In this document: in pieces, positions 1-64,000 of the stretch
Position numbering within the stretch: position 1 is the stretch's first letter
Layout: every line of letters starts with the position of its first letter
Assembly: GCF_988243305.1 (NCBI RefSeq)
Contig: NZ_OZ547136.1
Length of the DNA: 64,000 nucleotides
Reading direction: 5' to 3' (one strand)
The notes under the pieces: generated by a model
Database searches by the model: none
Seen by the model: only the letters and a program-made list of their open reading frames with translations
Told to the model about the DNA's origin: nothing
Program-made: the position numbers and the translations under genes

Positions 1-188
1 ATTACGGTAAGGACCTGTGGAGTACTTATCAGACCATCCAGGAGAATATGCTGAAAGGCGGGATTTCCGGTCGCAGTGCAAAAGGAAAACGTATCCACAC
101 CCGTGCCATTCACAGCATCGACACCGATATTAAGCTCAACCGCGCATTGTGGGTAATGGCAGAAACGCTGCTGGAGAGCCTGCGCTGA
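1..188 (+). CDS. C-terminal fragment of an island protein (possibly DUF932 family); 5' end lies outside the window
   Basis: Open frame from window edge to TGA at 186-188; stop overlaps the ATG of the next ORF; position upstream of antirestriction gene as in CP4-type islands. Family assignment is from memory, not verified. Confidence 0.45.
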   Translation, partial: YGKDLWSTYQTIQENMLKGGISGRSAKGKRIHTRAIHSIDTDIKLNRALWVMAETLLESLR

Positions 189-433
189 TGCAGCATGTCC
201 CTGAAGGCGTGATTCAGGCACCAGAATCACCCGACGCCCCGGAGGCGCTGCCGGGGTGTCGTTCCATTTCTGATGATGACCTGTGCGCCTGGTGTACCCG
301 TCTGCTTTACCGTCCCGGAGAAATCAGTCTGTGCAGACTGAGTACAGGCAATGGCATCTGGCCATCCGTCTGTGACCGGAACGGTTACGCGTACGGCTGT
401 CCGGAATTTCAGCCGAATATCATTCATCCCTGA
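188..433 (+). CDS. Small cysteine-rich hypothetical protein (81 aa), possibly DUF905/YkfF-like
   Basis: ATG at 188 overlaps upstream stop (TGATG), suggesting translational coupling; 7 Cys in 81 aa; sits between DUF932-like and antirestriction genes. Confidence 0.45.
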   Translation: MQHVPEGVIQAPESPDAPEALPGCRSISDDDLCAWCTRLLYRPGEISLCRLSTGNGIWPSVCDRNGYAYGCPEFQPNIIHP

Positions 434-526
434 TATTACCGGGTCTCACGGTCAGTGATGAACGTGATGTTGCCAGCTCCCGACCTTTACTCCCTCTCAT
501 TTATTCACATTACAAGGATTTCATAC

Positions 527-1000
527 ATGAAAACATTGTCTCAGAACACCACCTCTTCGGCCTGTGCACCGGAGACTGGCCTGCAACAACTGGTTGCCAC
601 CATAGTCCCTGATGAACAGCGCATCAGCTTCTGGCCGCAGCATTTTGGCCTCATTCCACAGTGGGTGACCCTGGAGCCCCGTGTCTTCGGCTGGATGGAC
701 CGTCTGTGCGAAAACTACTGCGGTGGTATCTGGAATCTGTACACCCTGAACAACGGCGGGGCATTTATGGCCCCTGAACCGGATGACTATGATGACGAAA
801 CATGGGTACTGTTCAATGCCATGAACGGTAACCGCGCTGAAATGAGCCCGGAAGCCGCCGGCATTGCCGCCTGTCTGATGACGTACAGTCATCACGCCTG
901 CCGTACGGAGTGTTATGCCATGACGGTTCATTATTACCGTCTGCGGGATTACGCCCTGCAGCATCCGGAATGCAGCGCCATTATGCGCATTATTGACTGA
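527..1000 (+). CDS. Antirestriction protein, KlcA/ArdB family (YfjX/YafX-like)
   Basis: Translation MKTLSQNTTSSACAPETGLQQLVATIVPDEQRISFWPQHFG... matches my recollection of the K-12 prophage antirestriction paralogs; AAGGA RBS 9 nt upstream of ATG 527. Confidence 0.85.
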   Translation: MKTLSQNTTSSACAPETGLQQLVATIVPDEQRISFWPQHFGLIPQWVTLEPRVFGWMDRLCENYCGGIWNLYTLNNGGAFMAPEPDDYDDETWVLFNAMNGNRAEMSPEAAGIAACLMTYSHHACRTECYAMTVHYYRLRDYALQHPECSAIMRIID

Positions 1001-1015
1001 AAGGGGGCAGGAACA

Positions 1016-1492
1016 ATGCAACAGCTTTCCTTTCTGCCCGGAGAGATGACGCCCGGCGAGCGCAGTCTCATTCTGCGGGCCCTGAAAACCCTGGACCGCC
1101 ATCTTCATGAACCCGGCGTGGCCTTCACCTCCACCCGTGCGGCACGGGAATGGCTGATTCTGAACATGGCGGGACTGGAGCGTGAAGAGTTCCGGGTGCT
1201 GTATCTGAATAACCAGAATCAGCTGATTGCCGGTGAAACCCTCTTCACCGGCACCATCAACCGCACGGAAGTCCATCCCCGGGAAGTGATTAAACGCGCC
1301 CTGTATCACAATGCCGCAGCCGTGGTGCTGGCACACAATCACCCGTCCGGTGAAGTCACCCCCAGTAAGGCAGACCGCCTTATCACGGAACGTCTGGTAC
1401 AGGCACTGGGCCTGGTGGATATCCGGGTGCCGGACCATCTGATAGTCGGTGGCAGCCAGGTTTTCTCCTTTGCCGAACATGGTCTGCTTTAA
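1016..1492 (+). CDS. RadC-like JAB/MPN domain protein (YeeS/YkfG/YfjY family)
   Basis: 158-aa ORF with intact JAMM-type motif HNHPSGEVTPSKAD; conserved position after antirestriction gene. Confidence 0.9.
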   Translation: MQQLSFLPGEMTPGERSLILRALKTLDRHLHEPGVAFTSTRAAREWLILNMAGLEREEFRVLYLNNQNQLIAGETLFTGTINRTEVHPREVIKRALYHNAAAVVLAHNHPSGEVTPSKADRLITERLVQALGLVDIRVPDHLIVGGSQVFSFAEHGLL

Positions 1493-1554
1493 CCCGCCAC
1501 AACCACATCACACCTGTTTTCACTTTTATCTTCTGTCTTCAGAGGTATCCCATT

Positions 1555-1776
1555 ATGAAAATCATCACCCGTGGTGAAGCCATGCGTATTCACCAACAGC
1601 ATCCTGCATCCCGTCTTTTTCCGTTCTGTACCGGCAAATACCGCTGGCACGGCAGCACTGAAACGTATACCGGTCGTGAAGTGCAGGATATTCCCGGTGT
1701 GCTGGCCGTGTTTGCTGAACGCCGTAAGGACAGTTTTGGCCCGTATGTCCGGCTGATGAGCGTCACTCTGAACTGA
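1555..1776 (+). CDS. DUF987 protein (YeeT/YkfH/YpjJ-like)
   Basis: 73-aa translation MKIITRGEAMRIHQQHP...YVRLMSVTLN is near-identical to K-12 YeeT as I recall it. Confidence 0.85.
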   Translation: MKIITRGEAMRIHQQHPASRLFPFCTGKYRWHGSTETYTGREVQDIPGVLAVFAERRKDSFGPYVRLMSVTLN

Positions 1777-1794
1777 GTCAGTAAGGGCATTCTG

Positions 1795-2439
1795 ATGAGC
1801 AGAATTATCACCACCACCGTGTATACACTGCATGAGCTATCCTCCACCGCACAGGAAAAAGCCCGCGACTGGTACCGTCAGCATCATGCTGACAGCAACT
1901 GGTATGAAAACGTGTATGAGGACTTCAGGGAGGTCTGTGGCATTTTCGGAATTGACCTCCGCCAGCGCGTTTTCCGGCTCAGCAACGGCAGGTTTATGGA
2001 AGAGCCGTGCATCTGGTTCAGCGGATTCTGCAGTCAGGGGGACGGAGCCTGTTTTGAAGGGCGCTGGCACTGGCAGCCAGCGACACCCCGGAAAATCAGG
2101 GAATATGCCCCTCAGGACCGTGAGCTTCATCGTATCGCGGATGCCCTGCAGGCGGTACAGAAGCGTAACTTCTGGCAGTTACAGGCTGAAATCAGTCACC
2201 GGGGACGTTACTGCCATCCGTACAGCATGGATATCACCGTCACCCGGAACAGTCCGACTGGTCAGGCACTGACAGCCGATGCGGAAGCCGCTGTCAGCGA
2301 AGCCCTGCGCGACCTGGCCTTCTGGCTGTACCGCCAGCTGGAAAACGAGTACGACTGGCTGACCTCAGACGCCGCTGTAGATGAGGCCATTCACATCAAT
2401 GCATATACCTTCACCGAAGCCGGTCTCCACGCCGGCTGA
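1795..2439 (+). CDS. Hypothetical protein (214 aa), unknown function, inserted between DUF987 gene and cbeA
   Basis: Uninterrupted 645-nt ORF; ATG preceded by AAGGG; Trp/Cys-rich; no family recognised. The K-12 yeeT-cbeA type modules have no gene here. Confidence 0.55.
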   Translation: MSRIITTTVYTLHELSSTAQEKARDWYRQHHADSNWYENVYEDFREVCGIFGIDLRQRVFRLSNGRFMEEPCIWFSGFCSQGDGACFEGRWHWQPATPRKIREYAPQDRELHRIADALQAVQKRNFWQLQAEISHRGRYCHPYSMDITVTRNSPTGQALTADAEAAVSEALRDLAFWLYRQLENEYDWLTSDAAVDEAIHINAYTFTEAGLHAG

Positions 2440-2488
2440 CCTGTCATCGTTAAACTATCATTCACCAATTTTTTGTGAGGATTTGATC

Positions 2489-2866
2489 GTGTCAGACACA
2501 CTCCCCGGGACAACACTTCCCGACGACAATCACGACCGCCCCTGGTGGGGGCTGCCCTGCACCGTGACGCCCTGTTTCGGGGCACGTCTGGTGCAGGAGG
2601 GTAACCGGTTGCATTACCTTGCAGACCGCACCGGTATCAGAGGCCGGTTCAGCAATGCGGATGCATACCATCTGGACCAGGCTTTTCCACTGCTGATGAA
2701 ACAACTGGAACTCATGCTCACCAGCGGTGAACTGAATCCCCGCCATCAGCATACCGTCACGCTGTATGCGAAAGGGCTGACCTGCGAAGCTGATACCCTT
2801 GGCAGTTGTGGTTACGTTTATCTGGCTGTTTATCCGACACCGGCAGCACCCGCAATCACCGTATAA
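2489..2866 (+). CDS. cbeA: Type IV TA antitoxin CbeA (YeeU) homolog
   Basis: GTG start with GTGAGGA RBS; translation VSDTLPGTTLPDDNHDRPWWGLPCTVTPCFGARLVQEGNRLHYLADR... matches K-12 CbeA. Confidence 0.9.
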   Translation: MSDTLPGTTLPDDNHDRPWWGLPCTVTPCFGARLVQEGNRLHYLADRTGIRGRFSNADAYHLDQAFPLLMKQLELMLTSGELNPRHQHTVTLYAKGLTCEADTLGSCGYVYLAVYPTPAAPAITV

Positions 2867-2912
2867 CCCCGGATATCTCCCCTTTATCACCACCTGTTAC
2901 AGAGAACTTAAG

Positions 2913-3287
2913 ATGAATACATTACCCGACACTCACGTACGGGAGGCATCGGGCTGCCCGTCTCCCGTCACCATCTGGCAGACACTGCTCACCCGACTGC
3001 TGGACCAGCACTACGGCCTCACGCTGAATGACACACCGTTCGCTGATGAACGTGTGATTGAGCAGCATATTGAGGCAGGTATTTCACTGTGTGATGCGGT
3101 GAACTTTCTCGTGGAAAAATACGCGCTGGTGCGTACCGACCAGCCGGGATTCAGCGCCTGTACCCGCTCTCAGTTAATAAACAGCATCGATATCCTCCGG
3201 GCTCGCAGGGCGACCGGCCTGATGACCCGCGACAATTACAGAACGGTAAATAACATAACCCTGGGTAAGCATCCGGAGGCGAAATGA
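2913..3287 (+). CDS. cbtA: Type IV TA toxin CbtA (YeeV) homolog, cytoskeleton-targeting
   Basis: 124-aa translation; C-terminal ~100 aa (LLDQHYGLTLNDTPFADERVIEQHIEAGISLCDAVNFLVEKYALVR...) matches K-12 CbtA; N-terminus divergent. Confidence 0.9.
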   Translation: MNTLPDTHVREASGCPSPVTIWQTLLTRLLDQHYGLTLNDTPFADERVIEQHIEAGISLCDAVNFLVEKYALVRTDQPGFSACTRSQLINSIDILRARRATGLMTRDNYRTVNNITLGKHPEAK

Positions 3288-3775
3288 TGAAACTGGCCCT
3301 GACGCTGGAAGCCGACAGCGTTAACGTACAGGCACTGAACATGGGGCGCATTGTCGTTGACGTCGATGGTATTGAGCTTGCTGAACTGATTAACGTGGTC
3401 TGCGATAACGGTCACTCCCTTCGTGTTGTTGATGAATCTGACCGAGCCTCAACAGACTGCACGCCACCATTTGCTGCCCTGACCGGCATACGCTGCAGTA
3501 CCGCGCATATCACGGCAAAAGACAACGCCTGGCTGTACTCGCTGTCGCATCAGACGAATGACACCGGCGAATCAGAATGGATTCATTTTACAGGCAGCGG
3601 ATATCTGTTACGTACCGATGCGTGGTCATACCCGGTTCTGCGGCTTAAACGCCTGGGCCTGTCAAAAACGTTCCGCCGCCTGGTTGTCACACTCATCCGA
3701 CGTTATGGCGTCAGTCTCATTCATCTGGATGCCAGCGCTGAATGCCTGCCGGGTTTACCCACTTTCGACTGGTAA
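3284..3775 (+). CDS. DUF5983 protein (YeeW-like), overlaps cbtA stop
   Basis: ATG at 3284 overlaps cbtA stop (ATGATGA); 163-aa ORF in the conserved position after cbtA. Confidence 0.75.
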   Translation: MMKLALTLEADSVNVQALNMGRIVVDVDGIELAELINVVCDNGHSLRVVDESDRASTDCTPPFAALTGIRCSTAHITAKDNAWLYSLSHQTNDTGESEWIHFTGSGYLLRTDAWSYPVLRLKRLGLSKTFRRLVVTLIRRYGVSLIHLDASAECLPGLPTFDW

Positions 3776-3777
3776 CC

Positions 3778-3984
3778 ATGAACAACATGAAATCATTAAC
3801 CACGGAAACCGCACTGGATATTCTGATTGCGTGGCTGCAGGACAATATCGACTGCGAATCGGGAATTATCTTTGACAACGATGAGGATAAAACAGATTCG
3901 GCAGCACTGTTGCCCTGTATCGAACAGGCCAGGGAGGGTATCCGTACCCTGTGCCAACTGCAGCTTCTGCACCAGAACCGATGA
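3778..3984 (+). CDS. Small acidic hypothetical protein (68 aa), possibly DUF957-like
   Basis: ATG 2 nt after the previous stop; acidic DNDEDK stretch; family assignment from memory only. Confidence 0.5.
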   Translation: MNNMKSLTTETALDILIAWLQDNIDCESGIIFDNDEDKTDSAALLPCIEQAREGIRTLCQLQLLHQNR

Positions 3985-4073
3985 GTCTTACTCATTCACT
4001 CACCAGACTTCATTCCAATGACGTCAGCCTGAACAGGGCTGGCGTTTTCGTTTATAAACCAAAAGGAAAAACG

Positions 4074-4919
4074 ATGATGTCAGATATCACAATCTCCCGC
4101 CTGGAAGTGGTCAACGGACATACGGACATTATCTGCTCCACCTCAGTCAGCCACATTCTGGCTGTGCGAAAGACTACACTGCTGCAAATCGACACACTTA
4201 TCCGGCAACTGACTGAAATATCAGCAATGACAGAAAGTATTGGCGGTAAAACCGCACTGGACTGGGCCATGAAACAGGATTTTCGCTGCGGCTGCTGGCT
4301 CATGGATAAACCTGATACAGCAATGAAAGCTATCACCCGCAATCTCGATCGCGAAATCTGGCGTGACCTGATGCAATGCTCCGGGATGCTTTCCTTAATG
4401 GATGCACAGGCCCGTGATACATGGTACCGATCACTGGAGTACGATAATTTTCCGGAAATCAGTGAAGAGAATATTCTGAGTACGTTTGAGCAGCTACACC
4501 AGAATAAGGATGAAGTGTTTGAGCGAGGAGTGATCAACCTCTTCAGAGGGTTGAGCTGGAATTACAAAACCAATTGCCCCTGTAAATTTGGCAATAAAAT
4601 TATCGTCAACAATCTGGTGAGGTGGGACCGGTGGGGATTGCATCTTATCACCGGGCAACAGGCAGATAGACTTGCCGACCTGGAAAGAATGCTGCATCTG
4701 TTCAGCGGCAAACCGATCCCCGACAACAGGGAAAACATAACTATTCATCTGGACGAACATATCCGGTCTCTTCAGGGAAAAGAATGCTATGAAGATGAGA
4801 TGTTCATTATTAAATACTTTAAGAAGGGCTCTGCGCACATCACGTTCAGGAAGCCAGAACTGGTTGACAGACTGAATGATATTATCGCAAAACACTATCC
4901 TGATATGCTGGCAGTATAG
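4074..4919 (+). CDS. Hypothetical protein (281 aa), island cargo next to serX; possibly DUF4942-like
   Basis: AAGGAAAA RBS before ATG 4074; long ORF with lower GC than core; no catalytic motif recognised. Confidence 0.6.
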   Translation: MMSDITISRLEVVNGHTDIICSTSVSHILAVRKTTLLQIDTLIRQLTEISAMTESIGGKTALDWAMKQDFRCGCWLMDKPDTAMKAITRNLDREIWRDLMQCSGMLSLMDAQARDTWYRSLEYDNFPEISEENILSTFEQLHQNKDEVFERGVINLFRGLSWNYKTNCPCKFGNKIIVNNLVRWDRWGLHLITGQQADRLADLERMLHLFSGKPIPDNRENITIHLDEHIRSLQGKECYEDEMFIIKYFKKGSAHITFRKPELVDRLNDIIAKHYPDMLAV

Positions 4920-5026
4920 CTTTGCCAGTATGCTCAAAGATCGGAAATTGTCCGATAAGATATGATCGTGGGGCATATAAACCGGTTTCAGATGGCATAC
5001 CCGGTGGCATACTGTCTGGAAGGATA

Positions 5027-5060
5027 AATAAAAAAGCGCATGTTAAACAATAACATGCGC
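5027..5060 (-). terminator. Rho-independent terminator of serX
   Basis: Perfect 10-bp inverted repeat GCGCATGTTA/TAACATGCGC with 5-nt loop, followed on the minus strand by a T-tract, just downstream of the tRNA 3' end. Confidence 0.7.
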
Positions 5061-5068
5061 TTGTAATC

Positions 5069-5156
5069 TGGCGGTGAGGGGGGGATTCGAACCCCCGATA
5101 CGTTGCCGTATACACACTTTCCAGGCGTGCTCCTTCAGCCACTCGGACACCTCACC
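5069..5156 (-). tRNA. serX: tRNA-Ser (GGA), serX
   Basis: Reverse complement reads GGTGAGGTGTCCGAGTGGCTGAAGGAGCACGCCTGGAAAGTGTGTATACGGCAACGTATCGGGGGTTCGAATCCCCCCCTCACCGCCA: 88 nt, long variable arm, CCA end. Confidence 0.95.
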
Positions 5157-5350
5157 AAATTGTTGTTCCTGTCTTGCTGGAACGGGCGCTAATTTAGGGA
5201 AATCATGACCTGAGGTCAACAAACTTTTTTAAAAAATCGCGCGTTTATTCAAACTTCAATCAATATGCAGTTTTAATAAGCGAAATCTGCTTTTTTTGCC
5301 ACCGACCACGGATTTGTTATGCTGGTGGCTTTTGTAGATCATAACGATAA

Positions 5351-6328
<978 letters not shown>

Positions 6329-6382
6329 TAAAGCATCAGGTTTCCTGCTATCCTTGGCGGGAATTGAATACAGGAGAGAGTT

Positions 6383-7120
6383 ATGTATCCCGTCGACCTT
6401 CATATGCATACCGTTGCCAGCACGCATGCATATAGCACATTGAGTGATTACATTGCCCAGGCCAAACAAAAGGGCATTAAACTTTTTGCGATCACCGATC
6501 ATGGCCCGGATATGGAAGATGCGCCGCATCACTGGCACTTCATTAACATGCGTATCTGGCCGCGAGTGGTTGATGGGGTTGGGATCCTGCGCGGCATCGA
6601 AGCTAACATTAAAAATGTTGACGGTGAAATTGACTGCAGTGGCAAAATGTTTGATTCGCTGGATCTGATTATTGCCGGTTTTCATGAGCCGGTGTTTGCG
6701 CCGCATGACAAAGCGACCAATACGCAAGCGATGATCGCCACTATCGCCAGCGGCAATGTGCATATAATAAGCCATCCCGGAAATCCGAAATATGAAATAG
6801 ATGTTAAAGCCGTTGCTGAAGCAGCTGCGAAACATCAGGTGGCGCTGGAAATCAATAATTCCTCATTTTTACACTCACGTAAGGGCAGTGAAGACAATTG
6901 TCGTGCGGTAGCCGCAGCGGTACGTGACGCTGGAGGTTGGGTGGCATTAGGCTCGGATTCTCACACCGCGTTTACCATGGGTGAATTTGAAGAGTGTCTT
7001 AAAATCCTCGACGCGGTAGATTTTCCGCCAGAGCGCATTTTGAATGTTTCTCCGCGCCGCTTACTGAACTTCCTTGAATCTCGCGGTATGGCACCGATTG
7101 CGGAATTTGCAGACCTTTAA
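6383..7120 (+). CDS. ycdX: PHP-domain phosphatase YcdX
   Basis: 245 aa; N-terminal DLHMHT metal-binding motif. Confidence 0.93.
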
Positions 7121-7143
7121 TTACTAGTAATGGAAATATATTA

Positions 7144-7698
7144 ATGAACGAGTTTTCTATCCTCTGTCGTGTGCTGGGTTCGCTCTATTACCGCCAACCA
7201 CAAGATCCTTTACTGGTGCCGCTGTTTACCCTGATTCGTGAGGGGAAACTGGCTGCGAACTGGCCACTGGAGCAGGATGAGTTGCTGACACGTTTGCAGA
7301 AAAGCTGTGATATGACGCAAGTCTCTGCCGATTACAATGCGTTGTTTATCGGCGATGAATGTGCTGTGCCGCCATATCGTAGCGCATGGGTTGAGGGCGC
7401 GACGGAAGCGGAAGTGCGCGCTTTTCTTTCCGAACGGGGGATGCCATTAGCGGATACGCCAGCCGATCACATCGGCACATTGCTGCTCGCGGCTTCCTGG
7501 CTGGAAGATCAGTCAACGGAAGATGAGAGCGAAGCACTGGAAACACTGTTCAGTGAGTATCTGTTACCCTGGTGTGGTGCGTTCCTTGGTAAAGTGGAGG
7601 CCCATGCAACTACGCCTTTCTGGCGCACCATGGCACCGCTAACCCGCGATGCCATTAGTGCAATGTGGGACGAGCTGGAAGAAGATTCTGAAGAGTAA
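7144..7698 (+). CDS. ycdY: Chaperone YcdY (TorD family)
   Basis: 184-aa ORF; K-12 gene order. Confidence 0.9.
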   Translation: MNEFSILCRVLGSLYYRQPQDPLLVPLFTLIREGKLAANWPLEQDELLTRLQKSCDMTQVSADYNALFIGDECAVPPYRSAWVEGATEAEVRAFLSERGMPLADTPADHIGTLLLAASWLEDQSTEDESEALETLFSEYLLPWCGAFLGKVEAHATTPFWRTMAPLTRDAISAMWDELEEDSEE

Positions 7699-7799
7699 AT
7701 GTGATCTACGTCACTCATAACTGCAACAGATAATTTGTTGTTGCATAAAATGTGTGCTCGATCTCATTCATGGCCGCGTTTTCTGCTATCATGCGCGGC

Positions 7800-8291
7800 A
7801 TGAACATACTTCTCTCTATTGCAATCACAACAGGCATTCTCTCCGGTATCTGGGGATGGGTGGCTGTTTCCCTGGGCTTACTAAGCTGGGCGGGCTTCCT
7901 GGGCTGTACGGCCTACTTTGCCTGCCCGCAAGGTGGGCTGAAAGGGCTGGCGATCTCCGCTGCAACCCTGCTTAGTGGCGTGGTGTGGGCGATGGTCATT
8001 ATTTACGGTAGTGCACTGGCACCACATCTGGAAATTCTCGGTTATGTCATAACCGGTATTGTCGCGTTTCTGATGTGTATTCAGGCCAAACAGCTGCTGC
8101 TTTCATTTGTTCCGGGAACGTTTATAGGCGCATGCGCGACGTTTGCCGGGCAGGGTGACTGGAAACTGGTGTTACCTTCGCTGGGGCTCGGGTTGATATT
8201 TGGTTACGCAATGAAAAACAGCGGCCTGTGGCTGGCGGCGCGTAGTACGAAGACCGCTCACCGTGAGCAGCAAATCAAAAATAAAGCGTGA
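7800..8291 (+). CDS. ycdZ: Inner membrane protein YcdZ (DUF1097)
   Basis: Hydrophobic 163-aa protein from MNILLSIAITTG; ORF extends upstream but K-12-length start chosen. Confidence 0.85.
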   Translation: MNILLSIAITTGILSGIWGWVAVSLGLLSWAGFLGCTAYFACPQGGLKGLAISAATLLSGVVWAMVIIYGSALAPHLEILGYVITGIVAFLMCIQAKQLLLSFVPGTFIGACATFAGQGDWKLVLPSLGLGLIFGYAMKNSGLWLAARSTKTAHREQQIKNKA

Positions 8292-8355
8292 GGGGCACTC
8301 ACGCTTTCGCTTAAACAGTAAAATGCCGGATTATTAATTCCGGCATTTTTATCTA

Positions 8356-9189
8356 TCAGGATTCCGGTGGAACCGACATATGGCGGTATTTCACTAGAAT
8401 GTCATTCTGCCGTTCTGCTTTATTTTGCAAATCCCAAAGACCGCGGTCGATACCATCATTAATCAGGAAAATGACGCCTGTTTCGATAGCCGACATTAGG
8501 CACAGCATAACGGGTTCGTTCGAGGTGTAACCTACTTCCCCTTCCAGCAAGCGCTGGTAGTCAATAAAGCGGAAAACCCCGGCCTGAACTTCATAGGAAA
8601 GTATCGTCTTACTAGTGTTCACCGAGGAGAGGATCTCGCCGGTACTCACATTGACGACGCGCAGGTTCACGGCAATCTGATCAAGCTGGTATTGCGTGTC
8701 GGCACCGATCCCAAAATATCTTGCCCCAACCCCGCCCGATTTGACGTTGCTTTCATAACCGATAATTGAACCTTCAACCATGATATTTGCCGCCGTTAAA
8801 GACTGCAGCGGGATTCGGTTATTAATGGCAACCGTACCGTTTTCTTGTGCCGCACGAATAATCTTGCGCTCGTTAAGCAGGTTTTGTAAGCCCTGGCGCT
8901 CCAGCGGTATAAACCAGCGAGAATCTTTCAATGCCGTGACCAGCATTGCCGTGGCGCTTTGCGGAACAGCAGTGGAGAAGTTACTTGCCGGGTAGGGTTT
9001 AAATTGCCCGGTTTCGTCCTGAATGTTGTATACCGAAACAAAGATCTTACCCGTCGGCGCTGGCAGATGGGTCAAATCTTTGTAGCTCTGAGCACGAGGC
9101 ATTAATGTCGGTCTGGCGGCTTCTTTAGGCGGGGCGGTTAAGCATCCGCTCAGTAACATGACGGCAACCAAAAGAAATAAGCGCTGCAT
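8356..9189 (-). CDS. csgG: Curli secretion channel lipoprotein CsgG
   Basis: 277 aa; lipobox LLSGC. Confidence 0.95.
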   Translation of the reverse strand: MQRLFLLVAVMLLSGCLTAPPKEAARPTLMPRAQSYKDLTHLPAPTGKIFVSVYNIQDETGQFKPYPASNFSTAVPQSATAMLVTALKDSRWFIPLERQGLQNLLNERKIIRAAQENGTVAINNRIPLQSLTAANIMVEGSIIGYESNVKSGGVGARYFGIGADTQYQLDQIAVNLRVVNVSTGEILSSVNTSKTILSYEVQAGVFRFIDYQRLLEGEVGYTSNEPVMLCLMSAIETGVIFLINDGIDRGLWDLQNKAERQNDILVKYRHMSVPPES

Positions 9190-9215
9190 GATTATTTTCC
9201 TTACGAAGCTGGGGC

Positions 9216-9632
9216 TTAAAAATCGGTTGAGTTATTTTGTAAACCCGAAACCTGGATGGTCGAGGTTTGTCCGGTTTTACGATCTGTCACGTTCAACTGC
9301 AATTGACCATCGCGGTTAGCAATATCAACAATATAATCGTTGGTCACCATGCGGCCCGGTTTACCGGTATTAATATTCGACAGTAGCCCACCTAAAATTT
9401 GTGACTGGATGGCCTGAGTAAAGTTATCTAACGCTGAGGGTGTTTCAATACCATAGTCATCGTTATAGCTCGGATCTTTATACGAGTTTTGGGCCTGGGC
9501 GCTATTTAATAAAAAAGCGCCATTATTTGGGTTACCACCAAAGTTTGGATTACGGAACTGAAAAGTCATTGTTCCAGCCCAACTTAATGGCGAAATAAGC
9601 ATGAGTAGAACTACTGCATGTTTGACACGCAT
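9216..9632 (-). CDS. csgF: Curli assembly protein CsgF
   Basis: 138-aa ORF in csgDEFG operon order. Confidence 0.95.
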
Positions 9633-9656
9633 TGCAGCCTCCGAACAATTTTTTAT

Positions 9657-10046
9657 TTAGAATTCATCATGCGCCAAATCGCCCGTACTTAATAACGCCT
9701 GATTTATCTGGCGACGATTTAGTGCTTCTTCAGTTTGAATCAGTGCAAAGACGACAGTTTTTTCGAAGTCTCTTTTCAACGGGAATAAAAAAGTCTGGAA
9801 AATAACGTCCTGATTGACCGTTATAGTGATCCAGCTTCCCCATCGTGCACTGGGCCTTTCATTAATCGTTAAGTTACCCGTATAGTCACTTTCCCATTTA
9901 TCACTAAAGGCTCGGTAAAAATCATGGCCAATAGATGAAACAGTATGGTCAGTTAACAATCCCGGGACTTCTACCTCAACGGCGTGAAGATTCCCTGCGG
10001 CGAACAGAAATTCTGCCGCCACAATCCAGCGTAAATAACGTTTCAT
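9657..10046 (-). CDS. csgE: Curli secretion specificity factor CsgE
   Basis: 129-aa ORF. Confidence 0.95.
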
Positions 10047-10050
10047 GGCT

Positions 10051-10701
<651 letters not shown>

Positions 10702-11455
10702 GATGAAACCCCGCTTTTTTTATTGATCGCACACCTGACAGCTGCCTCTAAAATAGAAGCACCAGAAGTACTGACAGATGTTGCACTGCTGTGTGTAGTA
10801 ATAAATCAGCCCTAAATGGGTAAAATATAAAACTAATGGATTACATGTGATTTCAATCTAGCCATTACAAATCTTAAATCAAGTGTTAAACATGTAACTA
10901 AATGTAACTCGTTATATTAAAATGTTAATCTTAAGGTTTTGTTAAGTTTAGAAATGATAGAAAAGTTGTACATTTGGTTTTTATTGCACAATTTTAAAAA
11001 ATCATACAAATGGTGCTAACTTACTAATAATGCATATAAAAAATATTTCGGTGTAGTCCTTTCGTCATGTAAAACGTTGTTGTTTTTTCTTCACACCTCC
11101 GTGGACAATTTTTTACTGCAAAAAGACGAGGTTTGTCACGGCTTGTGCGCAAGACATATCGCAGCAATCAGCGACGGGCAAGAAGAATGGCTGTCTGGTG
11201 ATTTTTGATTGCGGAAAACGGAGATTTAAAAGAAAACAAAATATTTTTTTGCGTAGATAACAGCGTATTTACGTGGGTTTTAATACTTTGGTATGAACAA
11301 AAAAAGAAAAATACAACGCGCGGGTGAGTTATTAAAAATATTTCCGCAGACATACTTTCCATCGTAACGCAGCGTTAACAAAATACAGGTTGCGTTAACA
11401 ACCAAGTTGAAATGATTTAATTTCTTAAATGTACGACCAGGTCCAGGGTGACAAC
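10702..11455. promoter_or_regulatory. csgD-csgB divergent intergenic control region
   Basis: ~750-bp AT-rich non-coding stretch between divergent csgD and csgB starts; known multi-factor regulatory region. Confidence 0.8.
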
Positions 11456-11911
11456 ATGAAAAACAAATTGTTATTTATGATGTTAACAATACTGGGTGCG
11501 CCTGGGATTGCAGCCGCAGCAGGTTATGATTTAGCTAATTCAGAATATAACTTCGCGGTAAATGAATTGAGTAAGTCTTCATTTAATCAGGCAGCCATAA
11601 TTGGTCAAGCTGGGACTAATAATAGTGCTCAGTTACGGCAGGGAGGCTCAAAACTTTTGGCGGTTGTTGCGCAAGAAGGTAGTAGCAATCGGGCAAAGAT
11701 TGACCAGACAGGAGATTATAACCTTGCATATATTGATCAGGCGGGCAGTGCCAACGATGCCAGTATTTCGCAAGGTGCTTATGGTAATACTGCGATGATT
11801 ATCCAGAAAGGTTCTGGTAATAAAGCAAATATTACACAGTATGGTACTCAAAAAACGGCAATTGTAGTGCAGAGACAGTCGCAAATGGCAATTCGCGTGA
11901 CACAACGTTAA
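11456..11911 (+). CDS. csgB: Minor curlin (nucleator) CsgB
   Basis: 151 aa; signal peptide then imperfect Q/N/G-rich repeats. Confidence 0.95.
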   Translation: MKNKLLFMMLTILGAPGIAAAAGYDLANSEYNFAVNELSKSSFNQAAIIGQAGTNNSAQLRQGGSKLLAVVAQEGSSNRAKIDQTGDYNLAYIDQAGSANDASISQGAYGNTAMIIQKGSGNKANITQYGTQKTAIVVQRQSQMAIRVTQR

Positions 11912-11951
11912 TTACTATTCGACTTTTAAATCAATCCGATGGGGGTTTTAC

Positions 11952-12407
11952 ATGAAACTTTTAAAAGTAGCAGCAATTGCAGCAATCGTATTCTCCGGTA
12001 GCGCTCTGGCAGGTGTTGTTCCTCAGTACGGCGGCGGCGGTAACCACGGTGGTGGCGGTAATAATAGCGGCCCAAATTCAGAGCTGAACATTTACCAGTA
12101 CGGTGGCGGTAACTCTGCTCTTGCTCTGCAAGCTGACGCCCGTAACTCTGATCTGACCATTACCCAGCACGGCGGCGGTAACGGCGCAGATGTTGGCCAA
12201 GGTTCTGATGACAGCTCAATCGATCTGACTCAGCGTGGCTTCGGTAACAGCGCTACTCTTGATCAGTGGAATGGTAAAGATTCTACTATGACTGTTAAAC
12301 AGTTCGGTGGCGGTAACGGTGCTGCTGTTGACCAGACTGCATCTAACTCCAGCGTTAACGTCACTCAGGTTGGCTTTGGTAACAACGCGACCGCTCATCA
12401 GTACTAA
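11952..12407 (+). CDS. csgA: Major curlin subunit CsgA
   Basis: 151 aa; five S-x5-Q-x-G-x-G-N-x-A repeats. Confidence 0.95.
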   Translation: MKLLKVAAIAAIVFSGSALAGVVPQYGGGGNHGGGGNNSGPNSELNIYQYGGGNSALALQADARNSDLTITQHGGGNGADVGQGSDDSSIDLTQRGFGNSATLDQWNGKDSTMTVKQFGGGNGAAVDQTASNSSVNVTQVGFGNNATAHQY

Positions 12408-12426
12408 TACATCCTCTGTATTAAAG

Positions 12427-12453
12427 AAACAGGGCGCAAGCCCTGTTTTTTTT
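12427..12453 (+). terminator. Rho-independent terminator after csgA
   Basis: Hairpin AACAGGGCGCAAGCCCTGTT followed by T-tract. Confidence 0.75.
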
Positions 12454-12465
12454 CGGGAGAAGAAT

Positions 12466-12849
<384 letters not shown>

Positions 12850-12850
12850 G

Positions 12851-13230
<380 letters not shown>

Positions 13231-13324
13231 GTTTCTGAACAACTCACCTTGCTGAGCAGAAAAATGCGATTTAACCAAAAAGCCTGCTGTACACTTAAGA
13301 AACAAGAAGGTGTAAGGAGGCGTT

Positions 13325-13858
13325 ATGAAAACGCGTATTCATGTTGTGCAGGGTGATATTACCAAACTGGCCGTTGATGTGATTGTGAATGCGGCTAATC
13401 CGTCATTAATGGGAGGCGGCGGCGTCGATGGGGCCATTCATCGCGCAGCGGGTCCGGCGCTGCTGGATGCCTGTTTAAAAGTCAGGCAACAGCAGGGCGA
13501 TTGCCCTACGGGGCATGCCGTTATTACGCTTGCAGGCGATCTTCCCGCGAAAGCCGTAGTGCACACCGTCGGGCCAGTCTGGCGTGGTGGTGAACAAAAC
13601 GAAGACCAGCTTTTGCAGGATGCCTATCTCAATAGCCTACGACTGGTGGCGGCAAACAGCTATACGTCAGTGGCTTTTCCTGCAATTAGTACTGGGGTTT
13701 ATGGTTACCCTCGTGCGGCAGCGGCTGAAATCGCAGTAAAAACCGTTTCAGAATTTATTACCCGTCACGCTTTACCCGAACAGGTATACTTTGTCTGTTA
13801 TGATGAAGAAAACACCCACCTCTACGAAAGACTCCTTACCCAACAAGGAGATGAATGA
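13325..13858 (+). CDS. ymdB: O-acetyl-ADP-ribose deacetylase (macro domain) YmdB
   Basis: 177 aa; macro-domain motifs NAAN...GGGGV. Confidence 0.93.
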
Positions 13859-15281
13859 TTTGCCCCGGCTGGCGAGCGCGGTGCTGCCACTGTGTTCGCA
13901 ACATCCCGGTCAGTGTGGCCTTTTCCCTCTGGAGAAAAGTCTGGATGCGTTTGCCGCCCGGTATCGTCTGGCCGAAATGGCAGAGCATACGCTGGATGTT
14001 CAGTATTACATCTGGCAGGACGATATGTCGGGTCGGTTACTGTTTTCCGCCCTGTTAGCCGCAGCAAAGCGTGGCGTTCGCGTCCGTTTGTTGCTGGACG
14101 ACAACAATACACCCGGACTTGACGACATTTTACGCTTGCTTGACAGTCATCCCCGCATTGAAGTCCGGCTTTTTAATCCTTTCTCGTTTCGCTTGCTACG
14201 TCCGCTTGGTTATATCACCGACTTTTCCCGTCTCAATCGCCGTATGCACAATAAAAGTTTCACTGTTGATGGCGTGGTGACGCTGGTAGGGGGGCGAAAT
14301 ATTGGTGATGCCTATTTTGGTGCAGGGGAAGAGCCACTTTTTTCGGATTTAGATGTCATGGCAATAGGACCAGTTGTAGAGGACGTTGCCGATGATTTCG
14401 CCCGCTACTGGTATTGCAAATCGGTTTCACCCCTACAGCAGGTGCTGGATGTCCCGGAAGGTGAAATGGCGGATCGCATCGAGTTACCCGCCTCCTGGCA
14501 CAACGATGCCATGACGCATCGTTATTTACGCAAAATGGAATCCAGCCCGTTTATAAATCATCTGGTTGATGGAACGTTGCCGCTTATCTGGGCGAAAACA
14601 CGTTTATTAAGTGATGATCCGGCGAAAGGGGAAGGCAAGGCAAAACGGCATTCACTGTTACCGCAGCGCCTGTTCGATATCATGGGCTCACCCAGTGAAC
14701 GCATCGATATTATCTCTTCCTATTTTGTACCGACACGCGCAGGTGTGGCGCAACTCTTACGGATGGTGAGAAAAGGGGTAAAGATTGCGATCCTAACCAA
14801 TTCTCTTGCCGCTAACGATGTTGCTGTCGTCCATGCCGGATACGCGCGCTGGCGCAAAAAATTGCTCCGCTACGGCGTGGAATTATATGAACTCAAGCCG
14901 ACGCGTGAACAAAGTAGTACGTTACACGATCGCGGCATAACCGGTAATTCCGGTGCCAGCCTGCATGCTAAAACCTTTAGCATCGATGGTAAAACGGTGT
15001 TTATCGGCTCTTTCAATTTCGATCCGCGTTCGACATTGCTCAATACTGAAATGGGGTTCGTGATAGAGAGCGAAACGCTGGCACAGTTAATTGATAAACG
15101 CTTTATTCAGAGCCAGTATGATGCGGCCTGGCAGCTCCGTCTGGACAGGTGGGGACGGATCAACTGGGTTGATCGTCATGCAAAGAAAGAAATTGTTCTC
15201 AAAAAAGAACCCGCCACCAGTTTCTGGAAGCGGGTTATGGTCAGACTGGCATCGATATTGCCCGTGGAATGGTTATTGTAA
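13851..15281 (+). CDS. clsC: Cardiolipin synthase C (phospholipase D family)
   Basis: Start overlaps ymdB stop by 8 nt; two HxK(x)4D-type motifs ([16 protein letters not shown]). Confidence 0.9.
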
Positions 15282-15288
15282 ACGCGGC

Positions 15289-16446
15289 TTAACGGGCTGG
15301 TGCTTTATCGTTCTCACGCTTAACAACCGGTTTACCAGAGAACAAAAACTTCAGTAACGGGATGCGTAAATGAATTTCATACAGAATTATCGCAATCCCT
15401 ACTACGAATATCAGGCCACAGAGAAAACCAAGCCAGTTGGAGGTGATGTGCGGTGTAATGTATGCGCCGAAAAACAGCGTTAACGGATGGTGAACCAGAT
15501 AGATAAACAGCGATGCGTTAACAAAATAAGTCACCCGCGCTGACTGGAAGTTAAGCAAACGGTGGCCAAAGGAGAAGACCACATTCACCATCCACAGACC
15601 GAGGACCATGGTGATCACCGACTCGGTTTCGTACATCCAGGCATCGCCACTGCCATAGCGCTGGTTGAGTAAGTAAGCGACAAATGCCAATGCTGCTGCG
15701 AGGGTACAGCCACGAGACGGCGTGGTAAACAAGGCTTTAAGATGAGGGAAAATGAAAGCCAGTGCGCCGAGGATAAAAAACGGCAAATAAAATAGCGTTT
15801 GCATGACAATAAAATTGAACATGCCGTTACTCAGAATGGGCGGATACACAATAAAAATCGTTCTTCTTATTACCGCATAGCTGATGCCGAGGCACAAAAA
15901 AATCACCGATAGTTTTACCATCGAGAATTTTTTATTCGTTTTATCAGAATTTTCTAAATTATTTCTGATGCGCTTGAATATCCAGACGCACAGCGTCGTC
16001 ATGACCACTAACACCAATAAAAACCACAGGTGCGATATTAATTCCCAGGCCAACGTATTATATTTGTCATACAATGACAGTCCAGGCCAACTTTCCGCTT
16101 TCCCTTTGACGTATTGCAGCATAATAAATTGCGGCAATGTCAGTAGGGGGATGGCTGTTAACATCGGGATCCCTACACGTTCGACACGTACTTTCCACCA
16201 TTTTTTCAAGGGATAGCGTAAAAAAAGCATGTAGGAAAAGTACCCGGATATAACGAAAAATACCTGCATGCGGAACGAGTGGATGAAGTCATTAAAAAGG
16301 GTCAGCCATAATGACGGTTCGGCGCTATTCACATGCCATGTATGGCTCGAATAGATTAAAGAAATATGAAAAGGGATCCCTAACAACATCAGCCAGGCGC
16401 GGATGGAGTCGAGGAAATATTCACGTTGCGCGGGTACTGGATTCAT
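15289..16446 (-). CDS. opgC: OPG succinyltransferase OpgC (acyltransferase-3 family membrane protein)
   Basis: 385-aa polytopic membrane ORF. Confidence 0.92.
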
Positions 16447-16728
16447 ATATGGTTAACTAATCTCGGATTTTTCGTCTTATCCCTGTCGGGTTATGCCTTT
16501 AGGCTTGTTGCCATAGCGACACCGACCTGACCGCGCCAGGCGCAGGCTTCAAGGTTTTTATGCATAGCATCATCGCTACCACTAACCAGAATGGAAGCGT
16601 CTGTAAGACGGTTGATAAATAAATTTGCTGGCAAACCCTACACGAAGTCGATGCTTCTGTCTTTAGGAGAAGCACGGAAAGTGAAAACGGTTGCAATCAG
16701 GTGCTTAATCCATGAGCCAGCGTGCTGA

Positions 16729-20911
<4,183 letters not shown>

Positions 20912-20919
20912 AAACGTAG

Positions 20920-21015
20920 TTGCCTGATGCGCTACGCTTATCAGGCCTACATCGCTCCTGCAATGTGTTGATTTTGCAAGATTTTGTAGGTCGGATAAGG
21001 CGTTCACGCCACATC
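20920..21015. repeat. REP/BIME palindromic elements
   Basis: GCCTGATGCGCTACGCTTATCAGGCCTAC and GTAGGTCGGATAAGGCGTTCACGCC REP-like units downstream of opgH. Confidence 0.8.
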
Positions 21016-21039
21016 TGGCAAAAACAACGAGCCAATAAA

Positions 21040-21068
21040 AATACCGGCGTTATGCCGGTATTTTTTTA
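21040..21068 (+). terminator. Rho-independent terminator
   Basis: Hairpin TACCGGCGTTATGCCGGTA followed by T7. Confidence 0.7.
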
Positions 21069-21083
21069 CGGAAGAGGTATCAA

Positions 21084-21311
21084 ATGCGTTTAATTGTGGT
21101 GAGCATCATGGTGACCTTGCTGAGTGGCTGTGGCAGCATCATTAGCCGCACTATACCGGGGCAGGGGCATGGCAACCAATATTATCCCGGTGTGCAATGG
21201 GATGTGCGTGACTCCGCCTGGCGTTATGTCACAATCCTTGATCTGCCATTCTCCCTGGTTTTTGATACTTTACTGCTGCCGATCGACATTCATCATGGCC
21301 CGTATGAGTAA
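21084..21311 (+). CDS. yceK: Lipoprotein YceK
   Basis: 75 aa; lipobox LLSGC. Confidence 0.88.
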   Translation: MRLIVVSIMVTLLSGCGSIISRTIPGQGHGNQYYPGVQWDVRDSAWRYVTILDLPFSLVFDTLLLPIDIHHGPYE

Positions 21312-21686
21312 TTAACGTTCATCCCACTCATCAGCTGCTGCGCGTCCTTCCTCGGTATCCAGCGGTGGCTCAAGCTGAAATTCCCCCTCGCCCCATTCAT
21401 GTAATGTATTCTCTTCCTGCCACTCCTGGCGGATCTCTATCTCATCATAGTCGCCATCAAAGACACTTTGCGCGGCTTCACCGCTAAGCATAGGTAAACA
21501 TTCACCTTCTTCCCCTTCGTCGGCAAAAAACTCAACTTGCCACATGATGTCGCCGTCCTGCAAAACGTATTTTTGGGCATTGAACTGTTGCACATTCGCA
21601 TCTTCGGCGTCGATGCCGGGGTTGTCTGCAAGAAATTCTTCGCGTGCAGCGTCAATGGCTTCTTCAAGCGTTGCGTACATGGTCAT
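21312..21686 (-). CDS. msyB: Acidic protein MsyB
   Basis: 124-aa highly acidic ORF (MTMYATLEEAIDAAREEF...). Confidence 0.9.
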   Translation of the reverse strand: MTMYATLEEAIDAAREEFLADNPGIDAEDANVQQFNAQKYVLQDGDIMWQVEFFADEGEEGECLPMLSGEAAQSVFDGDYDEIEIRQEWQEENTLHEWGEGEFQLEPPLDTEEGRAAADEWDER

Positions 21687-21768
21687 CACGATTCTCCCTT
21701 TGAGTTGATGAGGTTTCAGGGAAAAGGATAGCTGATTCTCCGCTTTTACAAGTATGAAAGGCGAAAAA

Positions 21769-22995
21769 TCAGTTCGATACCTGGGGTATTCGACGACGAC
21801 GTAGACTGTTCCATGAATAGACTGCGTTGAATAACACTACGCCAGCGGTGACGAGAAATACCGCTCTGAAACCGTAGTTCGCTGAAATCGCGGCTCCCAT
21901 CAATGGTCCGGTAACGTTTCCAATATCACGAAACGACTGGTTATAGCTGAAGATACGCCCGGCGATTTGGTTGCTCGAGTTGTAAACCAACAGTGTCTGT
22001 ACGGCGGGGAGTAGTGCACCATCGGCGGCACCGAGCAAAAAACGTAAAATCCCAAGTTGTAATGGCGTCTGAACGTAAGACATTGGGATCAACAGCAGTA
22101 CAGAAAAGATCAGCGCCGTAATCAGGATCTTTTCGGGTCCGATTCGATCGCCAAGTTTGCCGAGTCGTGGTGCACTTAGCAGAGCCGCCACGCCTGGCAC
22201 CGAGGCGATCATGCCACTGATAAAGGCGACGTTACTGACGTTACCCGCCAGTTCGCGGACATACAGCGTCAGAATGGGGGCAATTGAGCCCGTTGCCACC
22301 TGGATGATTAACGTAGTGACAAACAGGCTGAGTACCAGTTTCGGGTTTTTAAGTGATGTCACCACTTCACGCATGTGCAGCATCTCTTTTTTGCTGACCG
22401 GCTGGAATTTTTCTCTGATGCAAAACAGGGTGACGAAAAAGCAGAGTATGAGCACACTGGCGGTAATAAAGAATACCGGACGTAAGCCGTAGCTATCGGC
22501 GAGCAGGCCGCCAGCCATTGGGCCGAGCAACGCACCACTAACGCCGCCTGTGGAGAGCGTACCCAGCGCCCAGCCGCTTTTATTACGCGGTACTTGTGTG
22601 GCGATAAGAGCATTAGCGTTGGGGACAAATCCGCCAAGTAACCCAAGAAGCGCCCGTAGGATCAAAAACTGCCAGATATTTTGTGCCAGCCCCATCAACA
22701 CCATCACGATGCCCATGCCGAGGGCAGAGCGTAATAGCATGAGTTTGCGGCCTTTACGGTCGGCGAGTCCACCCCAAAACGGTGAGGCGATGGCAGAAAA
22801 TAAAAATGTAATGCTGAAGACAATACCGGACCACATATTCAAGGCGGAGTGGCCCGTAACGCCAAGCTGCTCAACGTAGAGGGGTAAGAAGGGCATTACC
22901 AGGCTGAAGGCGGCACCCGTAAGAAAACAGCCTAGCCAGGCGACGATCAGGTTTCGTTTCCAGTTTATAGGGGTGTCATTTTCACAGGGTGACAT
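21769..22995 (-). CDS. mdtG: MFS multidrug efflux transporter MdtG
   Basis: 408-aa 12-TM MFS ORF. Confidence 0.93.
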
Positions 22996-23166
22996 AGCAA
23001 TCCGCTGTTGGTGCGCCAGGCGCGGTGAACATAAGAAGAAAAGATAAGCACACTAATTATGCGCCCGACTTCCAGGGGGCGCAATCCAGAGAGCTTTTAT
23101 CGCTAAATCAGGGGGATTTGCTGTGGTAATGCCGGATACCCTTCTGAAGCATCCGGCATGGGAGAT

Positions 23167-24087
23167 TTAATAGCGTGAAGGAACGCCTTCCGGGCGTGTT
23201 TTAAAGCGACGGTGTAACCACATATACTGCTCTGGTGCCATCATGATGCATTTTTCGACCACTTTGTTCATCCACGCGGCGGTGGTTTCGGCATCATCCA
23301 GCGGCGGAGAACACTCTGGCGGCAGCATAATCAACTGATACCCTTTGCCATCTGGCTTACGGCGTGGAACGAAGGGCACCAGACATGCGCCGGACATCCG
23401 TGCCAGCATCCAGGTTCCGGTCGTGGTCGCAGCCTGCTCAACGGCAAACAACGGGACGAAAACGCTTGAGCGCGGGCCGTAATCATGATCCGGTGCGTAC
23501 CAGACCACTTCGCCTTTTTTCAGGGCTTTAATCATGCCTTTTAAATCTTTGCGGTCGAGCATCGATTTATTTGAGCGCAAACGGCCCCAGGTTTGTAGCC
23601 AGTCAATCAGTGGATTATCGTTCGGGCGGTAAACGCCAATCCCCGGTTCCTGCATACCAAACTGCCGCGCACCAAGCTCCAGTGTCAGAAAATGGATGCC
23701 AACTAACAGGATGCCGCGTTTTTGCGCCTGCACGTCACGAATGTGTTCCATGCCGATCACTTCCGTCCAGCGGGCGATTCTGCGGTCCGGCCAGAACCAC
23801 GCCATGCCAGTTTCCATCAGTCCCATGCCAACGGATTCGAAATTCTTCACCACCATTTTACGGCGTTCTTGTTCGCTCATTTCCGGGAAGCACAGTTCCA
23901 GGTTGCGATGCACAATTTTTGCGCGTCGTTTCATAAAACGTAACGCCAGTTTTCCTAATCCACAACCGAGGCGGTAGATAACCGGGTAGGGCAATTGCAC
24001 GACTAACCAAAGTACGCCAATACCCAACCAGGTTAACCAATAACGCGGATGAAGCAGTGCGGTGGAGAACTTGGGTAGATTCGTCAT
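23167..24087 (-). CDS. lpxL: Lipid A lauroyl acyltransferase LpxL (HtrB)
   Basis: 306 aa from [17 protein letters not shown]. Confidence 0.93.
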
Positions 24088-24311
24088 ATCAATCCTGTTT
24101 TTCAACCTATACGGGCAATTGTATGTATTGTCGCATTTTTTCGCCCGCAACCAAAATTTGTGGCTGAAGACTGGGCGAAATTGCCGCGCTTGTAAATAAC
24201 AAATAATTTTTAATGCGCAAATGTAGCGTAAAATGTGTGGATGTTAATTATCGATAATTGCTATATCATGCCGCGGATTTTTACTTTCCCATCTCGCAGG
24301 AACCGTACACC

Positions 24312-25364
24312 ATGCCAGTGTTACACAACCGCATTTCCAACGACGCGTTAAAAGCCAAAATGTTGGCTGAGAGCGAACCGCGAACCACCATTTCGTTTTA
24401 TAAGTATTTCCACATCGCCGATCCTAAGGCGACCCGTGACGCTTTATATCAGCTGTTTACCGCGCTGAATGTTTTTGGGCGAGTGTATCTGGCGCATGAG
24501 GGTGTTAACGCGCAAATCAGCGTACCTGCGAGCAATGTTGAAACATTTCGCGCACAGCTCTATGCCTTCGACCCGGCTTTAGAGGGCTTACGCCTGAATA
24601 TCGCGTTGGATGATGACGGGAAATCCTTCTGGGTTCTGCGCATGAAGGTACGCGATCGCATTGTTGCCGACGGTATTGACGATCCTCACTTTGATGCCAG
24701 CAATGTGGGTGAGTATCTGCAAGCGGCGGAAGTGAACGCCATGCTTGACGATCCCGATGCATTGTTTATCGACATGCGTAACCACTATGAGTATGAAGTG
24801 GGGCACTTTGAAAACGCGCTGGAAATTCCGGCAGATACCTTCCGTGAGCAGCTGCCAAAAGCAGTCGAGATGATGCAGGCACATAAAGATAAAAAAATCG
24901 TTATGTACTGCACCGGTGGCATTCGTTGTGAAAAGGCCAGTGCCTGGATGAAACATAACGGATTCAATAAAGTCTGGCATATCGAGGGCGGAATTATTGA
25001 ATACGCCCGCAAGGCGCGCGAGCAGGGTTTACCGGTACGTTTTATTGGCAAAAATTTTGTTTTTGACGAGCGGATGGGCGAACGTATATCTGATGAGATT
25101 ATCGCGCATTGCCACCAGTGCGGTGCGCCGTGCGACAGCCATACCAACTGTAAAAATGATGGCTGCCACCTGCTGTTTATTCAGTGTCCAGTATGTGCGG
25201 AAAAATACAAAGGTTGTTGTAGTGAGATTTGCTGCGAAGAAAGCGCGTTACCGCCTGAAGAACAGCGACGCCGTCGGGCAGGACGTGAAAATGGCAATAA
25301 GATCTTTAATAAGTCTCGTGGACGTCTGAATACAACACTGGGCATTCCTGATCCAACAGAATAA
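24312..25364 (+). CDS. trhO: Rhodanese-domain tRNA uridine(34) hydroxylase TrhO (YceA)
   Basis: 350 aa from [11 protein letters not shown]; rhodanese active-site CTGGIRCEK. Confidence 0.9.
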
Positions 25365-25405
25365 ATATCATTGCCGGATGCGTGTCATCCGGCAACATTT
25401 CACTC

Positions 25406-25981
25406 TTACTTCTGCTGTACGCCTTCCACTGAAATAATCAGATCCACTTCCTGAGAAGCTGGACCTAAATCTGTTTTGATATTGAAGTCCTTGAGCTTAA
25501 TTTTGCCTTCGGCCTCGAAGCCTGCACGTTTACCACCCCACGGGTCGTCGCCTTGACCAATTAATTTCGCTTCCAGCGTGACGGGTTTGGTTACGCCATT
25601 CAGCGTCAGATCGCCGGTAATATCCAGTTCGTCACCGTCTTTCTTCACGCTGGTGGAGGTGAATGTTGCCTGTGGATATTTTGCGGTATTGAGGAAATCT
25701 GCACTGCGAAGATGTTTATCGCGTTCGGCGTGATTAGTATCGACGCTGGTGGTGTTAATTGTCACATTCACTTTATCGGCAGCTGGATTTTTTTCATCAA
25801 AGGTAAAAGTACCGTCGAAATCTTTAAAGGTGCCATATAACCAGCTATAGCCAAGATGCTGGATGCGGAAGTTAACAAAGGCGTGCTGACCTTCTTTGTC
25901 AATTTTGTAATCGGCGGCAACCGCTGAACCGGCAGAGAACATCAGGGAAGCGAAGGTTAAACCAAGCAGGCTTTTTTTCAT
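25406..25981 (-). CDS. yceI: Periplasmic YceI-family protein
   Basis: 191 aa with signal peptide. Confidence 0.92.
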
Positions 25982-25984
25982 TTT

Positions 25985-26551
25985 TTATACTCCATAGTCA
26001 GATGACGACTTTCCCAGCATGCGCTTCAGAGTGTCGTCTTTATCGATGAAATGATGCTTCAGGGCCATAAATCCATGCATAACGGACAGTACTACGACGC
26101 TCCACGCGAGCCAAAAATGCAGGGCACCGGCAAAGTCAGCCTGTGCGCCAGCGTCGGCGAGGGTCGCGGGGACGTCAAACCAGCCAAAAACGCTGATCGG
26201 TTTACCATCGGCAGTTGAGATCAGATAGCCGCTGATGCCGATGGCGAACAGCAATAAGTACAATGCGAGATGTCCAGCCTTTGCGCCAAGACGAGTCATG
26301 GGCGAATAACTCTGCAGCGGACCCGGCGGTGGAGATATGACGCGCCACAGAACGCGAATAACCAGCCCCATCATTAACAAAATGCCGATGCTTTTATGCA
26401 CTTCGGGTGCTTTGTGATACCAGCCATCGTAATAACTGAGCGTGACCATCCACAGACCTAAAGCAAACATGCCGTAGACAATAATTGCGCTTAGCCAATG
26501 TAAGGCCGCAGATATAACACCATAGCGTTCAGGGGTATTTGTGAATGACAT
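25985..26551 (-). CDS. yceJ: Cytochrome b561 homolog YceJ
   Basis: 188 aa from MSFTNTPERYG; membrane protein. Confidence 0.9.
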   Translation of the reverse strand: MSFTNTPERYGVISAALHWLSAIIVYGMFALGLWMVTLSYYDGWYHKAPEVHKSIGILLMMGLVIRVLWRVISPPPGPLQSYSPMTRLGAKAGHLALYLLLFAIGISGYLISTADGKPISVFGWFDVPATLADAGAQADFAGALHFWLAWSVVVLSVMHGFMALKHHFIDKDDTLKRMLGKSSSDYGV

Positions 26552-26811
26552 AAGTGCATCCAAAACGAATTTGCGAGAGAAAGAAAATGGCGTGTCGGAG
26601 AATGAAATGCAACACAAAAATAACAAATTGAATGATATTTATTTTTATTTCAATAATTTTGAATTAATAATGAAAGAATCTTCATAAGTTTAGTGGATTC
26701 AGCATTTGGAAGGTCTGGTGAGTGCTGTAGAGGCAGGAAGAATCTCATTCAATTTTTCACGCTAAATGAAAGGGAGATTAAATATTTGTCAGTTTATGTC
26801 AGTACAGAAAA

Positions 26812-26952
26812 CTAAAAATAAAACACATAGATCAGATCCATAATTGCCAACAATCCCCAGAGAAAAAGATAAAGCATCAGATGCTCGCGAATATTATTGA
26901 TGAGATAGTGCAACAGCCGACGCATTAAATACTCCTGTAAAAACGGCCTCAT
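26812..26952 (-). CDS. yceO: Small membrane protein YceO (46 aa)
   Basis: Read by hand on minus strand: [46 protein letters not shown]; below the 60-aa cutoff of the ORF track. Confidence 0.8.
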
Positions 26953-26972
26953 TCTGGAGGCCGTAATGATGA

Positions 26973-28091
26973 TTATTGGAAGCGGGAAAGCCTGAATGGC
27001 GTCAAATCAAAATCGCTTTTTTTTTCTTGCGCAAAATCGGCAGCTATTTCCCCTAAAACTGACGCAAATTTAAAACCGTGCCCACTCAGGCCGGTAATGA
27101 GCAGTGTATTATCGTGGCCGGGTAGGGTATCGATAATAAAATCTTCGTCAGGCGAATTATCATAGGTGCAGGCAGCGCCGTACAGGCAGCAACCGATACC
27201 CGGCAATACATTGCGCAAGAACGGGAAGGCTTCCGAACCATCGCTGACCACTTCCGCAAACGGAACACGTTCATCCGCTGAATGGATAACCTGGCCTCCG
27301 TTATGTTTGCCAATCTTCAACGCGTCGTTTTCTGCCGGAAAACCATAATATTGATCGCCATTGGGCAGTTCACCGGTAAACGCCGGGAATTTATTCTTCA
27401 CGCTATAGCGACCATCGGCCTGATACCAGGCAAATACTTTGCGTACGGGCTGGACAGGCAGCTCCGGGAGCAGGTCTTTTACCCATGTTCCCGCGCAGAC
27501 AATCGCTTTTTTCGCCTGATAATCACCGTCAGCCGTTTCAATAGTTACGCCATCATCGTCATGACGAATTGCGGTGACCGGGCAGTTGAACAGCTGCGCA
27601 CAGCCCGCTTCCTTCGCCAGTTGGATCCAGGTTTTAATCGCCAGTTCGCTGCGCAAAAAACCGGAATCAGTCTCAAATAAGCCGATGTAGTTGTCCGGGA
27701 CGCGTATTTCCGGCCAGCGGGTCATAATCCCTTGCGCATCGAGCTTTTCAACGTTGAGTTGCCATTGTTCGGCGCTGTGGGCGACGTTGGCGAGAAATGT
27801 GGAATCAGCCGGGCCAAGGTTAATGACGCCAGAGCGTACAAAAATGGGATCTTCTTCGTTGTGGTGGGAGAGTTCATCCCACAGCGTTTGCGCGCGAAGA
27901 ACCAGCGGGACATACTTTTCGCCTTCACCATAAGCATGGCGAATTAATCGCGTATCGCCGTGGTGGCTGCCGTGTTGATGTGGTGGCATATGGGCGTCGG
28001 TCATAAGCACGTTTAAACCGGCGTGGGTTGCATAATACCCGGCGGCAGCGCCTACGGAACCGCTGCCAATAATGATGAGATCGTATTTCAT
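26973..28091 (-). CDS. solA: N-methyl-L-tryptophan oxidase SolA
   Basis: 372 aa; N-terminal FAD motif IIGSGSVG. Confidence 0.93.
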
Positions 28092-28205
28092 TTTTTTCTC
28101 TCTGCTCTCATGGTTTAAGCAGAGTAATTAACTGAATGCAGATATACAACCCAGAAATGGTAAAGGCACCGGTGAGGTGCCTTTTGGGTGGATGGTCATG
28201 TCATG

Positions 28206-28460
28206 TTAATGACGCCGATACTCGTTTACCGGGAAATCACCGGATTCAATTTTGGCGATTCCTGCTTCTAATATCGAAATAAATTGTCTGGCAACATCAG
28301 TGGTTAACCAGAGCGTCTGACCAACTTCAGTCCCTTCCTGCTCGGACTTATTTGGGGTCTGGTAGTGCAAACGCAACATCAGCGCATCATAGCTATCAAC
28401 GGTGCTGATGTCCCACCCTACGAGCGGATGAGTCTGAATGACTTCATTATTTTTTTCCAT
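28206..28460 (-). CDS. bssS: Biofilm regulator BssS
   Basis: 84 aa from MEKNNEVIQTHPLVGW. Confidence 0.9.
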   Translation of the reverse strand: MEKNNEVIQTHPLVGWDISTVDSYDALMLRLHYQTPNKSEQEGTEVGQTLWLTTDVARQFISILEAGIAKIESGDFPVNEYRRH

Positions 28461-28749
28461 CATGGCCCCCTAATTCGTGTTACTAGACAACGTTATTCGA
28501 GGTTCAATGCGTTTTTATCTGAAGCAACTTCAGTATACCAATAAGTAAGGGTATTCACCGAATTTTTAAAGGGGGGAACAGATAAATTTTTGCTTTTAAG
28601 ATTTATATGAACAATAAAACAGCATGTCATTCATATTTTTTTAGCATATTGTGCAATTATTTTGAGGAAGTGTAGAAATTTTGTACTCGAAATTTGTAAG
28701 TAAAATAAAAAAGCCGGGGCGACCCGGCAAAAACAAAAATCACTGCATA

Positions 28750-28995
28750 TTATTCGCTGACAAACCAGTCATCGGCGCTTTCCCACGTTTCCTGGATAAT
28801 TTCGCTAATGCGCTGTTTATCTTCTTTTGTCGCGCCAATAACCGATAAATTATTCGCTGCGGCATAACGTACCGATACGTGGCCTTCATTATCAGGAAAC
28901 GCATACTGAATACGGCGGGAAAGTTCGCCAGCCAGGGCGTCAATAGCCCCAGCTGGCAATGGAGAAGTTTTCGCTATGGTGACTTCAATTCGCAT
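28750..28995 (-). CDS. dinI: DNA damage-inducible protein DinI
   Basis: 81 aa from MRIEVTIAKTSPLPAG; LexA box immediately upstream. Confidence 0.93.
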   Translation of the reverse strand: MRIEVTIAKTSPLPAGAIDALAGELSRRIQYAFPDNEGHVSVRYAAANNLSVIGATKEDKQRISEIIQETWESADDWFVSE

Positions 28996-29014
28996 AATAG
29001 CCCCCTGTTGAATA

Positions 29015-29034
29015 TACTGGTTATTTATACAGGT
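29015..29034 (-). promoter_or_regulatory. LexA (SOS) box of dinI
   Basis: Minus strand reads ACCTGTATAAATAACCAGTA (CTG-N10-CAG) about 20 nt upstream of the dinI start. Confidence 0.8.
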
Positions 29035-29068
29035 AAAATAACCTAATGACAACAGGAAGCTACGATTT

Positions 29069-30115
29069 TTATTGTTTAACGGACCAGCGTACCGTTTCTC
29101 CGGCGAGGAATGGCACCAGCGTGTCATCAGTCAGTGCGATGCTTTCAGCAACCTGTTGCTCTTCACGTACCAGTTCGATGAATGTGTCGTTGACCGGCAA
29201 GCCATAGAACTGCGGGCCGTTTACAGAACAGAATGCTTCAAAGTGCTGCAGAGCATTCATCTCTTCAAAGACGGTAGCGTAACTGCCCAGCGCGGTTGGG
29301 GCATTGAAGCAGCCCGCGCAGCCGCAGCTACTCTCTTTGCGATGACGTGCATGCGGCGCAGAATCCGTACCGAGGAATACGCGATTAAAACCGCTGGCGA
29401 CTAGTTCACGCAATGCCTGTTGGTGAATATTGCGTTTGAGGATGGGTAGACAATACAGATGTGGACGCACGCCACCAACCAGCATATGGTTGCGGTTAAA
29501 CATCAGATGCTGCGGAGTGATGGTGGCAGCCAGCCGTTCATTTCCGTTACGGACATAGTCGGCAGCATCTTTGGTGGTGATGTGCTCAAAAACGACTTTC
29601 AGCGCAGTCAGGCGCTGGCGCAGCGGTTCCATCACGCTTTCAATAAAGCGCGCTTCACGATCAAAAATGTCGATATCTGCATGTGTCACTTCACCATGCA
29701 CCAGTAACGGCATACCGATTTTTTCCATGCGCTCAAGTACCGGCATGATTGCGTCAACTGACGTCACGCCGTGACTGGAGTTAGTGGTTGCGTTTGCCGG
29801 GTAAAGTTTGGCAGCGGTGAACACGCCTTCGTTAAATCCACGCTCAAGCTCATTAGGGTCTAGTGAATCTGTCAAATAACAGGTCATCAGCGGGGTGAAA
29901 TCGTGCCCGGCAGGTACGGCGTCAAGAATACGCTGGCGATAAGCCACGGCAGCCTCAACGGTGGTCACGGGCGGAGCCAGATTGGGCATTACGATAGCCC
30001 GTCCATAAATTTCGCTGGTATACGGCACGACAGTTTTTAACATGTCGCCATCGCGGAGGTGAAGGTGCCAGTCGTCTGGGCGGCGGATCTTTAATACCTG
30101 GGATGGTGCAGTCAT
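29069..30115 (-). CDS. pyrC: Dihydroorotase PyrC
   Basis: 348 aa; N-terminal [10 protein letters not shown] metal-binding motif. Confidence 0.95.
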
Positions 30116-30220
30116 TAATCTCTATGCTCCGGCTGAAGGGATGTTTTTGCCGGACACAAAGGATAAGCGGAAACGTTTTCCTTTGCACGAAAAATAAAGG
30201 GCGCGAATGCGCCCTCGTGA

Positions 30221-30781
30221 TTAATCAGTAAACGGAATGACAATTTCGCCTGGCTTCACTTCAATGCCTTTCGCCAGTTTCTTCGCCATTGCTTCGCCCT
30301 GGCTGCCATCTTCGCGCAGGACGTAAGCAGGTTGCTGGTTAAAGTAATTGCGTAATGCCTGGTTCAGATAGGGAAGCAACGTTTGCATCACCGTTTGCAT
30401 TTTTTCCGGTTGTACCGTCGCATCGACCACTTCCATCTCTTTCAGGAAGATCGCGCCTTTTTCTTTATCAAACACGGGCAGCGCTTTCAGCTTCAGTTTC
30501 ATGGTCGCTTTCTGGCTACCGAACAGGGAGTTCATGTCCAGATTGGCGTCTCCGGTTAGGGTAACCTTATTCGGCTCTTCGCGACCAATTTGGCTGGTCA
30601 GGTTTGTCAGAACAATATGGGCATCAGCCACGCCGGGTAAACCGATATCTTTTGAGAAATTATTATGTTTCGCAAGCGACTGGTTAATTTCTTGTTCGGT
30701 GATGGTGTATTGGGTGAGTTGATTACAGCCAACGAGCAGGCCACTGACGATCAATGCAGCGGCAAATAAAAACTTGTTCAT
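30221..30781 (-). CDS. yceB: Lipoprotein YceB
   Basis: 186 aa from MNKFLFAAALIVSGLLVGC (lipobox). Confidence 0.88.
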   Translation of the reverse strand: MNKFLFAAALIVSGLLVGCNQLTQYTITEQEINQSLAKHNNFSKDIGLPGVADAHIVLTNLTSQIGREEPNKVTLTGDANLDMNSLFGSQKATMKLKLKALPVFDKEKGAIFLKEMEVVDATVQPEKMQTVMQTLLPYLNQALRNYFNQQPAYVLREDGSQGEAMAKKLAKGIEVKPGEIVIPFTD

Positions 30782-30914
30782 GGTAGTCCTCGACATGAAA
30801 TCTGCGTCAATATCCTGACACAACGCAGCATGTGTCACCAGCGATAAACGCGCCAGCAGAAAAAACTGAAAACGGCGGCAACCCGCGAATACAGGCTGCC
30901 GCGGCGGGTCAGGA

Positions 30915-31562
30915 TTAAATCGCCATTGATGATAACAAATTGATTTGTGTCTGTTTCGCCATATTATCGCGGTAATCAGCAACGCGGCTTGGCCAGTTGA
31001 TTCCGGCTACTAGCGTCAGATTACGCAGGAGCGGAAATAGCTGAATATCATCTTCCGAAAGTTCGCCATTCACGGCGTTCGGTTTGACGATCAGTTTGTC
31101 CAGCGCACGTAAATCATCGCTGATATTCTTAATCAGACCGTCAGAGTGGGCCAGCAGGTCGGCAAAATTACCCGCGCTGGCCTCTTTCTTTTCGACGAAA
31201 TATTTGCGCGCGGCAGGAGTAGAAAACTCATCAAATGCCGATTTGGCAAAACGCGGCAACAGCAGTTTGTTGGCGTAGCCATTGACCTTGCGCAACCACT
31301 CTTCAATGGCAGGGGAACGTTTGCCGGTCAGTAACGGTTTGCCGTCGAGTTTATCGACATAGTGAACGATGTCCATGCTTTCTGGCATATAGCGGCTGTC
31401 ATCTTTTTGCAGAATGGGAACCTGTTTTTGACCGACCATCCGGGTGGGTGTTTCTGCGTCGTCGTTGAGCAGAACATGTAATTCGACGGGGATATTTTTC
31501 AGGCCGAAAATCATGCGGGCTTTGAGGCAGTAAGGGCAGTGATCGTAAATGTATAGCTTCAC
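30915..31562 (-). CDS. grxB: Glutaredoxin 2
   Basis: 215 aa; active site CPYC near N-terminus. Confidence 0.95.
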   Translation of the reverse strand: MKLYIYDHCPYCLKARMIFGLKNIPVELHVLLNDDAETPTRMVGQKQVPILQKDDSRYMPESMDIVHYVDKLDGKPLLTGKRSPAIEEWLRKVNGYANKLLLPRFAKSAFDEFSTPAARKYFVEKKEASAGNFADLLAHSDGLIKNISDDLRALDKLIVKPNAVNGELSEDDIQLFPLLRNLTLVAGINWPSRVADYRDNMAKQTQINLLSSMAI

Positions 31563-31625
31563 GTGACTCCTCCATTTGGCTGTCAGTTCACTTTCAGTAT
31601 GGAGGAGTCAGGGGGGAGTATCAAA

Positions 31626-32834
31626 TCAGGCGTCGCGTTCCAGCAAACGACGCGCGGCGCGTTTCTGGCTAAACTGCCAACCCAGCGCAAGGAAAGTGAA
31701 GATGCCAATAATGCCCAGCATCATCCACGGAAGCTCTGGCTGGTGCGCCGATTTGCCCAGGTCAAACAGCCAGCCGCCACCGATATAACCAATAGCGCCG
31801 CCAATCGCCAGACCCAGACGGCTAAACCCCATATAGCTGCCGCGAGCTCTTGCGTCTGCCAGCGAAGCACTTAAGGTTTCACGCGCAGGCTCGGCAATGA
31901 TCGACCCGATATAAAACAGACAAATTAGGGTGAAAAGTTGTTGCAAGCCGCTGACCATGCCCACTGGCATCATGCTTAATGACATTATCAACAGCCCAGC
32001 CATTAACCGGTGTTCCAGACGAAAATGCTTTTCACTCCAGCGGGCGATAGGGTAGAGCAACGTTAACGACAGACACGCTTCAATGGCATACATCCATTTA
32101 ACGGCAGAGGGCGCGCCCGCCACGTCGTTGACCATAATTGGCAGCATCAGCATCACTTGTACAGCCAGCATGTAGTAACCCGCCAGCGTCAGGACATAGG
32201 TGACAAAACGTTTGTCACGCATCACGCGGGTCATGCCTTCGCGAACGGGCGTGCGTACAGTGGAGAGTTTCCATGCCGGTAACAACCACGCATTGAACGC
32301 TGCACACAGCACAAACAAAACTGCCCCTGTGGCGCAGACCAGGCGAAAGTCGTATTGCAACAGCCAGCTCCCCAACAATGCGCCAATGACCGCACCGGCA
32401 CTGTCCTGCATCATCAACAGCGAGAAAAAACGACCACGCTGTTGTGGACGGATTAGTTTCACCACCAGCGCCGAACGCGGCGGATCAAACAACGTGCCGC
32501 CGAGTCCCGAGAGCAGGCATGAAAACCACAGTAGCCACGGTTCGTGGGCGATACCCATTGTGGCGAATCCGGCGGCACGCATCAGCATACCGGTAACAAT
32601 CATCGGTTTGGCACCAAAGCGGTCGGCAATTGCGCCGCCGAAAATACCCAGACCTTGCTGAATAAACTGGCGTAGACCGAGGGCAATACCGACCATGACG
32701 GCGGCCCAGCCCATTTGATCAACGAAGCGGATAGAGATCAGCGGGAAGACAACAAAGAACCCCAGCACGACCAGCATATTATCGATGAGCAGGAAATATT
32801 TACCCAGGTTCCTGGCCTGCGACACGCGGGACAT
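31626..32834 (-). CDS. mdtH: MFS transporter MdtH
   Basis: 402 aa from [14 protein letters not shown]. Confidence 0.92.
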
Positions 32835-33069
32835 TTCCCCTCCCGGGAAATAAAAGATGAGCACTTTCTATTCTGCATTGCCGCTAAGACTTTTCCCATC
32901 ATTTCGGGGACAATATTTTTTTATCAAAACGTCGCTTTGATAGAGAGTTTTTATCAAATATGTGAATAATGCAGAAAATGGCATTCTGGACTTTTCACAG
33001 GGTCTGGTTGCGCAGGTATAGTAATACTTACAGCGTATTAAAGACGTTACGGGAAGGAGTAGGTATAGA

Positions 33070-34312
<1,243 letters not shown>

Positions 34313-34313
34313 A

Positions 34314-35237
34314 GTGAAAAAATTACGTATCGGCGTAGTGGGGTTAGGCGGCATCGCGCAAAAGGCGTGGTTACCGGTGCTGGCGGCAGCGTCTGACTGG
34401 ACGTTACAAGGTGCGTGGTCGCCTACGCGCGCGAAAGCCTTGCCAATTTGTGACAGCTGGCGCATTCCTTATGCCGATTCGTTATCCAGCCTTGCCGCCA
34501 GTTGCGATGCGGTTTTTGTGCATTCCAGCACCGCCAGCCACTTTGACGTGGTCAGTACGTTACTCAATGCGGGGGTACATGTCTGTGTCGATAAACCGCT
34601 GGCAGAAAATCTGCGCGATGCTGAACGGCTGGTGGAACTTGCGGCACGGAAAAAACTGACGTTGATGGTCGGTTTTAACCGTCGTTTCGCACCACTCTAC
34701 GGTGAGTTAAAAACGCAACTCGCCACCGCAGCCTCGCTAAGAATGGATAAACATCGTAGCAATAGCGTCGGGCCACACGATCTTTATTTCACGTTGCTGG
34801 ATGATTATCTGCATGTGGTGGATACCGCGCTGTGGTTGTCGGGCGGTAAAGCCTCTCTGGATGGCGGTACGCTACTGACTAATGACGCTGGCGAAATGCT
34901 GTTTGCCGAGCACCATTTTTCGGCCGGTCCTTTGCAGATCACCACCTGTATGCATCGCCGTGCCGGAAGCCAGCGTGAAACCGTGCAGGCCGTGACTGAC
35001 GGTGCGCTCATCGACATTACGGATATGCGCGAATGGCGTGAGGAGCGCGGGCAGGGCGTAGTGCATAAACCGATTCCTGGTTGGCAGAGTACGCTTGAGC
35101 AACGTGGATTTGTCGGCTGTGCGCGGCACTTCATTGAATGTGTGCAAAATCAGACAGTTCCGCAAACCGCCGGCGAACAGGCAGTGCTGGCGCAACGTAT
35201 CGTTGACAAGATCTGGCGCGATGCGATGAGTGAATAA
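34314..35237 (+). CDS. mviM: Gfo/Idh/MocA-family oxidoreductase MviM (YceM)
   Basis: GTG start 2 nt after yceH stop; Rossmann motif GVVGLGGIA. Confidence 0.88.
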   Translation: MKKLRIGVVGLGGIAQKAWLPVLAAASDWTLQGAWSPTRAKALPICDSWRIPYADSLSSLAASCDAVFVHSSTASHFDVVSTLLNAGVHVCVDKPLAENLRDAERLVELAARKKLTLMVGFNRRFAPLYGELKTQLATAASLRMDKHRSNSVGPHDLYFTLLDDYLHVVDTALWLSGGKASLDGGTLLTNDAGEMLFAEHHFSAGPLQITTCMHRRAGSQRETVQAVTDGALIDITDMREWREERGQGVVHKPIPGWQSTLEQRGFVGCARHFIECVQNQTVPQTAGEQAVLAQRIVDKIWRDAMSE

Positions 35238-35259
35238 ACCCTGTAACATCTGGCGGTAG

Positions 35260-36882
<1,623 letters not shown>

Positions 36883-36890
36883 CAATGTAT

Positions 36891-36913
36891 TCCGGCCTGC
36901 AGTGCAGGCCGGA
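36891..36913. terminator. Hairpin between convergent murJ and flgN (putative terminator)
   Basis: TCCGGCCTGCAGTGCAGGCCGGA palindrome; no clean T-tract. Confidence 0.5.
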
Positions 36914-36921
36914 GATAATCT

Positions 36922-37338
36922 TCAGATCGAAATCTTTTTACTGCCGCGATGGGTTGTTGAGGTCTGACCGTTCGCTCCATATAGCGTCGGTTCCTGATGC
37001 GGTTTCAACATTTCCAGCGCCTGTTGATTGCGCTCAATCTGTCCTTCCAGTAACCAGCCGTTATGTTGATTCATTTGGCGTAGTTGCTGCGTTTTCACAG
37101 TAATTGCCTGCCAGCGTTGACTAATATCAACGCTATTTGCTGTATTGGGTTCTTTCCTGCGTAATTGTTCGAGGTAATCCAGCGTCGCCAGCAGAGAGCT
37201 TTTTTGTTCTGTAATCCATTGCAACTGGCTGCCGTTGATCTGCCCCATAGAGAGATGTTGCTGCTCTTGATCCATTACCGTTTTGAGATCGTTAAGCACA
37301 GCGGACATCTGGTCGAGGATCTCTGCAAGACGTGTCAT
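36922..37338 (-). CDS. flgN: Flagellar export chaperone FlgN
   Basis: 138-aa ORF. Confidence 0.95.
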   Translation of the reverse strand: MTRLAEILDQMSAVLNDLKTVMDQEQQHLSMGQINGSQLQWITEQKSSLLATLDYLEQLRRKEPNTANSVDISQRWQAITVKTQQLRQMNQHNGWLLEGQIERNQQALEMLKPHQEPTLYGANGQTSTTHRGSKKISI

Positions 37339-37342
37339 ACGA

Positions 37343-37636
37343 TCAGTTACTCTGCAAGTCTTGCTGAGCTTCGTTGATCAGCGCATCGGCAATTTTGCCT
37401 GTGTCCATTTTTAGTTCACCGTTACGAATCGCCAGTTTTAACGCTTCGACACGTTCAAGATTGATATCACTGCTGCCGGGTTGCATCAGTTTTGCTTGCG
37501 CGTCGCTTAACGTCACACTGGTGCTGGTGGAGGCGGTTGTTTTTGCCGCCCGGGTGTTCGTTACCGGCGCGTCAGTGGTTTCGCGCGGTTGAACGGTGCT
37601 TACGGGCTTCAGAGGCGAAGTGCGATCAATACTCAT
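37343..37636 (-). CDS. flgM: Anti-sigma-28 factor FlgM
   Basis: 97-aa ORF. Confidence 0.95.
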
Positions 37637-37679
37637 GGTTTATTCCTCATTGAGGGCGCTTTTATCATGTGTTGCTTAT

Positions 37680-37708
37680 TTATCGGCAAGGGACGGGTAA
37701 TCTTTAAC
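37680..37708 (-). promoter_or_regulatory. Sigma-28 (FliA) class 3 promoter for flgMN
   Basis: Minus strand reads TAAAGATT-N11-GCCGATAA versus consensus TAAAGTTT-N11-GCCGATAA. Confidence 0.75.
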
Positions 37709-37711
37709 AGC

Positions 37712-38371
37712 TTACAGGTTTATAAGAATATTCCCATCTGCATCAACAACGCCGCTGACCACCTGTCCCGATACCATGCGCACCCGCGCATTCTGTGCGA
37801 CGGCAGCATTGTTCAGCGCCTGACCTTCTGCGTTGGCGCTAAACCCATCACCGCTGGCGATCACGTTGACGCGTTGTCCCGCTTTTACCCGCCATGCCTG
37901 GCGAAACTGGGTTAACTGGATAGGTTGATCGGGTGATAGATCGCGCAGGCTAACGGCATCAACAAGTTGATTGATATCCAGCACCGTACGCGGTGGCAAG
38001 GTGTCCAGCCGTCCGCGTTTCAGTTTGACATTGCCAGCTTCCAGCTTTCCTCCCCGCACAATGGGCATTGCGGCAACCACATAATTTCCTGTGGCCTGCA
38101 CATTAACCTGTAAATATCGTTTGTCGTTACCGCAGCGTGCCAACACATTCACATTGCCCCACAGGCGGGAATTATTGCTCATCGAAAGCAATGGCTGCTC
38201 GCACGGCGGTAGTAGATTGGGCGCTGTACGAATAGAAACACGAACCTCATCACTTACCCCCGCGAGCTGGGCGCTAAAAAAGGTGTGCAATTGCGATGTG
38301 AGATTGCTCGCCGCACTTAACGGACTGAACAGTATCGCGATGATCGCCACGCTACGTTTTATTGCCAGCAT
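37712..38371 (-). CDS. flgA: Flagellar P-ring assembly chaperone FlgA
   Basis: 219 aa with signal peptide. Confidence 0.95.
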   Translation of the reverse strand: MLAIKRSVAIIAILFSPLSAASNLTSQLHTFFSAQLAGVSDEVRVSIRTAPNLLPPCEQPLLSMSNNSRLWGNVNVLARCGNDKRYLQVNVQATGNYVVAAMPIVRGGKLEAGNVKLKRGRLDTLPPRTVLDINQLVDAVSLRDLSPDQPIQLTQFRQAWRVKAGQRVNVIASGDGFSANAEGQALNNAAVAQNARVRMVSGQVVSGVVDADGNILINL

Positions 38372-38525
38372 TTTCGCCCCCTGCCATTTCTACAACGTGA
38401 ATTGTACCTGTCCGCAATGACCATCAACGGCATAAATAGCGACCCATTTTGCGTTTATTCCGCCGATAACGCGCGCGTAAAGGCATTTAAGCTGATGGCA
38501 GAATTTTGATACCTGCGGAGGAGAT
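38372..38525. promoter_or_regulatory. flgA-flgB divergent promoter region (class 2, FlhDC-dependent in K-12)
   Basis: 154-bp gap between divergent flgA and flgB starts; binding sites not mapped here. Confidence 0.6.
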
Positions 38526-38942
38526 ATGCTCGATAAGCTCGACGCCGCCTTACGTTTTCAACAAGAGGCGCTCAATCTGCGCGCCCAGCGTCAGGAAGTG
38601 CTGGCAGCAAACATCGCCAATGCCGATACCCCTGGTTATCAGGCGCGCGATATCGATTTTGCCAGTGAACTTAAAAAAGTCATGCAACGTGGACGGGATG
38701 CAACCAGTGTGGTTGCACTGACGATGACCTCAACGCAACACATTCCGGCGCAGGCGCTGACGCCTCCTACCGCAGAACTGCAATACCGTATTCCGGACCA
38801 GCCTTCGCTTGACGGTAATACCGTCGATATGGATCGCGAACGCACCCAGTTTGCCGATAACAGCCTGCAATACCAGATGAGCCTTAGCGCGTTGAGCGGG
38901 CAAATCAAAGGCATGATGAACGTTTTACAGAGCGGAAATTAA
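38526..38942 (+). CDS. flgB: Flagellar proximal rod protein FlgB
   Basis: 138-aa ORF. Confidence 0.95.
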
Positions 38943-38945
38943 CGG

Positions 38946-39350
38946 ATGGCACTGCTGAATATTTTTGATATCGCCGGGTCGGCGTTAACTGCCCAGTCCC
39001 AGCGTCTGAACGTGGCGGCCAGTAATCTGGCGAATGCTGATAGCGTGACCGGTCCCGATGGACAGCCATATCGGGCAAAACAGGTGGTATTCCAGGTTAA
39101 CGCTGCACCAGGTGCTGCGACAGGCGGCGTAAAGGTTGCCGATGTTATAGAAAGTCAGGCCCCGGACAAACTGGTTTATGAACCGGGTAATCCGCTGGCG
39201 GATGCAAAGGGCTACGTGAAAATGCCAAACGTTGATGTCGTCGGAGAGATGGTTAACACCATGTCGGCGTCACGCAGCTATCAGGCCAATGTTGAAGTGC
39301 TCAACACGGTGAAAAGCATGATGCTGAAAACCCTTACGCTCGGTCAATAA
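38946..39350 (+). CDS. flgC: Flagellar proximal rod protein FlgC
   Basis: 134-aa ORF. Confidence 0.95.
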
Positions 39351-39361
39351 AGGAGAAAACT

Positions 39362-40057
39362 ATGTCCATTGCGGTAACCACCACCGATCCGACAAATACC
39401 GGCGTCAGCACCACCAGTAGTAGTTCGCTCACGGGCAGCAACGCCGCAGATTTACAAAGCAGTTTTCTGACTTTGTTGGTGGCGCAGCTGAAAAACCAGG
39501 ACCCGACCAATCCAATGGAAAACAACGAGCTGACGTCGCAATTGGCTCAAATCAGCACGGTCAGCGGGATTGAAAAACTCAATACCACGCTCGGATCTAT
39601 TTCCGGACAGATTGATAACAGCCAGTCGTTACAGGCCAGTAACCTGATCGGTCACGGCGTGATGATCCCCGGCACCACTGTTCTTGCGGGAACCGGCAGT
39701 GAAGAAGGGGCTGTGACCACGACCACGCCGTTTGGTGTTGAGCTGCAACAGGCGGCAGACAAAGTTACGGCCACCATCACCGATAAAAATGGCGCGGTTG
39801 TCCGTACCATTGATATTGGTGAACTGACCGCCGGAGTCCACAGTTTCACCTGGGACGGTACGTTGACTGACGGCACCACTGCGCCGAACGGTTCTTACAA
39901 CGTAGCGATTAGCGCCAGTAACGGTGGTACACAACTGGTTGCCCAGCCGCTGCAGTTTGCTCTGGTGCAGGGTGTGATCCGCGGCAACAACGGTAATACG
40001 CTGGATCTCGGCACTTACGGCACCACCACCCTCGACGAAGTACGGCAGATAATTTAA
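39362..40057 (+). CDS. flgD: Flagellar hook cap protein FlgD
   Basis: 231-aa ORF. Confidence 0.95.
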   Translation: MSIAVTTTDPTNTGVSTTSSSSLTGSNAADLQSSFLTLLVAQLKNQDPTNPMENNELTSQLAQISTVSGIEKLNTTLGSISGQIDNSQSLQASNLIGHGVMIPGTTVLAGTGSEEGAVTTTTPFGVELQQAADKVTATITDKNGAVVRTIDIGELTAGVHSFTWDGTLTDGTTAPNGSYNVAISASNGGTQLVAQPLQFALVQGVIRGNNGNTLDLGTYGTTTLDEVRQII

Positions 40058-40081
40058 GCCTTCACATTTCAGGAGTCAGTC

Positions 40082-41287
40082 ATGGCCTTTTCTCAAGCGG
40101 TTAGCGGATTAAACGCTGCCGCCACCAACCTCGATGTTATTGGCAACAATATCGCCAACTCCGCCACCTACGGCTTTAAATCAGGCACGGCCTCTTTTGC
40201 CGATATGTTTGCCGGTTCGAAAGTGGGACTGGGGGTAAAAGTTGCCGGTATCACCCAGGACTTTACCGATGGCACGACTACCAACACCGGGCGAGGTCTG
40301 GACGTTGCTATCAGCCAGAACGGTTTTTTCCGTCTGGTAGACAGCAACGGTTCGGTGTTCTACAGCCGTAACGGACAATTTAAGCTGGATGAAAACCGTA
40401 ACCTGGTGAATATGCAAGGTTTACAGCTGACGGGTTACCCGGCAACCGGTACGCCGCCGACTATTCAGCAAGGGGCGAATCCGACCAATATTTCGATTCC
40501 GAATACCCTGATGGCAGCGAAAACTACCACCACGGCGTCGATGCAGATCAACCTGAATTCCAGTGATCCGCTTCCCTCTGTTAACGCATTTGATGCCAGC
40601 AATGCGGATAGCTATAACAAAAAAGGTTCGGTGACTGTTTTCGATAGTCAGGGTAATGCTCATGACATGAGCGTCTACTTTGTGAAGACCGGGGATAATA
40701 ACTGGCAGGTCTACACCCAGGATAGTAGTGATCCAAACAGCATTGCGAAGACAGCGACAACACTGGTGTTTAATGCCAATGGCGTTCTGACCTCAGATCC
40801 AACAGCGAATATTTCCACTGGCGCAATTAACGGCGCAGATCCCGCCACGTTTAGCCTGAGTTTCCTCAACTCCATGCAGCAAAATACCGGTGCTAACAAC
40901 ATTGTGGCAACCACCCAGAACGGCTACAAACCGGGCGATCTGGTGAGTTATCAAATCAATGATGACGGTACGGTTGTCGGCAACTATTCCAACGAACAAA
41001 CCCAACTGCTGGGGCAGATTGTACTGGCGAACTTTGCCAACAACGAAGGTCTGGCATCCGAAGGCGACAACGTCTGGTCCGCTACGCAATCTTCTGGCGT
41101 GGCGCTGTTAGGGACAGCCGGGACGGGCAACTTTGGCACCCTGACCAACGGTGCGCTGGAAGCGTCCAACGTCGATCTCAGTAAAGAACTGGTCAATATG
41201 ATCGTTGCTCAGCGTAACTATCAGTCTAACGCCCAGACCATCAAAACCCAGGACCAGATCCTCAACACGCTGGTTAACTTACGCTAA
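40082..41287 (+). CDS. flgE: Flagellar hook protein FlgE
   Basis: 401-aa ORF. Confidence 0.95.
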   Translation: MAFSQAVSGLNAAATNLDVIGNNIANSATYGFKSGTASFADMFAGSKVGLGVKVAGITQDFTDGTTTNTGRGLDVAISQNGFFRLVDSNGSVFYSRNGQFKLDENRNLVNMQGLQLTGYPATGTPPTIQQGANPTNISIPNTLMAAKTTTTASMQINLNSSDPLPSVNAFDASNADSYNKKGSVTVFDSQGNAHDMSVYFVKTGDNNWQVYTQDSSDPNSIAKTATTLVFNANGVLTSDPTANISTGAINGADPATFSLSFLNSMQQNTGANNIVATTQNGYKPGDLVSYQINDDGTVVGNYSNEQTQLLGQIVLANFANNEGLASEGDNVWSATQSSGVALLGTAGTGNFGTLTNGALEASNVDLSKELVNMIVAQRNYQSNAQTIKTQDQILNTLVNLR

Positions 41288-41306
41288 TCGCTGACGGGAT
41301 AGCTCA

Positions 41307-42062
41307 ATGGATCACGCAATTTATACCGCGATGGGAGCAGCCAGCCAGACGTTGAATCAACAGGCGGTAACCGCCAGTAATCTGGCCAATGCCTCTACGC
41401 CCGGTTTTCGCGCGCAGTTAAACGCCTTGCGCGCAGTGCCGGTGGAAGGGCTTTCACTGCCCACGCGCACGCTGGTAACGGCGTCAACGCCGGGTGCAGA
41501 CATGACGCCCGGCAAGATGGATTACACCTCGCGCCCGCTGGACGTTGCGTTGCAGCAGGATGGCTGGCTGGCCGTGCAGACCGCTGACGGCAGCGAAGGG
41601 TATACGCGTAATGGCAGCATTCAGGTTGATCCCACCGGGCAACTGACAATTCAGGGACATCCGGTGATAGGCGAGGCTGGGCCAATTGCTGTGCCGGAAG
41701 GGGCGGAAATCACTATTGCTGCCGATGGCACAATCTCGGTGCTCAATCCGGGCGATCCGGCAAATACGGTTGCGCCAGTGGGGCGTCTGAAGCTGGTGAA
41801 AGCCACGGGCAGCGAAGTGCAGCGCGGTGACGACGGCATTTTTCGTTTAAGCGCGGAAAGCCAGGCCACGCGTGGGCCGGTACTGCAGGCAGATCCAACC
41901 TTGCGTGTGATGTCTGGAGTTCTGGAAGGCAGTAACGTCAATGCCGTTGCGGCAATGAGCGACATGATTGCCAGCGCGCGGCGTTTTGAAATGCAGATGA
42001 AGGTGATCAGCAGCGTCGATGATAACGCAGGCCGTGCCAACCAACTGCTGTCGATGAGTTAA
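41307..42062 (+). CDS. flgF: Flagellar rod protein FlgF
   Basis: 251-aa ORF. Confidence 0.95.
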   Translation: MDHAIYTAMGAASQTLNQQAVTASNLANASTPGFRAQLNALRAVPVEGLSLPTRTLVTASTPGADMTPGKMDYTSRPLDVALQQDGWLAVQTADGSEGYTRNGSIQVDPTGQLTIQGHPVIGEAGPIAVPEGAEITIAADGTISVLNPGDPANTVAPVGRLKLVKATGSEVQRGDDGIFRLSAESQATRGPVLQADPTLRVMSGVLEGSNVNAVAAMSDMIASARRFEMQMKVISSVDDNAGRANQLLSMS

Positions 42063-42180
42063 TTAAACGATTGATGACATTGCAATAAAAGCGCGCGGAC
42101 TATTCTCTCGCCCATTTTGGGAGAGGTTAGGGTGAGGGGAAATGCGCACCGCCGCGTGCTTCTGCTCTGCTTGTCACTAA

Positions 42181-42981
<801 letters not shown>

Positions 42982-43033
42982 GGCATAACCGGTGGCAGAT
43001 TCACCGGTTTACTGATTTTTGAAGATGATAGCC

Positions 43034-43732
43034 ATGCAAAAAAACGCTGCGCATACTTATGCCATTTCCAGCTTGTTGGTGCTTTCACTAACCGGCTGCG
43101 CCTGGATACCCTCCACGCCGCTGGTACAGGGGGCGACCAGTGCACAACCGGTTCCCGGTCCGACGCCCGTCGCCAACGGTTCTATTTTCCAGTCTGCTCA
43201 GCCGATTAACTATGGCTATCAACCGCTGTTTGAAGATCGTCGACCACGCAATATTGGCGATACGCTGACCATCGTGTTGCAGGAGAACGTCAGCGCCAGC
43301 AAAAGCTCCTCTGCGAATGCCAGCCGTGACGGTAAATCTAATTTTGGCTTTGATACTGTGCCGCGCTATTTGCAGGGGCTGTTTGGTAACGCTCGTGCCG
43401 ATGTCGAAGCCTCCGGTGGTAACACGTTCAACGGAAAAGGCGGGGCCAATGCCAGCAATACCTTTAGCGGCACGTTGACGGTGACGGTTGACCAGGTACT
43501 GGTTAACGGCAACCTGCATGTGGTGGGTGAAAAACAGATTGCCATTAATCAGGGTACCGAATTTATTCGCTTCTCTGGTGTAGTTAATCCACGCACTATC
43601 AGCGGCAGCAATACCGTACCGTCTACTCAGGTGGCGGATGCGCGCATTGAATACGTAGGCAATGGCTACATTAACGAAGCGCAAAATATGGGCTGGTTGC
43701 AGCGTTTCTTCCTCAACCTGTCACCAATGTAA
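43034..43732 (+). CDS. flgH: Flagellar L-ring lipoprotein FlgH
   Basis: 232 aa from [22 protein letters not shown] (lipobox). Confidence 0.93.
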
Positions 43733-43743
43733 GTGAGGCTGTG

Positions 43744-44841
43744 GTGATTAAATTTCTCTCTGCATTAATTCTTTTACTGGTTACCACGGCGGCTCAGGCT
43801 GAGCGTATTCGCGATCTCACCAGTGTTCAGGGGGTAAGGCAAAACTCACTGATTGGCTATGGCCTGGTGGTGGGGCTGGATGGAACTGGTGACCAGACAA
43901 CCCAGACGCCGTTTACCACACAAACGCTTAATAACATGCTCTCACAGCTGGGAATTACCGTTCCGACGGGCACCAATATGCAGCTAAAAAACGTCGCTGC
44001 GGTAATGGTGACGGCGTCACTTCCGCCGTTTGGACGCCAGGGGCAAACCATCGATGTGGTGGTATCTTCCATGGGTAATGCCAAAAGCTTGCGTGGCGGT
44101 ACGTTGTTGATGACACCGCTTAAGGGCGTTGACAGTCAGGTGTATGCGCTGGCGCAGGGCAATATTCTGGTTGGCGGCGCAGGAGCCTCCGCTGGCGGTA
44201 GCAGTGTTCAGGTGAACCAACTGAACGGTGGACGGATCACCAATGGTGCGGTTATTGAACGTGAATTGCCCAGCCAGTTTGGCGTCGGGAATACCCTTAA
44301 TTTGCAACTTAACGACGAAGATTTCAGCATGGCGCAGCAAATCGCTGACACCATCAACCGCGTGCGTGGATATGGCAGCGCCACCGCGTTAGATGCGCGG
44401 ACTATTCAGGTGCGCGTACCAAGTGGCAACAGTTCCCAGGTCCGTTTCCTTGCCGATATCCAGAATATGCAGGTTAATGTTACCCCGCAGGACGCTAAAG
44501 TAGTGATTAACTCGCGCACCGGTTCGGTGGTGATGAATCGCGAAGTGACCCTCGACAGCTGCGCGGTAGCGCAGGGAAATCTTTCAGTAACAGTTAATCG
44601 CCAGGCCAATGTCAGCCAGCCAGATACACCGTTTGGTGGTGGGCAGACTGTGGTTACTCCACAAACGCAGATCGATTTACGCCAGAGCGGCGGTTCGCTG
44701 CAAAGCGTACGTTCCAGCGCCAGCCTCAATAACGTGGTGCGTGCGCTCAATGCGCTGGGCGCTACGCCGATGGATCTGATGTCCATACTGCAATCAATGC
44801 AAAGTGCGGGATGTCTGCGGGCAAAACTGGAAATCATCTGA
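43744..44841 (+). CDS. flgI: Flagellar P-ring protein FlgI
   Basis: 365 aa; GTG start. Confidence 0.93.
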
Positions 44842-45782
44842 TGATCAGCGACAGCAAACTACTGGCAAGTGCGGCCTGGGATGCACAATCGCTCAACGAA
44901 CTTAAGGCGAAAGCGGGCGAAGATCCGGCGGCAAATATCCGTCCGGTGGCCCGCCAGGTGGAAGGGATGTTCGTGCAGATGATGTTGAAAAGCATGCGCG
45001 ACGCTTTACCAAAAGATGGCCTGTTCAGCAGCGAGCACACTCGCCTGTATACCAGTATGTATGACCAGCAGATTGCTCAACAGATGACGGCGGGCAAAGG
45101 TCTGGGGCTGGCAGAGATGATGGTTAAACAGATGACGCCAGAACAACCATTGCCAGAGGAGTCCACGCCAGCAGCACCGATGAAATTCCCGCTCGAAACC
45201 GTGGTGCGTTATCAAAATCAGACGCTTTCGCAGCTGGTGCAAAAGGCCGTACCACGTAACTACGATGATTCGCTGCCGGGTGACAGTAAAGCATTCCTCG
45301 CGCAACTCTCGCTGCCAGCCCAACTGGCAAGCCAGCAAAGTGGTGTGCCACATCATTTGATCCTCGCTCAGGCGGCGCTGGAATCTGGCTGGGGACAACG
45401 GCAAATCCGCCGTGAAAACGGCGAGCCGAGCTATAACCTGTTTGGCGTCAAAGCCTCTGGCAACTGGAAAGGGCCAGTCACTGAAATCACCACGACTGAA
45501 TATGAAAATGGCGAAGCGAAGAAAGTAAAAGCGAAGTTTCGGGTCTACAGCTCGTATCTGGAAGCATTGTCGGATTACGTTGGGCTGTTAACGCGTAACC
45601 CGCGCTACGCCGCCGTGACGACCGCCGCGAGTGCGGAGCAGGGGGCGCAGGCCCTACAGGACGCGGGCTATGCCACCGATCCTCACTATGCCCGCAAACT
45701 CACCAACATGATTCAGCAGATGAAATCGATAAGCGACAAGGTGAGCAAAACCTACAGCATGAACATTGATAATCTGTTCTGA
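44841..45782 (+). CDS. flgJ: Flagellar rod assembly protein / peptidoglycan hydrolase FlgJ
   Basis: 313 aa; ATG overlaps flgI stop by 1 nt. Confidence 0.93.
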   Translation: MISDSKLLASAAWDAQSLNELKAKAGEDPAANIRPVARQVEGMFVQMMLKSMRDALPKDGLFSSEHTRLYTSMYDQQIAQQMTAGKGLGLAEMMVKQMTPEQPLPEESTPAAPMKFPLETVVRYQNQTLSQLVQKAVPRNYDDSLPGDSKAFLAQLSLPAQLASQQSGVPHHLILAQAALESGWGQRQIRRENGEPSYNLFGVKASGNWKGPVTEITTTEYENGEAKKVKAKFRVYSSYLEALSDYVGLLTRNPRYAAVTTAASAEQGAQALQDAGYATDPHYARKLTNMIQQMKSISDKVSKTYSMNIDNLF

Positions 45783-45787
45783 ATAAC

Positions 45788-45814
45788 TCAAGTCCGGCGG
45801 GTCGCTGCCGATAA
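45788..45814 (+). promoter_or_regulatory. Sigma-28 class 3 promoter for flgKL
   Basis: TCAAGTCC-N11-GCCGATAA about 35 nt upstream of flgK start; perfect -10 element, weaker -35. Confidence 0.65.
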
Positions 45815-45847
45815 TACTCTGTAATTGAAGGCTTATAAGGAACCTCC

Positions 45848-47491
45848 ATGTCCAGCTTGATCAATAACGCCATGAGCGGACTGAACGCGGCCCAGGCGGC
45901 GTTAAATACGGCAAGTAATAATATCTCCAGCTATAACGTTGCCGGATATACCCGCCAAACCACTATTATGACGCAGGCCAATAGCACGTTGGGCGCTGGC
46001 GGCTGGGTTGGCAATGGCGTCTACGTTTCTGGTGTGCAGCGTGAGTATGATGCGTTTATTACCAACCAGTTACGTGCGGCGCAGACGCAAAGTAGCGGCC
46101 TGACTGCCCGCTATGAGCAGATGTCGAAAATCGACAATATGCTCTCCACCAGTACCTCTTCGCTGGCAATACAGATGCAGGATTTCTTCACCAGCCTGCA
46201 AACGCTGGTGAGTAACGCGGAAGACCCGGCAGCGCGCCAGGCGCTGATTGGGAAATCAGAAGGGTTGGTGAATCAGTTTAAAACCACCGATCAATATCTG
46301 CGCGACCAGGACAAACAGGTCAATATCGCGATAGGTGCCAGCGTTGATCAGATCAACAATTACGCTAAACAAATCGCCAGCCTGAACGATCAAATCTCCC
46401 GCCTGACAGGCGTGGGGGCAGGGGCGTCACCTAACAATCTGCTGGATCAACGCGATCAACTGGTGAGCGAATTAAACCAGATTGTTGGCGTAGAAGTCAG
46501 CGTTCAGGATGGTGGCACTTATAATATCACGATGGCCAATGGCTACTCACTGGTTCAGGGAAGTACGGCGCGGCAACTTGCGGCAGTTCCTTCCAGCGCC
46601 GACCCTTCTCGTACGACTGTCGCTTATGTTGATGGGACGGCAGGCAATATTGAGATCCCGGAGAAATTACTGAATTCCGGGTCACTGGGCGGCATTCTGA
46701 CATTCCGTTCTCAGGATCTTGACCAGACGCGTAATACGCTTGGACAACTGGCGCTGGCATTTGCCGAGGCTTTCAACACCCAACACAAAGCCGGATTTGA
46801 TGCTAACGGCGATGCTGGTGAAGATTTCTTTGCTATCGGTAAGCCCGCGGTTCTGCAAAACACGAAAAACAAAGGTGACGTTGCGATCGGTGCAACGGTA
46901 ACTGATGCCTCCGCGGTACTGGCGACAGATTACAAAATCTCGTTCGATAATAATCAGTGGCAGGTCACCCGCCTTGCCAGTAATACCACTTTTACGGTGA
47001 CGCCGGATGCCAACGGTAAAGTGGCATTTGATGGTCTGGAGTTGACGTTAACAGGAACGCCTGCCGTTAACGACAGCTTCACACTGAAACCGGTAAGTGA
47101 CGCCATCGTCAACATGGATGTATTAATCACCGACGAAGCGAAAATCGCCATGGCGAGCGCAGAAGATGCGGGTGATAGCGACAACCGCAACGGTCAGGCC
47201 CTGCTCGATCTGCAAAGCAACAGTAAAACGGTGGGCGGTGCGAAATCCTTTAACGACGCTTATGCCTCGTTAGTGAGTGATATCGGTAATAAAACCGCGA
47301 CGTTGAAAACCAGTAGCACCACGCAAGGTAATGTGGTGACGCAGCTTTCCAATCAGCAGCAGTCGATTTCCGGTGTCAATCTCGATGAGGAGTACGGAAA
47401 TCTGCAACGTTTTCAGCAGTATTACCTCGCGAATGCGCAGGTTCTGCAGACGGCAAACGCGATTTTTGATGCGCTGATTAACATTCGCTAA
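45848..47491 (+). CDS. flgK: Flagellar hook-associated protein 1 FlgK
   Basis: 547-aa ORF. Confidence 0.95.
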   Translation: MSSLINNAMSGLNAAQAALNTASNNISSYNVAGYTRQTTIMTQANSTLGAGGWVGNGVYVSGVQREYDAFITNQLRAAQTQSSGLTARYEQMSKIDNMLSTSTSSLAIQMQDFFTSLQTLVSNAEDPAARQALIGKSEGLVNQFKTTDQYLRDQDKQVNIAIGASVDQINNYAKQIASLNDQISRLTGVGAGASPNNLLDQRDQLVSELNQIVGVEVSVQDGGTYNITMANGYSLVQGSTARQLAAVPSSADPSRTTVAYVDGTAGNIEIPEKLLNSGSLGGILTFRSQDLDQTRNTLGQLALAFAEAFNTQHKAGFDANGDAGEDFFAIGKPAVLQNTKNKGDVAIGATVTDASAVLATDYKISFDNNQWQVTRLASNTTFTVTPDANGKVAFDGLELTLTGTPAVNDSFTLKPVSDAIVNMDVLITDEAKIAMASAEDAGDSDNRNGQALLDLQSNSKTVGGAKSFNDAYASLVSDIGNKTATLKTSSTTQGNVVTQLSNQQQSISGVNLDEEYGNLQRFQQYYLANAQVLQTANAIFDALINIR

Positions 47492-47502
47492 GGGGAGATA
47501 AA

Positions 47503-48456
47503 ATGCGTTTCAGTACCCAGATGATGTACCAGCAAAACATGCGCGGCATCACCAATTCTCAGGCAGAATGGATGAAGTACGGCGAACAGATGTCGACGGG
47601 TAAGCGAGTCGTTAACCCTTCAGATGATCCCATTGCTGCATCACAAGCTGTTGTTCTCTCCCAGGCACAGGCGCAAAACAGCCAGTACACGCTGGCGCGT
47701 ACTTTCGCCACTCAAAAAGTGTCACTGGAAGAGAGTGTACTTAGCCAGGTCACCACCGCTATCCAGAATGCTCAGGAAAAAATTGTCTACGCCAGCAATG
47801 GCACCTTGAGTGACGATGACCGGGCCTCGCTGGCTACGGATATTCAGGGGCTTCGTGACCAGTTGCTGAATCTGGCGAACACCACTGATGGTAACGGGCG
47901 CTACATTTTTGCCGGTTATAAAACAGAAACTGCGCCGTTTAGTGAGGCAGACGGCGAATATGTTGGCGGAGCAGAAAGTATTAAACAACAGGTCGATGCT
48001 TCGCGTTCGATGGTGATAGGGCACACGGGTGACAAAATTTTCGACAGTATTACCAGCAACGCGGTAGCGGAACCAGACGGTAGCGCTTCTGAAACCAATC
48101 TTTTTGCCATGCTGGATAGCGCCATCGCAGCCCTGAAAACGCCGGTCGCGGATAGCGAAGCGGATAAAGAAACCGCCGCTGCGGCACTGGATAAAACCAA
48201 CCGCGGACTGAAAAACTCGCTGAACAATGTGCTGACTGTTCGCGCGGAATTAGGCACGCAGCTGAACGAACTGGAGTCGCTGGATTCATTAGGTAGCGAT
48301 CGCGCTTTAGGGCAAACGCAGCAGATGAGCGATCTGGTTGATGTGGACTGGAATGCAACTATTTCATCTTACATCATGCAGCAAACGGCATTGCAGGCAT
48401 CGTATAAAGCATTTACCGATATGCAGGGATTGTCGCTCTTCCAGCTCAACAAATAA
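47503..48456 (+). CDS. flgL: Flagellar hook-associated protein 3 FlgL
   Basis: 317-aa ORF. Confidence 0.95.
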   Translation: MRFSTQMMYQQNMRGITNSQAEWMKYGEQMSTGKRVVNPSDDPIAASQAVVLSQAQAQNSQYTLARTFATQKVSLEESVLSQVTTAIQNAQEKIVYASNGTLSDDDRASLATDIQGLRDQLLNLANTTDGNGRYIFAGYKTETAPFSEADGEYVGGAESIKQQVDASRSMVIGHTGDKIFDSITSNAVAEPDGSASETNLFAMLDSAIAALKTPVADSEADKETAAAALDKTNRGLKNSLNNVLTVRAELGTQLNELESLDSLGSDRALGQTQQMSDLVDVDWNATISSYIMQQTALQASYKAFTDMQGLSLFQLNK

Positions 48457-48496
48457 TTTCGCTTTAAAACATATCATGAAACTGGGTATGTTTTGT

Positions 48497-48533
48497 CTGC
48501 CCGCTCTGGGATCGCCGGGGCGGGCATTTTTTT
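48497..48533 (+). terminator. Rho-independent terminator after flgL
   Basis: GC-rich hairpin GCCCGC...GCGGGC followed by T7. Confidence 0.7.
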
Positions 48534-48602
48534 GCCTATTTTGTATTGTTGGTTAGCAAGGATGCCATTCGATGAATTTTAATATGTTGATTCAAAGATG
48601 AA

Positions 48603-48630
48603 ATAAAAAAGCCCTGGCAGTTACCAGGGC
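48603..48630 (-). terminator. Rho-independent terminator after rne
   Basis: Hairpin GCCCTGGCAGTTACCAGGGC followed on the minus strand by a T-tract. Confidence 0.75.
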
Positions 48631-48650
48631 TTGATTGCTTTAGCTAATTA

Positions 48651-51600
48651 TTACTCAACAGGTTGCGGACGCGCAGGAGCGGCAGAGGCATGATGCGTTG
48701 CCGTATGACCACCTGCGGCACCTTTGCCTTCGAAAGCAAAAGTAGGGCGCTGCCAGTCACTGTGACGCGGTGCCTCCGGAACATATTCCGGTGCCGGAGC
48801 GCGTGTCATTGGCGCGGTAGCGTGGTTATGCTCAACGGTGACCTCAGGTTTAACCGCGGCTACCGTTTCAACTTCTGCTGCGACTTCAGCGACGACTGGC
48901 GCGGCAGGTTGAGCAACAACTTCAGGTTCAGCAACCACAACCTCAGCAGTTTCGGCAACTTCTTCAATATCAGCCGTCTCTTCCTGCGGTTCAACCACCG
49001 GTTCTGCGTGTTCTGCAACTTCCTGGGCTACGGCAACATCAGACTCGGTAATCACCTGCGGCTGTTCAGTTACCGCGGCGGCAATCACTTCAGGATGCGT
49101 AGTTTCAACCACTTCAGGTTGCGGTTCGGCAACCTGAACGGGGGCTTCTACAACTTCAGCCACTTCTTCAACAACCGGTGCGCTAACAACAGGTTCGACA
49201 GCGGCGGCGACAGGGACCTCAGTCACCATCGGCTGCACTTGTACTTCTTCCTGTTCGCGCTGCTCTTCGACCTGTACATCTTGCGGACGTACAATTGGAT
49301 AGCGGATCCAGACTTTGCCAGAGGCCAGTTCCGGAGATGCGCACGCTACGGTCAAAGGCATTGGCGATTGGGTTGGATAACGCTCGTCACGATAGCGACG
49401 ACGACGCTGACCACTCACGCGCAGGTGACGAGGCGAGCGGCGAGAACGACGCGGCATGCCACCGTTGTCACGGTTATCGGCATTGTTCTCTTCTTGCTGT
49501 TCTGGTGCAGCTTGCGCTACGACTGGCAGCGGGACTTTCACCAGTTCTGTGCGTGGAGCTGGCGCTTCCTGAACAATTGGTTCGGCAGCGACAGTTTCTT
49601 CAACCACCGGTGCGACTACCGCCTCTTCGGCTACGCTTTGCTCGTAACGCACTTTCTGATTGAGCTGACGCTGTTTACGACGCGGCTGAACCGGACGTAC
49701 ACGTTCTTCCTGTTCAGTTTCCTGAACAGATTGCTCTTCAACATTCAGCGCCTTCGCTTCTTGTTGCGCCTGACGTTTATCATCGTTACGGCGGCGGCTA
49801 CGTTCACGACGCGGCGCTTGCTGCTCGTCGGTGGTACGTGCTTTTTCCGTTACCTCAGCCTGCTGACGGCTCTCACGCGTCTCGGCAGTCTGCTGCTGTG
49901 CCTGGCGACGATTACGACGGTTTTCTTCGCGATTATCGCTGCCTTCAGTACGTTCACTACGGGTGTCGCGGCGCTCATTACGGTCACGGCGGTTGTTCTG
50001 ACGAGGCTTGCGACGATCCTGTTGACGTTCCGGTTTCGCTTCTGCTTTCGGTGCTGGTTGCTCGGCCGGTTTGGTTTCTTCACCACCGATGAACAGCGCT
50101 TTCAGTGCGCCGAAGAAGCGGCTCAACAACCCTGGTTGTGCAGGAGATGCTGGTGTTGCCGTTGCAGCTTTAGGTGCTGGGGCTACAACAGGCGCGGCAG
50201 GTTCAGCTGGGGTTGGAGCTGGCGGCACATCCGGCATGGCAAAGGTTGCCAGCGCAGGTTGTTCAGGACGCTTACGTTCAGCGAACTCTTCTTCAGACGG
50301 CAGCGCCATCGCTTCTTCATGCAGCTTCGGCAGCATGTAGCTTAAGGTTGGAGTTTCTTCCCCTTTACGCACGCGCAGCACATGGTAGTGCGGGGTTTCC
50401 ATCTGATCGTTTGGCACAATCACACAGCGCACGCCGTCCTGACGAGTTTCAATCGCATTCACTGCAGAACGTTTTTCATTCAGCAGGTAAGACGCGATTG
50501 GCACAGGAACAATGGCGTGAACTTCCTGAGTGTTCTCTTTCAGCGCTTCTTCTTCGATCAGACGCAGAATAGAGAGCGACAACGATTCGTTGTCACGCAC
50601 GGTACCGGTACCGGAGCAGCGCGGGCAGACGTGATGGCTGGATTCACCCAGTGATGGGCTCAGACGCTGACGGGACATTTCCAGCAGGCCAAAGCGAGAA
50701 ATATGGCTGATTTGAATACGCGCCCGGTCCTGACGCACCGCTTCACGCAGACGGTTTTCTACCGCACGCTGGTGGCGTACTGGCGTCATGTCGATGAAGT
50801 CGATAACAATCAGGCCGCCGAGGTCACGCAGGCGCAGCTGACGAGCAATCTCATCGGCAGCTTCGAGGTTGGTGTTAAACGCGGTTTCTTCGATATCGCC
50901 GCCGCGGGTCGCGCGTGCGGAGTTGATGTCGATGGCGGTTAACGCTTCGGTGCTGTCGATAACAATGGAACCACCGGATGGCAGACGAACTTCACGCTGG
51001 AAGGCGGACTCAATCTGTGACTCGATCTGGTAGTGGCTGAACAGCGGGATCTCGCCGGTGTACAGTTTGATTTTGCTGCTGAAATCCGGGCGACCTAATG
51101 CAGCGATATGCTGGCGTGCCAGTTCGAGCACTTTCGGGTTATCGATAAGGATTTCGCCGATGTCCTGACGTAAGTAATCGCGGAATGCGCGAACGATTAC
51201 GTTGCTCTCCTGATGAATCAGGAACGGAGCTGGGCGGCTTTCAGCGGCTTTTTTGATGGCTTCCCAGTGTTTCAGACGGAAGCTTAAATCCCATTGCAGC
51301 GCCTCAGCAGATTTGCCGACGCCAGCGGTGCGCACGATAAGCCCCATGCCTTCCGGCAGTTCAAGGCTCGCCAGTGCTTCTTTTAATTCGGTACGGTCGT
51401 CGCCTTCGATACGACGAGAAATGCCACCCGCGCGCGGGTTGTTCGGCATCAGAACCAGATAGCTACCCGCCAGACTGATAAAGGTGGTTAATGCCGCGCC
51501 TTTGTTGCCGCGCTCTTCTTTATCGATCTGAACAATGACTTCCTGACCTTCACGCAACACATCTTTAATGTTGGGACGACCATGAGCACTGTAGTTAGCA

Positions 51601-51836
51601 GGGAAATATTCGCGGGCAATTTCTTTTAGTGGGAGGAAACCGTGACGTTCAGCGCCGTAATCAACAAAAGCAGCTTCCAGACTCGGTTCAATGCGGGTGA
51701 TTTTACCTTTGTAGATGTTTGCCTTTTTCTGCTCGTGCCCTGGACTTTCGATATCCAGGTCATACAGACGCTGCCCATCTACAAGGGCAACGCGCAACTC
51801 TTCCTGCTGAGTTGCGTTGATTAACATTCTTTTCAT
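48651..51836 (-). CDS. rne: Ribonuclease E
   Basis: 1061 aa; [32 protein letters not shown]-terminus; Arg/Pro/Glu/Ala-rich low-complexity C-terminal half. Confidence 0.96.
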
Positions 51837-52197
51837 CGTAACTTACTCATTATTCTTACATTGACGACTAAGCTGCGGGCAAAGTAACGCCTTTCCGGGT
51901 GTGAACCGATGGCCTCGTGTCTAGTCGCGTCGCCAACCTCACGGTTATCGTCAGCTCAAAGAGGCGCAGAGTGTCGGTTGCCCGTTTTTCATGCGGAAAA
52001 ACAGCGCAATTATCAAAGAAACAGACTGGGTATTACTCTCCAGAAATATTTCCATCTACCGGTAAGGACTGCAACCCGCAGCCCGCTAACTGCCTGAAAG
52101 ATCAATACGTCTTACGCCATTGCTGCGTGGATGATCGGTCGGGCAAAATGGGTTATTCCGTAAAATTTCTTGTTTTAACAAGGATGGACACGGAAAC
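51837..52197 (-). promoter_or_regulatory. rne 5' untranslated leader (autoregulatory in K-12)
   Basis: Long non-coding region upstream of rne start, divergent from rluC; extent taken from K-12 knowledge and is approximate. Confidence 0.6.
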
Positions 52198-52408
52198 GGC
52201 CTCATTATTCCACTGCAAGCCTTGTTATAGCAAGATGACTTTTACCATTTATCACCCGCTTACTCACAGTTTTTTCACTTCTTGCTGGTGATTGGTTTAA
52301 TAACCATCAATAAAGTGATCACGTAGTGAAGTAATAAGGTGCAAAACTAAATATAAGCATAGAAAAATGAGTGGCGCGAATCCTGTTGGCTAATTAGAAT
52401 CGCCCACC

Positions 52409-64000: not shown

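Follow-up and report, generated by a model that had tools for sequence, protein, structure and literature searches.

Genomic islands that use a serine tRNA gene as their integration site, and that carry the same short flanking repeat, have already been described in Escherichia coli and Shigella. OI-43/OI-48 and the SRL PAI have a common 14-bp flanking repeat, TGGCGGTGAGGGGG, and site-specific excision of OI-43/OI-48 occurs at 2e-4 to 2e-3 (PMC3064760); excision of the SRL PAI is integrase-dependent (PMC7545054). Within extraintestinal pathogenic E. coli (ExPEC), a 62-kb serX island of B2/ST95 strains is listed as PAI-UTI89-serX at 1080842..1142536 (PMC7545054), with further listings as PAI-RS218-serX, PAI-IHE3034-serX and PAI-UM146-serX. 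The locus considered here belongs among these systems. The window, a stretch of 64,000 nucleotides from contig NZ_OZ547136.1 (assembly GCF_988243305.1), opens with an arm (1-5068) that is, by placement of the tRNA at 5069-5156, the exact 3' flank of serX. We hold with high confidence that this arm is the tRNA-proximal end of the ~64-kb integrative island PAI-UTI89-serX, which encodes a P4-family tyrosine integrase and occupies the last 14 bp of serX. As such, the island on the serX flank is an ordinary one, already described and catalogued for ExPEC.

Compared over 5400 bp, the window shows 100% identity with E. coli strain 190693 and 99.9% with UTI89 (1137464-1142863). The distal features of the island (the integrase and the second repeat) fall outside the window and were taken from strain 190693, identical over the 5400 bp compared, where annotation gives an island of 64.2 kb running from an intact tyrosine integrase beside dgcT to serX. 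A sequence-only reading of the window had predicted that an integrase and a second att repeat would lie upstream of it, and both were located in this strain: the integrase gene is 64 kb away (record 4792656-4793858), and the 14-bp serX 3' end recurs just outside it, 161 bp from its start. The two copies of TGGCGGTGAGGGGG (L002 10483-10496 at the integrase end; window 5069-5082) are perfect. No 25-nt copy of the serX 3' end turned up within 50 kb upstream when up to three mismatches were allowed. The true repeat is only 14 bp long and was spotted by reading the spacer between dgcT and the integrase gene. The integrase itself is a full-length tyrosine recombinase of 400 aa, matching phrog_1 at 5e-52 and PRK09692 at 3.5e-55, and its gene shares 99.6% nucleotide identity with that of O157:H7. 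It is of the SRL-PAI/OI-48 type and not IntF-like; a CP4-6-like integrase was rejected, as BLASTP against IntF yielded a 29-residue motif match only (E = 6e-4).

The genes of the arm all lie on the plus strand (Table 1), and Pfam scans and RefSeq annotation agree with the antirestriction, RadC-like, DUF987, CbeA/CbtA and DUF5983 genes that had been named from the letters alone; RefSeq, in the 100%-identical record, adds DUF932, DUF957 and two hypothetical proteins. Together with DUF932, DUF957 and DUF4942 genes, they form a conserved maintenance module that ends many E. coli islands. The 'extra ORFs' reported alongside them are also real, as exemplified by the 214-aa ORF, which has at least 2895 homologues, some of them called as CbeA fusions, in a family that NCBI names 'antitoxin of toxin-antitoxin stability system'; it gave no match in Pfam or in a PDB sequence search. 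The 81-aa ORF was without a match in Pfam, NCBIfam, PHROG or PADLOC, and the DUF957-named protein was without one in the Pfam scan. Among the arm proteins, NCBIfam matched only the RadC-like one and no PADLOC defence-system model matched any, whilst the DUF4942 protein showed a further weak match (8e-19) to phrog_6263, annotated as a DNA methyltransferase.

Table 1. Features of the serX 3' flank and of serX, in window coordinates
Feature	Positions	Strand	Basis
DUF932 (YafZ-like) gene, 3' end, truncated by the window start	1-188	+	RefSeq CDS L001 19367-20188, 100%-identical record
81-aa Cys-rich hypothetical ORF	188-433	+	RefSeq hypothetical protein
Antirestriction protein (YafX/YfjX/KlcA-like)	527-1000	+	Antirestrict PF03230 9e-36; phrog_10132 anti-restriction 6e-63
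RadC-like JAB domain protein (YkfG/YeeS-like)	1016-1492	+	PF04002 5e-43; TIGR00608 149.5 bits, above cutoff
DUF987 protein (YkfH/YeeT-like)	1555-1776	+	PF06174 5e-37
214-aa uncharacterised protein	1795-2439	+	phrog_5162 7e-37
CbeA-family type IV antitoxin	2489-2866	+	CbeA_antitoxin PF06154 7e-53; RefSeq name cbeA
CbtA-family type IV toxin	2913-3287	+	CbtA_toxin PF06755 1e-62; 61% identical to K-12 YkfI
DUF5983 protein (YeeW-like)	3284-3775	+	DUF5983_N and DUF5983, PF25638 and PF19419, 1e-30 and 9e-21
65-aa protein, DUF957 by RefSeq name	3787-3984	+	RefSeq annotation only
DUF4942 protein, last island gene	4077-4919	+	PF13708 4e-69
Two TGGCATAC copies 12 bp apart, candidate arm-type integrase-binding site	4993-5012	+	Pair search
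Intrinsic terminator hairpin for serX, island-supplied	5034-5062	-	Terminator scan: 12-pair stem, then T tract
att core TGGCGGTGAGGGGG, 14 bp, the last 14 nt of serX	5069-5082		Repeat comparison, both island ends
serX, tRNA-Ser(GGA), intact	5069-5156	-	ARAGORN; Rfam RF00005

The antitoxin gene precedes the toxin gene on one strand, with a gap of 46 bp. CbtA of K-12 inhibits FtsZ/MreB polymerisation, and CbeA counteracts this without binding the toxin; by homology (61% to YkfI), the pair at 2489-3287 would be expected to act in the same way. Such a toxin-antitoxin pair probably stabilises the island, and the antirestriction and RadC genes may aid its establishment after transfer. It is conceivable, though we regard it as rather improbable, that the 214-aa protein, DUF5983, DUF957, DUF4942 and CbeA/CbtA constitute more than a two-gene toxin-antitoxin system, namely a larger functional unit that acts, for instance, in anti-defence or abortive infection.

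At the tRNA itself, the integrase very probably inserted the island by recombining its attP core with the last 14 bp of serX. Insertion restored an intact serX from island DNA, which supplied both its 14-nt 3' end and a new terminator hairpin, and the original 14-nt fragment, with the old terminator, was pushed 64 kb away to adjoin the integrase gene beside dgcT. In the junction alignment, the hairpin next to serX is unlike that of the empty site in sequence, and the chromosomal serX hairpin is retained at the distal junction. Apart from tRNA, Rfam recorded no RNA families in 1-5068. The TGGCATAC pair near serX has a matching pair at the opposite end of the island, immediately before the start codon of the integrase gene, and these two pairs account for four of the five occurrences of TGGCATAC in 114 kb; the paired repeats are putative arm-type integrase sites. 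Their presence in the O157 and O145 islands as well is uninformative, because the entire att arm is 97-100% conserved there.

Placing the boundary of an island by composition comes with its own difficulties in this locus: GC content lies at 0.51-0.59 in positions 1-3750 and at 0.44-0.48 in positions 3750-5250, compared with 0.45-0.52 for the core, and the profile that had been proposed as a check on the junction displayed no step there. GC was therefore not used as a boundary marker, and strains with an empty site were used instead. CE2050 and APEC E18006 have such a site, consisting of dgcT, 104 bp and serX; aligned with these strains, the left junction matches the empty site through the 14-bp repeat inclusive and the right junction matches it from the 14-bp repeat onward. 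In island-free genomes, similarity to the window stops at 5065-5069, at the 3' end of serX. Across 5426 complete E. coli genomes, the junction of DUF4942, serX and ghrA is present in 1172 (~22%) and the integrase in 1261. The absence of a sharp GC difference would also suit an altogether different account, in which the flank is ancestral core chromosome that K-12 has lost. This was refuted by the frequency survey and the empty-site strains, and we give it practically no credence: ~78% of complete genomes are without the junction, their similarity ending exactly at the serX 3' end, and insertion is indicated by the empty sites, by the direct repeat on either side and by the integrase. In K-12 MG1655, ycdU faces the 3' end of serX, as the sequence-only reading had stated, and the arm module is absent from that position. 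The empty-site strains are without ycdU and ymdE, so the ancestral neighbour of serX in this lineage is dgcT and not ycdU. Identical gene content in K-12-like strains, or a missing second repeat or integrase, had been put forward as grounds for abandoning an island; neither applies here.

Given that an island is present, one must consider whether its two ends share an origin. The arm could be a later replacement, acquired through homologous recombination between CP4-like arms, of which one genome carries several; the island would then be a mosaic with ends of different descent. Material for such exchange exists, since the module is multicopy, occupying a median of 4 places in a genome and as many as 18. 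The integrase gene is 99.6% identical to that of O157:H7 whilst the DUF4942-serX junction is only ~94% identical, so that arm and integrase may have separate histories, and identity over the non-coding att arm (4920-5068) is in turn 97-98%. However, the last 150 bp beside the core are nearly alike in O157, O145 and the window strain, so that the att-proximal end is common to islands with this integrase, and mosaicism would in any case alter the history of the arm and not the nature of the feature. We consider a swapped arm a possible but unlikely origin. A little more doubtful still is the proposal that the island is a fixed, immobile remnant akin to a cryptic prophage, incapable of excision and persisting solely through vertical inheritance and its toxin-antitoxin pair. 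In the annotation of strain 190693, the interior is filled with IS elements, pseudogenes, frameshifted genes and fragments, which makes transfer competence doubtful; conjugation and phage structural genes are absent from that annotation, and no recombination directionality factor was identified. Against this decay stand a full-length integrase, two perfect 14-bp repeats, the clean empty site of a close ST95-type relative, and the measurable excision of equally IS-rich sister islands with the same repeat (PMC3064760). An integrative island remains our preferred reading. The traits tested were found at this locus, namely a tRNA gene left intact by an insertion at its 3' end, 14-bp direct repeats, an intact integrase at one att and, in related strains, an empty attB; it is a genomic island integrated at a tRNA, with a tyrosine integrase of the P4 family and an att of the SRL-PAI/OI-48 type, which by analogy with those islands would be expected to excise and integrate.

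The practical gains are that the boundaries of the island in the window are now known to the base, and that serX can be seen to owe both its 3' end and its terminator to the island. The frequency of the junction in E. coli is a useful by-product; otherwise, the importance of the locus is mainly one of correct annotation, and several of the conserved arm genes remain functionally uncharacterised.

Comparison with described islands separates the arm from the integrase. In K-12 CP4-6, thrW(+) faces a series of minus-strand genes, namely ykfI (toxin), yafW, ykfH (DUF987), ykfG (RadC) and yafX, and intF lies at the opposite end of the element. The topology that the sequence-only reading had drawn from CP4-6, with the toxin end toward the tRNA, is indeed the one found here: the order of DUF932, antirestriction, RadC, DUF987, antitoxin and toxin is shared, as is an integrase at the far end on the strand of the arm, and CP4-44 and CP4-57 have arms that are grouped with that of CP4-6 as related. 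The label 'CP4-like' therefore holds for the arm, with its toxin 61% identical to YkfI, but not for the integrase, whose resemblance to IntF goes no further than a generic tyrosine-recombinase motif; the tRNA target of CP4-6 is also thrW and not serX. Moreover, only the ykfN pseudogene lies between toxin and thrW in CP4-6, whereas the window arm has in addition the 214-aa ORF and DUF5983, DUF957 and DUF4942 genes, all three of full length.

Closer to the window island is OI-48 of O157:H7, with which it shares the serX target, TGGCGGTGAGGGGG, a near-identical integrase gene placed at the island end away from the intact tRNA and, beside serX, a CP4-like arm that ends in DUF4942. The O157 arm is nevertheless only ~94% identical to that of the window, on the left chromosomal side O157 has ycdU where the window lineage has dgcT, and OI-48, a tellurite-resistance island (with OI-43 at serW), carries ter, ure and iha where the window island, as annotated in strain 190693, carries an enterotoxin gene, malX, ibrAB and Ag43. 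The SRL PAI of Shigella flexneri has the same 14-bp repeat with a different cargo of resistance and fec genes. The closest likeness is to PAI-UTI89-serX. The S pilus and salmochelin genes given among its contents (PMC7545054) are missing from the island annotation of strain 190693, but DNA identity is 99.9% over the arm and junction, both islands occupy the same site, belong to one size class and carry Ag43, and its published right boundary, 1142536, falls within the 14-bp repeat. The island in the window is PAI-UTI89-serX or a near-identical allele of it.

The only tRNA gene in the window, a tRNA-Ser(GGA) called by ARAGORN with Rfam in agreement, has ghrA, ycdX, ycdY, ycdZ and the csg operons downstream of it in plus-strand direction, which identifies it as serX and window 1-5068 (hereafter the arm) as the serX 3' flank. 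The arm is a compact series of ORFs, all on the plus strand, in which Pfam and RefSeq place the antirestriction, RadC-like, DUF987, CbeA/CbtA and DUF5983 genes, plus extra ORFs, just where a sequence-only reading had seen them: it is a conserved CP4-like accessory module. Elsewhere in the window, a GC trough (0.32-0.36) coincides with the csgD-csgB intergenic region, and Rfam matches comprise ES056, the PyrC leader, ES036, the rne 5' UTR and SraB; all of this is ordinary core-genome content.

Features of the serX island and its surroundings (window coordinates unless L002, integrase end of the island in strain 190693, or L003, the K-12 MG1655 serX region, is named)
Feature	Coordinates	Strand	Source or match
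DUF932 gene end	1-188		RefSeq annotation of identical record
81-aa hypothetical protein	188-433		RefSeq annotation of identical record
Antirestrict	527-1000	+	Pfam 9e-36
RadC-like JAB	1016-1492	+	Pfam 5e-43
DUF987	1555-1776	+	Pfam 5e-37
214-aa ORF	1795-2439	+	phrog_5162 7e-37
CbeA_antitoxin	2489-2866	+	Pfam 7e-53
CbtA_toxin	2913-3287	+	Pfam 1e-62
DUF5983_N + DUF5983	3284-3775	+	Pfam 1e-30, 9e-21
65-aa protein named DUF957	3787-3984		RefSeq annotation of identical record
DUF4942	4077-4919	+	Pfam 4e-69
TGGCATAC pair, arm side	4993 and 5005 (4993-5012)		
serX terminator hairpin	5062-5034	minus	
14-bp core, serX 3' end	5069-5082		
serX, tRNA-Ser(GGA)	5069-5156	minus	ARAGORN; Rfam
GC trough	10500-11500		
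ES056 sRNA	10757-10848	minus	Rfam
14-bp core, integrase end	L002 10483-10496		
TGGCATAC pair, integrase side	L002 10616 and 10628 (10616-10635)		
~181-bp tandem units	L003 6960-7565		

Over window 1-5400, identity is 100% with the blood isolate E. coli 190693 and 99.9% with UTI89, NU14, APEC O18 and UM146; in strain 190693, foreign DNA runs on upstream of the equivalent stretch. Both upstream features predicted from sequence, an integrase and a direct repeat of the serX 3' end, were found there. An intact 400-aa tyrosine recombinase (phrog_1 integrase, 5e-52; PRK09692, 3.5e-55) is annotated directly after dgcT, at the tRNA-distal end and in the same orientation as the arm genes, and the dgcT-integrase spacer repeats the final 14 nt of serX, TGGCGGTGAGGGGG, without a mismatch, 64.2 kb from the copy within serX. 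Island-free strains (CE2050 and the ST95-type APEC E18006) have only 104 bp between dgcT and serX. A five-way alignment shows the left junction following this empty site through the end of the 14-mer and diverging beyond, and the right junction diverging ahead of the 14-mer and following the empty site from it onward, which is how attL, attR and attB are normally related after site-specific integration. The integrated element has a 14-bp repeat of the serX 3' end at each boundary. serX itself is intact, with its last 14 nt and its terminator (12 pairs and a T tract) derived from the island; the ancestral hairpin is still found beside the displaced 14-mer, next to the integrase.

The copy in strain 190693 is heavily IS-ridden. 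Annotation of its interior (L001 1-20000 and L002 10657-50000) lists Ag43, a YeeP-like GTPase, IS fragments, ibrAB-like genes, an aspartate racemase gene paired with one for a C4-dicarboxylate (dcuA-like) transporter, a pair that the Shigella SRL PAI is reported to have as well, rbsK-fucP, malX, malY, an enterotoxin gene and large AAA proteins. The 62-kb ST95 serX islands are listed as bearing 'S pilus, salmochelin, Ag43' (PMC7545054); unlike that listing, the annotation here includes Ag43 and lacks S-pilus and salmochelin genes.

Two copies of TGGCATAC lie 12 bp apart on the arm side, 57-76 bp from the core, and an identical pair in the same orientation is found at the other end of the island, just upstream of the integrase start and 120-139 bp from the core. 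These pairs account for four of the five occurrences in 114 kb and could be arm-type integrase-binding sites. The O157 and O145 islands keep them, but this carries no information, since their att arms are 97-100% conserved throughout. Integrase and att arms together are 97-100% identical to those islands, the integrase gene 99.6% to that of O157:H7, whereas the junction and adjacent DUF4942 region reach only ~94% (window 4600-5068 against the O157/O145 island DNA L007 and L009; L002 10300-11900 against L008). This suggests a mosaic island family with one common integration module. Among 5426 complete E. coli genomes, 1172 have the DUF4942-serX-ghrA junction and 1261 the integrase gene; in most genomes without the junction, similarity to the window starts at 5065-5069, exactly the serX 3' end. 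The arm family is multicopy: the median genome carries it at 4 places.

Within the arm, CbtA/CbeA may act as an addiction module working against island loss, and the antirestriction and RadC-type genes may help establishment in a new host. The largest extra ORF, of 214 aa, had no match in Pfam, NCBIfam, PADLOC or PDB; its family counts at least 2895 members, from Enterobacteriaceae and also from alphaproteobacteria (~60% identity in the latter), for which NCBI's usual name is 'antitoxin of toxin-antitoxin stability system'. In some E. coli contigs the gene call joins a relative and CbeA into one fusion protein of 342-343 aa, a hint of a functional tie to the toxin-antitoxin pair.

The sequence-only reading is confirmed in its observation and supported in its interpretation, with two small corrections, to the ancestral neighbour in this lineage and to the integrase type. 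ycdU does face the serX 3' end in MG1655 (dgcT, IS3, ymdE, ycdU, three ~181-bp tandem units, serX), and the same island type adjoins it in O157:H7, but it is missing from the B2 lineage, empty sites included. Each MG1655 unit, in the ycdU-serX interval, ends in a terminator-like hairpin and 19 nt of the serX 3' end (TGGCGGTGAGGGGGGGATT); as the 14-bp core lies inside each, K-12 has four potential attB copies. B2 empty-site strains have a single unit against three in MG1655, and in other strains the RefSeq annotation calls equivalent units 'RtT sRNA'. The likeness to CP4-6, the K-12 cryptic prophage at thrW, holds for topology: plus-strand thrW faces the toxin gene ykfI as serX faces the arm's toxin end, followed by yafW (antitoxin), ykfH (DUF987), ykfG (RadC), yafX and, farther on, yafZ (DUF932) and ykfA, all on the minus strand, with intF at the far end on the strand of that arm; the CbtA toxin is 61% identical to YkfI. 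It does not extend to the integrase: an IntF-like enzyme is ruled out, as only a 29-residue motif aligns with IntF.

The island has been described before: a table in a 2020 review gives PAI-UTI89-serX as 1080842..1142536 (62 kb), lists the same island for RS218, IHE3034 and UM146, and also lists the 113-kb PAI-CFT073-serX (PMC7545054); window base 5068 corresponds to UTI89 ~1142531, so the published boundary falls inside the 14-bp repeat. In EDL933, the islands OI-43 and OI-48 each have a perfect 14-bp repeat at both ends, TGGCGGTGAGGGGG, which corresponds to the final 14 bp of serW and serX and is identical in the SRL PAI; their integrase and that of the SRL PAI share 99% identity, and site-specific recombination excises the two islands in 2e-4 to 2e-3 of cells (Bielaszewska et al. 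2011, PMC3064760). According to the review, the SRL PAI could be deleted precisely only when its integrase gene was present (PMC7545054). By analogy with these sister islands, which share the att repeat, the integrase here would catalyse both excision and integration at serX/serW.

Follow-up and report, generated by a model that had tools for sequence, protein, structure and literature searches.

A family of small acidic four-cysteine proteins, most likely zinc-binding, encoded in enterobacterial CP4-type islands and on conjugative plasmids

The window, i.e. the whole 64,000-nucleotide stretch of contig NZ_OZ547136.1 (assembly GCF_988243305.1) that was analysed, begins within a DUF932 gene, truncated at the window start, of which the 3' end is present (positions 1-188, + strand; Pfam match to the C-terminal part of DUF932); in Escherichia coli UTI89 the complete DUF932 coding sequence, with the same end point, specifies 273 residues. 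Its TGA stop codon (186-188) and the ATG (188-190) of the next reading frame have one A in common, giving, as read from the sequence, a TGATG stop-start overlap on the + strand (186-190; context GCGCTGATGCAG) of the termination-reinitiation type. The frame so started runs to a TGA at position 433 (188-433, + strand) and encodes an acidic Cys4 protein of 81 residues, for which PGAP gives the same coordinates (WP_001164966.1, 'hypothetical protein'). A preliminary description of this DNA had proposed both the 81-residue ORF and the overlap of its start codon with the upstream stop, and these two proposals are borne out. Co-oriented with the ORF, all on the + strand, are an antirestriction gene of the ArdB/KlcA type (PF03230, 527-1000), which is its most constant neighbour, a RadC-like JAB gene (1016-1492), both identified with Pfam, and the remainder of a conserved array comprising DUF987, a gene for a 214-residue protein of unknown function, cbeA, cbtA, DUF5983, DUF957 and DUF4942 (together 1555-4919). 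The end of the island is marked by a tRNA-Ser gene on the - strand (5069-5156).

The first 1,100 bases of the window are 100% identical to the corresponding DNA of UTI89 and of other B2-type strains. In UTI89 this region forms the right-hand end of an island, beside tRNA-Ser and ghrA, with the order GTPase, Ag43, DUF932, 81-residue ORF, antirestriction (PF03230), RadC-like JAB, DUF987, 214-residue unknown, cbeA, cbtA, DUF5983, DUF957, DUF4942 and tRNA-Ser; the UTI89 PGAP annotation has an identical coding sequence, under the same accession, directly 3' of the DUF932 gene. Neither a relaxase gene nor an oriT was seen in the UTI89 island in the 12 kb upstream or in the interval up to tRNA-Ser. 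The 214-residue ORF (1795-2439, between DUF987 and cbeA) lacks a Pfam match and matches only PHROG 5162, of unknown function (E=7e-37); it is missing from several orthologous islands. In the CP4-57 element of E. coli K-12 (L021, 17920-18869) the two genes next downstream in the window have homologues now called lfgA (yfjX, antirestriction-like) and lfgB (yfjY, a RadC-like 'prophage protease'). LfgB reportedly cleaves the antitoxin MqsA (PMC10846083), which bears on the activity of such an array in its resident host.

The 81 codons constitute a genuine gene for a protein, one on which purifying selection acts. A sequence search returned 184 close homologues, an exhaustive search of representatives (50% clustering, E<=0.001) 185 clusters, and a profile search 585 proteins, with orthologues of 52-65% identity in Citrobacter, Mixta, Yersinia, Klebsiella, Enterobacter, Salmonella, Serratia, Rahnella and other genera. 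Pairwise Nei-Gojobori comparison of the window gene with its Citrobacter, Mixta, Yersinia and Klebsiella orthologues gave dN/dS values of 0.11-0.32, at dS values ranging from ~1 to saturation. The preliminary description had named loss of the frame in related islands as the observation that would speak against the gene; across such islands the frame is kept, and within the Enterobacterales the stop-start overlap and the order DUF932-ORF-antirestriction-RadC are maintained with it. At every orthologous locus fetched the gene is flanked by DUF932 and the antirestriction gene, and it starts at the coordinate where DUF932 ends. A TGATG or TAATG junction is present at loci L012, L014, L016 and L017 and recurs in most of the 19 enterobacterial genome loci; its occurrence in Citrobacter, Mixta, Yersinia and Klebsiella supports the translational coupling to the upstream gene that had been suggested from the window alone. 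A spurious ORF was dropped as an explanation given the conservation of the frame across genera and the eight positions that are invariant in 75 homologues, and a non-coding RNA was likewise rejected, there being no Rfam family overlapping the ORF.

Exceptions to the usual arrangement are found in Rahnella laticis (L031, 7001-7234 and 8642-8794), where the RadC gene is followed by the Cys4 domain again, as a diverged second copy, and in Yersinia frederiksenii (L032, 6561-8300), where the ORF lies between two RadC paralogues, with DUF932 4 kb upstream; the gene thus moves within the module.

The protein consists of a variable, Pro-rich N-terminal segment (residues 1-24, positions 188-259), in which close homologues agree at M1 and P5 only, and a conserved core domain (residues 25-72, positions 260-403); most homologue matches span residues ~22-77. 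In an alignment of 75 diverse members D29, D31, C33, C36, Y41, S47, C49 and C71 are invariant, and S26, I27, S28, D30, P43, G44, W58, P59 and Y67 nearly so, giving the family motif S-I-S-D-D-D-L-C-x2-C-x4-Y-x-P-G-x2-S-x-C ... W-P ... D-x-D-G-Y-x3-C, which in the core domain of the window protein is preceded by an Arg residue. The near-invariant acidic motif S26-I-S-D-D-D31 (263-280) immediately precedes L32 and the CxxC pair (284-295), the Cys residues of which, C33 (284-286) and C36 (293-295), are putative metal ligands 1 and 2; C49 (332-334) and C71 (398-400) are putative ligands 3 and 4. None of the 75 sequences lacks any of the four, i.e. the domain has the four conserved candidate ligands of the Cys4 zinc-binding class. 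Leu occupies position 39 in the window protein and in 48 members, and Cys in the other 27. The protein is soluble-looking, with a pI of 4.6, a net charge of -5, no Lys residues and an N terminus without a signal-like segment; the medians for the 75 members are a pI of 4.5 and a net charge of -6. A GC-rich hairpin (window 232-261; 11 pairs, 9 of them G-C), followed by TTCCATTTCT and with a terminator-like score, lies in the variable N-terminal coding part and may be a chance occurrence. Secretion as a Cys-rich peptide, or a role as a RiPP precursor, was considered and rejected, the N terminus being acidic and lacking a signal-like segment, with no modification enzymes encoded nearby.

An AlphaFold2 model calculated from the family alignment is compact and confident (mean pLDDT 86, pTM 0.72), and in it the CxxC pair lies on a short helix (residues 32-35) and short strands span residues 39-41, 46-49 and 68-70. 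That the window ORF encodes a real member of a Cys4 metal-binding family can be regarded as very probable. The pattern of conservation suggests that the four invariant Cys residues most likely bind one structural metal ion, Zn2+ being the best candidate, which would hold together a mini-domain too small to have a hydrophobic core. The preliminary description was therefore right as to the kind of domain, in that four Cys residues are invariant in the 75 homologues and the predicted fold is compact, but not as to its details: it had counted seven Cys residues where there are six (24, 33, 36, 49, 62 and 71), two of which are unconserved (position 24, in the variable segment, is mainly Ser or Ala, and position 62 mainly Phe, in the 75 members), and of the two paired spacings that it listed CAWC (C33-x2-C36) is a true CxxC, whereas CPEF contains a single Cys.

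The 81-residue protein has no match in Pfam (E<=1), NCBIfam, PHROGs or PADLOC, and is thus not among the known defence proteins in the last of these. When all 75 members were compared with Pfam at E<=10, sub-threshold zinc-finger and Fe-S noise was all that was returned, the commonest match being RecR_ZnF (10 of 75 members, best E 0.15). A single-sequence search of the PDB gave two chance-level matches (E 0.43 and 1.3) and a profile search none; no fold match was found in the PDB, nor an above-threshold match to known zinc-finger or zinc-ribbon families in Pfam or the PDB. Nothing emerged from the literature when it was searched by protein accession or with the sequence of a plasmid repeat described below. 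The homologue is absent from the CP4-6 and CP4-57 islands of K-12, and therefore there is no y-gene literature to draw on. The family is an undescribed one, without a Pfam, NCBIfam or PHROG model or a structural relative.

Database names for family members are 'hypothetical protein' throughout, with 'antirestriction protein' for a few. The latter label looks like a carry-over from the neighbouring gene or from deletion fusions, rather than a sign of homology. Two E. coli protein clusters (P0027 and P0140) stem from deletions that fuse residues 1 to 52-58 of the ORF, without loss of frame, to a C-terminal portion of the antirestriction protein, and the existence of these fusions is probably the reason for the label in some records.

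The Cys4 domain occurs alone (proteins of 55-90 residues), in duplicate (cluster P0128), or at the N or C terminus of proteins of 110-340 residues. The extensions fall into ~28 mutually unrelated groups, and no credible Pfam domain was detected in any of them. Because the domain is acidic and is fused N- or C-terminally to so many unrelated partners, it would seem better suited to binding proteins than to binding DNA, i.e. charge and modularity together favour a protein-binding adaptor over a DNA-binding finger.

Among 5,426 complete E. coli genomes, 2,592 carry DNA near-identical to the ORF, at 4,260 places (median two copies, maximum seven). Many of these E. coli copies carry a TA duplication (TA to TATA) at a site corresponding to window positions 343-344 (+ strand; located by alignment with strain ET479), at which the window copy is intact. 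The resulting +2 frameshift takes effect after residue 52, so that the WP...DGY...C71 half is lost and aberrant products of 90-130 residues are specified; the clusters P0024, P0031, P0042 and P0050 are of this kind. The ET479 copy (L047, 1201-1448) is identical to the window ORF apart from the TA duplication, and 248-nucleotide alleles with the duplication were unannotated by PGAP in the four such records sampled. The C4 motif is broken in 4 of the 19 enterobacterial genome loci. Since many E. coli copies are frameshifted and the motif is broken at these four loci, the gene is dispensable in resident islands. The window allele itself has all eight invariant residues and matches the largest intact clusters, P0001 (717 member sequences) and P0003 (234).

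Almost all carriers of the family are mobile elements, namely CP4-type integrative islands of Enterobacterales, where the gene always belongs to the array DUF932 / ORF / antirestriction / RadC-JAB / ... / DUF4942, and conjugative plasmids. Matches by tblastn are found in 1,170 plasmid records, most of which come from Klebsiella, Enterobacter and Escherichia and 1,128 of which are predicted to be conjugative; a phage origin was rejected, there being no tblastn match in 50,697 phage records. On IncL plasmids of the pOXA-48 type the homologue lies between genes for an Hha-family protein and DUF1380, which are followed by antirestriction (klcA), ssb, mobA and relaxase genes, all co-oriented, with JAB and DUF4942 genes further upstream of the homologue. 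By gene order, the pOXA-48 homologue is within ~5 kb upstream of oriT/mobA, with nine genes between it and mobA/relaxase; klcA has been placed near oriT on pOXA-48 (PMC12365149). The layout is the same, and again co-oriented, on pKP58-3 (MPF_I; typed as IncFII by MOB-suite), with seven genes between the homologue and mobA/relaxase. On Pectobacterium and Comamonas plasmids the gene lies just past an inverted umuDC operon, and on the Pectobacterium plasmid antirestriction, DUF1380 and methyltransferase genes are downstream of it. An inverted umuDC operon is precisely the boundary that Samuel et al. (2024, PMC11541004) give for anti-defence islands in plasmid leading regions, the genes of which are so oriented that the transferred strand serves as their template, and leading-region genes of IncI and F plasmids are induced early (PMC12672017). 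Distant metagenomic homologues adjoin an Antirestrict gene or MPF_I transfer genes (DotD, T4SS_TraI, PilS), and betaproteobacterial copies are found amid plasmid-type genes, including those for a ParM-like actin, VRR-NUC and DUF1173.

If the leading region is taken to extend from oriT over the first ~30 ORFs on that side, it is the plasmid homologues only that lie within one; as applied to the window island the term would hold by analogy with the plasmids. The orientation expected of early genes is seen on pOXA-48 and pKP58-3, where the homologue is co-oriented with klcA, ssb and mobA, the identity of the transferred strand being assigned by analogy with IncI and F plasmids. Of the features of the plasmid leading regions, the window copy has only the antirestriction, JAB and DUF4942 gene set, and because this set is found in both, the chromosomal array looks like the same module as that on the plasmids, fixed in an integrative island.

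The pOXA-48 homologue is ~50-56% identical to the window protein, in the core only, and differs from it in having a GTG start and in not being coupled to DUF932. On the pOXA-48-type record NZ_CP068848.1 (L002) the conserved frame is a GTG ORF at 8941-9177 (78 residues, MTTLHIREIP...SISDDDLCASC...); the RefSeq/PGAP annotation has instead an out-of-frame ATG ORF, without the motif, at 8975-9190 (WP_004206914.1). On pKP58-3 the right frame is annotated (WP_086556679.1). The wrong frame is thus given in RefSeq on at least one pOXA-48-type record, and gene-level screens of pOXA-48 that use the ATG model may mis-target the Cys4 gene. A 25-nucleotide element, GGYAGCGCCCCGACTGGCGCAGGAG, is present in this region (L002, 848-11157, upstream of the pOXA-48 oriT) in 10 copies on one strand, against an expectation of 0. 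It comprises a small GCGCC/GGCGC hairpin and an AGGAG Shine-Dalgarno sequence, ends ~5-10 nucleotides 5' of gene starts, and precedes the Cys4 gene and nine other co-oriented pOXA-48 genes, including those for DUF1380, DUF4942 and klcA. The element looks like a translation or regulatory signal shared by the gene set; it is absent from the window island.

Other explanations have to be considered. It may be that the four invariant Cys residues hold an Fe-S cluster, in a small factor sensing redox state or oxygen. The Cys at position 39 in 27 of the 75 members creates a ferredoxin-like C-x2-C-x2-C...C arrangement, and a few members have weak, sub-threshold matches to Fer4, Fer4_6 and FhuF_C. However, the window protein and the majority of members have Leu at this position, leaving four Cys residues as the only invariant ones, the RecR_ZnF matches, equally sub-threshold, outnumber the Fe-S ones, and the gene context is devoid of redox-related genes; we consider an Fe-S protein unlikely. 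A DNA-binding zinc-finger regulator controlling the genes of the island or leading region is also conceivable, since a small Cys4 protein heads a co-oriented array and plasmid leading regions carry small regulators, such as the Hha-family protein encoded beside the pOXA-48 homologue. Such a role is hard to reconcile with the strongly acidic character of the window protein, which has no lysine, and of the family as a whole, with the conservation of DDD as the surface motif, and with the lack of a match to any HTH or known DNA-binding zinc finger, and appears highly improbable.

The retention of the stop-start overlap in the window, at the four loci named above and at most enterobacterial genome loci might be taken to mean that the protein serves the DUF932 protein alone, as its dedicated small subunit or partner, and has no role of its own. 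Yet on pOXA-48 and pKP58-3 there is no annotated DUF932 gene in the 16-18 kb of DNA around the homologue, and on the Pectobacterium plasmid none is adjacent; the L004 copy overlaps a different gene, of 171 residues, the Y. frederiksenii copy has RadC upstream, and among the many unrelated domains to which the Cys4 domain is fused none is DUF932. An exclusive partnership with DUF932 is thus improbable. Finally, the window copy could be a functionless relic, decaying in a cryptic island after its expression or use was lost, as might be supposed from the commonness of the TA-duplication allele in E. coli, the deletion fusions P0027 and P0140, the absence of the gene from CP4-6 and CP4-57 of K-12 and the non-essentiality of the pOXA-48 locus in Tn-seq. 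Against this, the window allele is intact at all eight invariant positions and matches P0001 and P0003, near-identical DNA is present in close to half of the complete E. coli genomes, and selection has been purifying across genera, so that a relic is very unlikely indeed. All four of these explanations are less well supported than a Cys4 module with a role in establishment or anti-defence.

The best overall reading, which we regard as probable on balance, is that the protein is a Cys4, probably zinc-binding, protein-binding module belonging to an establishment/anti-defence gene set. As no relative of known function was found by fold or by sequence, the functional part of this reading is drawn entirely from genomic context, and the assignment to establishment or anti-defence, taken by itself, is tentative. 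The ORF would be part of the leading-region gene set of conjugative elements, the members of which would be expressed early after entry into a new cell, and a host factor would be the target that its product binds or neutralises; termination-reinitiation would, in the chromosomal island, allow the DUF932 protein and the Cys4 protein to be made in a fixed ratio. A more far-reaching proposal, possible but rather doubtful, is that the protein is the founding member of an undescribed anti-defence/establishment family, in which a portable SISDDD-Cys4 zinc module, alone or fused to effectors, is expressed by conjugative plasmids (including pOXA-48) and integrative islands on cell entry and neutralises a conserved host immunity or DNA-processing factor.

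About half of complete E. coli genomes contain a member of the family, as do more than 1,100 sequenced plasmids, nearly all of them conjugative; among these are the IncL pOXA-48 carbapenemase plasmids, on which the gene has known early-entry genes (klcA, ssb) for neighbours. Should members of the family prove to act in establishment or anti-defence, plasmid host range would have a new determinant, and one that is easily tested; should they not, a clean new Cys4 domain, worthy of a family entry, would still have been defined.

Comparison with known systems begins with DUF905/UPF0401 (PF06006), to which the preliminary description had tentatively assigned the ORF on the strength of a positional resemblance. 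Like the window ORF, the DUF905 genes of the K-12 islands CP4-6 and CP4-57 (encoding YkfF and YpjI, respectively) are ~80-residue ORFs immediately 5' of the antirestriction gene in CP4-type islands. There is, however, no sequence relationship: the window protein matches no Pfam family at E<=1, none of the 75 members matches DUF905, and the K-12 islands that have DUF905 genes (ykfF, ypjI) lack a homologue of the window ORF. Nor are the two alternative occupants of one slot, since both coexist in the same island at L017, at L018 and in ET479, where the real DUF905 gene is separate and upstream of DUF932; the assignment does not hold. ArdB/KlcA (PF03230) is the constant genomic partner of the ORF and its name is sometimes given to the small protein, but the latter has no PF03230 match, is of a different size and has the Cys4 motif, whereas the neighbour at 527-1000 matches PF03230 at E=3e-37. 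With Cys4 zinc fingers and ribbons, such as RecR_ZnF (PF02132), the domain shares a CxxC pair with two further Cys residues within ~40 residues, a small size and little secondary structure.

By gene order (rmoA/Hha, orf27.1, orf28, orf29/DUF1380, orf30, klcA), the locus of the homologue on pOXA-48 is that of 'orf28'. In the Tn-seq study of that plasmid, orf28, described as having no conserved domain, was scored as non-essential both in plasmid maintenance and in transfer between laboratory E. coli strains (log2FC 1.26, not significant; PMC12365149), a neutrality that is compatible with an accessory role limited to particular recipients and is not positive evidence for one. Although the window copy differs from the leading-region anti-defence genes (PMC11541004) in that the chromosomal island around it shows no transfer genes, the family resembles them in that the pOXA-48-type homologue is located near oriT/mobA, co-oriented with klcA and ssb, and in that inverted umuDC and a methyltransferase gene are found near homologues on other plasmids.

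Follow-up and report, generated by a model that had tools for sequence, protein, structure and literature searches.

The RadC-like gene of the island in the analysed stretch of DNA (64,000 nucleotides, called the window below) encodes a JAB protein with a complete JAMM motif whose residues align with the catalytic positions of AfJAMM, and the gene is intact and under strong purifying selection. Our favoured reading, which we hold with somewhat better than even confidence, is that the protein is a JAMM hydrolase dependent on Zn, and most probably a peptidase that works on a protein of the host or recipient, and that its gene is part of an operon for establishment and host manipulation.

The JAMM motif and its catalytic positions

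The open reading frame of the JAB gene (Table 1) has 477 nt including its TAA stop and encodes 158 aa. It begins with ATG, just 5' of which lies the purine-rich AAAGGGGGCAGGAACA, and the start codon is found 15 nt past the stop of the antirestriction gene. The sequence-only reading had described an H-x-H-x7-S-x2-D signature as complete, and in fact HNHPSGEVTPSKAD, residues 107-120 of the protein, fits this pattern exactly and is the single match to it when the six-frame translation of the window is searched by regular expression. Taken alone this pattern has no significance, since shuffling the mononucleotides of the window yields a mean of 0.34 matches, with at least one match in 29.5% of the shuffles. 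The weight of the motif comes from its position inside a strong match to the RadC-like JAB domain of Pfam (PF04002), which reaches 151.3 bits (E 1.4e-44) where the cut-off is 22.1, extends over aa 38-157 and covers profile positions 2-121 of 121, as for a member of this family; the protein is also above the cut-off of TIGR00608 in NCBIfam (149.5 bits vs 133.85). The fifth JAMM residue, the upstream Glu, which the sequence-only reading had not named, is present and invariant as well, and the motif E-x(n)-H-x-H-x7-S-x2-D is thus made up of E57, H107, H109, S117 and D120, with 50 residues from the Glu to the first His. On the opposite strand an antisense ORF of 319 aa (521..1480, -) spans the antirestriction and JAB genes; annotation and homology give no evidence for it, and it is most likely not a gene.

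Table 1. Features of the island end and of the JAB gene in the window
Feature	Position	Strand	Evidence
DUF932 gene, 3' end only	1..188	+	module listing
small hypothetical gene	188..433	+	module listing
ArdB/KlcA-type antirestriction gene (YfjX/LfgA family)	527..1000	+	PF03230, E 4.5e-37; PHROG anti-restriction; annotation
RadC-like JAB/MPN+ gene, YeeS orthologue	1016..1492	+	PF04002; 'JAB domain-containing protein' WP_001186727.1 in the 100%-identical NU14 copy
E57 codon, upstream JAMM Glu, predicted general base	1184..1186	+	invariant in 74 sequences; aligns with AfJAMM E22
HNHPSGEVTPSKAD: H107, H109, S117, D120, predicted Zn ligands and oxyanion Ser	1334..1375	+	regular expression; aligned to AfJAMM, in register with Rpn11; all four invariant
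D140-H141, RadC-family invariant pair	1433..1438	+	invariant columns; H141 aligns with AfJAMM-family invariant H91
DUF987 (YeeT family), 73 aa	1555..1776	+	PF06174, E 3.7e-39; same neighbour in all three K-12 modules
214-aa protein, no assigned function, same operon-like array	1795..2439	+	no Pfam, NCBIfam or PADLOC match
CbeA antitoxin	2489..2866	+	PF06154; type IV TA pair with CbtA; annotation
CbtA toxin	2913..3287	+	PF06755; annotation
DUF5983	3284..3775	+	Pfam, annotation
DUF957	3787..3984	+	Pfam, annotation
DUF4942, end of island module	4077..4919	+	Pfam, annotation
tRNA-Ser(GGA), serX, island boundary	5069..5156	-	ARAGORN; Rfam tRNA

As a RadC profile searched against PDB sequences found 2QLC alone and missed the classic JAMM enzymes even when E values up to 10 were allowed, the catalytic positions were mapped by profile-profile comparison. 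One alignment holds 74 sequences, namely the query, the four proteins of K-12 and, at 41-81% identity, a selection of the 40,794 cluster representatives that an exhaustive HMMER search found with E values of 1e-3 or less; the other holds 23 sequences of the AfJAMM family. The reference sequences of AfJAMM and Rpn11 were checked and are 100% identical to the PDB chains 1OI0/1R5X and 4OCL. At a mean column identity of 25%, eleven columns of the 74-sequence alignment are invariant (E57, F59, G79, R89, H107, H109, P110, S117, D120, D140 and H141), R89 and D140 being conserved in the RadC family outside the five JAMM residues.

When the two profiles are compared by hhalign, they align with a probability of 92-93% (E 3e-7 to 7e-7), and H107/H109/S117/D120 are placed on AfJAMM H67/H69/S77/D80 (probability 92%, E 6.6e-7). 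When hhalign is run in its extended or global mode, E57 comes to lie on AfJAMM E22 (probability 88-93%), in columns of lower confidence, the invariant E57-x-F59 aligning with the invariant E22-F23 of AfJAMM and H141 with its invariant H91. According to PMC300881, the His and Asp of the AfJAMM motif EXnHS/THX7SXXD bind zinc and the Glu is the catalytic partner. Comparison with the single AfJAMM sequence gave a partial alignment (E 2.5e-4, 31 columns) with the Glu misplaced in low-confidence columns, which was corrected when the AfJAMM-family profile was used in its place; the single-sequence comparison with Rpn11 is not significant (E 0.16) and has the register H109/H111/S119/D122, with E48 on E57. 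Alignment against characterised JAB/MPN enzymes, which could have refuted the sequence-only reading, thus leaves the motif residues at the catalytic positions of AfJAMM, and the earlier view of the protein as a likely JAB-type hydrolase is supported by it, the residues occupying the positions of the AfJAMM zinc site; that the hydrolase is active may be expected from its sequence.

The AlphaFold2 model of the protein (pLDDT 86.9) has a predicted JAB/MPN fold, and suggests that the JAB domain stands alone, preceded at the N-terminus by a short helical segment. In this model E57 comes directly before the core strand 58-64, H107 and H109 lie at the end of the strand 102-108, and S117 and D120 at the start of the helix 118-132, so that the motif residues in the predicted structure are where the JAMM topology expects them. 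The same arrangement of residues has been described for RadC-like DinG domains in an independent review. Foldseek finds the model only weakly similar to JAMM peptidases (TM 0.35-0.44), about as similar as it is to cytidine deaminases; the close structural neighbours are all peptidases, with no nuclease among them.

The island module and its relatives

The setting in an island, which had also been claimed from the sequence, is correct: the JAB gene lies 3.6 kb from tRNA-Ser(GGA), beyond which come the core genes ghrA, ycdX, ycdY and ycdZ as well as the loci csg, mdo, flg, rne and fab. The genes of the module are co-oriented and tightly spaced, and the JAB gene belongs to the last module of the island that ends at serX. 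With antirestriction, RadC-JAB, DUF987, CbeA and CbtA genes following each other on one strand at a tRNA-linked island end, the module is of the CP4 type, and the order antirestriction-JAB-DUF987-TA is common to uropathogenic E. coli NU14 and all three K-12 modules (CP4-57, CP4-6 and CP4-44). In a promoter and terminator scan of the module the promoters did not exceed the expectation from shuffles, and the operon structure is therefore judged from the gene spacing and from the yfjXY-ypjJ-yfjZF operon, which has been reported for CP4-57 (PMC10846083). Upstream of the JAB gene the radC RNA motif of Rfam (RF01754) is absent both at the gathering threshold and at E up to 1.

Several other features of the region can be recorded here. 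The only PHROG match of the 214-aa protein is to a family of unknown function, and none of the three K-12 modules has its gene; over its full length it is 58% identical to a protein of a Rhodobacterales plasmid (L011 7739-8380, 'antitoxin of toxin-antitoxin stability system'), whose gene closely follows two radC genes, DUF932 and ssb, and it is thus better conserved across classes than the JAB protein (58% vs 42.6%). In PHROG the DUF4942 protein also matches, in second place, a family that carries the label DNA methyltransferase (E 8e-19); on an IncL pOXA-48-like plasmid a DUF4942 gene lies downstream of the JAB gene at a distance of about 3.3 kb (L006 10660-11520), and DUF4942 may be a recurrent partner of the module. 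As for known RNA features, Rfam places an IS102/IsrC-type sRNA upstream of the window and before the Ag43 gene (L001 6920-7156), as in isrC-flu of K-12, and the ES056 sRNA in the upstream region of csgD (about 10757..10848 of the window, -).

Among the relatives of the window protein, YeeS of K-12 (b2002, CP4-44) is the nearest, with 99% aa identity over the shared 148 aa and with matching neighbours, namely Ag43 upstream and YeeT/DUF987 and CbeA/CbtA downstream. YeeS is annotated 10 aa shorter, however, and abuts the yeeR fusion gene, whereas the window has a separate antirestriction gene; moreover the window module has the extra 214-aa gene between DUF987 and cbeA, which the YeeS module is without. 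YkfG (CP4-6) follows with 82% aa identity, and YfjY, now LfgB (b2644, CP4-57), with 71%, an identical motif and the same antirestriction-JAB-DUF987-TA order. The chromosomal RadC/YicR (b3638; PRK00024) is 41% identical over the JAB domain and has in common the motifs HNHPSG...PS.AD, HPRE and DH; it carries about 65 extra N-terminal residues (the HhH region according to Iyer et al.), which are missing in the window protein. In fact the window protein stays below the PRK00024 equivalog cut-off (159.6 bits vs 180) and covers only profile positions 88-211 of 212. The JAB domain of Chlorobium tepidum RadC in PDB 2QLC, a structural-genomics entry, also comes from a chromosomal RadC. On sequence grounds the window protein is to be placed in the RadC-like JAB family, within the island subfamily of YeeS, YkfG and LfgB, and not as an equivalog of chromosomal RadC/YicR.

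The gene is widely distributed. Its DNA is 100% identical to the 'JAB domain-containing protein' gene of NU14, and of 5426 complete E. coli genomes 4798 contain a match at 90% DNA identity or better; the copy number has a median of 3 and reaches 13. The paralogues number 3-4 in strains like UTI89/NU14, and K-12 has 3 island copies in addition to yicR. Compared with NU14/UTI89, the island part of the window (1..5160) has 1-2 base differences while the core part (5160..64000) diverges by about 1-2%; the same island/core junction occurs in 1130 complete genomes, and the 9-kb junction has no 100% match among the complete genomes in the collection. The window thus belongs to an E. coli strain related to NU14. 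Conservation is higher at the island end than in the chromosome around it, a pattern that fits recent horizontal spread or else gene conversion between island copies.

Beyond the islands, RadC-JAB homologues are carried by 2337 plasmids, 1649 of them conjugative; in the contexts sampled they adjoin ssb, antirestriction, ParB and DUF932 genes. On the IncL pOXA-48-like plasmid, a co-oriented array of DUF3085, JAB, DUF4942, Hha, antirestriction and ssb genes is located on the side of oriT-mobA-traI opposite the relaxase, and the side of oriT opposite the relaxase is the operational definition of a leading region. The JAB protein of this plasmid is 61% identical to the window protein over the JAB domain, and its region shares DUF4942, antirestriction and ssb genes; it differs in its N-terminus and immediate neighbours (DUF3085 and an HTH gene), and E90 of the HPRE motif is an Ile there. 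On pOXA-48-like plasmids, here the IncL plasmid NZ_CP068908.1 (L006 6433-7366), DUF3085 is immediately 5' of the JAB gene; a 2026 paper reports that no factor is more enriched in broad-host-range plasmids than DUF3085, and predicts a complex of it with RadC (PMC12826799), and no DUF3085 gene is found in the module of the window. The Rhodobacterales plasmid combines SSB, DUF932, two radC genes, the homologue of the 214-aa protein and a TA pair, and on IncHI2 and Hydrogenophaga plasmids the JAB homologues have ParB-type neighbours. The metagenomic contexts of distant homologues lie on contigs that are mostly too short to inform.

Candidate functions of the JAB protein

To our knowledge, every biochemically characterised JAMM enzyme hydrolyses peptide or isopeptide bonds. 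Because of this, and of a weakly evidenced report of proteolysis by LfgB, the window protein is expected to hydrolyse an amide bond, which by analogy would most likely be of the peptide or isopeptide kind and lie in a protein. In such a reaction H107, H109 and D120 would hold one Zn2+, E57 would activate the zinc-bound water and S117 would stabilise the tetrahedral intermediate. We commit to a peptidase from the full residue set of the JAMM peptide hydrolases, the peptidases among the structural neighbours, the absence of a Ubl partner, and the company of establishment and anti-defence genes. The role would most likely be directed at the host or recipient, the gene being expressed with the antirestriction gene as the element establishes, and in resident cryptic islands it may have been co-opted into stress and TA regulation.

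The report on LfgB comes from Fernandez-Garcia et al., who renamed YfjY and reported that it degrades the antitoxin MqsA and casein, and that a delta-lfgB mutant shows a phenotype under H2O2, acid and heat which can be complemented (PMC10846083, available text). Within the family, LfgB alone has a reported activity and phenotype. According to the same text the assays were made with barely soluble protein and overnight incubation, and the authors cannot strictly exclude contaminating proteases; this text reports no catalytic-residue mutant. In RefSeq the K-12 protein is labelled 'CP4-57 prophage protease'. LfgB and the window protein are separate paralogues, and both the MqsA regulation and the MqsA substrate are reported for LfgB only. 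The statement of the sequence-only reading that the role of these RadC-like proteins in mobile elements was still to be settled therefore holds for the most part, but is slightly dated, as a 71%-identical protein has been reported to degrade MqsA (PMC10846083).

The main rival, to which we give an appreciable but minor chance, is that the same zinc site is used on nucleic acid, and that the protein is a nuclease or another DNA- or nucleotide-processing hydrolase acting on incoming or transferred ssDNA during establishment. Iyer et al. argued from fusions with HhH, ArdC-N, DnaG primase and DinG helicase domains that RadC-type JAB domains act on nucleic acids, the JAB standing in place of the 3'-5' exonuclease in the DinG fusions (PMC3239186), and the survey of polyvalent proteins argued likewise from context (PMC5512222); the island form, however, is without the HhH DNA-binding half. 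A mutator phenotype of multicopy yfjY, for which Yang et al. 2004 is cited in the literature, fits a DNA-related activity as well as proteolysis. The JAB domain belongs to the deaminase-like fold, other members of which act on nucleotides, and cytidine and dsDNA deaminases are among the weak Foldseek matches, but the conserved Ser together with the Glu is the JAMM set for peptide hydrolysis. Moreover the DNA-handling neighbours in other elements (SSB, ParB, DUF932 and Toprim/DUF927 primase) and the presence of chromosomal radC in competence regulons speak for a substrate of this kind, whereas we know of no JAB domain that has been shown to have nuclease activity.

Returning to the peptidase reading, it can be extended into a general statement, which we put forward only tentatively and consider rather doubtful as a whole. 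The RadC-JAB proteins of islands and conjugative plasmids that lack HhH may be effectors of establishment and anti-defence, that is, zinc peptidases which are co-expressed with ArdB/KlcA from arrays of the leading-region type and would destroy a protein of the recipient, for example part of a defence system, an antitoxin or a regulator of the MqsA kind, on entry or activation of the element.

A more specific form of proteolysis, that of a Cap3- or BilC-type anti-defence isopeptidase which strips Ubl or CD-NTase conjugates of the CBASS, Bil or Bub systems of the host, is improbable in our judgement. The window protein has the fold and the zinc site of the JAMM isopeptidases without their Ubl context: its identity to these JAMM/MPN+ metallo-isopeptidases (AfJAMM, PfJAMM1, Rpn11, CSN5, AMSH/Sst2, BRCC36, Cap3 and BilC) is only 11-20%, and unlike them it has no Ubl partner or conjugation genes nearby. 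The module contains no E1, E2, Ubl or CD-NTase gene, and by its neighbours the protein would not count as a Ubl-coupled JAB; PADLOC gave zero matches for six island proteins, and the predicted fold of the adjoining DUF987 protein, for which no solved relative was found, is not a beta-grasp. Its similarity is to RadC, the Prok-JAB match staying below threshold (20.5 bits vs 25), and the RadC-type JAB domains have been argued to lack the groove for the ubiquitin tail (PMC3239186; PMC5512222).

It could also be supposed that the gene is a non-catalytic or decaying leftover of a cryptic prophage, a scaffold or pseudo-enzyme whose motif was kept by chance or because of recent origin. Such a view could appeal to the degraded CP4-like islands, in which the gene stands alongside pseudogenes, and to the many singleton variants in the databases that are truncated or fused; nevertheless we disfavour it and leave it only a slight chance. 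The dN/dS of the JAB gene by the Nei-Gojobori method is 0.06 against yeeS, 0.10 against ykfG and 0.12 against lfgB, at dS of 0.1, 1.2 and 1.7 respectively. All five catalytic residues are invariant in the 74-sequence alignment, out to 41% identity; the H-x-H-x7-S-x2-D signature is kept in 116 of the 120 closest protein clusters, and the whole E...HxH...S..D in 93 of 96 representatives (at least 140 aa, about 41-60% identity). Against the singleton variants, the intact full-length form of 158 aa is dominant and heads clusters of 2332, 6367 and 2676 members. These three lines of evidence bear out the earlier claim that the protein is not a decayed remnant.

That the protein repairs DNA, as the name RadC, the annotation string 'DNA repair protein RadC' and the PHROG label 'DNA repair protein' would have it, is hardly credible, since the repair role of RadC is itself called uncertain or disputed (PMC3239186 and PMC5512222, both of which cite Attaiech et al. 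2008, 'RadC, a misleading name?', for it), and the window protein, without the N-terminal half, is below the PRK00024 cut-off.

Meaning for the RadC-type JAB family

The finding is correct and ordinary, and contains nothing new: the JAB gene of the window is already known, since thousands of genomes have it annotated, it is close to ubiquitous in E. coli and its product shares 99% identity with YeeS, and the presence of a JAMM motif in RadC has been on record since 2003-2004. The RadC-type JAB proteins are among the most widespread bacterial proteins without a known substrate, and the wider question of peptidase versus nuclease is not one that this gene opens. If the proteins of islands and conjugative plasmids were indeed establishment and anti-defence effectors, the window gene would be one of several redundant effector copies; as the copy number is high, up to 13 per genome, single-gene knockouts can be expected to be buffered by paralogues. 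The residue map given here, namely E57, H107, H109, S117 and D120, provides the exact mutants for a proper test of the claim that LfgB is a protease.

Follow-up and report, generated by a model that had tools for sequence, protein, structure and literature searches.

An apparently ancestral DUF8835-family gene of Escherichia coli CP4-like islands as a candidate establishment or anti-defence factor of mobile DNA

The leading or early-entry regions of mobile elements, marked by antirestriction genes, ArdC, SSB, ParB-like proteins or terminal repeats, enter the cell or are expressed first. The gene described here, referred to as gene X, occupies the same genomic niche as the genes for ArdA, ArdB/KlcA, ArdC, PsiB and SSB, but its product has no sequence or fold similarity to ArdA, ArdB/KlcA, ArdC, Ocr, PsiB or SSB. 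Gene X also lies directly upstream of cbeA, the antitoxin gene of the type IV toxin-antitoxin pair CbtA/CbeA. In the K-12 copies of this module the DUF987 gene and the antitoxin gene are separated by spacers of 73 bp in CP4-44 (yeeT-cbeA), 37 bp in CP4-57 (ypjJ-yfjZ) and 18 bp in CP4-6 (ykfH-yafW). These measurements agree with an earlier note on this DNA, made from the sequence alone, which had put the K-12 spacers at well under 100 bp.

The window that we analysed is a 64,000-nt stretch of contig NZ_OZ547136.1 (NCBI RefSeq assembly GCF_988243305.1). The whole stretch matches several E. coli chromosomes of clinical and wastewater origin at 100% identity, and those of UTI89 and NU14 at 99.9%. 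In these genomes the stretch is an island end beside tRNA-Ser(GGA) and ghrA. The tRNA gene adjoins the island in the window as well, in agreement with the earlier description of a tRNA-linked island, and an Rfam scan of positions 1-6000 identified this tRNA and no further RNA element. Gene X is situated between the DUF987 gene and cbeA, as had been described, with gaps of 18 bp to the upstream gene and 49 bp to the GTG of the downstream one (Table 1). Its frame of 214 codons begins with ATG and ends with TGA, and the chance of an open frame of this length is about 3e-5 per start. Together with the substitution pattern given below and the Shine-Dalgarno-like sequence in front of the ATG, these features uphold the previous claims of a clean ORF and a plausible ribosome binding site. 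Gene X has a G+C content of 57% and a GC3 of 67%, compared with 58% and 66% for the RadC gene and 55% and 65% for cbtA, such that its composition is like that of RadC, cbeA and cbtA.

No promoter-like or terminator-like site was found between genes on the + strand from about 1000 to 4000, which is consistent with a transcript common to gene X and the antirestriction gene. From about 300 to 5000, the + strand contains a single terminator-like hairpin that has a T-run; it is at 4020-4046, 3' of the DUF957 gene, suggesting that the antirestriction gene through the DUF957 gene constitute one transcription unit and that the DUF4942 gene is separate. The ORF list also contained a 161-aa frame (2381-2866) that stretches cbeA upstream into the 3' end of gene X; we consider this extension to be an ORF-caller artefact because the RefSeq start of cbeA is the GTG at 2489.

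Table 1. Positions of gene X, its sequence elements and its neighbours within the window
Feature	Position	Strand	Basis
Antirestriction protein gene, PF03230 type, ArdB/KlcA-like	527-1000	+	PHROG 10132 'anti-restriction protein', E 6e-63; RefSeq
RadC/JAB-domain protein gene	1016-1492	+	NCBIfam TIGR00608, 149.5 bits (cut-off 133.85); RefSeq
DUF987 protein gene, YeeT-like	1555-1776	+	RefSeq; 95.5% nucleotide identity to K-12 yeeT
Shine-Dalgarno-like AAGGG	1783-1787	+	7 nt 5' of gene X ATG; read from sequence
Gene X, 214 aa, DUF8835 / PHROG 5162 family	1795-2439	+	ORF, PHROG, RefSeq, AF2, dN/dS
Signature loop S-G-F-x-S-Q-G-D-G-A, codons 76-85 of gene X	2020-2049	+	Alignments A1 and A2
cbeA, YeeU-family type IV antitoxin gene, GTG start	2489-2866	+	RefSeq; 94.9% nucleotide identity to K-12 cbeA
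CbtA-family toxin gene	2913-3287	+	RefSeq annotation
DUF5983 gene	3284-3775	+	RefSeq, identical locus; conserved island end
DUF957 gene	3787-3984	+	RefSeq, identical locus; conserved island end
DUF4942 gene	4077-4919	+	RefSeq, identical locus; conserved island end
tRNA-Ser(GGA), island boundary	5069-5156	-	ARAGORN; Rfam RF00005

The earlier note had interpreted gene X as a cargo ORF inserted into a conserved module. Alignment of the DUF987-to-cbeA segment revealed that K-12 CP4-44 keeps window bases 1785-1819 at 91% identity. The CP4-44 spacer contains ATGAGCAGAATTATCGCCACTACC, in which the upstream site seen in the window precedes the start codon and first eight codons of gene X, the encoded residues being MSRIIATT in the remnant and MSRIITTT in the window. 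Immediately after the remnant, CP4-44 joins straight to the sequence just upstream of cbeA. As CP4-44 retains this remnant, K-12 is a deletion derivative that lost about 645 bp. Of 5426 complete E. coli genomes, 3494 contained the K-12-type deletion junction when at least 80% coverage of a 141-nt probe was required, and strain JNE170426 (L110) contains an independent second deletion in which the first 82 nt of gene X were kept. On the basis of the CP4-44 remnant and the neighbour-like composition, the insertion hypothesis was rejected. Gene X appears instead to be an original part of the CP4-like module that was deleted in K-12 CP4-44. As K-12 is the usual reference and represents the derived, deleted form, gene X looks like an insert when it is compared with that strain.

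A separate observation concerns the CP4-44 remnant, in which the original ribosome binding site is still followed by an open frame of 16 codons, MSRIIATTGPFLADFL (K-12 MG1655 2077051-2077101). The frame, which is unannotated in K-12, stops 10 nt short of the cbeA GTG.

Among the 5426 complete E. coli genomes, 2000 contained gene X DNA, at 2882 places in total and in as many as 8 copies in one genome. The corresponding search for cbtA gave 13161 places, spread over 4911 E. coli genomes. From the two numbers of places, about one module in five (~22%) carries gene X. The earlier note had stated that its proposal would fail if the ORF were common to most CP4-like modules, and in spirit this is the case, the gene being common in its apparent ancestry but not in its present distribution. 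Gene X is not rare and, contrary to the earlier suggestion, is not undescribed as an entity, the identical protein having the name DUF8835 in RefSeq.

The dN/dS ratio of gene X was 0.16-0.30 among intact E. coli alleles and about 0.2 relative to the Salmonella homologue, similar to the value of 0.20 for cbtA. Gene X is thus a real gene under purifying selection. These values bear on the idea that gene X in this E. coli island is a functionless, decaying relic that is kept by linkage alone. CP4-like islands are largely defective elements, gene X has often been lost through the K-12-type deletion and the independent one in JNE170426, and frameshifted or partial alleles also occur. However, the exact 214-aa protein is encoded on at least 1000 contigs, there are large clusters of intact 214-aa alleles, and the window copy has kept every residue that is invariant in the family. 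Taking these results together with the substitution ratios, we regard a relic as very unlikely.

The product of gene X is identical to RefSeq WP_000086759.1, the product name of which is 'DUF8835 domain-containing'; the newest RefSeq product string is displayed as 'DUF8835 domain-containing pootine'. Residues 2-210 matched positions 2-195 of the 201-position profile of PHROG 5162, a family of unknown function, with an E value of 7.2e-37. Neither the protein nor 80 aligned homologues had a match in Pfam-A (E<=10). The Pfam-A set that was searched did not contain a DUF8835 model, so membership in DUF8835 was taken from the name that RefSeq gives to the identical protein. NCBIfam also contained no match to the protein. 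Hence, the earlier statement that the ORF has no recognisable family held for Pfam-A, NCBIfam and PADLOC, but not for PHROG 5162, which matches end to end, or for RefSeq.

An exhaustive phmmer search (E<=1e-3) yielded a family of 3611 clusters at 50% identity, nearly all of which consist of stand-alone proteins of 200-225 aa. Alphaproteobacterial homologues are uniformly 59-63% identical to the E. coli protein over all 214 residues, and Salmonella and Klebsiella homologues, which adjoin CbeA in a different gene order, are 59-64% identical. Conservation was assessed with an alignment of 80 sequences (A1) and with one that includes five phage members (A2). Bacterial and phage members all share residues L15, G52, S76, G82, D83, A85, Y139, L182 and G210, and G77, F78, Q81, G84, Y179, N202 and F206 are near-invariant. 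The window copy contains the SGFxSQGDGA loop along with Y139, H141, W177, Y179, L182, N202 and F206, each of these signature residues being invariant or at least 90% conserved in A1 and A2. The family has a median pI of 4.74 and a median net charge of -16, compared with a pI of 5.6 and a net charge of -8 for the less acidic window copy.

The literature library that was searched contained no paper on DUF8835, and searches on DUF987/CbtA and the other neighbour families gave nothing about gene X. The phrase 'toxin-antitoxin stability system' occurred only in generic uses, one of which concerned RelB. Both this exact protein and its uncharacterised family already have catalogue entries, and it appears that nobody has studied the family.

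An AF2 model of the protein, built with the 80-sequence alignment, had a pLDDT of 96.4 and a pTM of 0.88. The proposal that the protein contains a folded domain, which had been based in part on segment FSGFCSQGDGACFEGRWHWQ (residues 75-94), is therefore well founded. Foldseek searches of AFDB50 with this model returned family members alone (TM 0.95-0.98), all of which are named 'antitoxin', and the predicted fold is the same as that of other DUF8835/PHROG 5162 members. Sequence searches of the PDB with the single protein and with a profile identified nothing below an E value of 0.8, and no fold relative was recognised among the solved structures in the PDB. From these results, the predicted fold of X has no known relative among solved structures. 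Thus, the structure prediction and homology searches that the earlier note had proposed gave a confident fold and no characterised relative.

In the enterobacterial loci examined, gene X was always found in a DUF932-antirestriction-RadC-DUF987...CbtA-DUF5983-DUF4942 block, where it touches CbeA or CbtA in every case despite differences in gene order. The order is DUF987-X-CbeA-CbtA in the E. coli window and in a second, 64%-identical E. coli lineage (L106), DUF987-CbeA-X-CbtA in Klebsiella michiganensis, and DUF987-CbeA-CbeA-X-CbtA in Salmonella, in which X overlaps CbeA by 4 bp. In the Salmonella (L095, 9287-11084) and Klebsiella (L108, 5610-6996) loci, X splits the toxin-antitoxin pair, being situated between the CbeA gene or genes and CbtA, and the two CbeA genes of Salmonella are in tandem.

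This adjacency raises the possibility that the enterobacterial CbtA/CbeA type IV module has X as its third component, which might serve as another antitoxin or might control the toxin as a regulator or sensor. X and CbeA/YeeU are both small cytoplasmic alpha/beta proteins of one operon, databases call X an 'antitoxin', and in-frame X-CbeA fusion ORFs of 342-343 aa are found in several E. coli lineages. CbeA homologues carry PF06154, and X had no match to this family at E<=10. Moreover, hhalign comparison of X with CbeA gave a probability of 0.4%, and X as a CbeA homologue was consequently rejected. Probabilities were at most 0.4% for X against CbeA, DUF987 and a 138-aa protein encoded next to X in Alphaproteobacteria, as well as for the 138-aa protein against CbeA and DUF987, the CbeA and DUF987 alignments being shallow. 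The database name 'antitoxin' is therefore not backed by homology, and fusion models of X with CbeA, or the adjacency of the two, are the probable origin of its spread.

The fusions result from a TGA-to-TTA change and a 33-bp spacer deletion (e.g. L003, 4001-5032; also L004 and L005). Since the fusion allele keeps the GTG and the GAGGA site of CbeA, both products may be made. Fused models of other module neighbours, namely DUF987+CbeA, CbeA+DUF5983 and Antirestrict+X, are equally common. As chimeric gene models are common in the module, the X-CbeA fusions carry little weight. Deposited models also fuse X with DUF5983 and CbtA with CbeA, and the many fused gene models suggest that internal deletions, or recombination of paralogous copies of the island with each other, are frequent. 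An AF2 model of a natural X-CbeA fusion did not show confident docking (pTM 0.57, with a disordered linker and a pLDDT below 50 for residues 216-274) and so gave no support for a complex of X with CbeA, although the chimeric alignment was unpaired and the model is for that reason a weak test.

The distribution of X also argues against a dedicated role in the toxin-antitoxin module. X is about 90 aa longer than CbeA and has a far wider taxonomic range, with its 3611 clusters compared to 1923 CbeA hits that are mostly from Enterobacterales. The K-12 pairs CbtA/CbeA, YkfI/YafW and YpjF/YfjZ are without X beside them. An antitoxin of this type would be expected always to be paired with a CbtA-family toxin, but the X genes of alphaproteobacterial elements and of phages have neither CbeA nor CbtA nearby. 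Considering the evidence on both sides, we think it unlikely that X is an accessory of the CbtA/CbeA module.

The alphaproteobacterial contexts were examined in 80 loci. Genes near X encode the 138-aa protein in 70 of these loci, a ParB-like 711-aa protein in 57, an AAA_34/ResIII helicase in 57, DUF7146/Toprim in 48, ArdC in 40 and YAcAr in 39. In the one Pfam-labelled locus, which is from Pleomorphomonas, the order is ArdC, DUF2958, the 711-aa protein, the 138-aa protein, X, a 1449-aa protein, DUF7146/Toprim and YAcAr, and SSB is encoded a few kb farther on. The ArdC protein of this locus consists of ArdcN and MPTase-PolyVal, the 1449-aa protein contains AAA_34/ResIII/Helicase_C_4, and the 711-aa protein clusters with a ParB_N-bearing protein of Tistrella. 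The Tistrella X gene is just upstream of genes for NikA, a relaxase and a T4CP. X homologues were found on 111 plasmids, most of which are alphaproteobacterial.

The 138-aa protein (consensus MADYFTHFSCLLDVGTP...GFGGGAHVLDL) is encoded directly 5' of X in Alphaproteobacteria (L093, 9592-10008), and in that Pfam-labelled locus its gene overlaps X by 8 bp. It had no match in Pfam, PHROG, NCBIfam or the PDB. The protein is likely to be a functional partner of X.

X homologues were also identified in 59 phage genomes, with hosts that include Caulobacter, Acinetobacter, Pseudomonas, Klebsiella and E. coli. Small genes that have no annotation surround the phage copies, and those of several Caulobacter jumbo phages and of Klebsiella phage fENko-Kae01 are within the terminal repeats. 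A metagenome contig (SRR15425351_96819, L011) contains a 39%-identical homologue in a phage-like series of 18 genes, most of them small and all in one orientation, which also includes genes for DUF2958 and a CCA-adding tRNA nucleotidyltransferase; DUF2958 is encoded near X in alphaproteobacterial conjugative elements too.

These contexts bear on the suggestion that the position of gene X is one at which anti-phage or anti-defence genes accumulate. The place is typical of conflict or establishment genes, and to that extent the suggestion stands. If X were island cargo for anti-phage defence or abortive infection, this would agree with the tRNA-linked location beside a toxin-antitoxin pair and with the presence of AbiE a few genes away in X-bearing Klebsiella islands. 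However, PADLOC returned no match for X or for any of seven neighbouring proteins at E<=0.01, and the position of X is fixed in a conserved backbone operon of matching composition, unlike that of variable cargo. Lytic phages themselves carry X, in some jumbo phages within the terminal repeats, and this favours a function of benefit to the DNA that invades the cell. We therefore consider an anti-phage role to be highly improbable.

In all of the contexts described above, X is found in blocks of mobile DNA that have early-entry functions in characterised elements. This pattern leads us to favour the interpretation that X serves mobile DNA as an early-entry factor for establishment, host takeover or anti-defence, to which we assign a rough probability of 0.45. 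Like establishment genes, gene X in the window is co-oriented with the PF03230-type antirestriction gene, with short gaps and no terminator-like site between them. Alphaproteobacterial X resembles leading-region genes in its location in an ArdC/ParB/helicase/Toprim block, or beside a relaxase in Tistrella, and phage X resembles early-entry genes in its location in terminal repeats and small-gene blocks. CbtA has been placed among the effectors that are deployed by conjugative elements and may delay cell division (Iyer et al. 2017, PMC5512222), which fits an establishment role for the whole block.

According to this establishment or anti-defence model, X, which is apparently an original member of the DUF932-antirestriction-RadC-DUF987-X-CbeA-CbtA block of CP4-like integrative islands, would be made soon after the element DNA enters the cell, along with the antirestriction functions. 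As the X sequence is unusually conserved across distant hosts, the protein probably binds or processes a conserved host protein or a small ligand. The probable site for such an interaction, judging from the alignments, is the invariant loop S76-G-F-x-S-Q81-G-D83-G-A with Y139, H141 and N202.

Several findings count against an establishment role. The DNA-mimic anti-restriction proteins provide a comparison in acidity, and although the X family is usually acidic, the window copy is only mildly so. X is also much more conserved than typical anti-defence proteins, and its dN/dS near 0.2 is unlike that of fast-evolving arms-race inhibitors. The adjacency of enterobacterial X to CbeA/CbtA could indicate a toxin-antitoxin-linked role, and many E. 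coli islands work without X, as seen from the deletion junction and the pseudogene alleles.

A more specific and more tentative proposal, which we would rate as somewhat improbable in its entirety, is that DUF8835 represents a new, structurally unprecedented class of early-entry effector shared by conjugative elements and lytic phages. Such an effector would neutralise a conserved barrier of the host or take over a conserved host machine via the invariant site of SQGDGA, Y139, H141 and N202, and in Enterobacterales it would act alongside CbtA/CbeA, holding the recipient during establishment.

Since the protein and its family were already catalogued, nothing new was discovered in this window. 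The value of the analysis is corrective, in that gene X appears to be ancestral to the module and K-12 is the derived form. DUF8835 is a large, strongly conserved family with a predicted fold that is unrelated to known ones, which makes it a reasonable candidate for establishment or anti-defence screening. A further question that follows from the features of X is why, in enteric bacteria, it accompanies CbeA/CbtA.

What the first reader, a model, noticed from the sequence alone, without database searches (positions are those of the whole stretch)
2489..3775. CbeA/CbtA type IV toxin-antitoxin paralog with overlapping DUF5983 gene
The antitoxin uses a GTG start, the toxin is near-identical to K-12 CbtA over its C-terminal ~100 residues but has a divergent N-terminus, and the downstream DUF5983 ORF starts inside the toxin stop codon. 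This is a known system. The divergent toxin N-terminus could change target preference (CbtA inhibits FtsZ/MreB polymerisation in K-12).
Basis: established knowledge. Interest (0 to 1): 0.3.

Follow-up and report, generated by a model that had tools for sequence, protein, structure and literature searches.

The report
Known CbeA/CbtA toxin-antitoxin paralog
This is an intact, already annotated extra copy of the E. coli CbeA/CbtA toxin-antitoxin module at the end of a serX tRNA island of UTI89-like strains; its "divergent" toxin N-terminus is a common alternative allele spread by recombination, so the finding is ordinary.

Summary
Window 2489-2866 is cbeA (GTG start), 2913-3287 is a CbtA-family toxin, and 3284-3775 is a two-domain DUF5983 gene whose ATG overlaps the toxin stop (ATGA). 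RefSeq annotates exactly these genes in UTI89, which matches at 99.9% identity.

None of the three "odd" features is unusual:
- K-12 cbeA also starts at GTG.
- The 4-nt toxin/DUF5983 overlap is also found in K-12 and other loci.
- The toxin N-terminus starts at the homologous ATG. It is one of two widespread haplotypes (MNTLPDTHVRE..C15 versus K-12 MKTLPVLPGQ..R15).

The differences from K-12 lie in a ~155-bp patch (cbeA 3' end, spacer, toxin codons 1-27). There dS is 0.65, against 0.11 in the rest of the toxin gene, so the patch is a recombination mosaic rather than local divergence.

The FtsZ determinant F65 is kept. R15, whose R15C change abolishes MreB binding in K-12 CbtA, is naturally Cys here, as in YpjF and YkfI. 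An altered target preference is therefore plausible but untested.

The UTI89 copy of this locus was enriched 9.6-fold in a published filamentation screen. DUF5983 function remains unknown.

Verdict: already known, low interest.

The parts
2489..2866 (+). cbeA (YeeU-family antitoxin), 125 aa, GTG start
   Evidence: Pfam PF06154 at E=1.1e-54. It is 92% identical to K-12 CbeA and 119/125 identical to the solved chain PDB 2INW, including the AAPA[I/T]TV tail. PGAP CDS WP_001552747.1 has the same boundaries. K-12 cbeA uses the homologous GTG.
2867..2912 (+). 46-nt cbeA-toxin spacer (88 nt in K-12), part of the divergent patch
   Evidence: DNA alignment with K-12 shows indels and low identity here. 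The K-12 spacer length is given in PMC5371832.
2913..3287 (+). CbtA-family toxin, 124 aa (WP_001094434.1), with F65 conserved and C15 in place of K-12 R15
   Evidence: Pfam PF06755 at E=1.6e-64. It is 90% identical to K-12 CbtA, with 12 of 13 differences in residues 2-27. It is identical to the UTI89 serX-island protein. The UTI89 locus was enriched 9.6-fold in a filamentation screen (PMC6206680).
2838..2992 (+). Recombinant patch: cbeA codons ~117-125, the spacer, and toxin codons 1-27
   Evidence: Identity to K-12 CP4-44 is 95.7% in the cbeA body, 72% over 57% of the patch, and 97.3% in the cbtA body. Toxin codons 1-27 have dS 0.65 and dN 0.41; codons 28-124 have dS 0.107 and dN 0.005. The patch matches in 3794 of 5426 complete E. 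coli genomes.
3284..3775 (+). Two-domain DUF5983 gene (163 aa), translationally coupled to the toxin. ATGA overlap; GGAGG at 3275-3279 inside the toxin 3' end
1795..2439 (+). 214-aa hypothetical gene inserted between DUF987 and cbeA; context only, absent from K-12 CP4-44
   Evidence: No Pfam, NCBIfam or PADLOC match; PHROG 5162, unknown function. It is conserved in the JA0257, HM670 and ST131 loci.
527..1776 (+). Conserved upstream island genes: antirestriction (527-1000), RadC/JAB (1016-1492), DUF987 (1555-1776)
   Evidence: Pfam matches. PGAP annotation. The order is the same as in K-12 CP4-44, CP4-6 and CP4-57.
3787..4919 (+). Downstream island genes: DUF957 (3787-3984) and DUF4942 (4077-4919)
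   Evidence: PGAP annotation. Pfam DUF4942 at E=4e-70.
5069..5156 (-). tRNA-Ser(GGA) serX, the island boundary; ghrA-ycdXYZ follow
   Evidence: ARAGORN and Rfam. In K-12, serX lies next to ghrA with no island.

Best explanation
The locus is an intact paralogous copy of the CbeA/CbtA (YeeU/YeeV) toxin-antitoxin module. It lies at the tRNA-proximal end of a P4/CP4-type genomic island integrated at serX in a phylogroup-B2 ExPEC (UTI89/ST95-like) chromosome.

Inferred from K-12 homologs: the 124-aa toxin binds the H6/H7 loop of FtsZ through a surface that includes the invariant F65 and blocks division. It may also bind the flat face of MreB. The upstream CbeA antitoxin counteracts it, in the published type IV model by bundling and stabilising FtsZ and MreB polymers rather than by binding the toxin.

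Shown here: the genes are read as one + strand cluster with short gaps. The DUF5983 gene is translationally coupled to the toxin through the ATGA overlap and an SD inside the toxin 3' end.

Shown here: the 'divergent N-terminus' is a separately inherited haplotype of a ~155-bp segment (cbeA tail, spacer, toxin codons 1-27). Homologous recombination among the many CbtA loci of E. coli has placed it next to K-12-like flanks. It is not a mis-called start and not a local burst of change.
For: Family membership:
- Pfam E-values of 1e-54 and 1.6e-64.
- 90-92% identity to K-12 proteins.
- Identical PGAP calls.

Paralogy: UTI89 also carries a K-12-identical CbtA at the CP4-44 site. E. coli genomes hold a median of 3 and up to 14 such places.

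Mosaicism:
- Segment identities to K-12 are 95.7% (cbeA body), 72% (patch) and 97.3% (cbtA body). JA0257 is 100% identical from the toxin body onward but only 92.6% in cbeA.
- dS is 0.65 in codons 1-27 against 0.107 in codons 28-124.
- Both N-terminal haplotypes occur with the same C-terminal body in database proteins.
- The window patch is in 3794 of 5426 genomes and the K-12 patch in 4510 of 5426.

Functionality:
- All ORFs are intact.
- dN/dS is 0.13-0.37 for cbeA, cbtA and DUF5983.
- F65 is invariant.
- UTI89 region 1,139,704-1,141,232, which is this module, was a high-stringency hit (9.6-fold, both replicates) in a filament-sorting expression screen (PMC6206680).

Mechanism: from PMC5624674 and PMC5371832.
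Against: - No direct test of toxicity or neutralisation exists for this allele alone. The screen hit spans cbeA, the toxin and DUF5983, and was not dissected.
- R15, the only mapped MreB determinant of K-12 CbtA, is Cys here, so dual targeting cannot be assumed.
- No sigma-70-like promoter was found immediately upstream, so the transcription unit is inferred only from gene packing.
- The type IV mode (no toxin-antitoxin contact) rests on K-12 work and could not be tested.
Confidence: 0.9

Rival explanations
1. The N-terminal difference is an annotation artefact: the true toxin start is elsewhere and the aligned N-termini are not homologous.
For: A longer in-frame ORF starts at TTG 2799. The SD before ATG 2913 is weak.
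Against: - Both proteins align without gaps from Met1 with a conserved M-x-T-L-P.
- PGAP picks the same ATG.
- All full-length family members start at this position.
- The TTG extension overlaps cbeA and has no homolog.
- The upstream spacer differs by indels between loci.
Confidence: 0.02
2. The allele is functionally specialised. With Cys15 on an otherwise K-12 CbtA body, it behaves like the engineered CbtA-R15C: it blocks FtsZ only and gives filaments instead of lemon-shaped cells.
For: - R15C specifically abolishes the CbtA-MreB interaction and gives filaments (PMC5624674).
- The window toxin has C15 and is 96/97 identical to K-12 CbtA from residue 28.
- The locus was recovered in a filament-sorting screen.
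- Residues 6-16 are the most variable segment of the family, at 1.64 bits against 0.41 in the core.
Against: - YpjF and YkfI have C15 natively. YpjF still binds MreB, and C15R changed nothing in either.
- Eleven other N-terminal residues also differ, so context is unknown.
- The K-12-type CP4-44 copy of UTI89 was also enriched 5.3-fold in one replicate of the same screen, so the screen does not discriminate.
- C15 is the majority state in the family, 55 versus 22.
Confidence: 0.15
3. The unit is really a three-gene module. The translationally coupled DUF5983 protein, through its CbtA-linked N-domain, modulates the toxin or antitoxin. K-12-based work missed this because yeeW is truncated there.
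For: - The 4-nt overlap is conserved in K-12, strain 110, ST131, JA0257 and a 65%-identical metagenomic locus.
- GGAGG lies inside the toxin 3' end.
- dN/dS is 0.19-0.28.
- Two-domain DUF5983 proteins were found directly downstream of CbtA in the two divergent contigs examined.
- K-12 YeeW keeps exactly the N-domain.
- The CbtA/DUF5983 pairing was reported across all STs but ST11 (PMC10790755).
Against: - The K-12 two-gene pair is sufficient for toxicity and rescue (PMC5371832, PMC5624674).
- DUF5983 is frameshifted in HM670.
- The C-domain occurs without CbtA next to a relaxase and in lytic phages.
- The following genes, DUF957 and DUF4942, are equally tightly packed, so coupling may be mere operon compaction.
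- No fold relative was found to suggest an activity.
Confidence: 0.2
4. The cluster is primarily cargo of a mobile-element 'leading region' (antirestriction, RadC/JAB, DUF987, CbeA, CbtA, DUF5983). It would act at element entry or establishment, or in addiction of the island, rather than as a host stress-response TA.
For: - The order is conserved with antirestriction and DUF932 genes.
- A DUF5983 C-domain homolog sits beside DUF932, NikA-like and relaxase genes.
- CbeA, YagB and YfjZ are translocated through the F T4SS (PMC11288057).
- The module sits at the tRNA-proximal island end.
Against: This is contextual inference only. No transfer genes lie in the part of the island inside the window. 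It is compatible with, not exclusive of, the TA explanation.
Confidence: 0.3

Closest known systems
CbeA/CbtA (YeeU/YeeV) with YeeW of cryptic prophage CP4-44, E. coli K-12
   Same: - Same Pfam families, gene order, GTG antitoxin start and 4-nt toxin/yeeW overlap.
- cbeA body is 95.7% and cbtA body 97.3% identical in DNA.
- F65 is conserved.
- Same upstream RadC/JAB and DUF987 genes.
   Different: - The 155-bp patch differs: CbeA tail AAPAITV versus EMKN, spacer 46 versus 88 nt, and 12 substitutions in toxin residues 2-27, including R15->C.
- DUF5983 is full-length (163 aa) versus the 64-aa YeeW remnant.
- There is an extra 214-aa gene upstream of cbeA.
- The location is the serX island instead of the CP4-44 site.
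YpjF/YfjZ (CP4-57) and YkfI/YafW (CP4-6), E. coli K-12
   Same: Same two families. Cys at toxin position 15. F65 conserved. Same upstream gene set.
   Different: - Only 58-66% (toxin) and 62-65% (antitoxin) identical.
- Those toxins lack the ~12-residue C-terminal tail, and their antitoxins lack the 14-residue N-terminal extension.
- No DUF5983 gene follows them in K-12.
Shigella flexneri YeeU, PDB 2INW (and E. coli YeeU, 2H28)
   Same: The antitoxin is 119/125 identical to 2INW, including the AAPA-TV tail, so its fold is experimentally known.
   Different: Six substitutions. No toxin or complex structure exists for any family member.
UTI89_C1148/C1149, the serX-island cbeA/cbtA of UPEC UTI89 (Mediati et al. 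2018)
   Same: Identical toxin protein and 99.9% identical DNA. This is effectively the same locus.
   Different: One base differs in 1361. The screen did not dissect which gene causes filamentation.

Membership tests
CbtA/CbeA type IV toxin-antitoxin system | Toxin belongs to the CbtA_toxin family (PF06755) | tested here: met
   E=1.6e-64, profile 1-112 of 112. 90% identity to K-12 CbtA.
CbtA/CbeA type IV toxin-antitoxin system | Antitoxin belongs to the CbeA_antitoxin family (PF06154) with the YeeU fold | tested here: met
   E=1.1e-54. 119/125 identical to the solved 2INW chain and E=2.7e-78 to 2H28.
CbtA/CbeA type IV toxin-antitoxin system | Antitoxin gene immediately upstream of the toxin on the same strand | tested here: met
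   cbeA 2489-2866, toxin 2913-3287, 46-nt spacer.
CbtA/CbeA type IV toxin-antitoxin system | FtsZ-interaction determinant F65 conserved | tested here: met
   F65 is invariant in all aligned members. Its role is from PMC5624674.
CbtA/CbeA type IV toxin-antitoxin system | MreB-interaction determinant R15 of K-12 CbtA | tested here: not met
   Position 15 is Cys. The same holds for the accepted members YpjF and YkfI, and for 55 of 78 close representatives. R15 therefore defines the K-12 allele, not the family.
CbtA/CbeA type IV toxin-antitoxin system | Toxin overexpression blocks division or alters shape, and the antitoxin rescues it | not testable with these tools
   Indirect only: the identical UTI89 locus was enriched 9.6-fold among sorted filaments (PMC6206680). 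Rescue was not tested.
CbtA/CbeA type IV toxin-antitoxin system | Type IV mode: the antitoxin acts on the targets (FtsZ/MreB bundling), not by binding the toxin | not testable with these tools
   Known only for K-12 CbeA (summarised in PMC5371832).
CP4/P4-like island terminal gene cluster | Conserved order antirestriction - RadC/JAB - DUF987 - antitoxin - toxin next to a tRNA attachment site | tested here: met
   Pfam and PGAP annotation. Same order in CP4-44, CP4-6 and CP4-57. tRNA-Ser serX lies at 5069-5156.
DUF5983 (YeeW) family | DUF5983_N plus DUF5983 C-terminal domain, encoded directly downstream of cbtA | tested here: met
   PF25638 at 1e-31 and PF19419 at 2.7e-22. Same arrangement in L006, L007, L008, L015 and L016.

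The most novel reading that the evidence does not exclude
All mechanistic work on CbtA/CbeA used K-12, where the third gene (yeeW) is cut down to its N-domain and the toxin carries R15. The intact form seen here might be the native state: a three-gene module in which the translationally coupled two-domain DUF5983 protein modulates the toxin. In that module, the common C15 N-terminal haplotype on a CbtA body would give an FtsZ-only, filament-inducing toxin, like the engineered R15C. That would be relevant to UPEC filamentation. Neither part is excluded by the evidence, and neither is shown.
Probability: 0.12. Interest if true: 0.45.

Novelty: already known. Interest (0 to 1): 0.12.

Why it matters
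It matters little as a discovery. The module is annotated in RefSeq, belongs to a well-studied family, and the identical UTI89 locus has already appeared in a published screen.

Its modest value is as a natural experiment. It combines a K-12-type CbtA body with the alternative N-terminal haplotype (C15) and an intact DUF5983 partner. Simple swaps between this allele and K-12 CbtA could map the still unknown MreB determinants and test whether DUF5983 belongs to the system.

Tried and rejected
- **Mis-called start codon.** Rejected by colinear alignment from Met1 and family-wide conservation of the start.
- **In-situ rapid divergence of the N-terminus.** Rejected in favour of recombination, because synonymous divergence is also about 6-fold higher there and the same patch occurs with other flanks.
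- **Using the UTI89 filamentation screen to argue for an FtsZ-only phenotype.** Rejected, because the K-12-type copy was also enriched in one replicate.
- **CbtA structure.** The AF2 model was too weak for a fold search (pLDDT 68). It shows only that residues 1-11 are low-confidence and that helix 1 spans 18-34.
- **Library scans.** PADLOC and NCBIfam gave no hits, and PHROGs gave only unknown-function families. Rfam found only the tRNA.
- **Promoter scan.** Nothing convincing upstream of cbeA.
- **Literature.** Tan et al. 2011 (PMC3021753) is not held, so the reported YeeV truncation data could not be checked. The 'YeeW' literature search returned only noise.
- **Third UTI89 copy.** The third CbtA-like place in UTI89 was not located.

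Full report
**What is there**

The first 5.2 kb of the window is the tRNA-proximal end of a genomic island. All genes are on the + strand with short gaps:
- antirestriction, 527-1000
- RadC/JAB, 1016-1492
- DUF987, 1555-1776
- a 214-aa hypothetical, 1795-2439
- cbeA, 2489-2866
- a CbtA-family toxin, 2913-3287
- DUF5983, 3284-3775
- DUF957, 3787-3984
- DUF4942, 4077-4919

These are followed by tRNA-Ser(GGA) on the minus strand (5069-5156) and the core genes ghrA-ycdX-ycdY-ycdZ. In K-12 the same tRNA (serX, b1032) lies next to ghrA with no island.

The 1361-bp stretch around the finding is 100% identical to several human ExPEC isolates. It is 99.9% identical to UTI89, NU14, IHE3034 and APEC O18.

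**Check of the observation**

- Pfam scores leave no doubt about identity: CbeA_antitoxin 1.1e-54, CbtA_toxin 1.6e-64, DUF5983_N 1e-31 and DUF5983 C-domain 2.7e-22.
- The antitoxin starts at GTG 2489, 7 nt after a GAGGA.
- The toxin starts at ATG 2913.
- The DUF5983 ATG (3284-3286) overlaps the toxin TGA (3285-3287), with GGAGG at 3275-3279 inside the toxin's last codons. A second ATG at 3287 is an equally plausible start and still overlaps the stop codon.
- Against K-12 CbtA the toxin is 111/124 identical. Twelve of the 13 differences lie in residues 2-27; from residue 28 on, only Y120H differs.

So the description is accurate.

**The 'unusual' features are the family norm**

- K-12 cbeA is annotated from the homologous GTG. 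Of five other loci examined, four use GTG and one uses ATG.
- The 4-nt toxin/DUF5983 overlap is present in K-12 (cbtA/yeeW), strain 110, JA0257 and ST131. It is also present in a metagenomic locus whose DUF5983 is only 65% identical.
- The toxin N-terminus aligns without gaps from Met1 (M-x-T-L-P).

**What the divergent N-terminus is**

E. coli CbtA proteins fall into two main N-terminal haplotypes:
- M[K/N]TLPDTHVREAS-x-C-P-SPVTIWQTLLTR, the type in the window
- MKTLPVLPGQAASSRPSPVEIWQ[I/T]LL[S/T]R, the K-12 CbtA type

Both are found joined to the same C-terminal body. Among 78 close cluster representatives with an intact N-terminus, 43 carry DTHVR and 16 carry VLPGQ.

At the DNA level the difference from K-12 is a ~155-bp patch (2838-2992). 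It also covers the last nine cbeA codons (tail AAPAITV versus EMKN) and the spacer (46 versus 88 nt). Identity to CP4-44 is 95.7% in the cbeA body, about 72% over only 57% of the patch, and 97.3% in the toxin body.

Synonymous divergence is 0.65 in toxin codons 1-27 against 0.107 in codons 28-124. The patch therefore has an older, separate ancestry. That is the signature of recombination rather than local accelerated change.

A second breakpoint is visible against strain JA0257. That locus is 100% identical from the toxin body through DUF957 and encodes the identical toxin protein, but its cbeA is only 92.6% identical.

Both patches are widespread. The window type matches in 3794 of 5426 complete genomes and the K-12 type in 4510. 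Genomes hold a median of three CbtA-like places and up to 14. UTI89 itself also carries a K-12-identical cbeA-cbtA-yeeW at the CP4-44 site, so the window locus is a true paralog with ample substrate for gene conversion.

**How it most likely works**

By homology, the toxin binds the H6/H7 loop of FtsZ. F65, whose F65S change abolishes that interaction in CbtA, YpjF and YkfI, is invariant here. The antitoxin is 119/125 identical to the solved Shigella YeeU (2INW). In the K-12 model it neutralises the toxin by bundling FtsZ and MreB polymers, without contacting the toxin.

All three genes are under purifying selection, with dN/dS of 0.13-0.37.

There is experimental support for activity of this very locus. 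In a UTI89 genomic expression library sorted for filamentous cells, region 1,139,704-1,141,232 was one of 23 high-stringency hits, enriched 9.6-fold in both replicates (PMC6206680). That region matches the module, whose UTI89 coordinates are 1,139,952-1,141,238. The hit was not dissected further.

**Target preference**

In K-12 CbtA the substitution R15C selectively destroys the MreB interaction and turns the lemon-cell phenotype into filamentation (PMC5624674). The window toxin has Cys15 on a body that is otherwise K-12 CbtA from residue 28.

Several points weaken it:
- YpjF and YkfI carry C15 natively, YpjF still binds MreB, and C15R changed nothing in either.
- Position 15 is a family-wide C/R dimorphism with C in the majority, 55 versus 22.
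- Eleven other residues differ in the same segment.
- The K-12-type copy of UTI89 was also enriched (5.3-fold, one replicate) in the filament screen, so that screen does not discriminate.

Residues 6-16 are the most variable part of the family (1.64 bits against 0.41 in the core). They are low-confidence in a modest AF2 model: pLDDT is below 50 for residues 1-11, and helix 1 spans residues 18-34. An altered MreB affinity is possible but unproven; I rate it about 0.15.

**DUF5983**

The family is small, with 217 hits among 1.84 billion representatives. Its C-domain carries a CSTAHIT..DN ... FDW motif, with H75 and D80 invariant.

Context look-ups show two patterns:
- Two-domain proteins (DUF5983_N plus C) lie directly downstream of CbtA, even at 52-65% identity.
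- C-domain proteins with no or another N-domain lie elsewhere. One sits beside DUF932, NikA-like and relaxase genes; another sits next to an SLT transglycosylase.

K-12 YeeW retains exactly the N-domain.

This, the conserved coupling and the reported CbtA/DUF5983 association across sequence types (PMC10790755) keep open the idea of a third component. Against it, the K-12 pair works without the C-domain, the gene is frameshifted in HM670, and the neighbouring genes are packed just as tightly.

**Comparison and verdict**

The locus meets every testable defining feature of the CbtA/CbeA family and of the CP4-type island terminal cluster. The one feature not met, R15, is specific to the K-12 allele and is not a family feature.

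The locus is annotated in RefSeq and was named as cbeA/yeeU-cbtA/yeeV in a published UTI89 screen. It is therefore already known. Interest is low.

The residual value is as a ready-made natural chimera for mapping CbtA's MreB determinants and for testing whether full-length DUF5983 belongs to the system.

Noticed in passing
window 1795-2439 (+): A 214-aa ORF sits between DUF987 and cbeA. It has no Pfam, NCBIfam or PADLOC match, and its only hit is PHROG 5162 (unknown function). It is absent from K-12 CP4-44 and from strain 110, but conserved (95-99.7% DNA identity, dN/dS ~0.3) in the JA0257, HM670 and ST131 loci. In HM670, PGAP calls its pseudogenised copy 'antitoxin of toxin-antitoxin stability system'.
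   Followed up: partly
window 3284-3775; L012 852-1421; L002 4941-5135: The DUF5983 N-domain was seen only in proteins encoded directly after cbtA. The C-domain also occurs alone or with another N-domain, next to DUF932/NikA-like/relaxase genes and in lytic phages. K-12 YeeW (64 aa) is exactly the N-domain.
   Followed up: partly
L007 (E. coli JA0257) 1147-2639 versus window 2489-3984: The toxin protein is identical (WP_001094434.1) and the DNA is 100% identical from the toxin body to DUF957, but the cbeA allele differs (92.6% DNA, WP_001285482.1). One toxin allele is therefore naturally paired with different antitoxin alleles.
   Followed up: partly
window 3284-3289: Two adjacent in-frame ATG codons (ATGATG) lie at the DUF5983 start. 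The GGAGG at 3275-3279 is 4 nt from the first and 7 nt from the second, and the ST131 and metagenomic homologs begin at the equivalent of the second (MKLALT/MKLSLT). The annotated start may be one codon too early.
   Followed up: no
window 5069-5156 (-) and 5034-5062 (-): tRNA-Ser(GGA) serX marks the island end, with its 3' end facing the island. A 12-bp-stem terminator-like hairpin follows the tRNA. K-12 has serX next to ghrA without this island.
   Followed up: partly
window 3787-3984 (+): PGAP names this 65-aa ORF 'DUF957 domain-containing', but the Pfam copy used here gives no hit at E<=0.01. A 2026 preprint (10.64898/2026.06.09.728211) reports an AntiFam entry (ANF00264) recurrently adjacent to DUF5983 and cbtA. 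Whether that entry corresponds to this ORF was not checked.
   Followed up: no
literature, relates to window 2489-2866: CbeA, YagB and YfjZ were among 32 chromosomal E. coli proteins translocated through an F-plasmid T4SS as Cre fusions (PMC11288057). Together with the antirestriction and DUF932 neighbours, this hints at an entry or establishment role for the cluster.
   Followed up: no
window 188-433 (+): An 81-aa hypothetical (PGAP WP_001164966.1 in UTI89) lies upstream of the antirestriction gene and has no Pfam match. A GC-rich hairpin (232-261) lies inside it.
   Followed up: no

Follow-up and report, generated by a model that had tools for sequence, protein, structure and literature searches.

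The small acidic open reading frame ending at position 3984 of the window, a stretch of 64,000 nucleotides from contig NZ_OZ547136.1, is almost certainly a real protein-coding gene of the DUF957 family, and the evidence links it to the upstream DUF5983 gene more than to the downstream 281-aa gene. The best explanation, which we advance tentatively and with slightly less than even confidence, is a small interaction module that works with DUF5983 and is encoded by the last cistron of a cbeA–cbtA–DUF5983 operon. The gene lies in a CP4-type island at tRNA-Ser, with the order ArdB, RadC, DUF987, CbeA, CbtA, DUF5983, DUF957 and DUF4942, and ghrA, ycdX and csg genes are found beyond the tRNA. The features that matter for the argument are the following.

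2489–3287, + strand: cbeA (2489–2866) and cbtA (2913–3287), a type IV toxin–antitoxin pair (Pfam).
3284–3775, + strand: DUF5983 gene (YeeW-like), with N-domain at 3284–3448 and C-domain at 3479–3772 (Pfam).
3751–3757, + strand: GGGTTTA, a −1 slippery heptamer of the canonical X XXY YYZ type, read in the DUF5983 frame (sequence comparison, 31 loci).
3778–3786, + strand: allele-specific in-frame extension Met-Asn-Asn (comparison with other loci).
3787–3984, + strand: DUF957 gene, 65 aa and a TGA stop when read from the conserved start (RefSeq, start conservation, dN/dS, AlphaFold2).
4020–4056, + strand: intrinsic-terminator-like hairpin with an 11-bp stem at 4020–4046 and a 5-nt loop, followed by the T-run TTTTCGTTTAT (terminator scan).
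4074–4919, + strand: DUF4942 gene, whose product has 281 aa if started at ATG 4074 and 280 aa if started at 4077 (RefSeq); no other island gene lies between it and tRNA-Ser (Pfam E=2.8e-70, RefSeq).
5069–5156, − strand: tRNA-Ser (GGA), the integration site and island boundary (ARAGORN, Rfam, RefSeq).

The cistrons upstream of DUF957 in its co-directional block include cbeA and cbtA (Pfam CbeA_antitoxin, E=2.2e-54; CbtA_toxin, E=1.6e-64). The start of DUF5983 overlaps the cbtA stop by 4 nt, and its product matches both DUF5983_N (E=1e-31) and the DUF5983 C-domain (E=2.7e-22). As the original prediction stated, a frame of 68 codons runs from ATG 3778–3780 to a TGA stop at 3982–3984, and its ATG lies 2 nt past the DUF5983 stop (TAA, 3773–3775). 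The product is acidic and carries DNDEDK, also as described (pI 4.24, net charge about −7.4). The tight packing ascribed to this frame holds on its 5′ side but not on its 3′ side, where the start of DUF4942 (4074/4077) is 89–92 nt away. Similarly, the frame does share its last 34 nt with a longer ORF listed from GTG 3951, but the 5′ extension of that ORF is an artefact of ORF listing; homologues share the start of DUF4942 at 4074/4077, which is preceded by an AAGGAA ribosome-binding site of its own. On the opposite strand, a 92-aa antisense ORF overlaps DUF957.

The ORF product is identical (100%) to RefSeq WP_000839257.1, "DUF957 domain-containing protein", and the 100% identical strain PSUO2 carries the RefSeq annotation of the ORF. 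The gene thus named is already known as a family, which we take to be legacy Pfam PF06117, and is ordinary in occurrence: there are 371 clusters of close relatives, many bearing the family name, the exact protein sequence is present on at least 1000 contigs, and DUF957 DNA is found in 4956 of 5426 complete E. coli genomes (about 91%), with a median of 3 copies. The Pfam-A copy that was searched returned no match to the protein even at E≤10, the family model being apparently missing from that copy, and a scan of NCBIfam profiles, which hold no DUF957 model, also gave 0 matches. Length, motif and position after a YeeW-like gene are the same in L0009 of the EDL933 LEE island, in orf55 of the Shigella SRL island and in Aec78 of an E. 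coli island, all of them DUF957 members. In the literature searched, DUF957 is named only in the gene tables of two papers, with no functional study.

Conservation among homologues identifies the frame as coding. Loss of the frame in related islands had been named in advance as an observation that would count against the gene; instead, the frame is kept in 31 loci, on islands or plasmids, that represent at least 10 genera. Length, start and motif persist from Escherichia to Yersinia, Edwardsiella, Serratia and Providencia. The median dN/dS over 81 pairs is 0.154, in a comparison whose synonymous sites are saturated, next to 0.152 for DUF5983, 0.152 for CbtA and 0.098 for DUF4942. That the frame is open by chance, or is what remains of a frameshifted gene, and yields no functional protein could be argued from the missing profile models in the Pfam copy and NCBIfam, from the many database entries that are frameshifted or chimeric fragments and from the overlapping antisense ORF. 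The low dN/dS at saturated synonymous sites and the conserved length, start and motif contradict this reading, as do a confident fold prediction from a 44-sequence alignment and the reuse of the domain in multi-domain proteins, and we reject a spurious ORF as virtually impossible.

The start codon used by RefSeq and kept in all relatives is ATG 3787, which yields 65 aa. At 3778–3786, other loci read ccAGGaacaacATG or ccAGAaacaacATG, in which AGG or AGA is part of an AGGA Shine-Dalgarno, and DUF957 relatives keep their own ATG together with a Shine-Dalgarno-like motif. In the present allele, a change of AGG to ATG at 3778 both made the new ATG and removed the AGGA Shine-Dalgarno of start 3787. 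The exact 22-mer around ATG 3778 occurs in 1 of 50 loci, that of the identical strain (L001). With the Shine-Dalgarno lost and an ATG placed 2 nt past the DUF5983 stop, translation of DUF957 in this allele is therefore probably coupled to that of DUF5983 by termination–reinitiation, which would add Met-Asn-Asn to the product.

The DUF957 product (~7.3 kDa) is acidic as a family trait (median pI 4.1, net charge −8). Its conserved core of ~65 aa reads WLxDN ... (I/L)(I/C)FDNDxDxTDS ... LLP, and W16, L17 and F29 never vary among the 44 diverse members aligned, while L10, D19, N20, D30 and S38 are at least 90% conserved. AlphaFold2 with this 44-sequence alignment predicts a two-helix hairpin (pLDDT 93.7, pTM 0.77) in which helices 6–22 and 38–63 are joined by an ordered acidic loop, 23–37. 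The conserved DxDxD-T-D-S loop lies between the two helices, and conserved residues W16, L17, D19, N20, F29, D30, N31, D32, T36, D37, S38 and P43 sit round the loop end of the hairpin. Fold searches with the model return generic helical hairpins and no specific structural relative, a PDB sequence search with the family profile returns designed helical bundles only (E≥0.19), and comparison with solved anti-defence proteins gives no fold match beyond generic hairpins. PADLOC and PHROG profile scans of the protein yield no matches, and the predicted fold is not a DNA-binding fold. Rather than an enzyme, DUF957 would be a small protein–protein interaction or oligomerisation module.

Natural fusions point to the partner of this module. 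DUF957 is fused to the DUF5983 N-domain in at least four lineages, through four different linkers. The fusions measure 118–122 aa in Serratia and Yersinia, with at least six copies in Serratia sp. DD3, and 140 aa in E. coli, where they occur on 15 contigs, complete genomes among them; the proteins P0148 and P0159 are further examples. The C-domain of DUF5983 is a separate gene elsewhere in the block in Serratia and mostly travels alone on plasmids. DUF957 always follows the DUF5983 N-domain, except in one replacement by DUF1643 and at truncated K-12-type island ends, and the spacer between DUF5983 and DUF957 measures 11 nt in this clade and 16–32 nt in other clades. DUF957 domains of IncHI and IncT plasmids and of phage-like contigs have no DUF5983_N nearby, and the module is therefore not DUF5983-dependent everywhere. 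DUF5983 is likely to be the functional partner of DUF957, and whether the two work together physically through the N-domain we judge to be an even question. In such an arrangement DUF957 would bind the DUF5983 N-domain, and the present island would encode as two polypeptides what is one functional unit. The AlphaFold2 model of natural fusion P0162, made with a paired alignment, is of low confidence (pLDDT 72, pTM 0.45), with a disordered linker, a poorly predicted N-domain and no confident docking of DUF957 onto DUF5983_N. A PDB search with DUF5983 found no match. The fusions could also reflect deletion of the C-domain and not a selected functional link. They nevertheless name a concrete partner, the DUF5983 N-domain, other than the one first proposed.

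The sequence 3′ of DUF957 has the features of an operon end. The terminator-like hairpin, placed after the stop of DUF957 and ahead of the ribosome-binding site of DUF4942, has a free energy of −18.1 kcal/mol (z = −3.6). It is conserved across Enterobacterales, with compensatory changes in two of eight pairs; in Serratia, a hairpin that differs in sequence occupies this position. The terminator scan found no such site from cbtA to DUF957 apart from weak internal matches, no promoter-like site was found in the 3984–4074 spacer, and an Rfam scan of 3200–5300 detected the tRNA only. DUF957 is thus placed, with good probability, as the operon-terminal cistron; the cbeA–cbtA–DUF5983 transcription unit would end at the predicted hairpin, with DUF957 as its last member.

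The original prediction had looked downstream instead, suggesting that DUF957 is a partner or antitoxin-like component of the 281-aa gene, DUF4942. The conservation of the pair across genomes that it called for is indeed seen within CP4-type islands: practically all of the island and plasmid copies examined have DUF5983, DUF957 and DUF4942 in this order, and nearly every island copy of DUF957 has DUF4942 next to it downstream. A small acidic protein upstream of a larger one is also the layout of many two-gene modules, and one locus (L024) has the pair without CbtA/CbeA, DUF957 being present there as a fusion to DUF5983_N. Against an antitoxin-like or regulatory partnership, the two genes are 89–92 nt apart with the conserved hairpin between them and so lack the operon adjacency of an antitoxin, and their co-occurrence is not obligate: full-length DUF4942 homologues are found on 4264 plasmids, usually without DUF957 and often beside relaxase genes with no DUF957 upstream (IncI and IncL/M examples), while DUF957 is on 1429 plasmids, mostly of other types, with no adjoining DUF4942. 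DUF957 stays intact in E. coli loci in which DUF4942 is deleted or truncated and also where it is a pseudogene, and in L013 (copy 2) DUF1643 replaces DUF957 before an intact DUF4942. One apparent E. coli case of DUF957 without DUF4942 (H23) was discarded, the DUF4942 there being merely truncated. Joins between the two are limited to three 164-aa products, in which the first ~42 DUF957 residues are spliced to the C-terminal part of DUF4942, resembling internal deletions; the recurrent fusions are to the upstream gene. The DUF957 model also has no DNA-binding fold, and hhalign detects no relation of the family to DUF4942 or to DUF987. DUF4942 itself matches phrog_6263, "DNA methyltransferase" (positions 81–284 of 548); a PDB search with it gave a weak lectin-repeat match only, and no literature on its toxicity was found. 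With the hairpin, the plasmid split, the intact DUF957 genes without DUF4942 and the upstream fusions all opposed to it, the antitoxin reading is weakly supported, and a partnership with DUF4942 is improbable. A third-component role in the CbtA/CbeA type IV module, with DUF957 and DUF5983 modulating toxin activity or antitoxin function, is to be doubted strongly. The genes share a co-directional block and probably one transcript, DUF5983 counts as a downstream "partner" of CbtA in a toxin–antitoxin census (PMC10790755), and an AntiFam family consistently lies beside cbtA/cbeA (Bioinform Adv 2026, vbag160). However, K-12 CP4-44, where CbtA/CbeA was characterised, has no DUF957 and a truncated DUF5983; L024 has the DUF5983_N–DUF957 fusion and DUF4942 with no CbtA/CbeA; and the IncHI, IncT and phage-like copies of DUF957 come without CbtA. 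Like DUF957, CbeA/YeeU is a small acidic protein of the same co-directional cluster and the same islands, but DUF957 is encoded downstream and not upstream of the toxin, is predicted to be a two-helix hairpin and is absent from the K-12 locus. The two proteins have no sequence relation: the CbeA_antitoxin profile gives no Pfam match to DUF957, and hhalign assigns a probability of 0.1% against the CbeA of the window. A CbeA-like antitoxin was rejected.

Another way to tie DUF957 to DUF5983 would be programmed −1 frameshifting at GGGTTTA, with DUF957 expressed mainly as the C-terminal part of a DUF5983–DUF957 fusion. The canonical heptamer is in frame 16 nt before the DUF5983 stop, and a −1 slip there would enter the frame of DUF957, uninterrupted over 3742–3984; moreover, this allele has lost the Shine-Dalgarno of start 3787, and a programmed-frameshift hypothesis has been published for a DUF5983-adjoining family, possibly not DUF957 (vbag160). 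Nevertheless, the heptamer is present in only 9 of 31 loci, all of the E. coli group with the 11-nt spacer, the offset between the DUF5983 and DUF957 frames varies between 1 and 2, and 12 of 31 loci have a stop, located where DUF5983 ends or beyond that point, which closes the DUF957 frame. The family retains its own ATG and Shine-Dalgarno-like motif, no stimulatory structure lies downstream (3758–3830 folds at −8.8 kcal/mol, z = 0.04 against shuffles), and DUF957 occurs far from any DUF5983. A conserved programmed frameshift is rejected, as neither the slippery site nor the frame relation is conserved among homologues, and expression by this route is very unlikely. The published hypothesis concerns AntiFam ANF00264, listed as a "potential false-positive AntiFam" that adjoins DUF5983 and cbtA/cbeA, with high AlphaFold confidence, a predicted homodimer and a seed matching a Serratia sp. 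protein (Bioinform Adv 2026, vbag160). DUF957 may be the family that AntiFam has filed as spurious, and the Serratia seed compares with the DUF5983_N–DUF957 fusions carried by Serratia sp. DD3. The published description would also fit another part of DUF5983, and the frameshift proposed for ANF00264 is not supported for DUF957. As DUF957 is real and under purifying selection, the matter counts if curated resources have dropped the family or call it spurious.

Beyond the islands, DUF957 homologues occur on 1429 plasmids, 1308 of them conjugative and mostly IncHI or IncT. These plasmid copies and the phage-like ones sit in one-directional arrays of small genes without DUF5983 or DUF4942; DUF3085, a neighbour on IncHI plasmids, is related to neither of those two families. 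One DUF957 domain is in a phage-like contig that has a lysozyme-like ORF about 2 kb further downstream; another is in a plasmid-like contig with gp32, RecA and Rep3. Plasmid leading regions (ArdA, ArdB/KlcA, PsiB, YubL, YdiA; Samuel et al. 2024, PMC11541004) share the island neighbours of DUF957, namely ArdB, RadC, DUF987/YubL-like, DUF4942/YdiA and DUF5983, and are likewise one-directional arrays of small genes. DUF4942 (YdiA) and DUF5983 rank among the top 100 leading-region families, their median positions from oriT being 1 and 2, and DUF957 is not listed in the leading-region tables examined (Nature 2024, PMC11541004). The unit would then belong to an "establishment" set shared with leading regions (ArdB/KlcA, RadC, DUF987/YubL, DUF4942/YdiA), and an establishment or anti-defence role of DUF957 is possible, if doubtful. 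Alternatively, DUF957 would be a stand-alone mobile-element factor, probably a dimer, that acts on a host target soon after entry, its neighbours being mere fellow passengers of an establishment block; it could act as an acidic decoy or mimic, or as a metal-binding loop protein, blocking a defence or host protein. The occurrence of the domain without DUF5983 or DUF4942 on plasmids and in phage-like and plasmid-like contigs is consistent with such a factor, as are its conserved acidic charge, the DxDxD-T-D-S loop between the helices, and an island block with ArdB antirestriction and homologues of leading-region families. The lack of PADLOC or PHROG matches and of any solved anti-defence relative beyond generic hairpins, the absence from the leading-region tables examined and the repeated DUF5983_N fusions, which it leaves unexplained, make the stand-alone factor rather unlikely. 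There is a further, speculative reading, to which we give little credence: DUF957 would be a module for docking or oligomerisation that is widespread in mobile elements and, together with DUF5983_N, makes up a two-part protein, split or fused. This protein would act soon after islands, IncHI/IncT plasmids and phages have entered a cell and could neutralise a host defence or factor via its conserved acidic DxDxD-T-D-S loop. If this is true, an uncharacterised accessory gene that ranks among the commonest of E. coli (about 91% of complete genomes, about 3 copies each) is part of a new establishment or anti-defence system.

The interaction module working with DUF5983, our preferred reading, belongs to a block of ArdB, RadC, DUF987, CbeA/CbtA, DUF5983, DUF957 and DUF4942 that mirrors plasmid leading regions, and what these very common genes do is relevant to the way in which islands and plasmids become established in a new host. 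In conjugative plasmids and phage-like contigs, the DUF957 domain is also found alone, in tandem copies (P0194, P0252) and joined to variable, unrelated C-terminal domains (P0149, P0171, P0174-6, P0191, P0200).

The small acidic ORF between DUF5983 and the 281-aa gene is a genuine gene of an already annotated family and is ordinary in occurrence. As originally predicted, an ATG at 3778 follows the DUF5983 stop (TAA) by 2 nt and opens 68 codons that end with TGA at 3982–3984, the product being small and acidic (pI 4.24, charge about −7.4); the overlap with a frame beginning at 3951 likewise holds, in that a mechanical ORF from GTG 3951 covers the last 34 nt. In the same frame RefSeq places the 65-aa WP_000839257.1, "DUF957 domain-containing protein", starting at ATG 3787; the family name comes from RefSeq, and neither the Pfam copy used nor NCBIfam contains a DUF957 model. 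Over its first 5 kb the window covers the terminal part of an Escherichia coli integrative island of CP4 type, and beyond the tRNA-Ser(GGA) at its insertion site lie ghrA, ycdX, ycdY, ycdZ and then the csg genes.

Features at the island end (window positions)
455–1000, plus strand: ORF of an antirestriction (ArdB-type) gene, with the Pfam domain inside it
1016–1492, plus strand: RadC-JAB (Pfam)
1555–1776, plus strand: DUF987 (Pfam)
1795–2439, plus strand: 214-aa protein without a Pfam family, strong phrog_5162 match (E=7e-37)
2489–2866, plus strand: CbeA antitoxin (Pfam)
2913–3287, plus strand: CbtA toxin (Pfam)
3284–3775, plus strand: DUF5983, N and C domains (Pfam)
3751–3757, plus strand: canonical −1 slippery heptamer GGGTTTA in the DUF5983 frame, −1 frame open into DUF957
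3787–3984, plus strand: DUF957 ORF between DUF5983 and DUF4942 (ATG 3778 alternative)
4020–4056, plus strand: intrinsic-terminator-like 11-bp hairpin (4020–4046), then a TTTTCGTTTAT T-run, directly 5′ of the DUF4942 ribosome-binding site
4074–4919, plus strand: DUF4942, the 281-aa gene (Pfam; RefSeq start 4077)
5069–5156, minus strand: tRNA-Ser(GGA), the island insertion site

Comparison with 30 other loci identifies ATG 3787 as the conserved start. Relatives carry AGG or AGA at position 3778, within ccAGGAacaacATG, the Shine-Dalgarno sequence that serves the 3787 start, and the exact sequence of the window allele occurs in one of 50 loci, that of the identical strain only; a single G-to-T change thus made ATG 3778 and abolished the usual ribosome-binding site. 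Reinitiation just beyond the DUF5983 stop is plausible for this allele.

The frame and its gene pair are conserved across genomes, as the original prediction would have it, with the same gene order throughout a one-genome-per-species scan. That scan placed DUF957 in E. albertii, Superficieibacter, Edwardsiella, Tenebrionibacter, Yersinia, Trabulsiella, Mixta, Citrobacter and others, with protein identity of 62–71%. Of 5426 complete E. coli genomes, 4956 carry DUF957 DNA, at a median of 3 and a maximum of 10 copies. Median dN/dS (Nei-Gojobori, with synonymous sites near saturation) is 0.154 for DUF957, 0.152 for both DUF5983 and CbtA, and 0.098 for DUF4942. A 92-aa antisense ORF (3717–3995, minus strand) spans the whole gene, and the dN/dS pattern agrees with the plus-strand DUF957 frame. 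Members named in the literature are L0009 (LEE island), orf55 (SRL island) and Aec78, and no function is given for these three.

A family profile run against the whole protein library drew just 147 representative clusters; fragments and frameshift chimeras account for many of these, and genuine distant members are also present. The conserved core reads WLxDN ... (I/L)(I/C)FDNDxDxTDS ... LLP, and acidity is conserved across the family (median pI 4.1, net charge −8). AlphaFold2, given a 44-sequence alignment, models two helices, 6–22 and 38–63, joined by an ordered acidic loop of 15 residues (pLDDT 93.7, pTM 0.77); a lone 65-residue helical hairpin as modeled would be expected to need a partner or oligomerisation. 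PADLOC and PHROGs scans of the protein gave no match.

Domain fusions offer the strongest clue to a partner. DUF957 forms the C-terminal part of fusions to the DUF5983 N-domain, a "Rosetta-stone" arrangement built with four different linkers: one in Serratia/Yersinia (118–122 aa, at least six copies in Serratia sp. DD3), one in E. coli (140 aa, on 15 contigs including complete genomes), and one each in proteins P0148 and P0159. Serratia sp. DD3 encodes the DUF5983 C-domain by itself, as a 106-aa gene occupying the usual DUF987 slot, and has the fusion after cbtA (6774–7094 and 8001–8357 of fetched loci L022/L023); on plasmids the C-domain mostly stands on its own. AlphaFold2 of the fusion P0162 gave no confident inter-domain arrangement (pLDDT 72, pTM 0.45), so physical docking of DUF957 on DUF5983_N stays putative. 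Other architectures have DUF957 as the N-terminal part before unrelated C-termini (P0149, P0171, P0174–6, P0185, P0191, P0200, P0201), with P0200 having a segment rich in cysteine plus an Ead/Ea22-like tail, or in tandem (P0194, P0252). The best-supported reading is a joint one, in which DUF957 would be a small acidic interaction module, encoded by the putative terminal cistron of a cbeA-cbtA-DUF5983 unit, that may work with the DUF5983 N-domain inside a leading-region-like establishment block. Basic CbtA/CbeA toxin–antitoxin function does not need DUF957, because at the K-12 CP4-44 locus, where the pair was characterised, cbeA and cbtA are accompanied by a 64-aa yeeW (N-domain only) and by neither DUF957 nor DUF4942.

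The original prediction cast DUF957 as a possible partner or antitoxin-like component of the 281-aa DUF4942 protein, a pairing for which synteny alone speaks. The order DUF5983, DUF957, DUF4942 is almost universal in CP4-type blocks and is kept without CbtA/CbeA in one fetched locus (L024). An antitoxin-type pair is disfavoured by the spacer hairpin, separate plasmid distributions, loss of DUF4942 beside an intact DUF957 and a gene swap. The 89–92 nt spacer carries the terminator-like hairpin (−18.1 kcal/mol, z = −3.6), whose motif CGCCAGCC...GGCTGGCG occurs in most Enterobacterales and is kept across genera, with compensatory changes at two of eight consensus pairs; in Serratia a hairpin of other sequence takes this position. 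A search of the spacer for promoter-like sites found none, and the hairpin's place before the DUF4942 ribosome-binding site would imply that DUF4942 expression relies on read-through or on a promoter that has escaped recognition. E. coli loci with DUF4942 truncated or lost retain an intact DUF957 or fusion frame, DUF4942 is a pseudogene on a Klebsiella plasmid, and in Trabulsiella odontotermitis a second block copy on one contig has a DUF1643 gene (162 aa; L013 7874–8362) instead of DUF957 between DUF5983 and an intact DUF4942. Three distinct metagenomic clusters (P0345–P0347, 164 aa) join the first ~42 DUF957 residues to the C-terminal part of DUF4942 and are probably internal deletions.

Full-length DUF4942 homologues occur on 4264 plasmids (3956 conjugative), adjoining the genes for mobilisation and relaxase in an IncI-type example, where the upstream gene is divergent, and preceded by the gene of an unrelated 59-aa protein in an IncL/M example. 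DUF957 homologues occur on 1429 (1308 conjugative), mostly IncHI or IncT, in long one-directional small-gene arrays with DUF3085, which is related to neither DUF5983 nor DUF4942, as the next gene. IncHI-type plasmids encode a 102-aa DUF957 protein with the DUF3085 gene 4 nt later, in long one-directional arrays of small hypothetical genes including hok (L029 8974–9778); the homologous stretch of Rts1 (IncT; L052 6001–6186) has no gene annotated in the PLSDB table. The whole island block is also present on large Klebsiella conjugative plasmids. The top-100 leading-region families (Samuel et al. 2024, PMC11541004, supplement 3) include DUF4942 (YdiA; families 24, 76) and DUF5983 (family 72), whereas DUF957 is absent from that list; counted from oriT, the median position is 1 for family 24 and 2 for family 72, and these families appear with KlcA/ArdB and YubL/YkfF (PMC11541004).

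Programmed frameshifting would offer another route to DUF957. AntiFam ANF00264, described in AntiFam as a spurious frameshifted phage protein, adjoins DUF5983 and cbtA/cbeA; it has a high-confidence fold and a predicted dimer, and programmed frameshifting was considered possible (Bioinform Adv vbag160, 2026). This entry may be the same family as DUF957. A family-wide frameshift is rejected, because just 9 of the 31 loci compared have the heptamer, the DUF5983–DUF957 frame offset varies between 1 and 2 from locus to locus, a stop at or after the DUF5983 end closes the DUF957 frame in 12 of the 31, and no RNA structure is predicted downstream of GGGTTTA. Within the window's allele group, a programmed −1 frameshift into DUF957 at this heptamer is at best a slim possibility.

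From 3284 to 4919 the window matches the chromosome of avian E. coli PSUO2 at 100% identity. A tblastn search of the fetched loci finds the 214-aa gene between DUF987 and cbeA only in near-identical PSUO2, so the usual block seems to have gained it by insertion. The window cbeA shares just 88.7% protein identity with the PSUO2 copy (L001 5209–5577), whereas identity in the flanking genes is 98.7–100%, a pattern suggestive of a recombination patch limited to the antitoxin gene.

Follow-up and report, generated by a model that had tools for sequence, protein, structure and literature searches.

The gene at positions 4074–4919 of the window, a 64,000-nucleotide stretch of contig NZ_OZ547136.1 (RefSeq assembly GCF_988243305.1), encodes a stand-alone protein of the DUF4942 family and closes a gene module at the serX end of a chromosomal, integrase-borne island. 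The window copy is thereby not a leading-region gene itself, but DUF4942 is a characteristic leading-region family of plasmids, and in a minority of relatives the domain is joined to a methyltransferase core which the window protein lacks. Tentatively, the product is regarded as a putative non-catalytic recognition or adaptor protein that may help a mobile element to establish itself or to resist restriction. The island end and its junction with the chromosome comprise the following features, given in positions of the window.

3–188 (+): 3' end of a DUF932 gene, truncated by the start of the window
527–1000 (+): antirestriction gene, annotated just as 'antirestriction protein'; the KlcA/ArdB type is our own reading
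1016–1492 (+): RadC/JAB-domain gene
1555–1776 (+): DUF987 (YeeT-like) gene
1795–2439 (+): 214-aa hypothetical gene, present in some module copies only
2489–2866 (+): YeeU/CbeA-family antitoxin gene, GTG start likely
2913–3287 (+): CbtA-family toxin gene
3284–3775 (+): DUF5983 (YeeW-like) gene
3778–3984 (+): DUF957 gene, 68 aa, or 65 aa from the RefSeq start at 3787
4020–4046 (+): short G+C-rich hairpin with T-rich tail; it lies in the 89 nt that separate DUF957 from DUF4942 and is a match to the terminator/attenuator consensus only
4063–4069 (+): AAGGAAA, Shine-Dalgarno-like, upstream of both candidate starts of the following gene; read from the sequence
4074–4919 (+): DUF4942-family coding sequence, 281 aa, or 280 aa from 4077; Pfam domain at residues 88–277
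4920–5064 (no strand): island-specific non-coding end; the chromosome/island boundary lies at 5065–5069, empty-site matches starting at query position 446 or 450
5034–5062 (−): terminator hairpin and T-run just downstream of serX, island-supplied DNA
5069–5082 (no strand): att core tggcggtgaggggg, 14 nt, equal to the 3' end of the serX acceptor
5069–5156 (−): tRNA-Ser(GGA) gene serX, found by ARAGORN and Rfam; its 3' end faces the DUF4942 gene

The reading frame is intact from the ATG at 4074 to the stop codon at 4917–4919 (281 aa; ORF list and raw sequence), and RefSeq places the start at the second ATG of the frame, 4077 (280 aa, WP_001280460.1). To this RefSeq protein, a "DUF4942 domain-containing protein" of the APEC strain PSUO2, the window protein is 100 % identical. 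The start at 4077 appears more likely than the one at 4074, since one other serX-island copy of the gene reads ATA in place of the first ATG. The ORF is a real gene, far beyond chance, because the whole Pfam model PF13708 is matched (E = 3.8e-70, score 235.9, model positions 1–190 of 190, residues 88–277), the homologues form 2097 clusters (50 % identity, E ≤ 0.001) and the pairwise dN/dS among six chromosomal copies is 0.10–0.19 at a dS of 0.19–0.67, values that point clearly to purifying selection. The sequence-only reading had taken the 281-aa ORF for a genuine gene of lower GC content than the core, the last one of the island before the tRNA and preceded by a 68-aa ORF, and it had hesitantly suggested the family DUF4942; all of this is borne out. 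The GC content is 46.5 % in the gene compared with 50.7 % in the core part of the window (48.8 % in the upstream 68-aa ORF and 54–58 % in the other module genes), the ORF at 3778–3984 encodes a DUF957 protein, and the distance from DUF4942 to serX is 149 nt with nothing annotated in between. A scan with the sigma-70 consensus gave no promoter for the gene, and Rfam found nothing except the tRNA in positions 1–6000.

Most of the homologues are stand-alone proteins of 255–300 aa, and the window protein is a typical member which shows no difference of substance from its family. Both have in common the full-length HMM match, five invariant residues, a stand-alone build of 260–290 aa and a terminal position in tRNA-associated islands. 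The invariant residues are W96, G152, D202, H255 and N268 in 104 diverse full-length homologues including the query, and the same W, G, D, H and N were recognized by eye in the fused relatives discussed below. No second Pfam domain was found across the 104 aligned homologues, a Pfam search of the protein detected no HTH, relaxase-accessory or Xis-like domain, and NCBIfam holds no model for it or its small neighbours. The AlphaFold2 model built from the 104-sequence alignment (mean pLDDT 87.7, pTM 0.81) predicts a disordered stretch (1–17), a long helix (25–55), a helical bundle (80–160) and a C-terminal subdomain (175–274) composed of two beta-beta-beta-alpha units. Modelling combined with a fold search had been proposed as a check on the gene; the first part delivered a confident model, the second no relative outside the family in PDB or AFDB. 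A likeness to a Gal/GalNAc lectin (PDB sequence match over 39 residues, E = 0.003) was rejected as chance, the family profile giving no match at all. Experiments on any member of the family were not found in the literature. Many DNA-binding proteins are strongly basic and DNA mimics are strongly acidic. Judged by its calculated pI of 6.0 and net charge of −4.7 (family median pI 7.3), the DUF4942 protein would be neither a strongly acidic DNA mimic nor strongly basic.

Among 5426 complete E. coli genomes, megablast detected the gene in no fewer than 3777 (~70 %), with a median of one copy and a maximum of seven; the search requires roughly 85 % identity, so that 3777 is a lower bound. Six chromosomal loci were opened, namely serX in three strains, the selC-distal side next to setC in two and a site next to yghD/gsp in one. 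The module has the order DUF932, antirestriction (KlcA/ArdB type), RadC/JAB, DUF987, an optional 214-aa gene, YeeU, CbtA, DUF5983, DUF957 and DUF4942, and at five of the six loci DUF4942 is the final gene of this run. At the sixth (L014, the selC-distal end of E. coli FORC_081) it is the sole remnant of the module and McrBC lies directly upstream of it (L014 1885–6846). DUF957 is its constant upstream neighbour in chromosomal islands and is absent from the plasmid contexts examined.

The junction DUF4942-serX-ghrA exists in 1172 genomes; elsewhere the match starts at positions 5065–5069 of the window. Three unoccupied serX sites were sampled, two of them empty (dgcT-serX-ghrA) and one in the K-12 arrangement, and on this sample the presence of DUF4942 at serX tracks the presence of the island. 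The view that the place beside the tRNA is a variable cargo slot does not agree with the frequency of the gene and its module-terminal position, and the proposed comparison of serX islands among strains showed the gene to follow the island itself, with no separate slot (three unoccupied sites). The variable slot of the module is the 214-aa ORF between DUF987 and YeeU, which occurs in the modules of the window, of PSUO2 and of L015 and is missing from those of L004, L005 and L013. PHROG 5162 (unknown function) is the sole match of this ORF, Pfam and NCBIfam giving none. Compared with PSUO2 (L001), the window shows small indels and substitutions around the YeeU gene (2440–2900) next to an identical DUF4942 gene, a pattern which suggests mosaic recombination among module copies. 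In K-12-type strains, the place beside serX which the island takes up in the window is filled by three tandem repeats annotated as 'RtT sRNA' and by ycdU (K-12-lineage strain ER1709, L023 3464–3960).

A DUF4942 homologue was detected by tblastn in 4868 of 72,556 plasmids (~7 %), 4008 of which are typed as conjugative (82 %), and in just 44 of 50,697 phage records. Its surroundings on three types of plasmid are as follows.

IncI: ssb, DUF905, ParB, psiB, psiA, ardA, ..., DUF4942, mobC, nikA/nikB; DUF4942 is the leading-region gene nearest to oriT
IncFII: DUF4942 between psiA and the antirestriction and SLT genes that precede traM
pOXA-48 and a relative (IncL/M): RadC/JAB, DUF4942, then Hha, DUF1380, antirestriction and ssb, all upstream of mobA-traI

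In IncFII and IncL/M plasmids the copies are separated from oriT by several genes and several kb. The enrichment of the family in leading regions is already published: Supplementary Table 1 of Samuel et al. (2024, Nature, PMC11541004) lists as family 24 "Uncharacterized; DUF4942; Methyltransferase" with 2171 members, an FDR p of 0, T-strand orientation and a median position of 1 as counted from oriT. Rank 76 belongs to a second DUF4942 family, whose median position is 6, and other members of the island module are represented by DUF905 (family 2), DUF932/YafZ/YubP (family 3) and KlcA (family 9). The Foldseek/DIAMOND comparison with anti-restriction proteins in that table gives 'NA' for all 2171 members of family 24. 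The metagenomic contexts point the same way. In one case an IncP-like KorA-IncC-KorB region leads into DUF4942 and a C5 methylase, in another the surroundings comprise primase and RadC, and a third copy adjoins the integrase at the end of a prophage. Two N6/N4 methylases accompany DUF4942 at a further locus, and a fused form has a SprT-like gene beside it. In the PSUO2 island, the regions that were read carry no annotated relaxase gene.

Hairpins of single-stranded DNA were sought on the template strand in the leading regions of an IncI and an IncFII plasmid, in pOXA-48 and in a 10-kb island region with the module. Following PMC12672017, windows of 300 nt were folded with DNA energy parameters, and a value of about −75 kcal/mol or below was taken as the cut-off. 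On the IncI plasmid such hairpins precede ardA (−86 kcal/mol), a hypothetical gene (−93 kcal/mol) and DUF4942 (−87 kcal/mol). The 353-nt spacer before DUF4942 in the IncI plasmid pEC27-3 (NZ_CP060875.1, L011 8581–8965) folds at −91.3 kcal/mol (z = −7.1; none of 100 shuffles folds as strongly), comparable in strength to the hairpin before ardA on the same plasmid, and may be a candidate ssDNA promoter for this oriT-proximal gene. The pESBL study reports an ssDNA promoter upstream of ardA; the text of the pESBL early-conjugation RNA-seq paper does not name the DUF4942 gene among the induced genes. The IncFII scan gave hairpins before ssb (−94 kcal/mol), the antirestriction gene (−81 kcal/mol) and the head of a three-gene operon ending in DUF4942 (−84 kcal/mol). 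The hairpins at ardA and DUF4942 of IncI and at ssb of IncFII served as positive controls for the island. In the island region (L001 11000–21300, the module and its upstream flank) the minimum is −65.8 kcal/mol and no hairpin resembling an ssDNA promoter is near the gene; the spacer before DUF4942 contains only a 27-nt hairpin and its fold as ssDNA is not significant (z = −1.7). pOXA-48 likewise has no strong hairpin near its DUF4942 copy. Thus, unlike the island copy, some of the plasmid copies seem designed to be expressed from the single strand as it enters.

A second line of evidence comes from fused relatives. Older database names for the family are "restriction methylase" and "restriction endonuclease subunit M". 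A regular-expression search of the window protein found neither motif I nor motif IV, (D/N/S)PP(Y/F/W/H), nor a GxG anywhere; as controls, P0062 and SSU5_095 yielded both motifs and phiPSA1 gp22 yielded motif IV, its motif I (CLEPSAGMG) being recognized by eye. The AlphaFold2 model contains no Rossmann-like alpha/beta/alpha fold either. Because the SAM loop, an NPPY-type motif and the Rossmann fold are all missing from sequence and model, the window protein is not a methyltransferase and the inherited methylase names are wrong for it. In a minority of relatives DUF4942 stands N-terminal to a class I methyltransferase core, the C-terminal ~180–260 residues, in which NPPF or NPPY comes after motif I. 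The metagenomic fusions P0062, P0105, P0113 and P0120 (460–468 aa) carry VLEPSAGxG and NPPF; SSU5_095 of Salmonella phage SSU5 (561 aa) and phiPSA1 gp22 of a Pseudomonas phage (543 aa) carry NPPY and are named "DNA methyltransferases". phrog_6263, named 'DNA methyltransferase', is a further case of a DUF4942 fusion.

These orphan amino-methyltransferases of phages and phage-plasmids share with the window protein the DUF4942 module and its invariant W, G, D, H and N, and they too reside on mobile elements, often near an integrase or other early genes. SSU5 gp095, phiPSA1 gp22 and the P0062 type, however, continue into the SAM core, whereas the window protein comes to its end just ahead of this catalytic core and is without its motifs. 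Since the catalytic part is too short to hold a separate target-recognition domain, DUF4942 is the sole candidate for substrate recognition in the fused enzymes, and from this architecture we infer that it probably supplies that function there. The fused cores show equally weak matches to the amino-methyltransferase models for DNA, rRNA and protein substrates. No methyltransferase gene stands consistently beside stand-alone homologues, and the E. coli module has none. A split methyltransferase with a separately encoded partner was considered and dropped, the neighbour search having shown no consistent one.

An establishment role is proposed because of the leading-region position among ardA, klcA, ssb and psiB together with the ssDNA-promoter-like hairpins of the IncI and IncFII plasmids, and the recognition or adaptor reading because DUF4942 is the only non-catalytic part of the fused amino-methyltransferases of roughly 465–560 aa. 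In this putative mechanism the protein would bind incoming DNA, or a component of host restriction/modification, and restriction would be blunted; a newly arrived mobile element would thereby be helped to establish itself. The island copy would be a retained and still selected member of an establishment module, expressed from ordinary promoters. Speaking against this reading are the pI, neither basic nor acidic, the lack of a consistent neighbouring methyltransferase, the island and pOXA-48 copies without a hairpin, the PSUO2 island without an annotated relaxase gene, and the pESBL RNA-seq paper, whose text does not list the gene as induced. A more far-reaching version, possible but on the doubtful side, sees in stand-alone DUF4942 a new establishment or anti-restriction class with an unclassified fold, the recognition half of an orphan methyltransferase without the catalytic half. 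Such a protein might cover or label the DNA that enters, or it might capture a subunit of host restriction/modification; it would be made first on entry in IncI and IncF plasmids and kept under selection at the att-proximal position in most E. coli islands.

Among known systems the leading-region anti-restriction proteins ArdA and KlcA/ArdB share the genomic company of DUF4942. A KlcA/ArdB gene belongs to the same island module, and ardA or klcA occur in the same plasmid leading regions in the same orientation and with a comparable upstream ssDNA hairpin (IncI/IncFII). However, DUF4942 has no sequence or fold similarity to them and is not an acidic DNA mimic. The HsdS subunit of Type I systems provides an analogy of mechanism only, as a recognition module without catalysis that is fused to a methyltransferase in other systems; no relationship in fold or sequence was detected, and no partner methyltransferase is encoded near DUF4942.

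The ends of the elements suggest another role. The tRNA of the window is identified as E. coli serX because ghrA, ycdX, ycdY, ycdZ and csgG lie beyond it. In strain PSUO2, whose serX island carries sfa, iro, Ag43 and IS elements, tggcggtgaggggg recurs at a distance of ~63 kb, adjoining a tyrosine integrase that neighbours dgcT. Alignments of the downstream DNA show that a copy of the selC 3' end follows the stop codon of the selC-side DUF4942 copies and a pheV-type tRNA 3' end that of the yghD-side copy; both are the distal att repeats. In every island case read, DUF4942 flanks the att site on the side opposite the integrase. The gene could accordingly be a DNA-processing accessory of its element, acting in the directionality of excision and integration, in relaxosome or oriT function or in second-strand synthesis, and its oriT-proximal place in IncI, the median position of 1 in PMC11541004 and the prophage copy adjoining an integrase fit such a role. 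We nevertheless hold it to be unlikely: the distance of the IncFII and IncL/M copies from oriT and the median position of 6 in the second DUF4942 family do not fit, the domains typical of such factors (HTH, relaxase-accessory, Xis-like) were not detected, and a fusion to methyltransferases would be unexpected for an excision or relaxosome factor.

The fixed order YeeU, CbtA, DUF5983, DUF957, DUF4942 at five of the six chromosomal loci would also be compatible with an accessory or regulator of the CbtA/YeeU toxin-antitoxin cassette that acts along with DUF5983 and DUF957. This is distinctly improbable, given thousands of plasmid copies as well as metagenomic and prophage copies without CbtA and YeeU, those on plasmids and in metagenomes also being without DUF5983 and DUF957. 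Furthermore, the selC-side locus L014 has retained DUF4942 with the rest of the module replaced by McrBC, and the pOXA-48 copy is preceded by a small ORF that bears no relation to DUF957.

Defence genes are a frequent finding at island ends close to tRNA genes. From this position, and from the McrBC genes adjoining one DUF4942 copy, an anti-phage defence cargo in an island-edge hotspot might be assumed. Against it, PADLOC-DB v2 gave no family for the DUF4942, DUF957, DUF5983 and 214-aa proteins even at E ≤ 1, the gene belongs to the backbone and is not variable, its plasmid homologues are located in leading regions, the typical place of anti-defence and not of defence genes, and it is a single gene without an effector-like domain, so that we give defence very little credence. 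That the protein is a genuine DNA methyltransferase or the decaying remnant of one, as the old names and the distant fusions to methyltransferase domains could imply, is highly improbable in view of the missing motifs I and IV and GxG, the confident model without a Rossmann fold and an end just where the fused catalytic domain begins, and decay is contradicted by purifying selection and the large stand-alone majority among close relatives.

Gene and family are already catalogued, and the window copy adds nothing distinctive beyond thousands of other copies. The interest lies in the family, which is among the most abundant uncharacterised gene families of enterobacterial mobile elements, is present in resistance plasmids including pOXA-48, IncI and IncFII and is the 24th largest leading-region-enriched family. 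If the preferred reading as an establishment or anti-restriction factor is true, it would bear on the survival of resistance plasmids and pathogenicity islands in new hosts. Its function is worth solving, the family being abundant and so far unrelated to anything else.

Some minor observations concern the two ends of the described region. Most of the 338-nt spacer between the DUF932 and antirestriction genes is filled by an unannotated Cys-rich ORF of 94 aa (149–433, plus strand), and this spacer (190–530) folds only modestly as ssDNA (−59.6 kcal/mol, z = −2.5). Compared with islands at selC and of the pheV type, the serX island has its polarity reversed: DUF4942 borders on the intact tRNA, and the integrase is found at the far end beside the 14-nt acceptor-end repeat (L016 43280–43350). 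The terminator hairpin that serX had originally is left at this far end, and the hairpin after serX in island-bearing strains (5034–5062) is for this reason taken as island DNA. Finally, a 105-kb E. coli plasmid (NZ_AP027855.1, 29534–29590) contains a 57-nt copy of the 3' part of serX/serW, 98 % identical and annotated as 'tRNA-OTHER', perhaps a copy of an attachment site carried by a plasmid or phage-plasmid.

Follow-up and report, generated by a model that had tools for sequence, protein, structure and literature searches.

The question raised by this locus is where a genomic island that abuts a tRNA gene comes to an end, and whether the terminator downstream of the tRNA belongs to the island or to the chromosome. 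The DNA analysed (the window) is a 64,000-nt stretch of contig NZ_OZ547136.1. Its single tRNA is a minus-strand tRNA-Ser(GGA) at 5069-5156 (ARAGORN), which can be identified as serX because ghrA, ycdX, ycdY, ycdZ and the csg genes lie to its right. The final ORF of the island, to its left, is a DUF4942 gene (Pfam PF13708, E=2.8e-70) with its TAG stop codon at 4917-4919; given these two limits, 4920-5068 comprises 149 nt without a credible gene, in keeping with the roughly 150 bp of non-coding DNA reported in a preliminary description. Three small ORFs in the spacer (4922-5053 on the plus strand, 4882-5142 and 5043-5222 on the minus strand) were rejected, since each runs into the tRNA or the terminator and none is annotated in any relative. 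An Rfam search of 4600-5450 at a permissive threshold found only the tRNA credible (53.8 bits), and neither the RtT model nor a tandem 181-bp unit was found in that region. Our preferred explanation, to which we assign a probability of about 0.9, is that 4920-5068 consists entirely of island DNA and represents the integrase-distal arm of the attP site of an island that targets serX and serW. The features on which this reading depends are collected in Table 1.

Table 1. Features of the serX-side junction, in order of position in the window (a dot marks features listed without a strand)
Feature	Position	Strand	Basis or remark
DUF4942 gene, last of the island's conserved distal module	4077..4919	+	Pfam PF13708; annotated DUF4942 in matching genomes
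Probable integrase-distal arm of island attP, specific to serX/serW islands	4901..5068	.	Left limit approximate, 4882-4907
TGGCAGTAT motif, weak candidate site	4909..4917	+	9-mer common to both arms
Inverted copy of box core, GCATACTGG on minus strand	4925..4933	-	9-mer common to arms, inverted; also inverted repeat
TTGTCCGATA, candidate site for accessory protein or Int	4948..4957	+	10-mer common to integrase-proximal arm
Tandem boxes TGGCATAC-N4-TGGCATAC, candidate arm-type integrase sites	4993..5012	+	Conservation; both arms
Putative island-borne intrinsic terminator for serX	5024..5062	-	Hairpin 5034-5062, T-run 5024-5033
Putative 14-nt att core (direct repeat TGGCGGTGAGGGGG), last 14 nt of serX including CCA	5069..5082	.	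Three-way comparison
serX, tRNA-Ser(GGA)	5069..5156	-	ARAGORN; Rfam tRNA 53.8 bits
Sigma-70-like promoter match TTGACC-17-TAAATT, core DNA upstream of serX	5191..5219	-	Consensus scan only

The DNA on the island side, positions 1-4919, is the conserved distal module that many E. coli islands share. It runs from the end of an Ag43-family region through genes for DUF932, an antirestriction protein, RadC/JAB, DUF987, the CbeA/CbtA toxin-antitoxin pair, DUF5983 and DUF957 to DUF4942, all of them on the plus strand and convergent on serX. Relatives are annotated with a DUF4942 start that corresponds to 4077; in the window the reading frame stays open for a further 42 codons above it, to a GTG at 3951.

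When a 701-nt junction query was searched against 5426 complete E. coli genomes, matches were obtained in 5425, with at least 80% of the query covered in only 1173. All of the partial serX-locus matches that were sampled begin at window position 5065 or 5069, and in island-free genomes homology to the window exists only from these positions rightwards; the region of the sigma-70-like match is among the sequences common to island-free genomes. Reference loci for placing the breakpoint were the empty site of strain CE2050, a K-12-type site, the island-bearing strain 190693 and a serW locus with an island. Strain 190693 is the best match to the window (99.5% identical over 25 kb by BLAST), and its island of about 64 kb extends from just after dgcT to serX, with a tyrosine integrase gene at the dgcT end. 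In CE2050, which is of closely related background, the empty site consists of dgcT, 104 nt and serX. A three-way comparison revealed that this empty site does not differ from the integrase-end junction as far as the end of TGGCGGTGAGGGGG, nor from the window from TGGCGGTGAGGGGG onward, the DNA to the left of 5069 being unrelated. The 5′ 74 nt of serX are chromosomal and its last 14 nt are the same in island and chromosome. This alignment with an island-free locus places the crossover inside TGGCGGTGAGGGGG at 5069-5082, i.e. within the last 14 nt of serX, and because it falls there the whole of 4920-5068 is island DNA. The preliminary description had correctly located an island-core junction in this immediate neighbourhood, as island DNA abuts serX at 5068/5069, but it had put the boundary distal to the terminator and outside of the tRNA, where the alignment does not support it. 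Far from being core sequence shared with island-free strains, the interval lies at the opposite extreme and is all island.

The second copy of TGGCGGTGAGGGGG lies outside the window, at the integrase end, where it is seen in the close proxies 190693 and UTI89, the latter having the same integrase-end junction as the former. Because the best match in the collection to the window's genome is 99.5% identical, this end is known from proxies, and the corresponding end in the window's own genome could be degraded. The 14-mer, which forms the last 14 nt of both serX and serW, is the published direct repeat of O-islands 43/48 of O157:H7 and of the Shigella SRL PAI (PMC3064760), and the right end given for PAI-UTI89-serX in a review, 1142536 (PMC7545054), maps to about 5073 of the window. 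At the integrase end, and also in relatives, the inverted repeat GGCGGT/ACCGCC flanks a 7-bp spacer, suggestive of a classical core that in E. coli would read TCTGGCGGT-GAGGGGG-ACCGCCTGA, with a predicted exact 7-bp overlap of GAGGGGG at 5076-5082. A P4-type tyrosine integrase would have recombined attP with the last 14 nt of serX, the predicted attP junction being ...GCGCTTGTAATC-TGGCGGTGAGGGGG-ACCGCCTGAAAT... and the predicted attB ...TCTTTAAATA-TGGCGGTGAGGGGG-GGATTCGAA...; serX would now read from its chromosomal 5′ part through the identical core into island sequence, while the native terminator and a 14-nt ser′X remnant would have been moved about 64 kb, to the integrase end.

The sequence immediately beyond the core contains a perfect 12-bp inverted repeat (arms at 5034-5045 and 5051-5062, 100% complementary, with a 5-nt loop); the perfect 10-bp repeat described earlier, at 5036-5060, corresponds to its inner portion. 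The T-tract that had also been recognised is TTTTATTTAT, located after the hairpin on the tRNA strand. The RNA hairpin folds at -17.5 kcal/mol (z = -6.5), and none of 200 shuffles folds as well. It has the properties of an intrinsic terminator, with a 12-bp stem that includes 5 G-C pairs, the tail UUUUAUUUAU and a location 6 nt after CCA. Only the tRNA strand has a U-run after the stem; since the stem is followed by GTAATCTGG on the plus strand, the hairpin would stop transcription in one direction, that of serX. Another hairpin, GCTCGTAC-TTTC-GTACGAGC followed by T8 on the tRNA strand (-21.3 kcal/mol), is the native serX terminator. In the island-bearing proxies it lies beside dgcT with the 14-nt ser′X remnant, about 64 kb from serX, and the window hairpin is not common to island-free genomes at serX. 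Thus, the "intact serX terminator" of the preliminary description is indeed well formed and is oriented and placed to end serX, but it is not the native one, which resides at the integrase end. By this comparison, the island appears to have brought a Rho-independent terminator of its own, 6 nt past the CCA end (hairpin 5034-5062 with its T-run), which replaces the one that the island displaced. This terminator probably ends serX transcripts and probably shields the convergent toxin-antitoxin/DUF4942 (CbtA-CbeA) operon from antisense read-through.

The distribution of the spacer is that of a mobile element. By itself it is present in 1355 of the 5426 E. coli genomes, at 1462 places, and the full stretch including the DUF4942 end is found in 1321 genomes. 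The DUF4942-spacer-tRNA junction is the same at serW as at serX, and the spacer is absent from empty sites. Homology to the DUF4942 genes of islands at other loci ends at 4882-4907, and because these genes align only that far, the last ~165-185 nt before the tRNA constitute a module specific to the integration system. As the homology stops 12-37 nt before the stop codon, the last DUF4942 codons are located in this att-specific arm; the 3′ end of the gene overlaps the candidate site TGGCAGTAT (4909-4917). As the arm of attP distal to the integrase, 4920-5068 now makes up the junction on the serX side. Within E. coli the spacer has seven variants, with scattered differences that never fall in the boxes or the hairpin, at a divergence too low to mean much; because these elements are invariant within the species, the evidence for selection comes from distant relatives.

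More informative than the hairpin repeat is a sequence that the preliminary description mentioned in passing, a short direct repeat at 4992-5011. The repeat is real and was placed one base off: TGGCATAC occurs at 4993-5000 and again at 5005-5012, leaving 56 nt between the pair and the core (5013-5068). The 8-mer alone is not beyond chance, with 3 copies in the whole window versus 2.2 expected; taken in its context, the repeat exceeds chance by far. The 20-nt arrangement TGGCATAC-N4-TGGCATAC has one further copy in the 114 kb examined, in the same orientation and at the integrase end, between the core and the int start codon (L004 6277-6296; also in UTI89). The two arms have 20 8-mers in common versus 1.9 expected, a level reached by none of 2000 shuffles; besides the boxes, these include TTGTCCGATA (4948), TGGCAGTAT (4909) and, inverted, GCATACTGG (4925). 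At the integrase end TGGCAGTAT overlaps the int start codon, and its conservation there may reflect coding. The proxy integrase possesses the domains Arm-DNA-bind_3 (PF13356, E=1.6e-15, residues 4-92), Phage_int_M and Phage_integrase. From this arrangement the TGGCATAC boxes are probably arm-type integrase sites, most likely bound by the N-terminal arm-binding domain, and because matching boxes are present in the other arm, Int could link arm to core within the recombination complex. A literal search of the literature for the boxes brought up unrelated papers only. The box pair has at least 120 matches in viral contigs, none accompanied by a relative of the integrase even at E=10, and for this reason these matches are considered chance or unrelated occurrences. 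The IHF consensus WATCAANNNNTTR has no match in the interval; the whole window holds 7 exact matches versus 2.45 expected (1 of 100 shuffles reaches 7), none of them near the interval.

Diverged integrases, from a scan limited to one genome per species, allow the integrase-side arm to be followed over a greater distance. Proteins 70-76% identical were found in Edwardsiella hoshinae, Budvicia aquatica (two), Limnobaculum eriocheiris and one MAG. Upstream of int in these relatives, the same elements follow one another in otherwise diverged DNA: a hairpin and A-run, which is the local native terminator, a TGGCGG-type 14-mer, an inverted CCGCC/CTGCC half-site 7 nt beyond it, GTCCRAT, which is kept in relatives from four other genera, and boxes of the pattern ATGGCATAC-N4-TGGCATAC. 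The distance from the boxes down to the int start codon is 20-45 nt in all relatives (L004 6277-6330; L011-L014, L018), and some relatives have a third, degenerate box upstream of int. No tRNA was found within 3 kb of the integrase-side sites of the relatives, which would fit an intact tRNA at the far end. Phage relatives were also considered for an attP comparison and were rejected as too distant, the closest phage integrases being at most 40% identical.

The tRNA-side junction could be followed in metagenomes, using a pattern that consisted of the box pair and then TGGCGGAA (8 nt of the tRNA end) within 38-68 nt, worded so as to leave out the E. coli core. The search yielded 50 matches with 35 distinct spacers, which, because the pattern required both, are selected for the boxes and for TGGCGGAA. 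For 36 of the 50 matches, TGGCGGAA coincides with the 3′ terminus of an intact tRNA on the opposite strand, most of the others being cut by contig ends. The tRNAs are Ser UGA, CGA, GCU and GGA and Asp GUC; TGGCGGAACGGACG corresponds to tRNA-Asp and TGGCGGAAGCGTAG to tRNA-Ser(UGA), and both equal cores that are found beside integrases in genome contigs. Although distances of 38-68 nt were allowed, the box-to-tRNA distance is 54-56 nt in 26 of the 35 spacers (56 nt in 16, 55 in 8 and 54 in 2) and 43 nt in 5 others. A GC hairpin with a U-run on the tRNA strand was detected in 29 of the 35 by an automatic test and in 5 more by eye (34/35), and the junction hairpins comprise 29 different sequences. 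In 15 hairpins, picked after folding showed that they share their register with the window, 98.3% of cells are paired and 9 of the 12 stem pairs are compensatory (0/500 shuffles), no shuffle or slid control coming near the observed pairing. RNAalifold gave no consensus for 20 spacers with mixed hairpin registers. A search of the 50 junction loci for an integrase, which would have identified small elements with both arms, found none.

The loop of the window hairpin is TTGTT (5046-5050) versus ATTGATT-like loops in 15 of the 35 related hairpins (metagenomic loci L213-L259). The element-borne terminators often resemble one another in loop and upper stem; their lower stems covary. The likeness could result from common descent or from a second function of the palindrome.

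Taken with the integrase-side arms, the metagenomic junctions lead us to favour, by a little over even odds, a broader proposal in which the boxes, a ~56-nt spacer carrying a terminator, and a 14-nt tRNA end together form a portable module that a broad clade of P4-type integrases has conserved. At that same level of belief, the clade would use a single arm-recognition code with cores retargeted to at least five tRNA genes (Ser GGA/UGA/CGA/GCU and Asp GUC). No description of such a module or of the box motif was found in the literature searched, which left out the key SRL PAI attP paper.

Other readings of the hairpin have to be weighed against an island-borne terminator in an attP arm. Its position and orientation suit a tRNA terminator, and an A-run and GC at the base of the stem are common to the K-12-type locus in the alignment, so the hairpin might be the native core terminator of serX, with the island boundary between it and the DUF4942 gene. 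An A-run, however, is a feature of any terminator; homology to island-free genomes stops at 5065 or 5069, the native hairpin differs and is found at the integrase end, and the same spacer accompanies serW islands, all of which make this reading very improbable. It is somewhat less improbable, and still quite unlikely, that the hairpin serves chiefly as a palindromic binding site in DNA for a protein, e.g. a bending factor, or else terminates the convergent DUF4942 operon and not serX. In lambda attP, bending sites lie between the arm and core sites, the location that the hairpin occupies here between arm boxes and core, and the ATTGATT-like resemblance of loops noted above in 15/35 would suit a bound palindrome. 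Yet covariation of the stems with retention of pairing is the signature of a structure and not of a sequence-specific site, the interval lacks the IHF consensus, and termination of the DUF4942 operon is disfavoured by the U-run, which follows the stem only on the tRNA strand, the plus strand having GTAATCTGG instead. That the repeats and hairpin are mere chance features of an AT-rich spacer would agree with the 8-mer not being enriched on its own in the window and with the at least 120 viral box-pair matches that lack a related integrase; it is the least probable reading of all, given how the hairpin folds relative to shuffles, the sharing of 8-mers between the arms, the recurrence of the box pair at the integrase end, the boxes kept in relatives and at metagenomic junctions, and the covariation.

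The most serious competitor, which we nevertheless regard as unlikely, concerns the boxes: they may be sites for an AlpA-family directionality factor or a host factor, or serve mainly as an int operator. The island encodes an AlpA-family protein, its gene 4 kb from int, and the boxes upstream of int could be sites for it; those boxes could also, or instead, form the int operator, considering their distance of 20-45 nt from the int start in all relatives. In lambda-type systems, sites for directionality factors are usually confined to one arm. In contrast, the TGGCATAC boxes occupy both arms and keep a constrained distance to the core, in an element whose Int has an arm-binding domain. Furthermore, the window copy lies ~64 kb from int and adjoins a tRNA, with no target for an operator. 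The box arrangement upstream of int resembles that described for IntS of KplE1 (PMC2951348), and Int might use its arm sites to repress its own gene, as reported for IntS. The arm-site role of the boxes and a role as operator or as sites for another protein are not mutually exclusive.

The comparison with known elements identifies the island as the PAI-serX of B2 ExPEC strains such as UTI89, with the same integration module as the SRL PAI and OI-43/48. The window is 99.4% identical over positions 1-9000 to PAI-UTI89-serX and related PAI-serX islands of B2 ExPEC strains (UTI89, RS218, IHE3034, UM146), in which the integrase-end junction is the same as in the proxy and the published end is at the serX 3′ end (PMC7545054); it is identical to no complete genome in the collection, and the interior of the island extends beyond the window. 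SRL PAI of Shigella flexneri and OI-43/48 (SpLE1, the tellurite-resistance island of E. coli O157:H7) are like the window in their serX/serW targets and in TGGCGGTGAGGGGG, and they have a P4-family integrase at the end with the ser′X remnant, as do the window's proxies. The O157 spacer is 96.6% identical to that of the window and the DUF4942-spacer-tRNA junction is the same, whereas the cargo differs, the window belonging to an ExPEC PAI-serX-type island of which Ag43 and the CbtA/CbeA module are visible. Excision of SRL PAI and OI-43/48 by recombination between the direct repeats has been shown experimentally (PMC3064760), and integrase-dependent precise excision and integration have been reported for both (PMC3064760, PMC7545054). 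Hence the island type, its target, the 14-bp repeat, the P4-family integrase and excision are all already published, and what the comparative view of the arm module adds to a known island-tRNA junction is modest.

The junction also resembles a lambda-type attP, in that inverted putative core half-sites GGCGGT/ACCGCC surround a 7-bp spacer, repeated candidate boxes are present in both arms and the integrase has a separate N-terminal arm-binding domain; it differs by the absence of the IHF consensus from the window arm. The region downstream of serX in K-12-type strains likewise has a hairpin and T-run shortly after CCA, of a sequence unrelated to that in the window. It differs further in its tandem RtT-like 181-bp repeats, each with a 19-nt copy of the tRNA 3′ end, of which the window has none. 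In the K-12-type strain CM5 (L001 3200-4010), four tandem 181-bp units lie downstream of serX, three of them annotated as RtT sRNA, and each unit contains, within its 19-nt serX 3′-end copy, the 14-nt att core, along with a copy of the native terminator. Because every unit holds a copy of the core, there are five potential attB cores in a row at the K-12-type serX. B2 strains have a single, partial 181-bp unit and are without ycdU.

The junction described here is real, ordinary and already described, and it will not surprise a specialist. For annotation, the consequences are that the island boundary at serX belongs inside the last 14 nt of the tRNA and not at the terminator, and that the terminator now serving serX is to be credited to the island. 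The TGGCATAC boxes keep a fixed distance to the tRNA in elements whose targets are several tRNA-Ser genes and tRNA-Asp, and may be useful for locating the far ends of such islands and for predicting their attP sites. Elements that enter the 3′ ends of tRNA genes must replace what they displace, and at this locus that includes the terminator.

Follow-up and report, generated by a model that had tools for sequence, protein, structure and literature searches.

The curli locus and its intergenic spacer

We analyzed a 64-kb stretch of DNA (hereafter the window) in which csgG, csgF, csgE and csgD lie on one side, and csgB, csgA and csgC on the other side, of an intergenic spacer; all are intact and their order is that of E. 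coli K-12. Taken as the gap between the flanking open reading frames (ORFs), the csgD–csgB spacer occupies positions 10702–11455 and measures 754 bp, which is likewise its length in K-12 MG1655 and the length given in the literature (PMC12713406). The spacer and its immediate neighbors are:

10051..10701, minus strand: csgD coding sequence, intact, 216 aa (from the ORF list; S19P and S110A relative to K-12)
10702..11455, no strand assigned: csgD–csgB intergenic control region, complete (from the flanking ORFs, the K-12 alignment and GC rank)
11456..11911, plus strand: csgB coding sequence, 151 aa, ATG at 11456 (from the ORF list; protein identical to that of K-12)

The initial annotation had described the interval between csgD and csgB as a non-coding, AT-rich divergent region of ~750 bp, and the description holds. 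The only entries of the ORF list that overlap the spacer are short (40–64 aa) and attributable to chance. GC content is 34.5% (0.345), as against 50.9% (0.509) across the 64-kb window, and falls to 26.6% (0.266) in the segment 10849–11100. When 754-bp blocks were slid along the 64 kb the lowest GC content was found at 10741–11494; 0.65% of the blocks are as AT-rich as the spacer and every one of them overlaps it. From this spacer csgDEFG and csgBAC would be transcribed in opposite directions: it is predicted to carry the σS/σ70-dependent csgD P1 promoter together with a 147-nt leader that would act as a hub for small RNAs.

Elsewhere in the window, positions 1–5156 hold genes of the kind found in CP4-like integrative islands (DUF932, antirestriction, a JAB/RadC-like protein, a CbeA/CbtA toxin–antitoxin pair and DUF4942), which adjoin a tRNA-Ser gene (5072–5156, minus strand). 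We read the content of the island from the annotated genome of the collinear strain 190693, together with an Rfam tRNA match; the stretch of K-12 used for comparison starts downstream of it. Further Rfam matches at gathering level are an rne 5′-UTR element (51861–52197, minus strand), the SraB sRNA (54058–54226, plus strand), a PyrC leader (30116–30165, minus strand) and ES036 (20943–20985, minus strand). The tRNA-Ser gene and SraB are ~49 kb apart, a spacing that we take to be similar to that in K-12.

Promoter core and leader of csgD

Details of the csgD promoter and leader are given below, with conservation assessed in 34 outgroup species:

10855..10860, minus strand: csgD −10 hexamer TAGATT, wild type (from the sequence; invariant in 34 of 34 outgroup species)
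10848, minus strand: csgD P1 transcription start, +1 A (from the 147-nt UTR and from where the ES056 model begins; 33 of 34 outgroup species have A)
10702..10848, minus strand: csgD 5′ UTR, 147 nt (identical to K-12 except at +2; contains the published sRNA and Hfq sites)
10757..10848, minus strand: Rfam ES056 (RF02752), full-length match over model positions 1–92, 116.6 bits against a gathering score of 43

We place +1 at position 10848 because two lines of evidence put the start there: the length of the csgD UTR, which is 147 nt by primer extension (PMC6061853), and the match to ES056, a short RNA family equivalent to the initial 92 nt of the csgD leader. The small-RNA and Hfq sites mapped in the leader are all identical to K-12; they comprise those of RprA, at −119..−84 and −14..+7 (PMC3465796), Hfq site I (−128..−112) and the OmrA/B stem-loop.

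Curli synteny, 98.7% identity of the spacer to K-12 and an ES056 match that begins at the known +1 together identify the spacer as the divergent control region between csgD and csgB, as first annotated. On these grounds we consider it very probable (roughly 0.9) that the region is the canonical, already known control region of E. coli, present as an ordinary wild-type haplotype whose core elements are those of K-12.

The initial annotation had also stated that strain-level changes in this region alter curli and biofilm expression, and the literature bears this out: one A-to-T substitution within the −10 hexamer of csgD (TAGATT to TAGAAT) makes O157:H7 ATCC 43895 curli-constitutive, a case which demonstrates that such changes in the csgD promoter can give large phenotypes (PMC7232329). 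In contrast, the −10 hexamer of the window is wild type. The O157 curli-up change, which on the plus strand reads AATCT to ATTCT, is absent from the window, where positions 10855–10859 read AATCT. Among the mutations known to change phenotype, neither the −10 A-to-T change, nor an indel in the OmpR box, nor an IS insertion was found in the window spacer.

Naturally altered spacers were encountered in other strains. E. coli Z1002 lacks 10 bp (ATGTAACTAA) corresponding to window positions 10892–10901, so that the direct repeat of its OmpR-box area is missing one copy; judged from the sequence, activation by OmpR would be expected to suffer some effect of this natural deletion. In strain P30_L1_05.20 (NZ_CP085060.1) an IS1 lies inside the csgD–csgB spacer, so that the match is split in two and spans 1,530 bp.

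Comparison with K-12 and with other E. coli genomes

Global alignment of the spacer with that of K-12 MG1655 (NC_000913.3 1103197–1103950), which has the same length, flanking genes and orientation, revealed ten substitutions and no indels; the region is thus not identical to K-12 throughout. The substitutions, numbered from csgD +1, are:

10847: +2
10929: −81
10941: −93
11016: −168
11079: −231
11091: −243
11190: −342
11201: −353
11210: −362
11299: −451

The two sequences do not differ in the −10 hexamer, at +1, in the OmpR and MlrA areas, in the sRNA sites of the leader or in the csgB-proximal 156 bp. To place the ten differences in context we used a panel of 16 sequences consisting of the window and 15 strains sampled across the similarity ranking; these include K-12, the top-ranked GN02461, TUM14771 and PCN033, and also O157:H7 86-24, O111:H8, KO11FL, an O25:H4 strain, UTI89 and others. 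The substitution at +2 is private to the window. The remaining nine are shared polymorphisms, each found in 4 to 14 of the 16 panel sequences, and at three of them (11016, 11201 and 11299) the minority allele is the one in K-12. The window spacer is a common, non-K-12, wild-type haplotype. The csgD leader is particularly uniform, with just five variable columns among the 16 strains.

Of 5,426 complete E. coli genomes, 5,371 have a match to the spacer; identity ranges from 97.6 to 99.9%, with K-12 in the middle of the range. Six of the matches lie on records labelled as plasmids. Fifty-five of the 5,426 genomes have no match to the spacer and have presumably lost the curli locus.

The best spacer matches among the 5,426 genomes are GN02461 (NZ_CP095533.1) and NZ_OZ547043.1, each of which shares 753 of 754 bases with the window (99.9%). 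In GN02461 the sole difference is at 10847 (csgD +2). Beyond the spacer this strain is less similar, differing from the window at ~0.37% of sites across the csg locus. None of the complete genomes is closely related to the strain studied here: the best match to a 25-kb segment reaches 99.5% (115 mismatches and two gaps), and divergence from the closest complete genomes amounts to 0.37–0.47% of sites. The 25-kb context is closest to strain 190693, the spacer haplotype of which differs from that of the window at 10847, 10929, 10941, 11079 and 11429.

Across the csg locus (9948–12209) the best match differs from segment to segment, a mosaic pattern that is consistent with recombination. The csgE–csgD block is 100% identical to several strains including ATCC 11775, and exact matches to the csgD block (10051..10701) were found in other E. 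coli genomes. The genes also differ in their distance from K-12: 30 of 456 nt in csgA (11952–12407), with three amino acid changes, as against 2 of 456 in csgB and 4 of 651 in csgD. A small indel relative to GN02461 is found directly past csgA, at about 12412. These sequence comparisons suggest that the csgA segment is either recombinant or fast-evolving.

Regulator sites and shared polymorphisms

Footprint coordinates were taken from the literature and carried onto the window through the K-12 alignment. On this basis the spacer would contain overlapping sites for OmpR, CpxR, IHF, H-NS, MlrA, RcsB, RcdA, MqsA and CsgD, binding being predicted from identity to K-12. The areas in which no difference from K-12 was found are:

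10883..10908, minus strand: OmpR-box area with the direct repeat GTTACAT... (about −35 to −60), identical to K-12
10961..10993, no strand assigned: MlrA palindrome area AAAAGTTGTACA-N-TGCACAATTTT (about −113 to −145), without variation among the 16 strains
11300..11455, plus strand: csgB-proximal 156 bp, identical to K-12, with five variable columns among the 16 strains

We take the OmpR site to lie at about −35 to −60 (after Prigent-Combaret 2001 and Jubelin 2005) and the MlrA site at about −113 to −145 (after Ogasawara 2010). The csgB-proximal 156 bp (11300–11455) should contain the csgBAC promoter; it includes, at 11321–11331, a motif (CGGGTGAGTTA) that resembles what we assume to be the CsgD box, following the consensus of Brombacher 2003.

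The sites and zones in which substitutions fall are:

10796..10879, no strand assigned: RcsB footprint (−31 to +53); the RcsB box (−7..+7) holds the private substitution (PMC12388358)
10821..11049, no strand assigned: zone covered by H-NS (+28 to −201), containing the substitution at 11016 (PMC4894380, PMC3535384)
10927..10938, no strand assigned: position of the MqsA palindrome, AACCTTAAGGTT in K-12 and AATCTTAAGGTT in the window (palindrome from PMC4894380)
10938..10950, no strand assigned: upstream CpxR box (−90 to −102), containing the substitution at 10941 (−93, A to G) (PMC4894380)
11040..11156, no strand assigned: initial binding zone of RcdA (−192 to −308), containing the substitutions at 11079 and 11091 (PMC3535384)

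The other shared substitutions, at 11190, 11201, 11210 and 11299, lie beyond these sites. The substitution at 10929 (−81) converts AACCT to AATCT and so breaks one half-site of the MqsA palindrome: the window does not have the intact form AACCT-N2/3-AGGTT. A five-base mutant of the other half-site of the same palindrome drastically reduces MqsA binding (PMC4894380), and the substitution at 10941 falls inside the CpxR box. It is conceivable, then, that the shared substitutions at 10929, 10941, 11079 and 11091 give curli regulation that is measurably unlike that of K-12, for example through loss of repression by MqsA. We consider this unlikely. At 10929 the panel carries T in ten sequences, C in four and A in two, and the AACCT of K-12 is retained in only 4 of 16; T is the majority allele and the K-12 palindrome is the exception. 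The G at 10941 is common to GN02461, TUM14771 and ETEC6333, and the alleles at 11079 and 11091 recur in 5 and in 7 of the 16, respectively. Moreover, in a knockout survey published in 2025, deletion of cpxR, mqsR, rcdA, rstA or basR left csgBA expression like that of the wild type (PMC12713406). The polymorphisms in the MqsA, CpxR and RcdA sites are therefore probably silent or of little consequence.

A private substitution at csgD +2

The sole unusual item in the spacer is the substitution at csgD +2, which is not among the mutations known to change phenotype:

10847, minus strand: private substitution at csgD +2; csgD-sense (non-template) C, where K-12 and all comparators have G

On the plus strand the window reads G at this position and all 15 panel comparators carry the other base. 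A 61-mer centered on the variant had no exact match among the 5,337 complete E. coli genomes with the locus (the best agreed at 60 of 61 positions), whereas the K-12 version of the same 61-mer is present exactly in 5,136 of them (96%). The variant 31-mer CTAATGGATTACATGTGATTTCAATCTAGCC was also absent from a metagenome collection; only 11 contigs in that collection carry the locus, all with the usual base at +2, and the result therefore has little weight.

The position is conserved well beyond E. coli. The 34 outgroup species represent more than ten genera (including Escherichia, Citrobacter, Enterobacter, Leclercia, Lelliottia, Trabulsiella, Phytobacter, Siccibacter and Buttiauxella), and across them the core formed by the −10 hexamer, discriminator, +1 and +2 (TAGATTGAAAtCAG; TAGATT-GAAAtC-AG) is almost invariant. 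At +2 itself 32 species have G, two have A (one of these from an indel shift) and none has C; +3 and +4 vary freely. A conserved A+1/G+2 beside freely varying +3/+4 is compatible with a constraint acting on initiation. We saw +2G lost naturally in just one other case, that of Escherichia sp. MOD1-EC7003, a member of a cryptic clade, in which a 1-nt deletion removes the base and leaves TCAATG instead of TCAGATG.

How much should be made of a private base depends on how many such bases the strain can be expected to have. By definition, any private base falls on a position that is otherwise invariant. The strain diverges from its closest complete genomes at 0.37–0.47% of sites, and exact matches in the collection exist for just one of the two 754-bp blocks that flank the spacer, the block spanning csgB–csgA having none; the private base is for these reasons unremarkable. 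In this strain one unmatched base in every 754 bp is ordinary, as chance predicts.

The same data bear on whether the difference at 10847 is real. Were it a sequencing or assembly error, or a mutation acquired during laboratory passage, the region would be a plain GN02461-type haplotype; an allele found in none of 5,337 complete genomes and in none of 11 metagenome contigs, at a position conserved across genera from which purifying selection is expected to remove changes, is what such an origin would produce. We nonetheless regard it as quite improbable, since the assembly does not look error-ridden (~0.4–0.5% divergence with only two gaps in 25 kb), the csgB–csgA flank similarly lacks an exact match, and position 10847 lies outside homopolymers and outside the methylation motifs GATC and CCWGG.

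Possible consequences of the +2 substitution

A G at +2 of the non-template strand inserts into a pocket of the RNA polymerase β-subunit, where it forms part of the core recognition element (CRE); the contact raises the half-life of the open complex 1.8- to 2.6-fold, and +2C and +2G have been compared directly at rrnB P1 (PMC4499132). The csgD promoter of nearly all Enterobacteriaceae has this non-template G. The window, with C at 10847, lacks it and in this respect resembles rrnB P1, which naturally has +2C and forms short-lived open complexes. By analogy the G-to-C change would remove the contact with the β pocket and give an open complex that is roughly two-fold less stable, possibly with a more scattered choice of start site: the substitution creates a second pyrimidine–purine step (CACA), which could allow a minor start at +3. 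It would also alter the central RcsB box (−7..+7), within the zone covered by H-NS. It is plausible that csgD P1 is thereby modestly weakened or blurred, with a net effect on curli that is modest or nil. Both the direction and the size of the effect are extrapolated from other promoters, studied with the σ70 holoenzyme. The comparison with O157:H7 43895 is instructive here: the change in the window lies at +2 and costs a favorable contact with RNA polymerase rather than improving a hexamer, and therefore a large gain in expression is not expected.

A stronger proposal is that the substitution is both real and functional, the lost CRE contact and the altered RcsB box shifting the level or timing of CsgD, or the choice of start, so as to give a strain-specific curli phenotype. 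By analogy with the promoters just described this is possible, and it is an idea that we would put forward only tentatively, as one that is on balance doubtful.

An effect at the level of RNA was also considered. The K-12 leader is predicted to pair, through its 5′ end (GAUG-U-AAUCC), with GGGUU-U-CAUC, located just before the AUG, and disruption of this helix might alter csgD translation or access by RNase E or RppH. ViennaRNA predicts the helix in K-12 at a probability of 0.3–1.0 for most 3′ truncations; the substitution largely abolishes it and changes the duplex energy from −10.3 to −6.5 kcal/mol. Once 200 nt of coding sequence are included, however, the helix disappears for both alleles, and in published structure probing the leader had an unstructured 5′ end, with a local hairpin around the translation initiation region (PMC6061853, PMC3465796). 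Only Escherichia and some Citrobacter show the complementarity (9 of 10 pairs), as against 3–6 of 10 in Enterobacter, Leclercia and others, yet +2G is conserved even in genera without it. The substitution also lies outside every mapped sRNA or Hfq site. An action through RNA thus appears very unlikely. As the main explanation, a helix between the 5′ end and the Shine–Dalgarno region was rejected: it depends on truncation, conflicts with probing and, unlike +2G, lacks conservation beyond Escherichia and Citrobacter.

Finally, the substitution turns ATCAGA, which lies 16 nt upstream of TATATT, into the more −35-like hexamer ATCACA, and might in this way create an internal promoter whose transcript would lack the first ~30 nt of the leader. 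The resulting match to consensus (9 of 12; 10851..10824, minus strand) is present in the window and absent from K-12. It is one of three such matches in the region, as compared with 3.5 ± 1.8 expected from shuffled sequence, and the same consensus scan misses the true csgD promoter; the −35-like hexamer, furthermore, overlaps the real +1 and would be occupied by RNA polymerase, RcsB and H-NS. We consider an internal promoter highly implausible. The generic σ70 scan itself was set aside: it shows no excess over shuffled sequence and fails to recover the true csgD promoter, and the match created by the substitution is at the level of chance.

Implications for curli control

The haplotype of the window is common and its core elements are identical to those of K-12, and for these reasons the spacer should work essentially as it does in other wild E. 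coli: CsgD would be expected to be induced in stationary phase at low temperature and low osmolarity, and curli production to follow. This is a region that decides curli production and biofilm formation in E. coli, and one in which, as O157:H7 shows, single bases can switch phenotype. In the present case the spacer is a normal wild-type haplotype, from which nothing new is learned about the curli system as such. Its value lies in a natural variant at a +2 position that is conserved across genera, which bears on the role of the CRE contact at a weak, heavily regulated σS promoter. If loss of +2G does prove functional, this would explain why the base is conserved at the csgD promoter across the Enterobacteriaceae.
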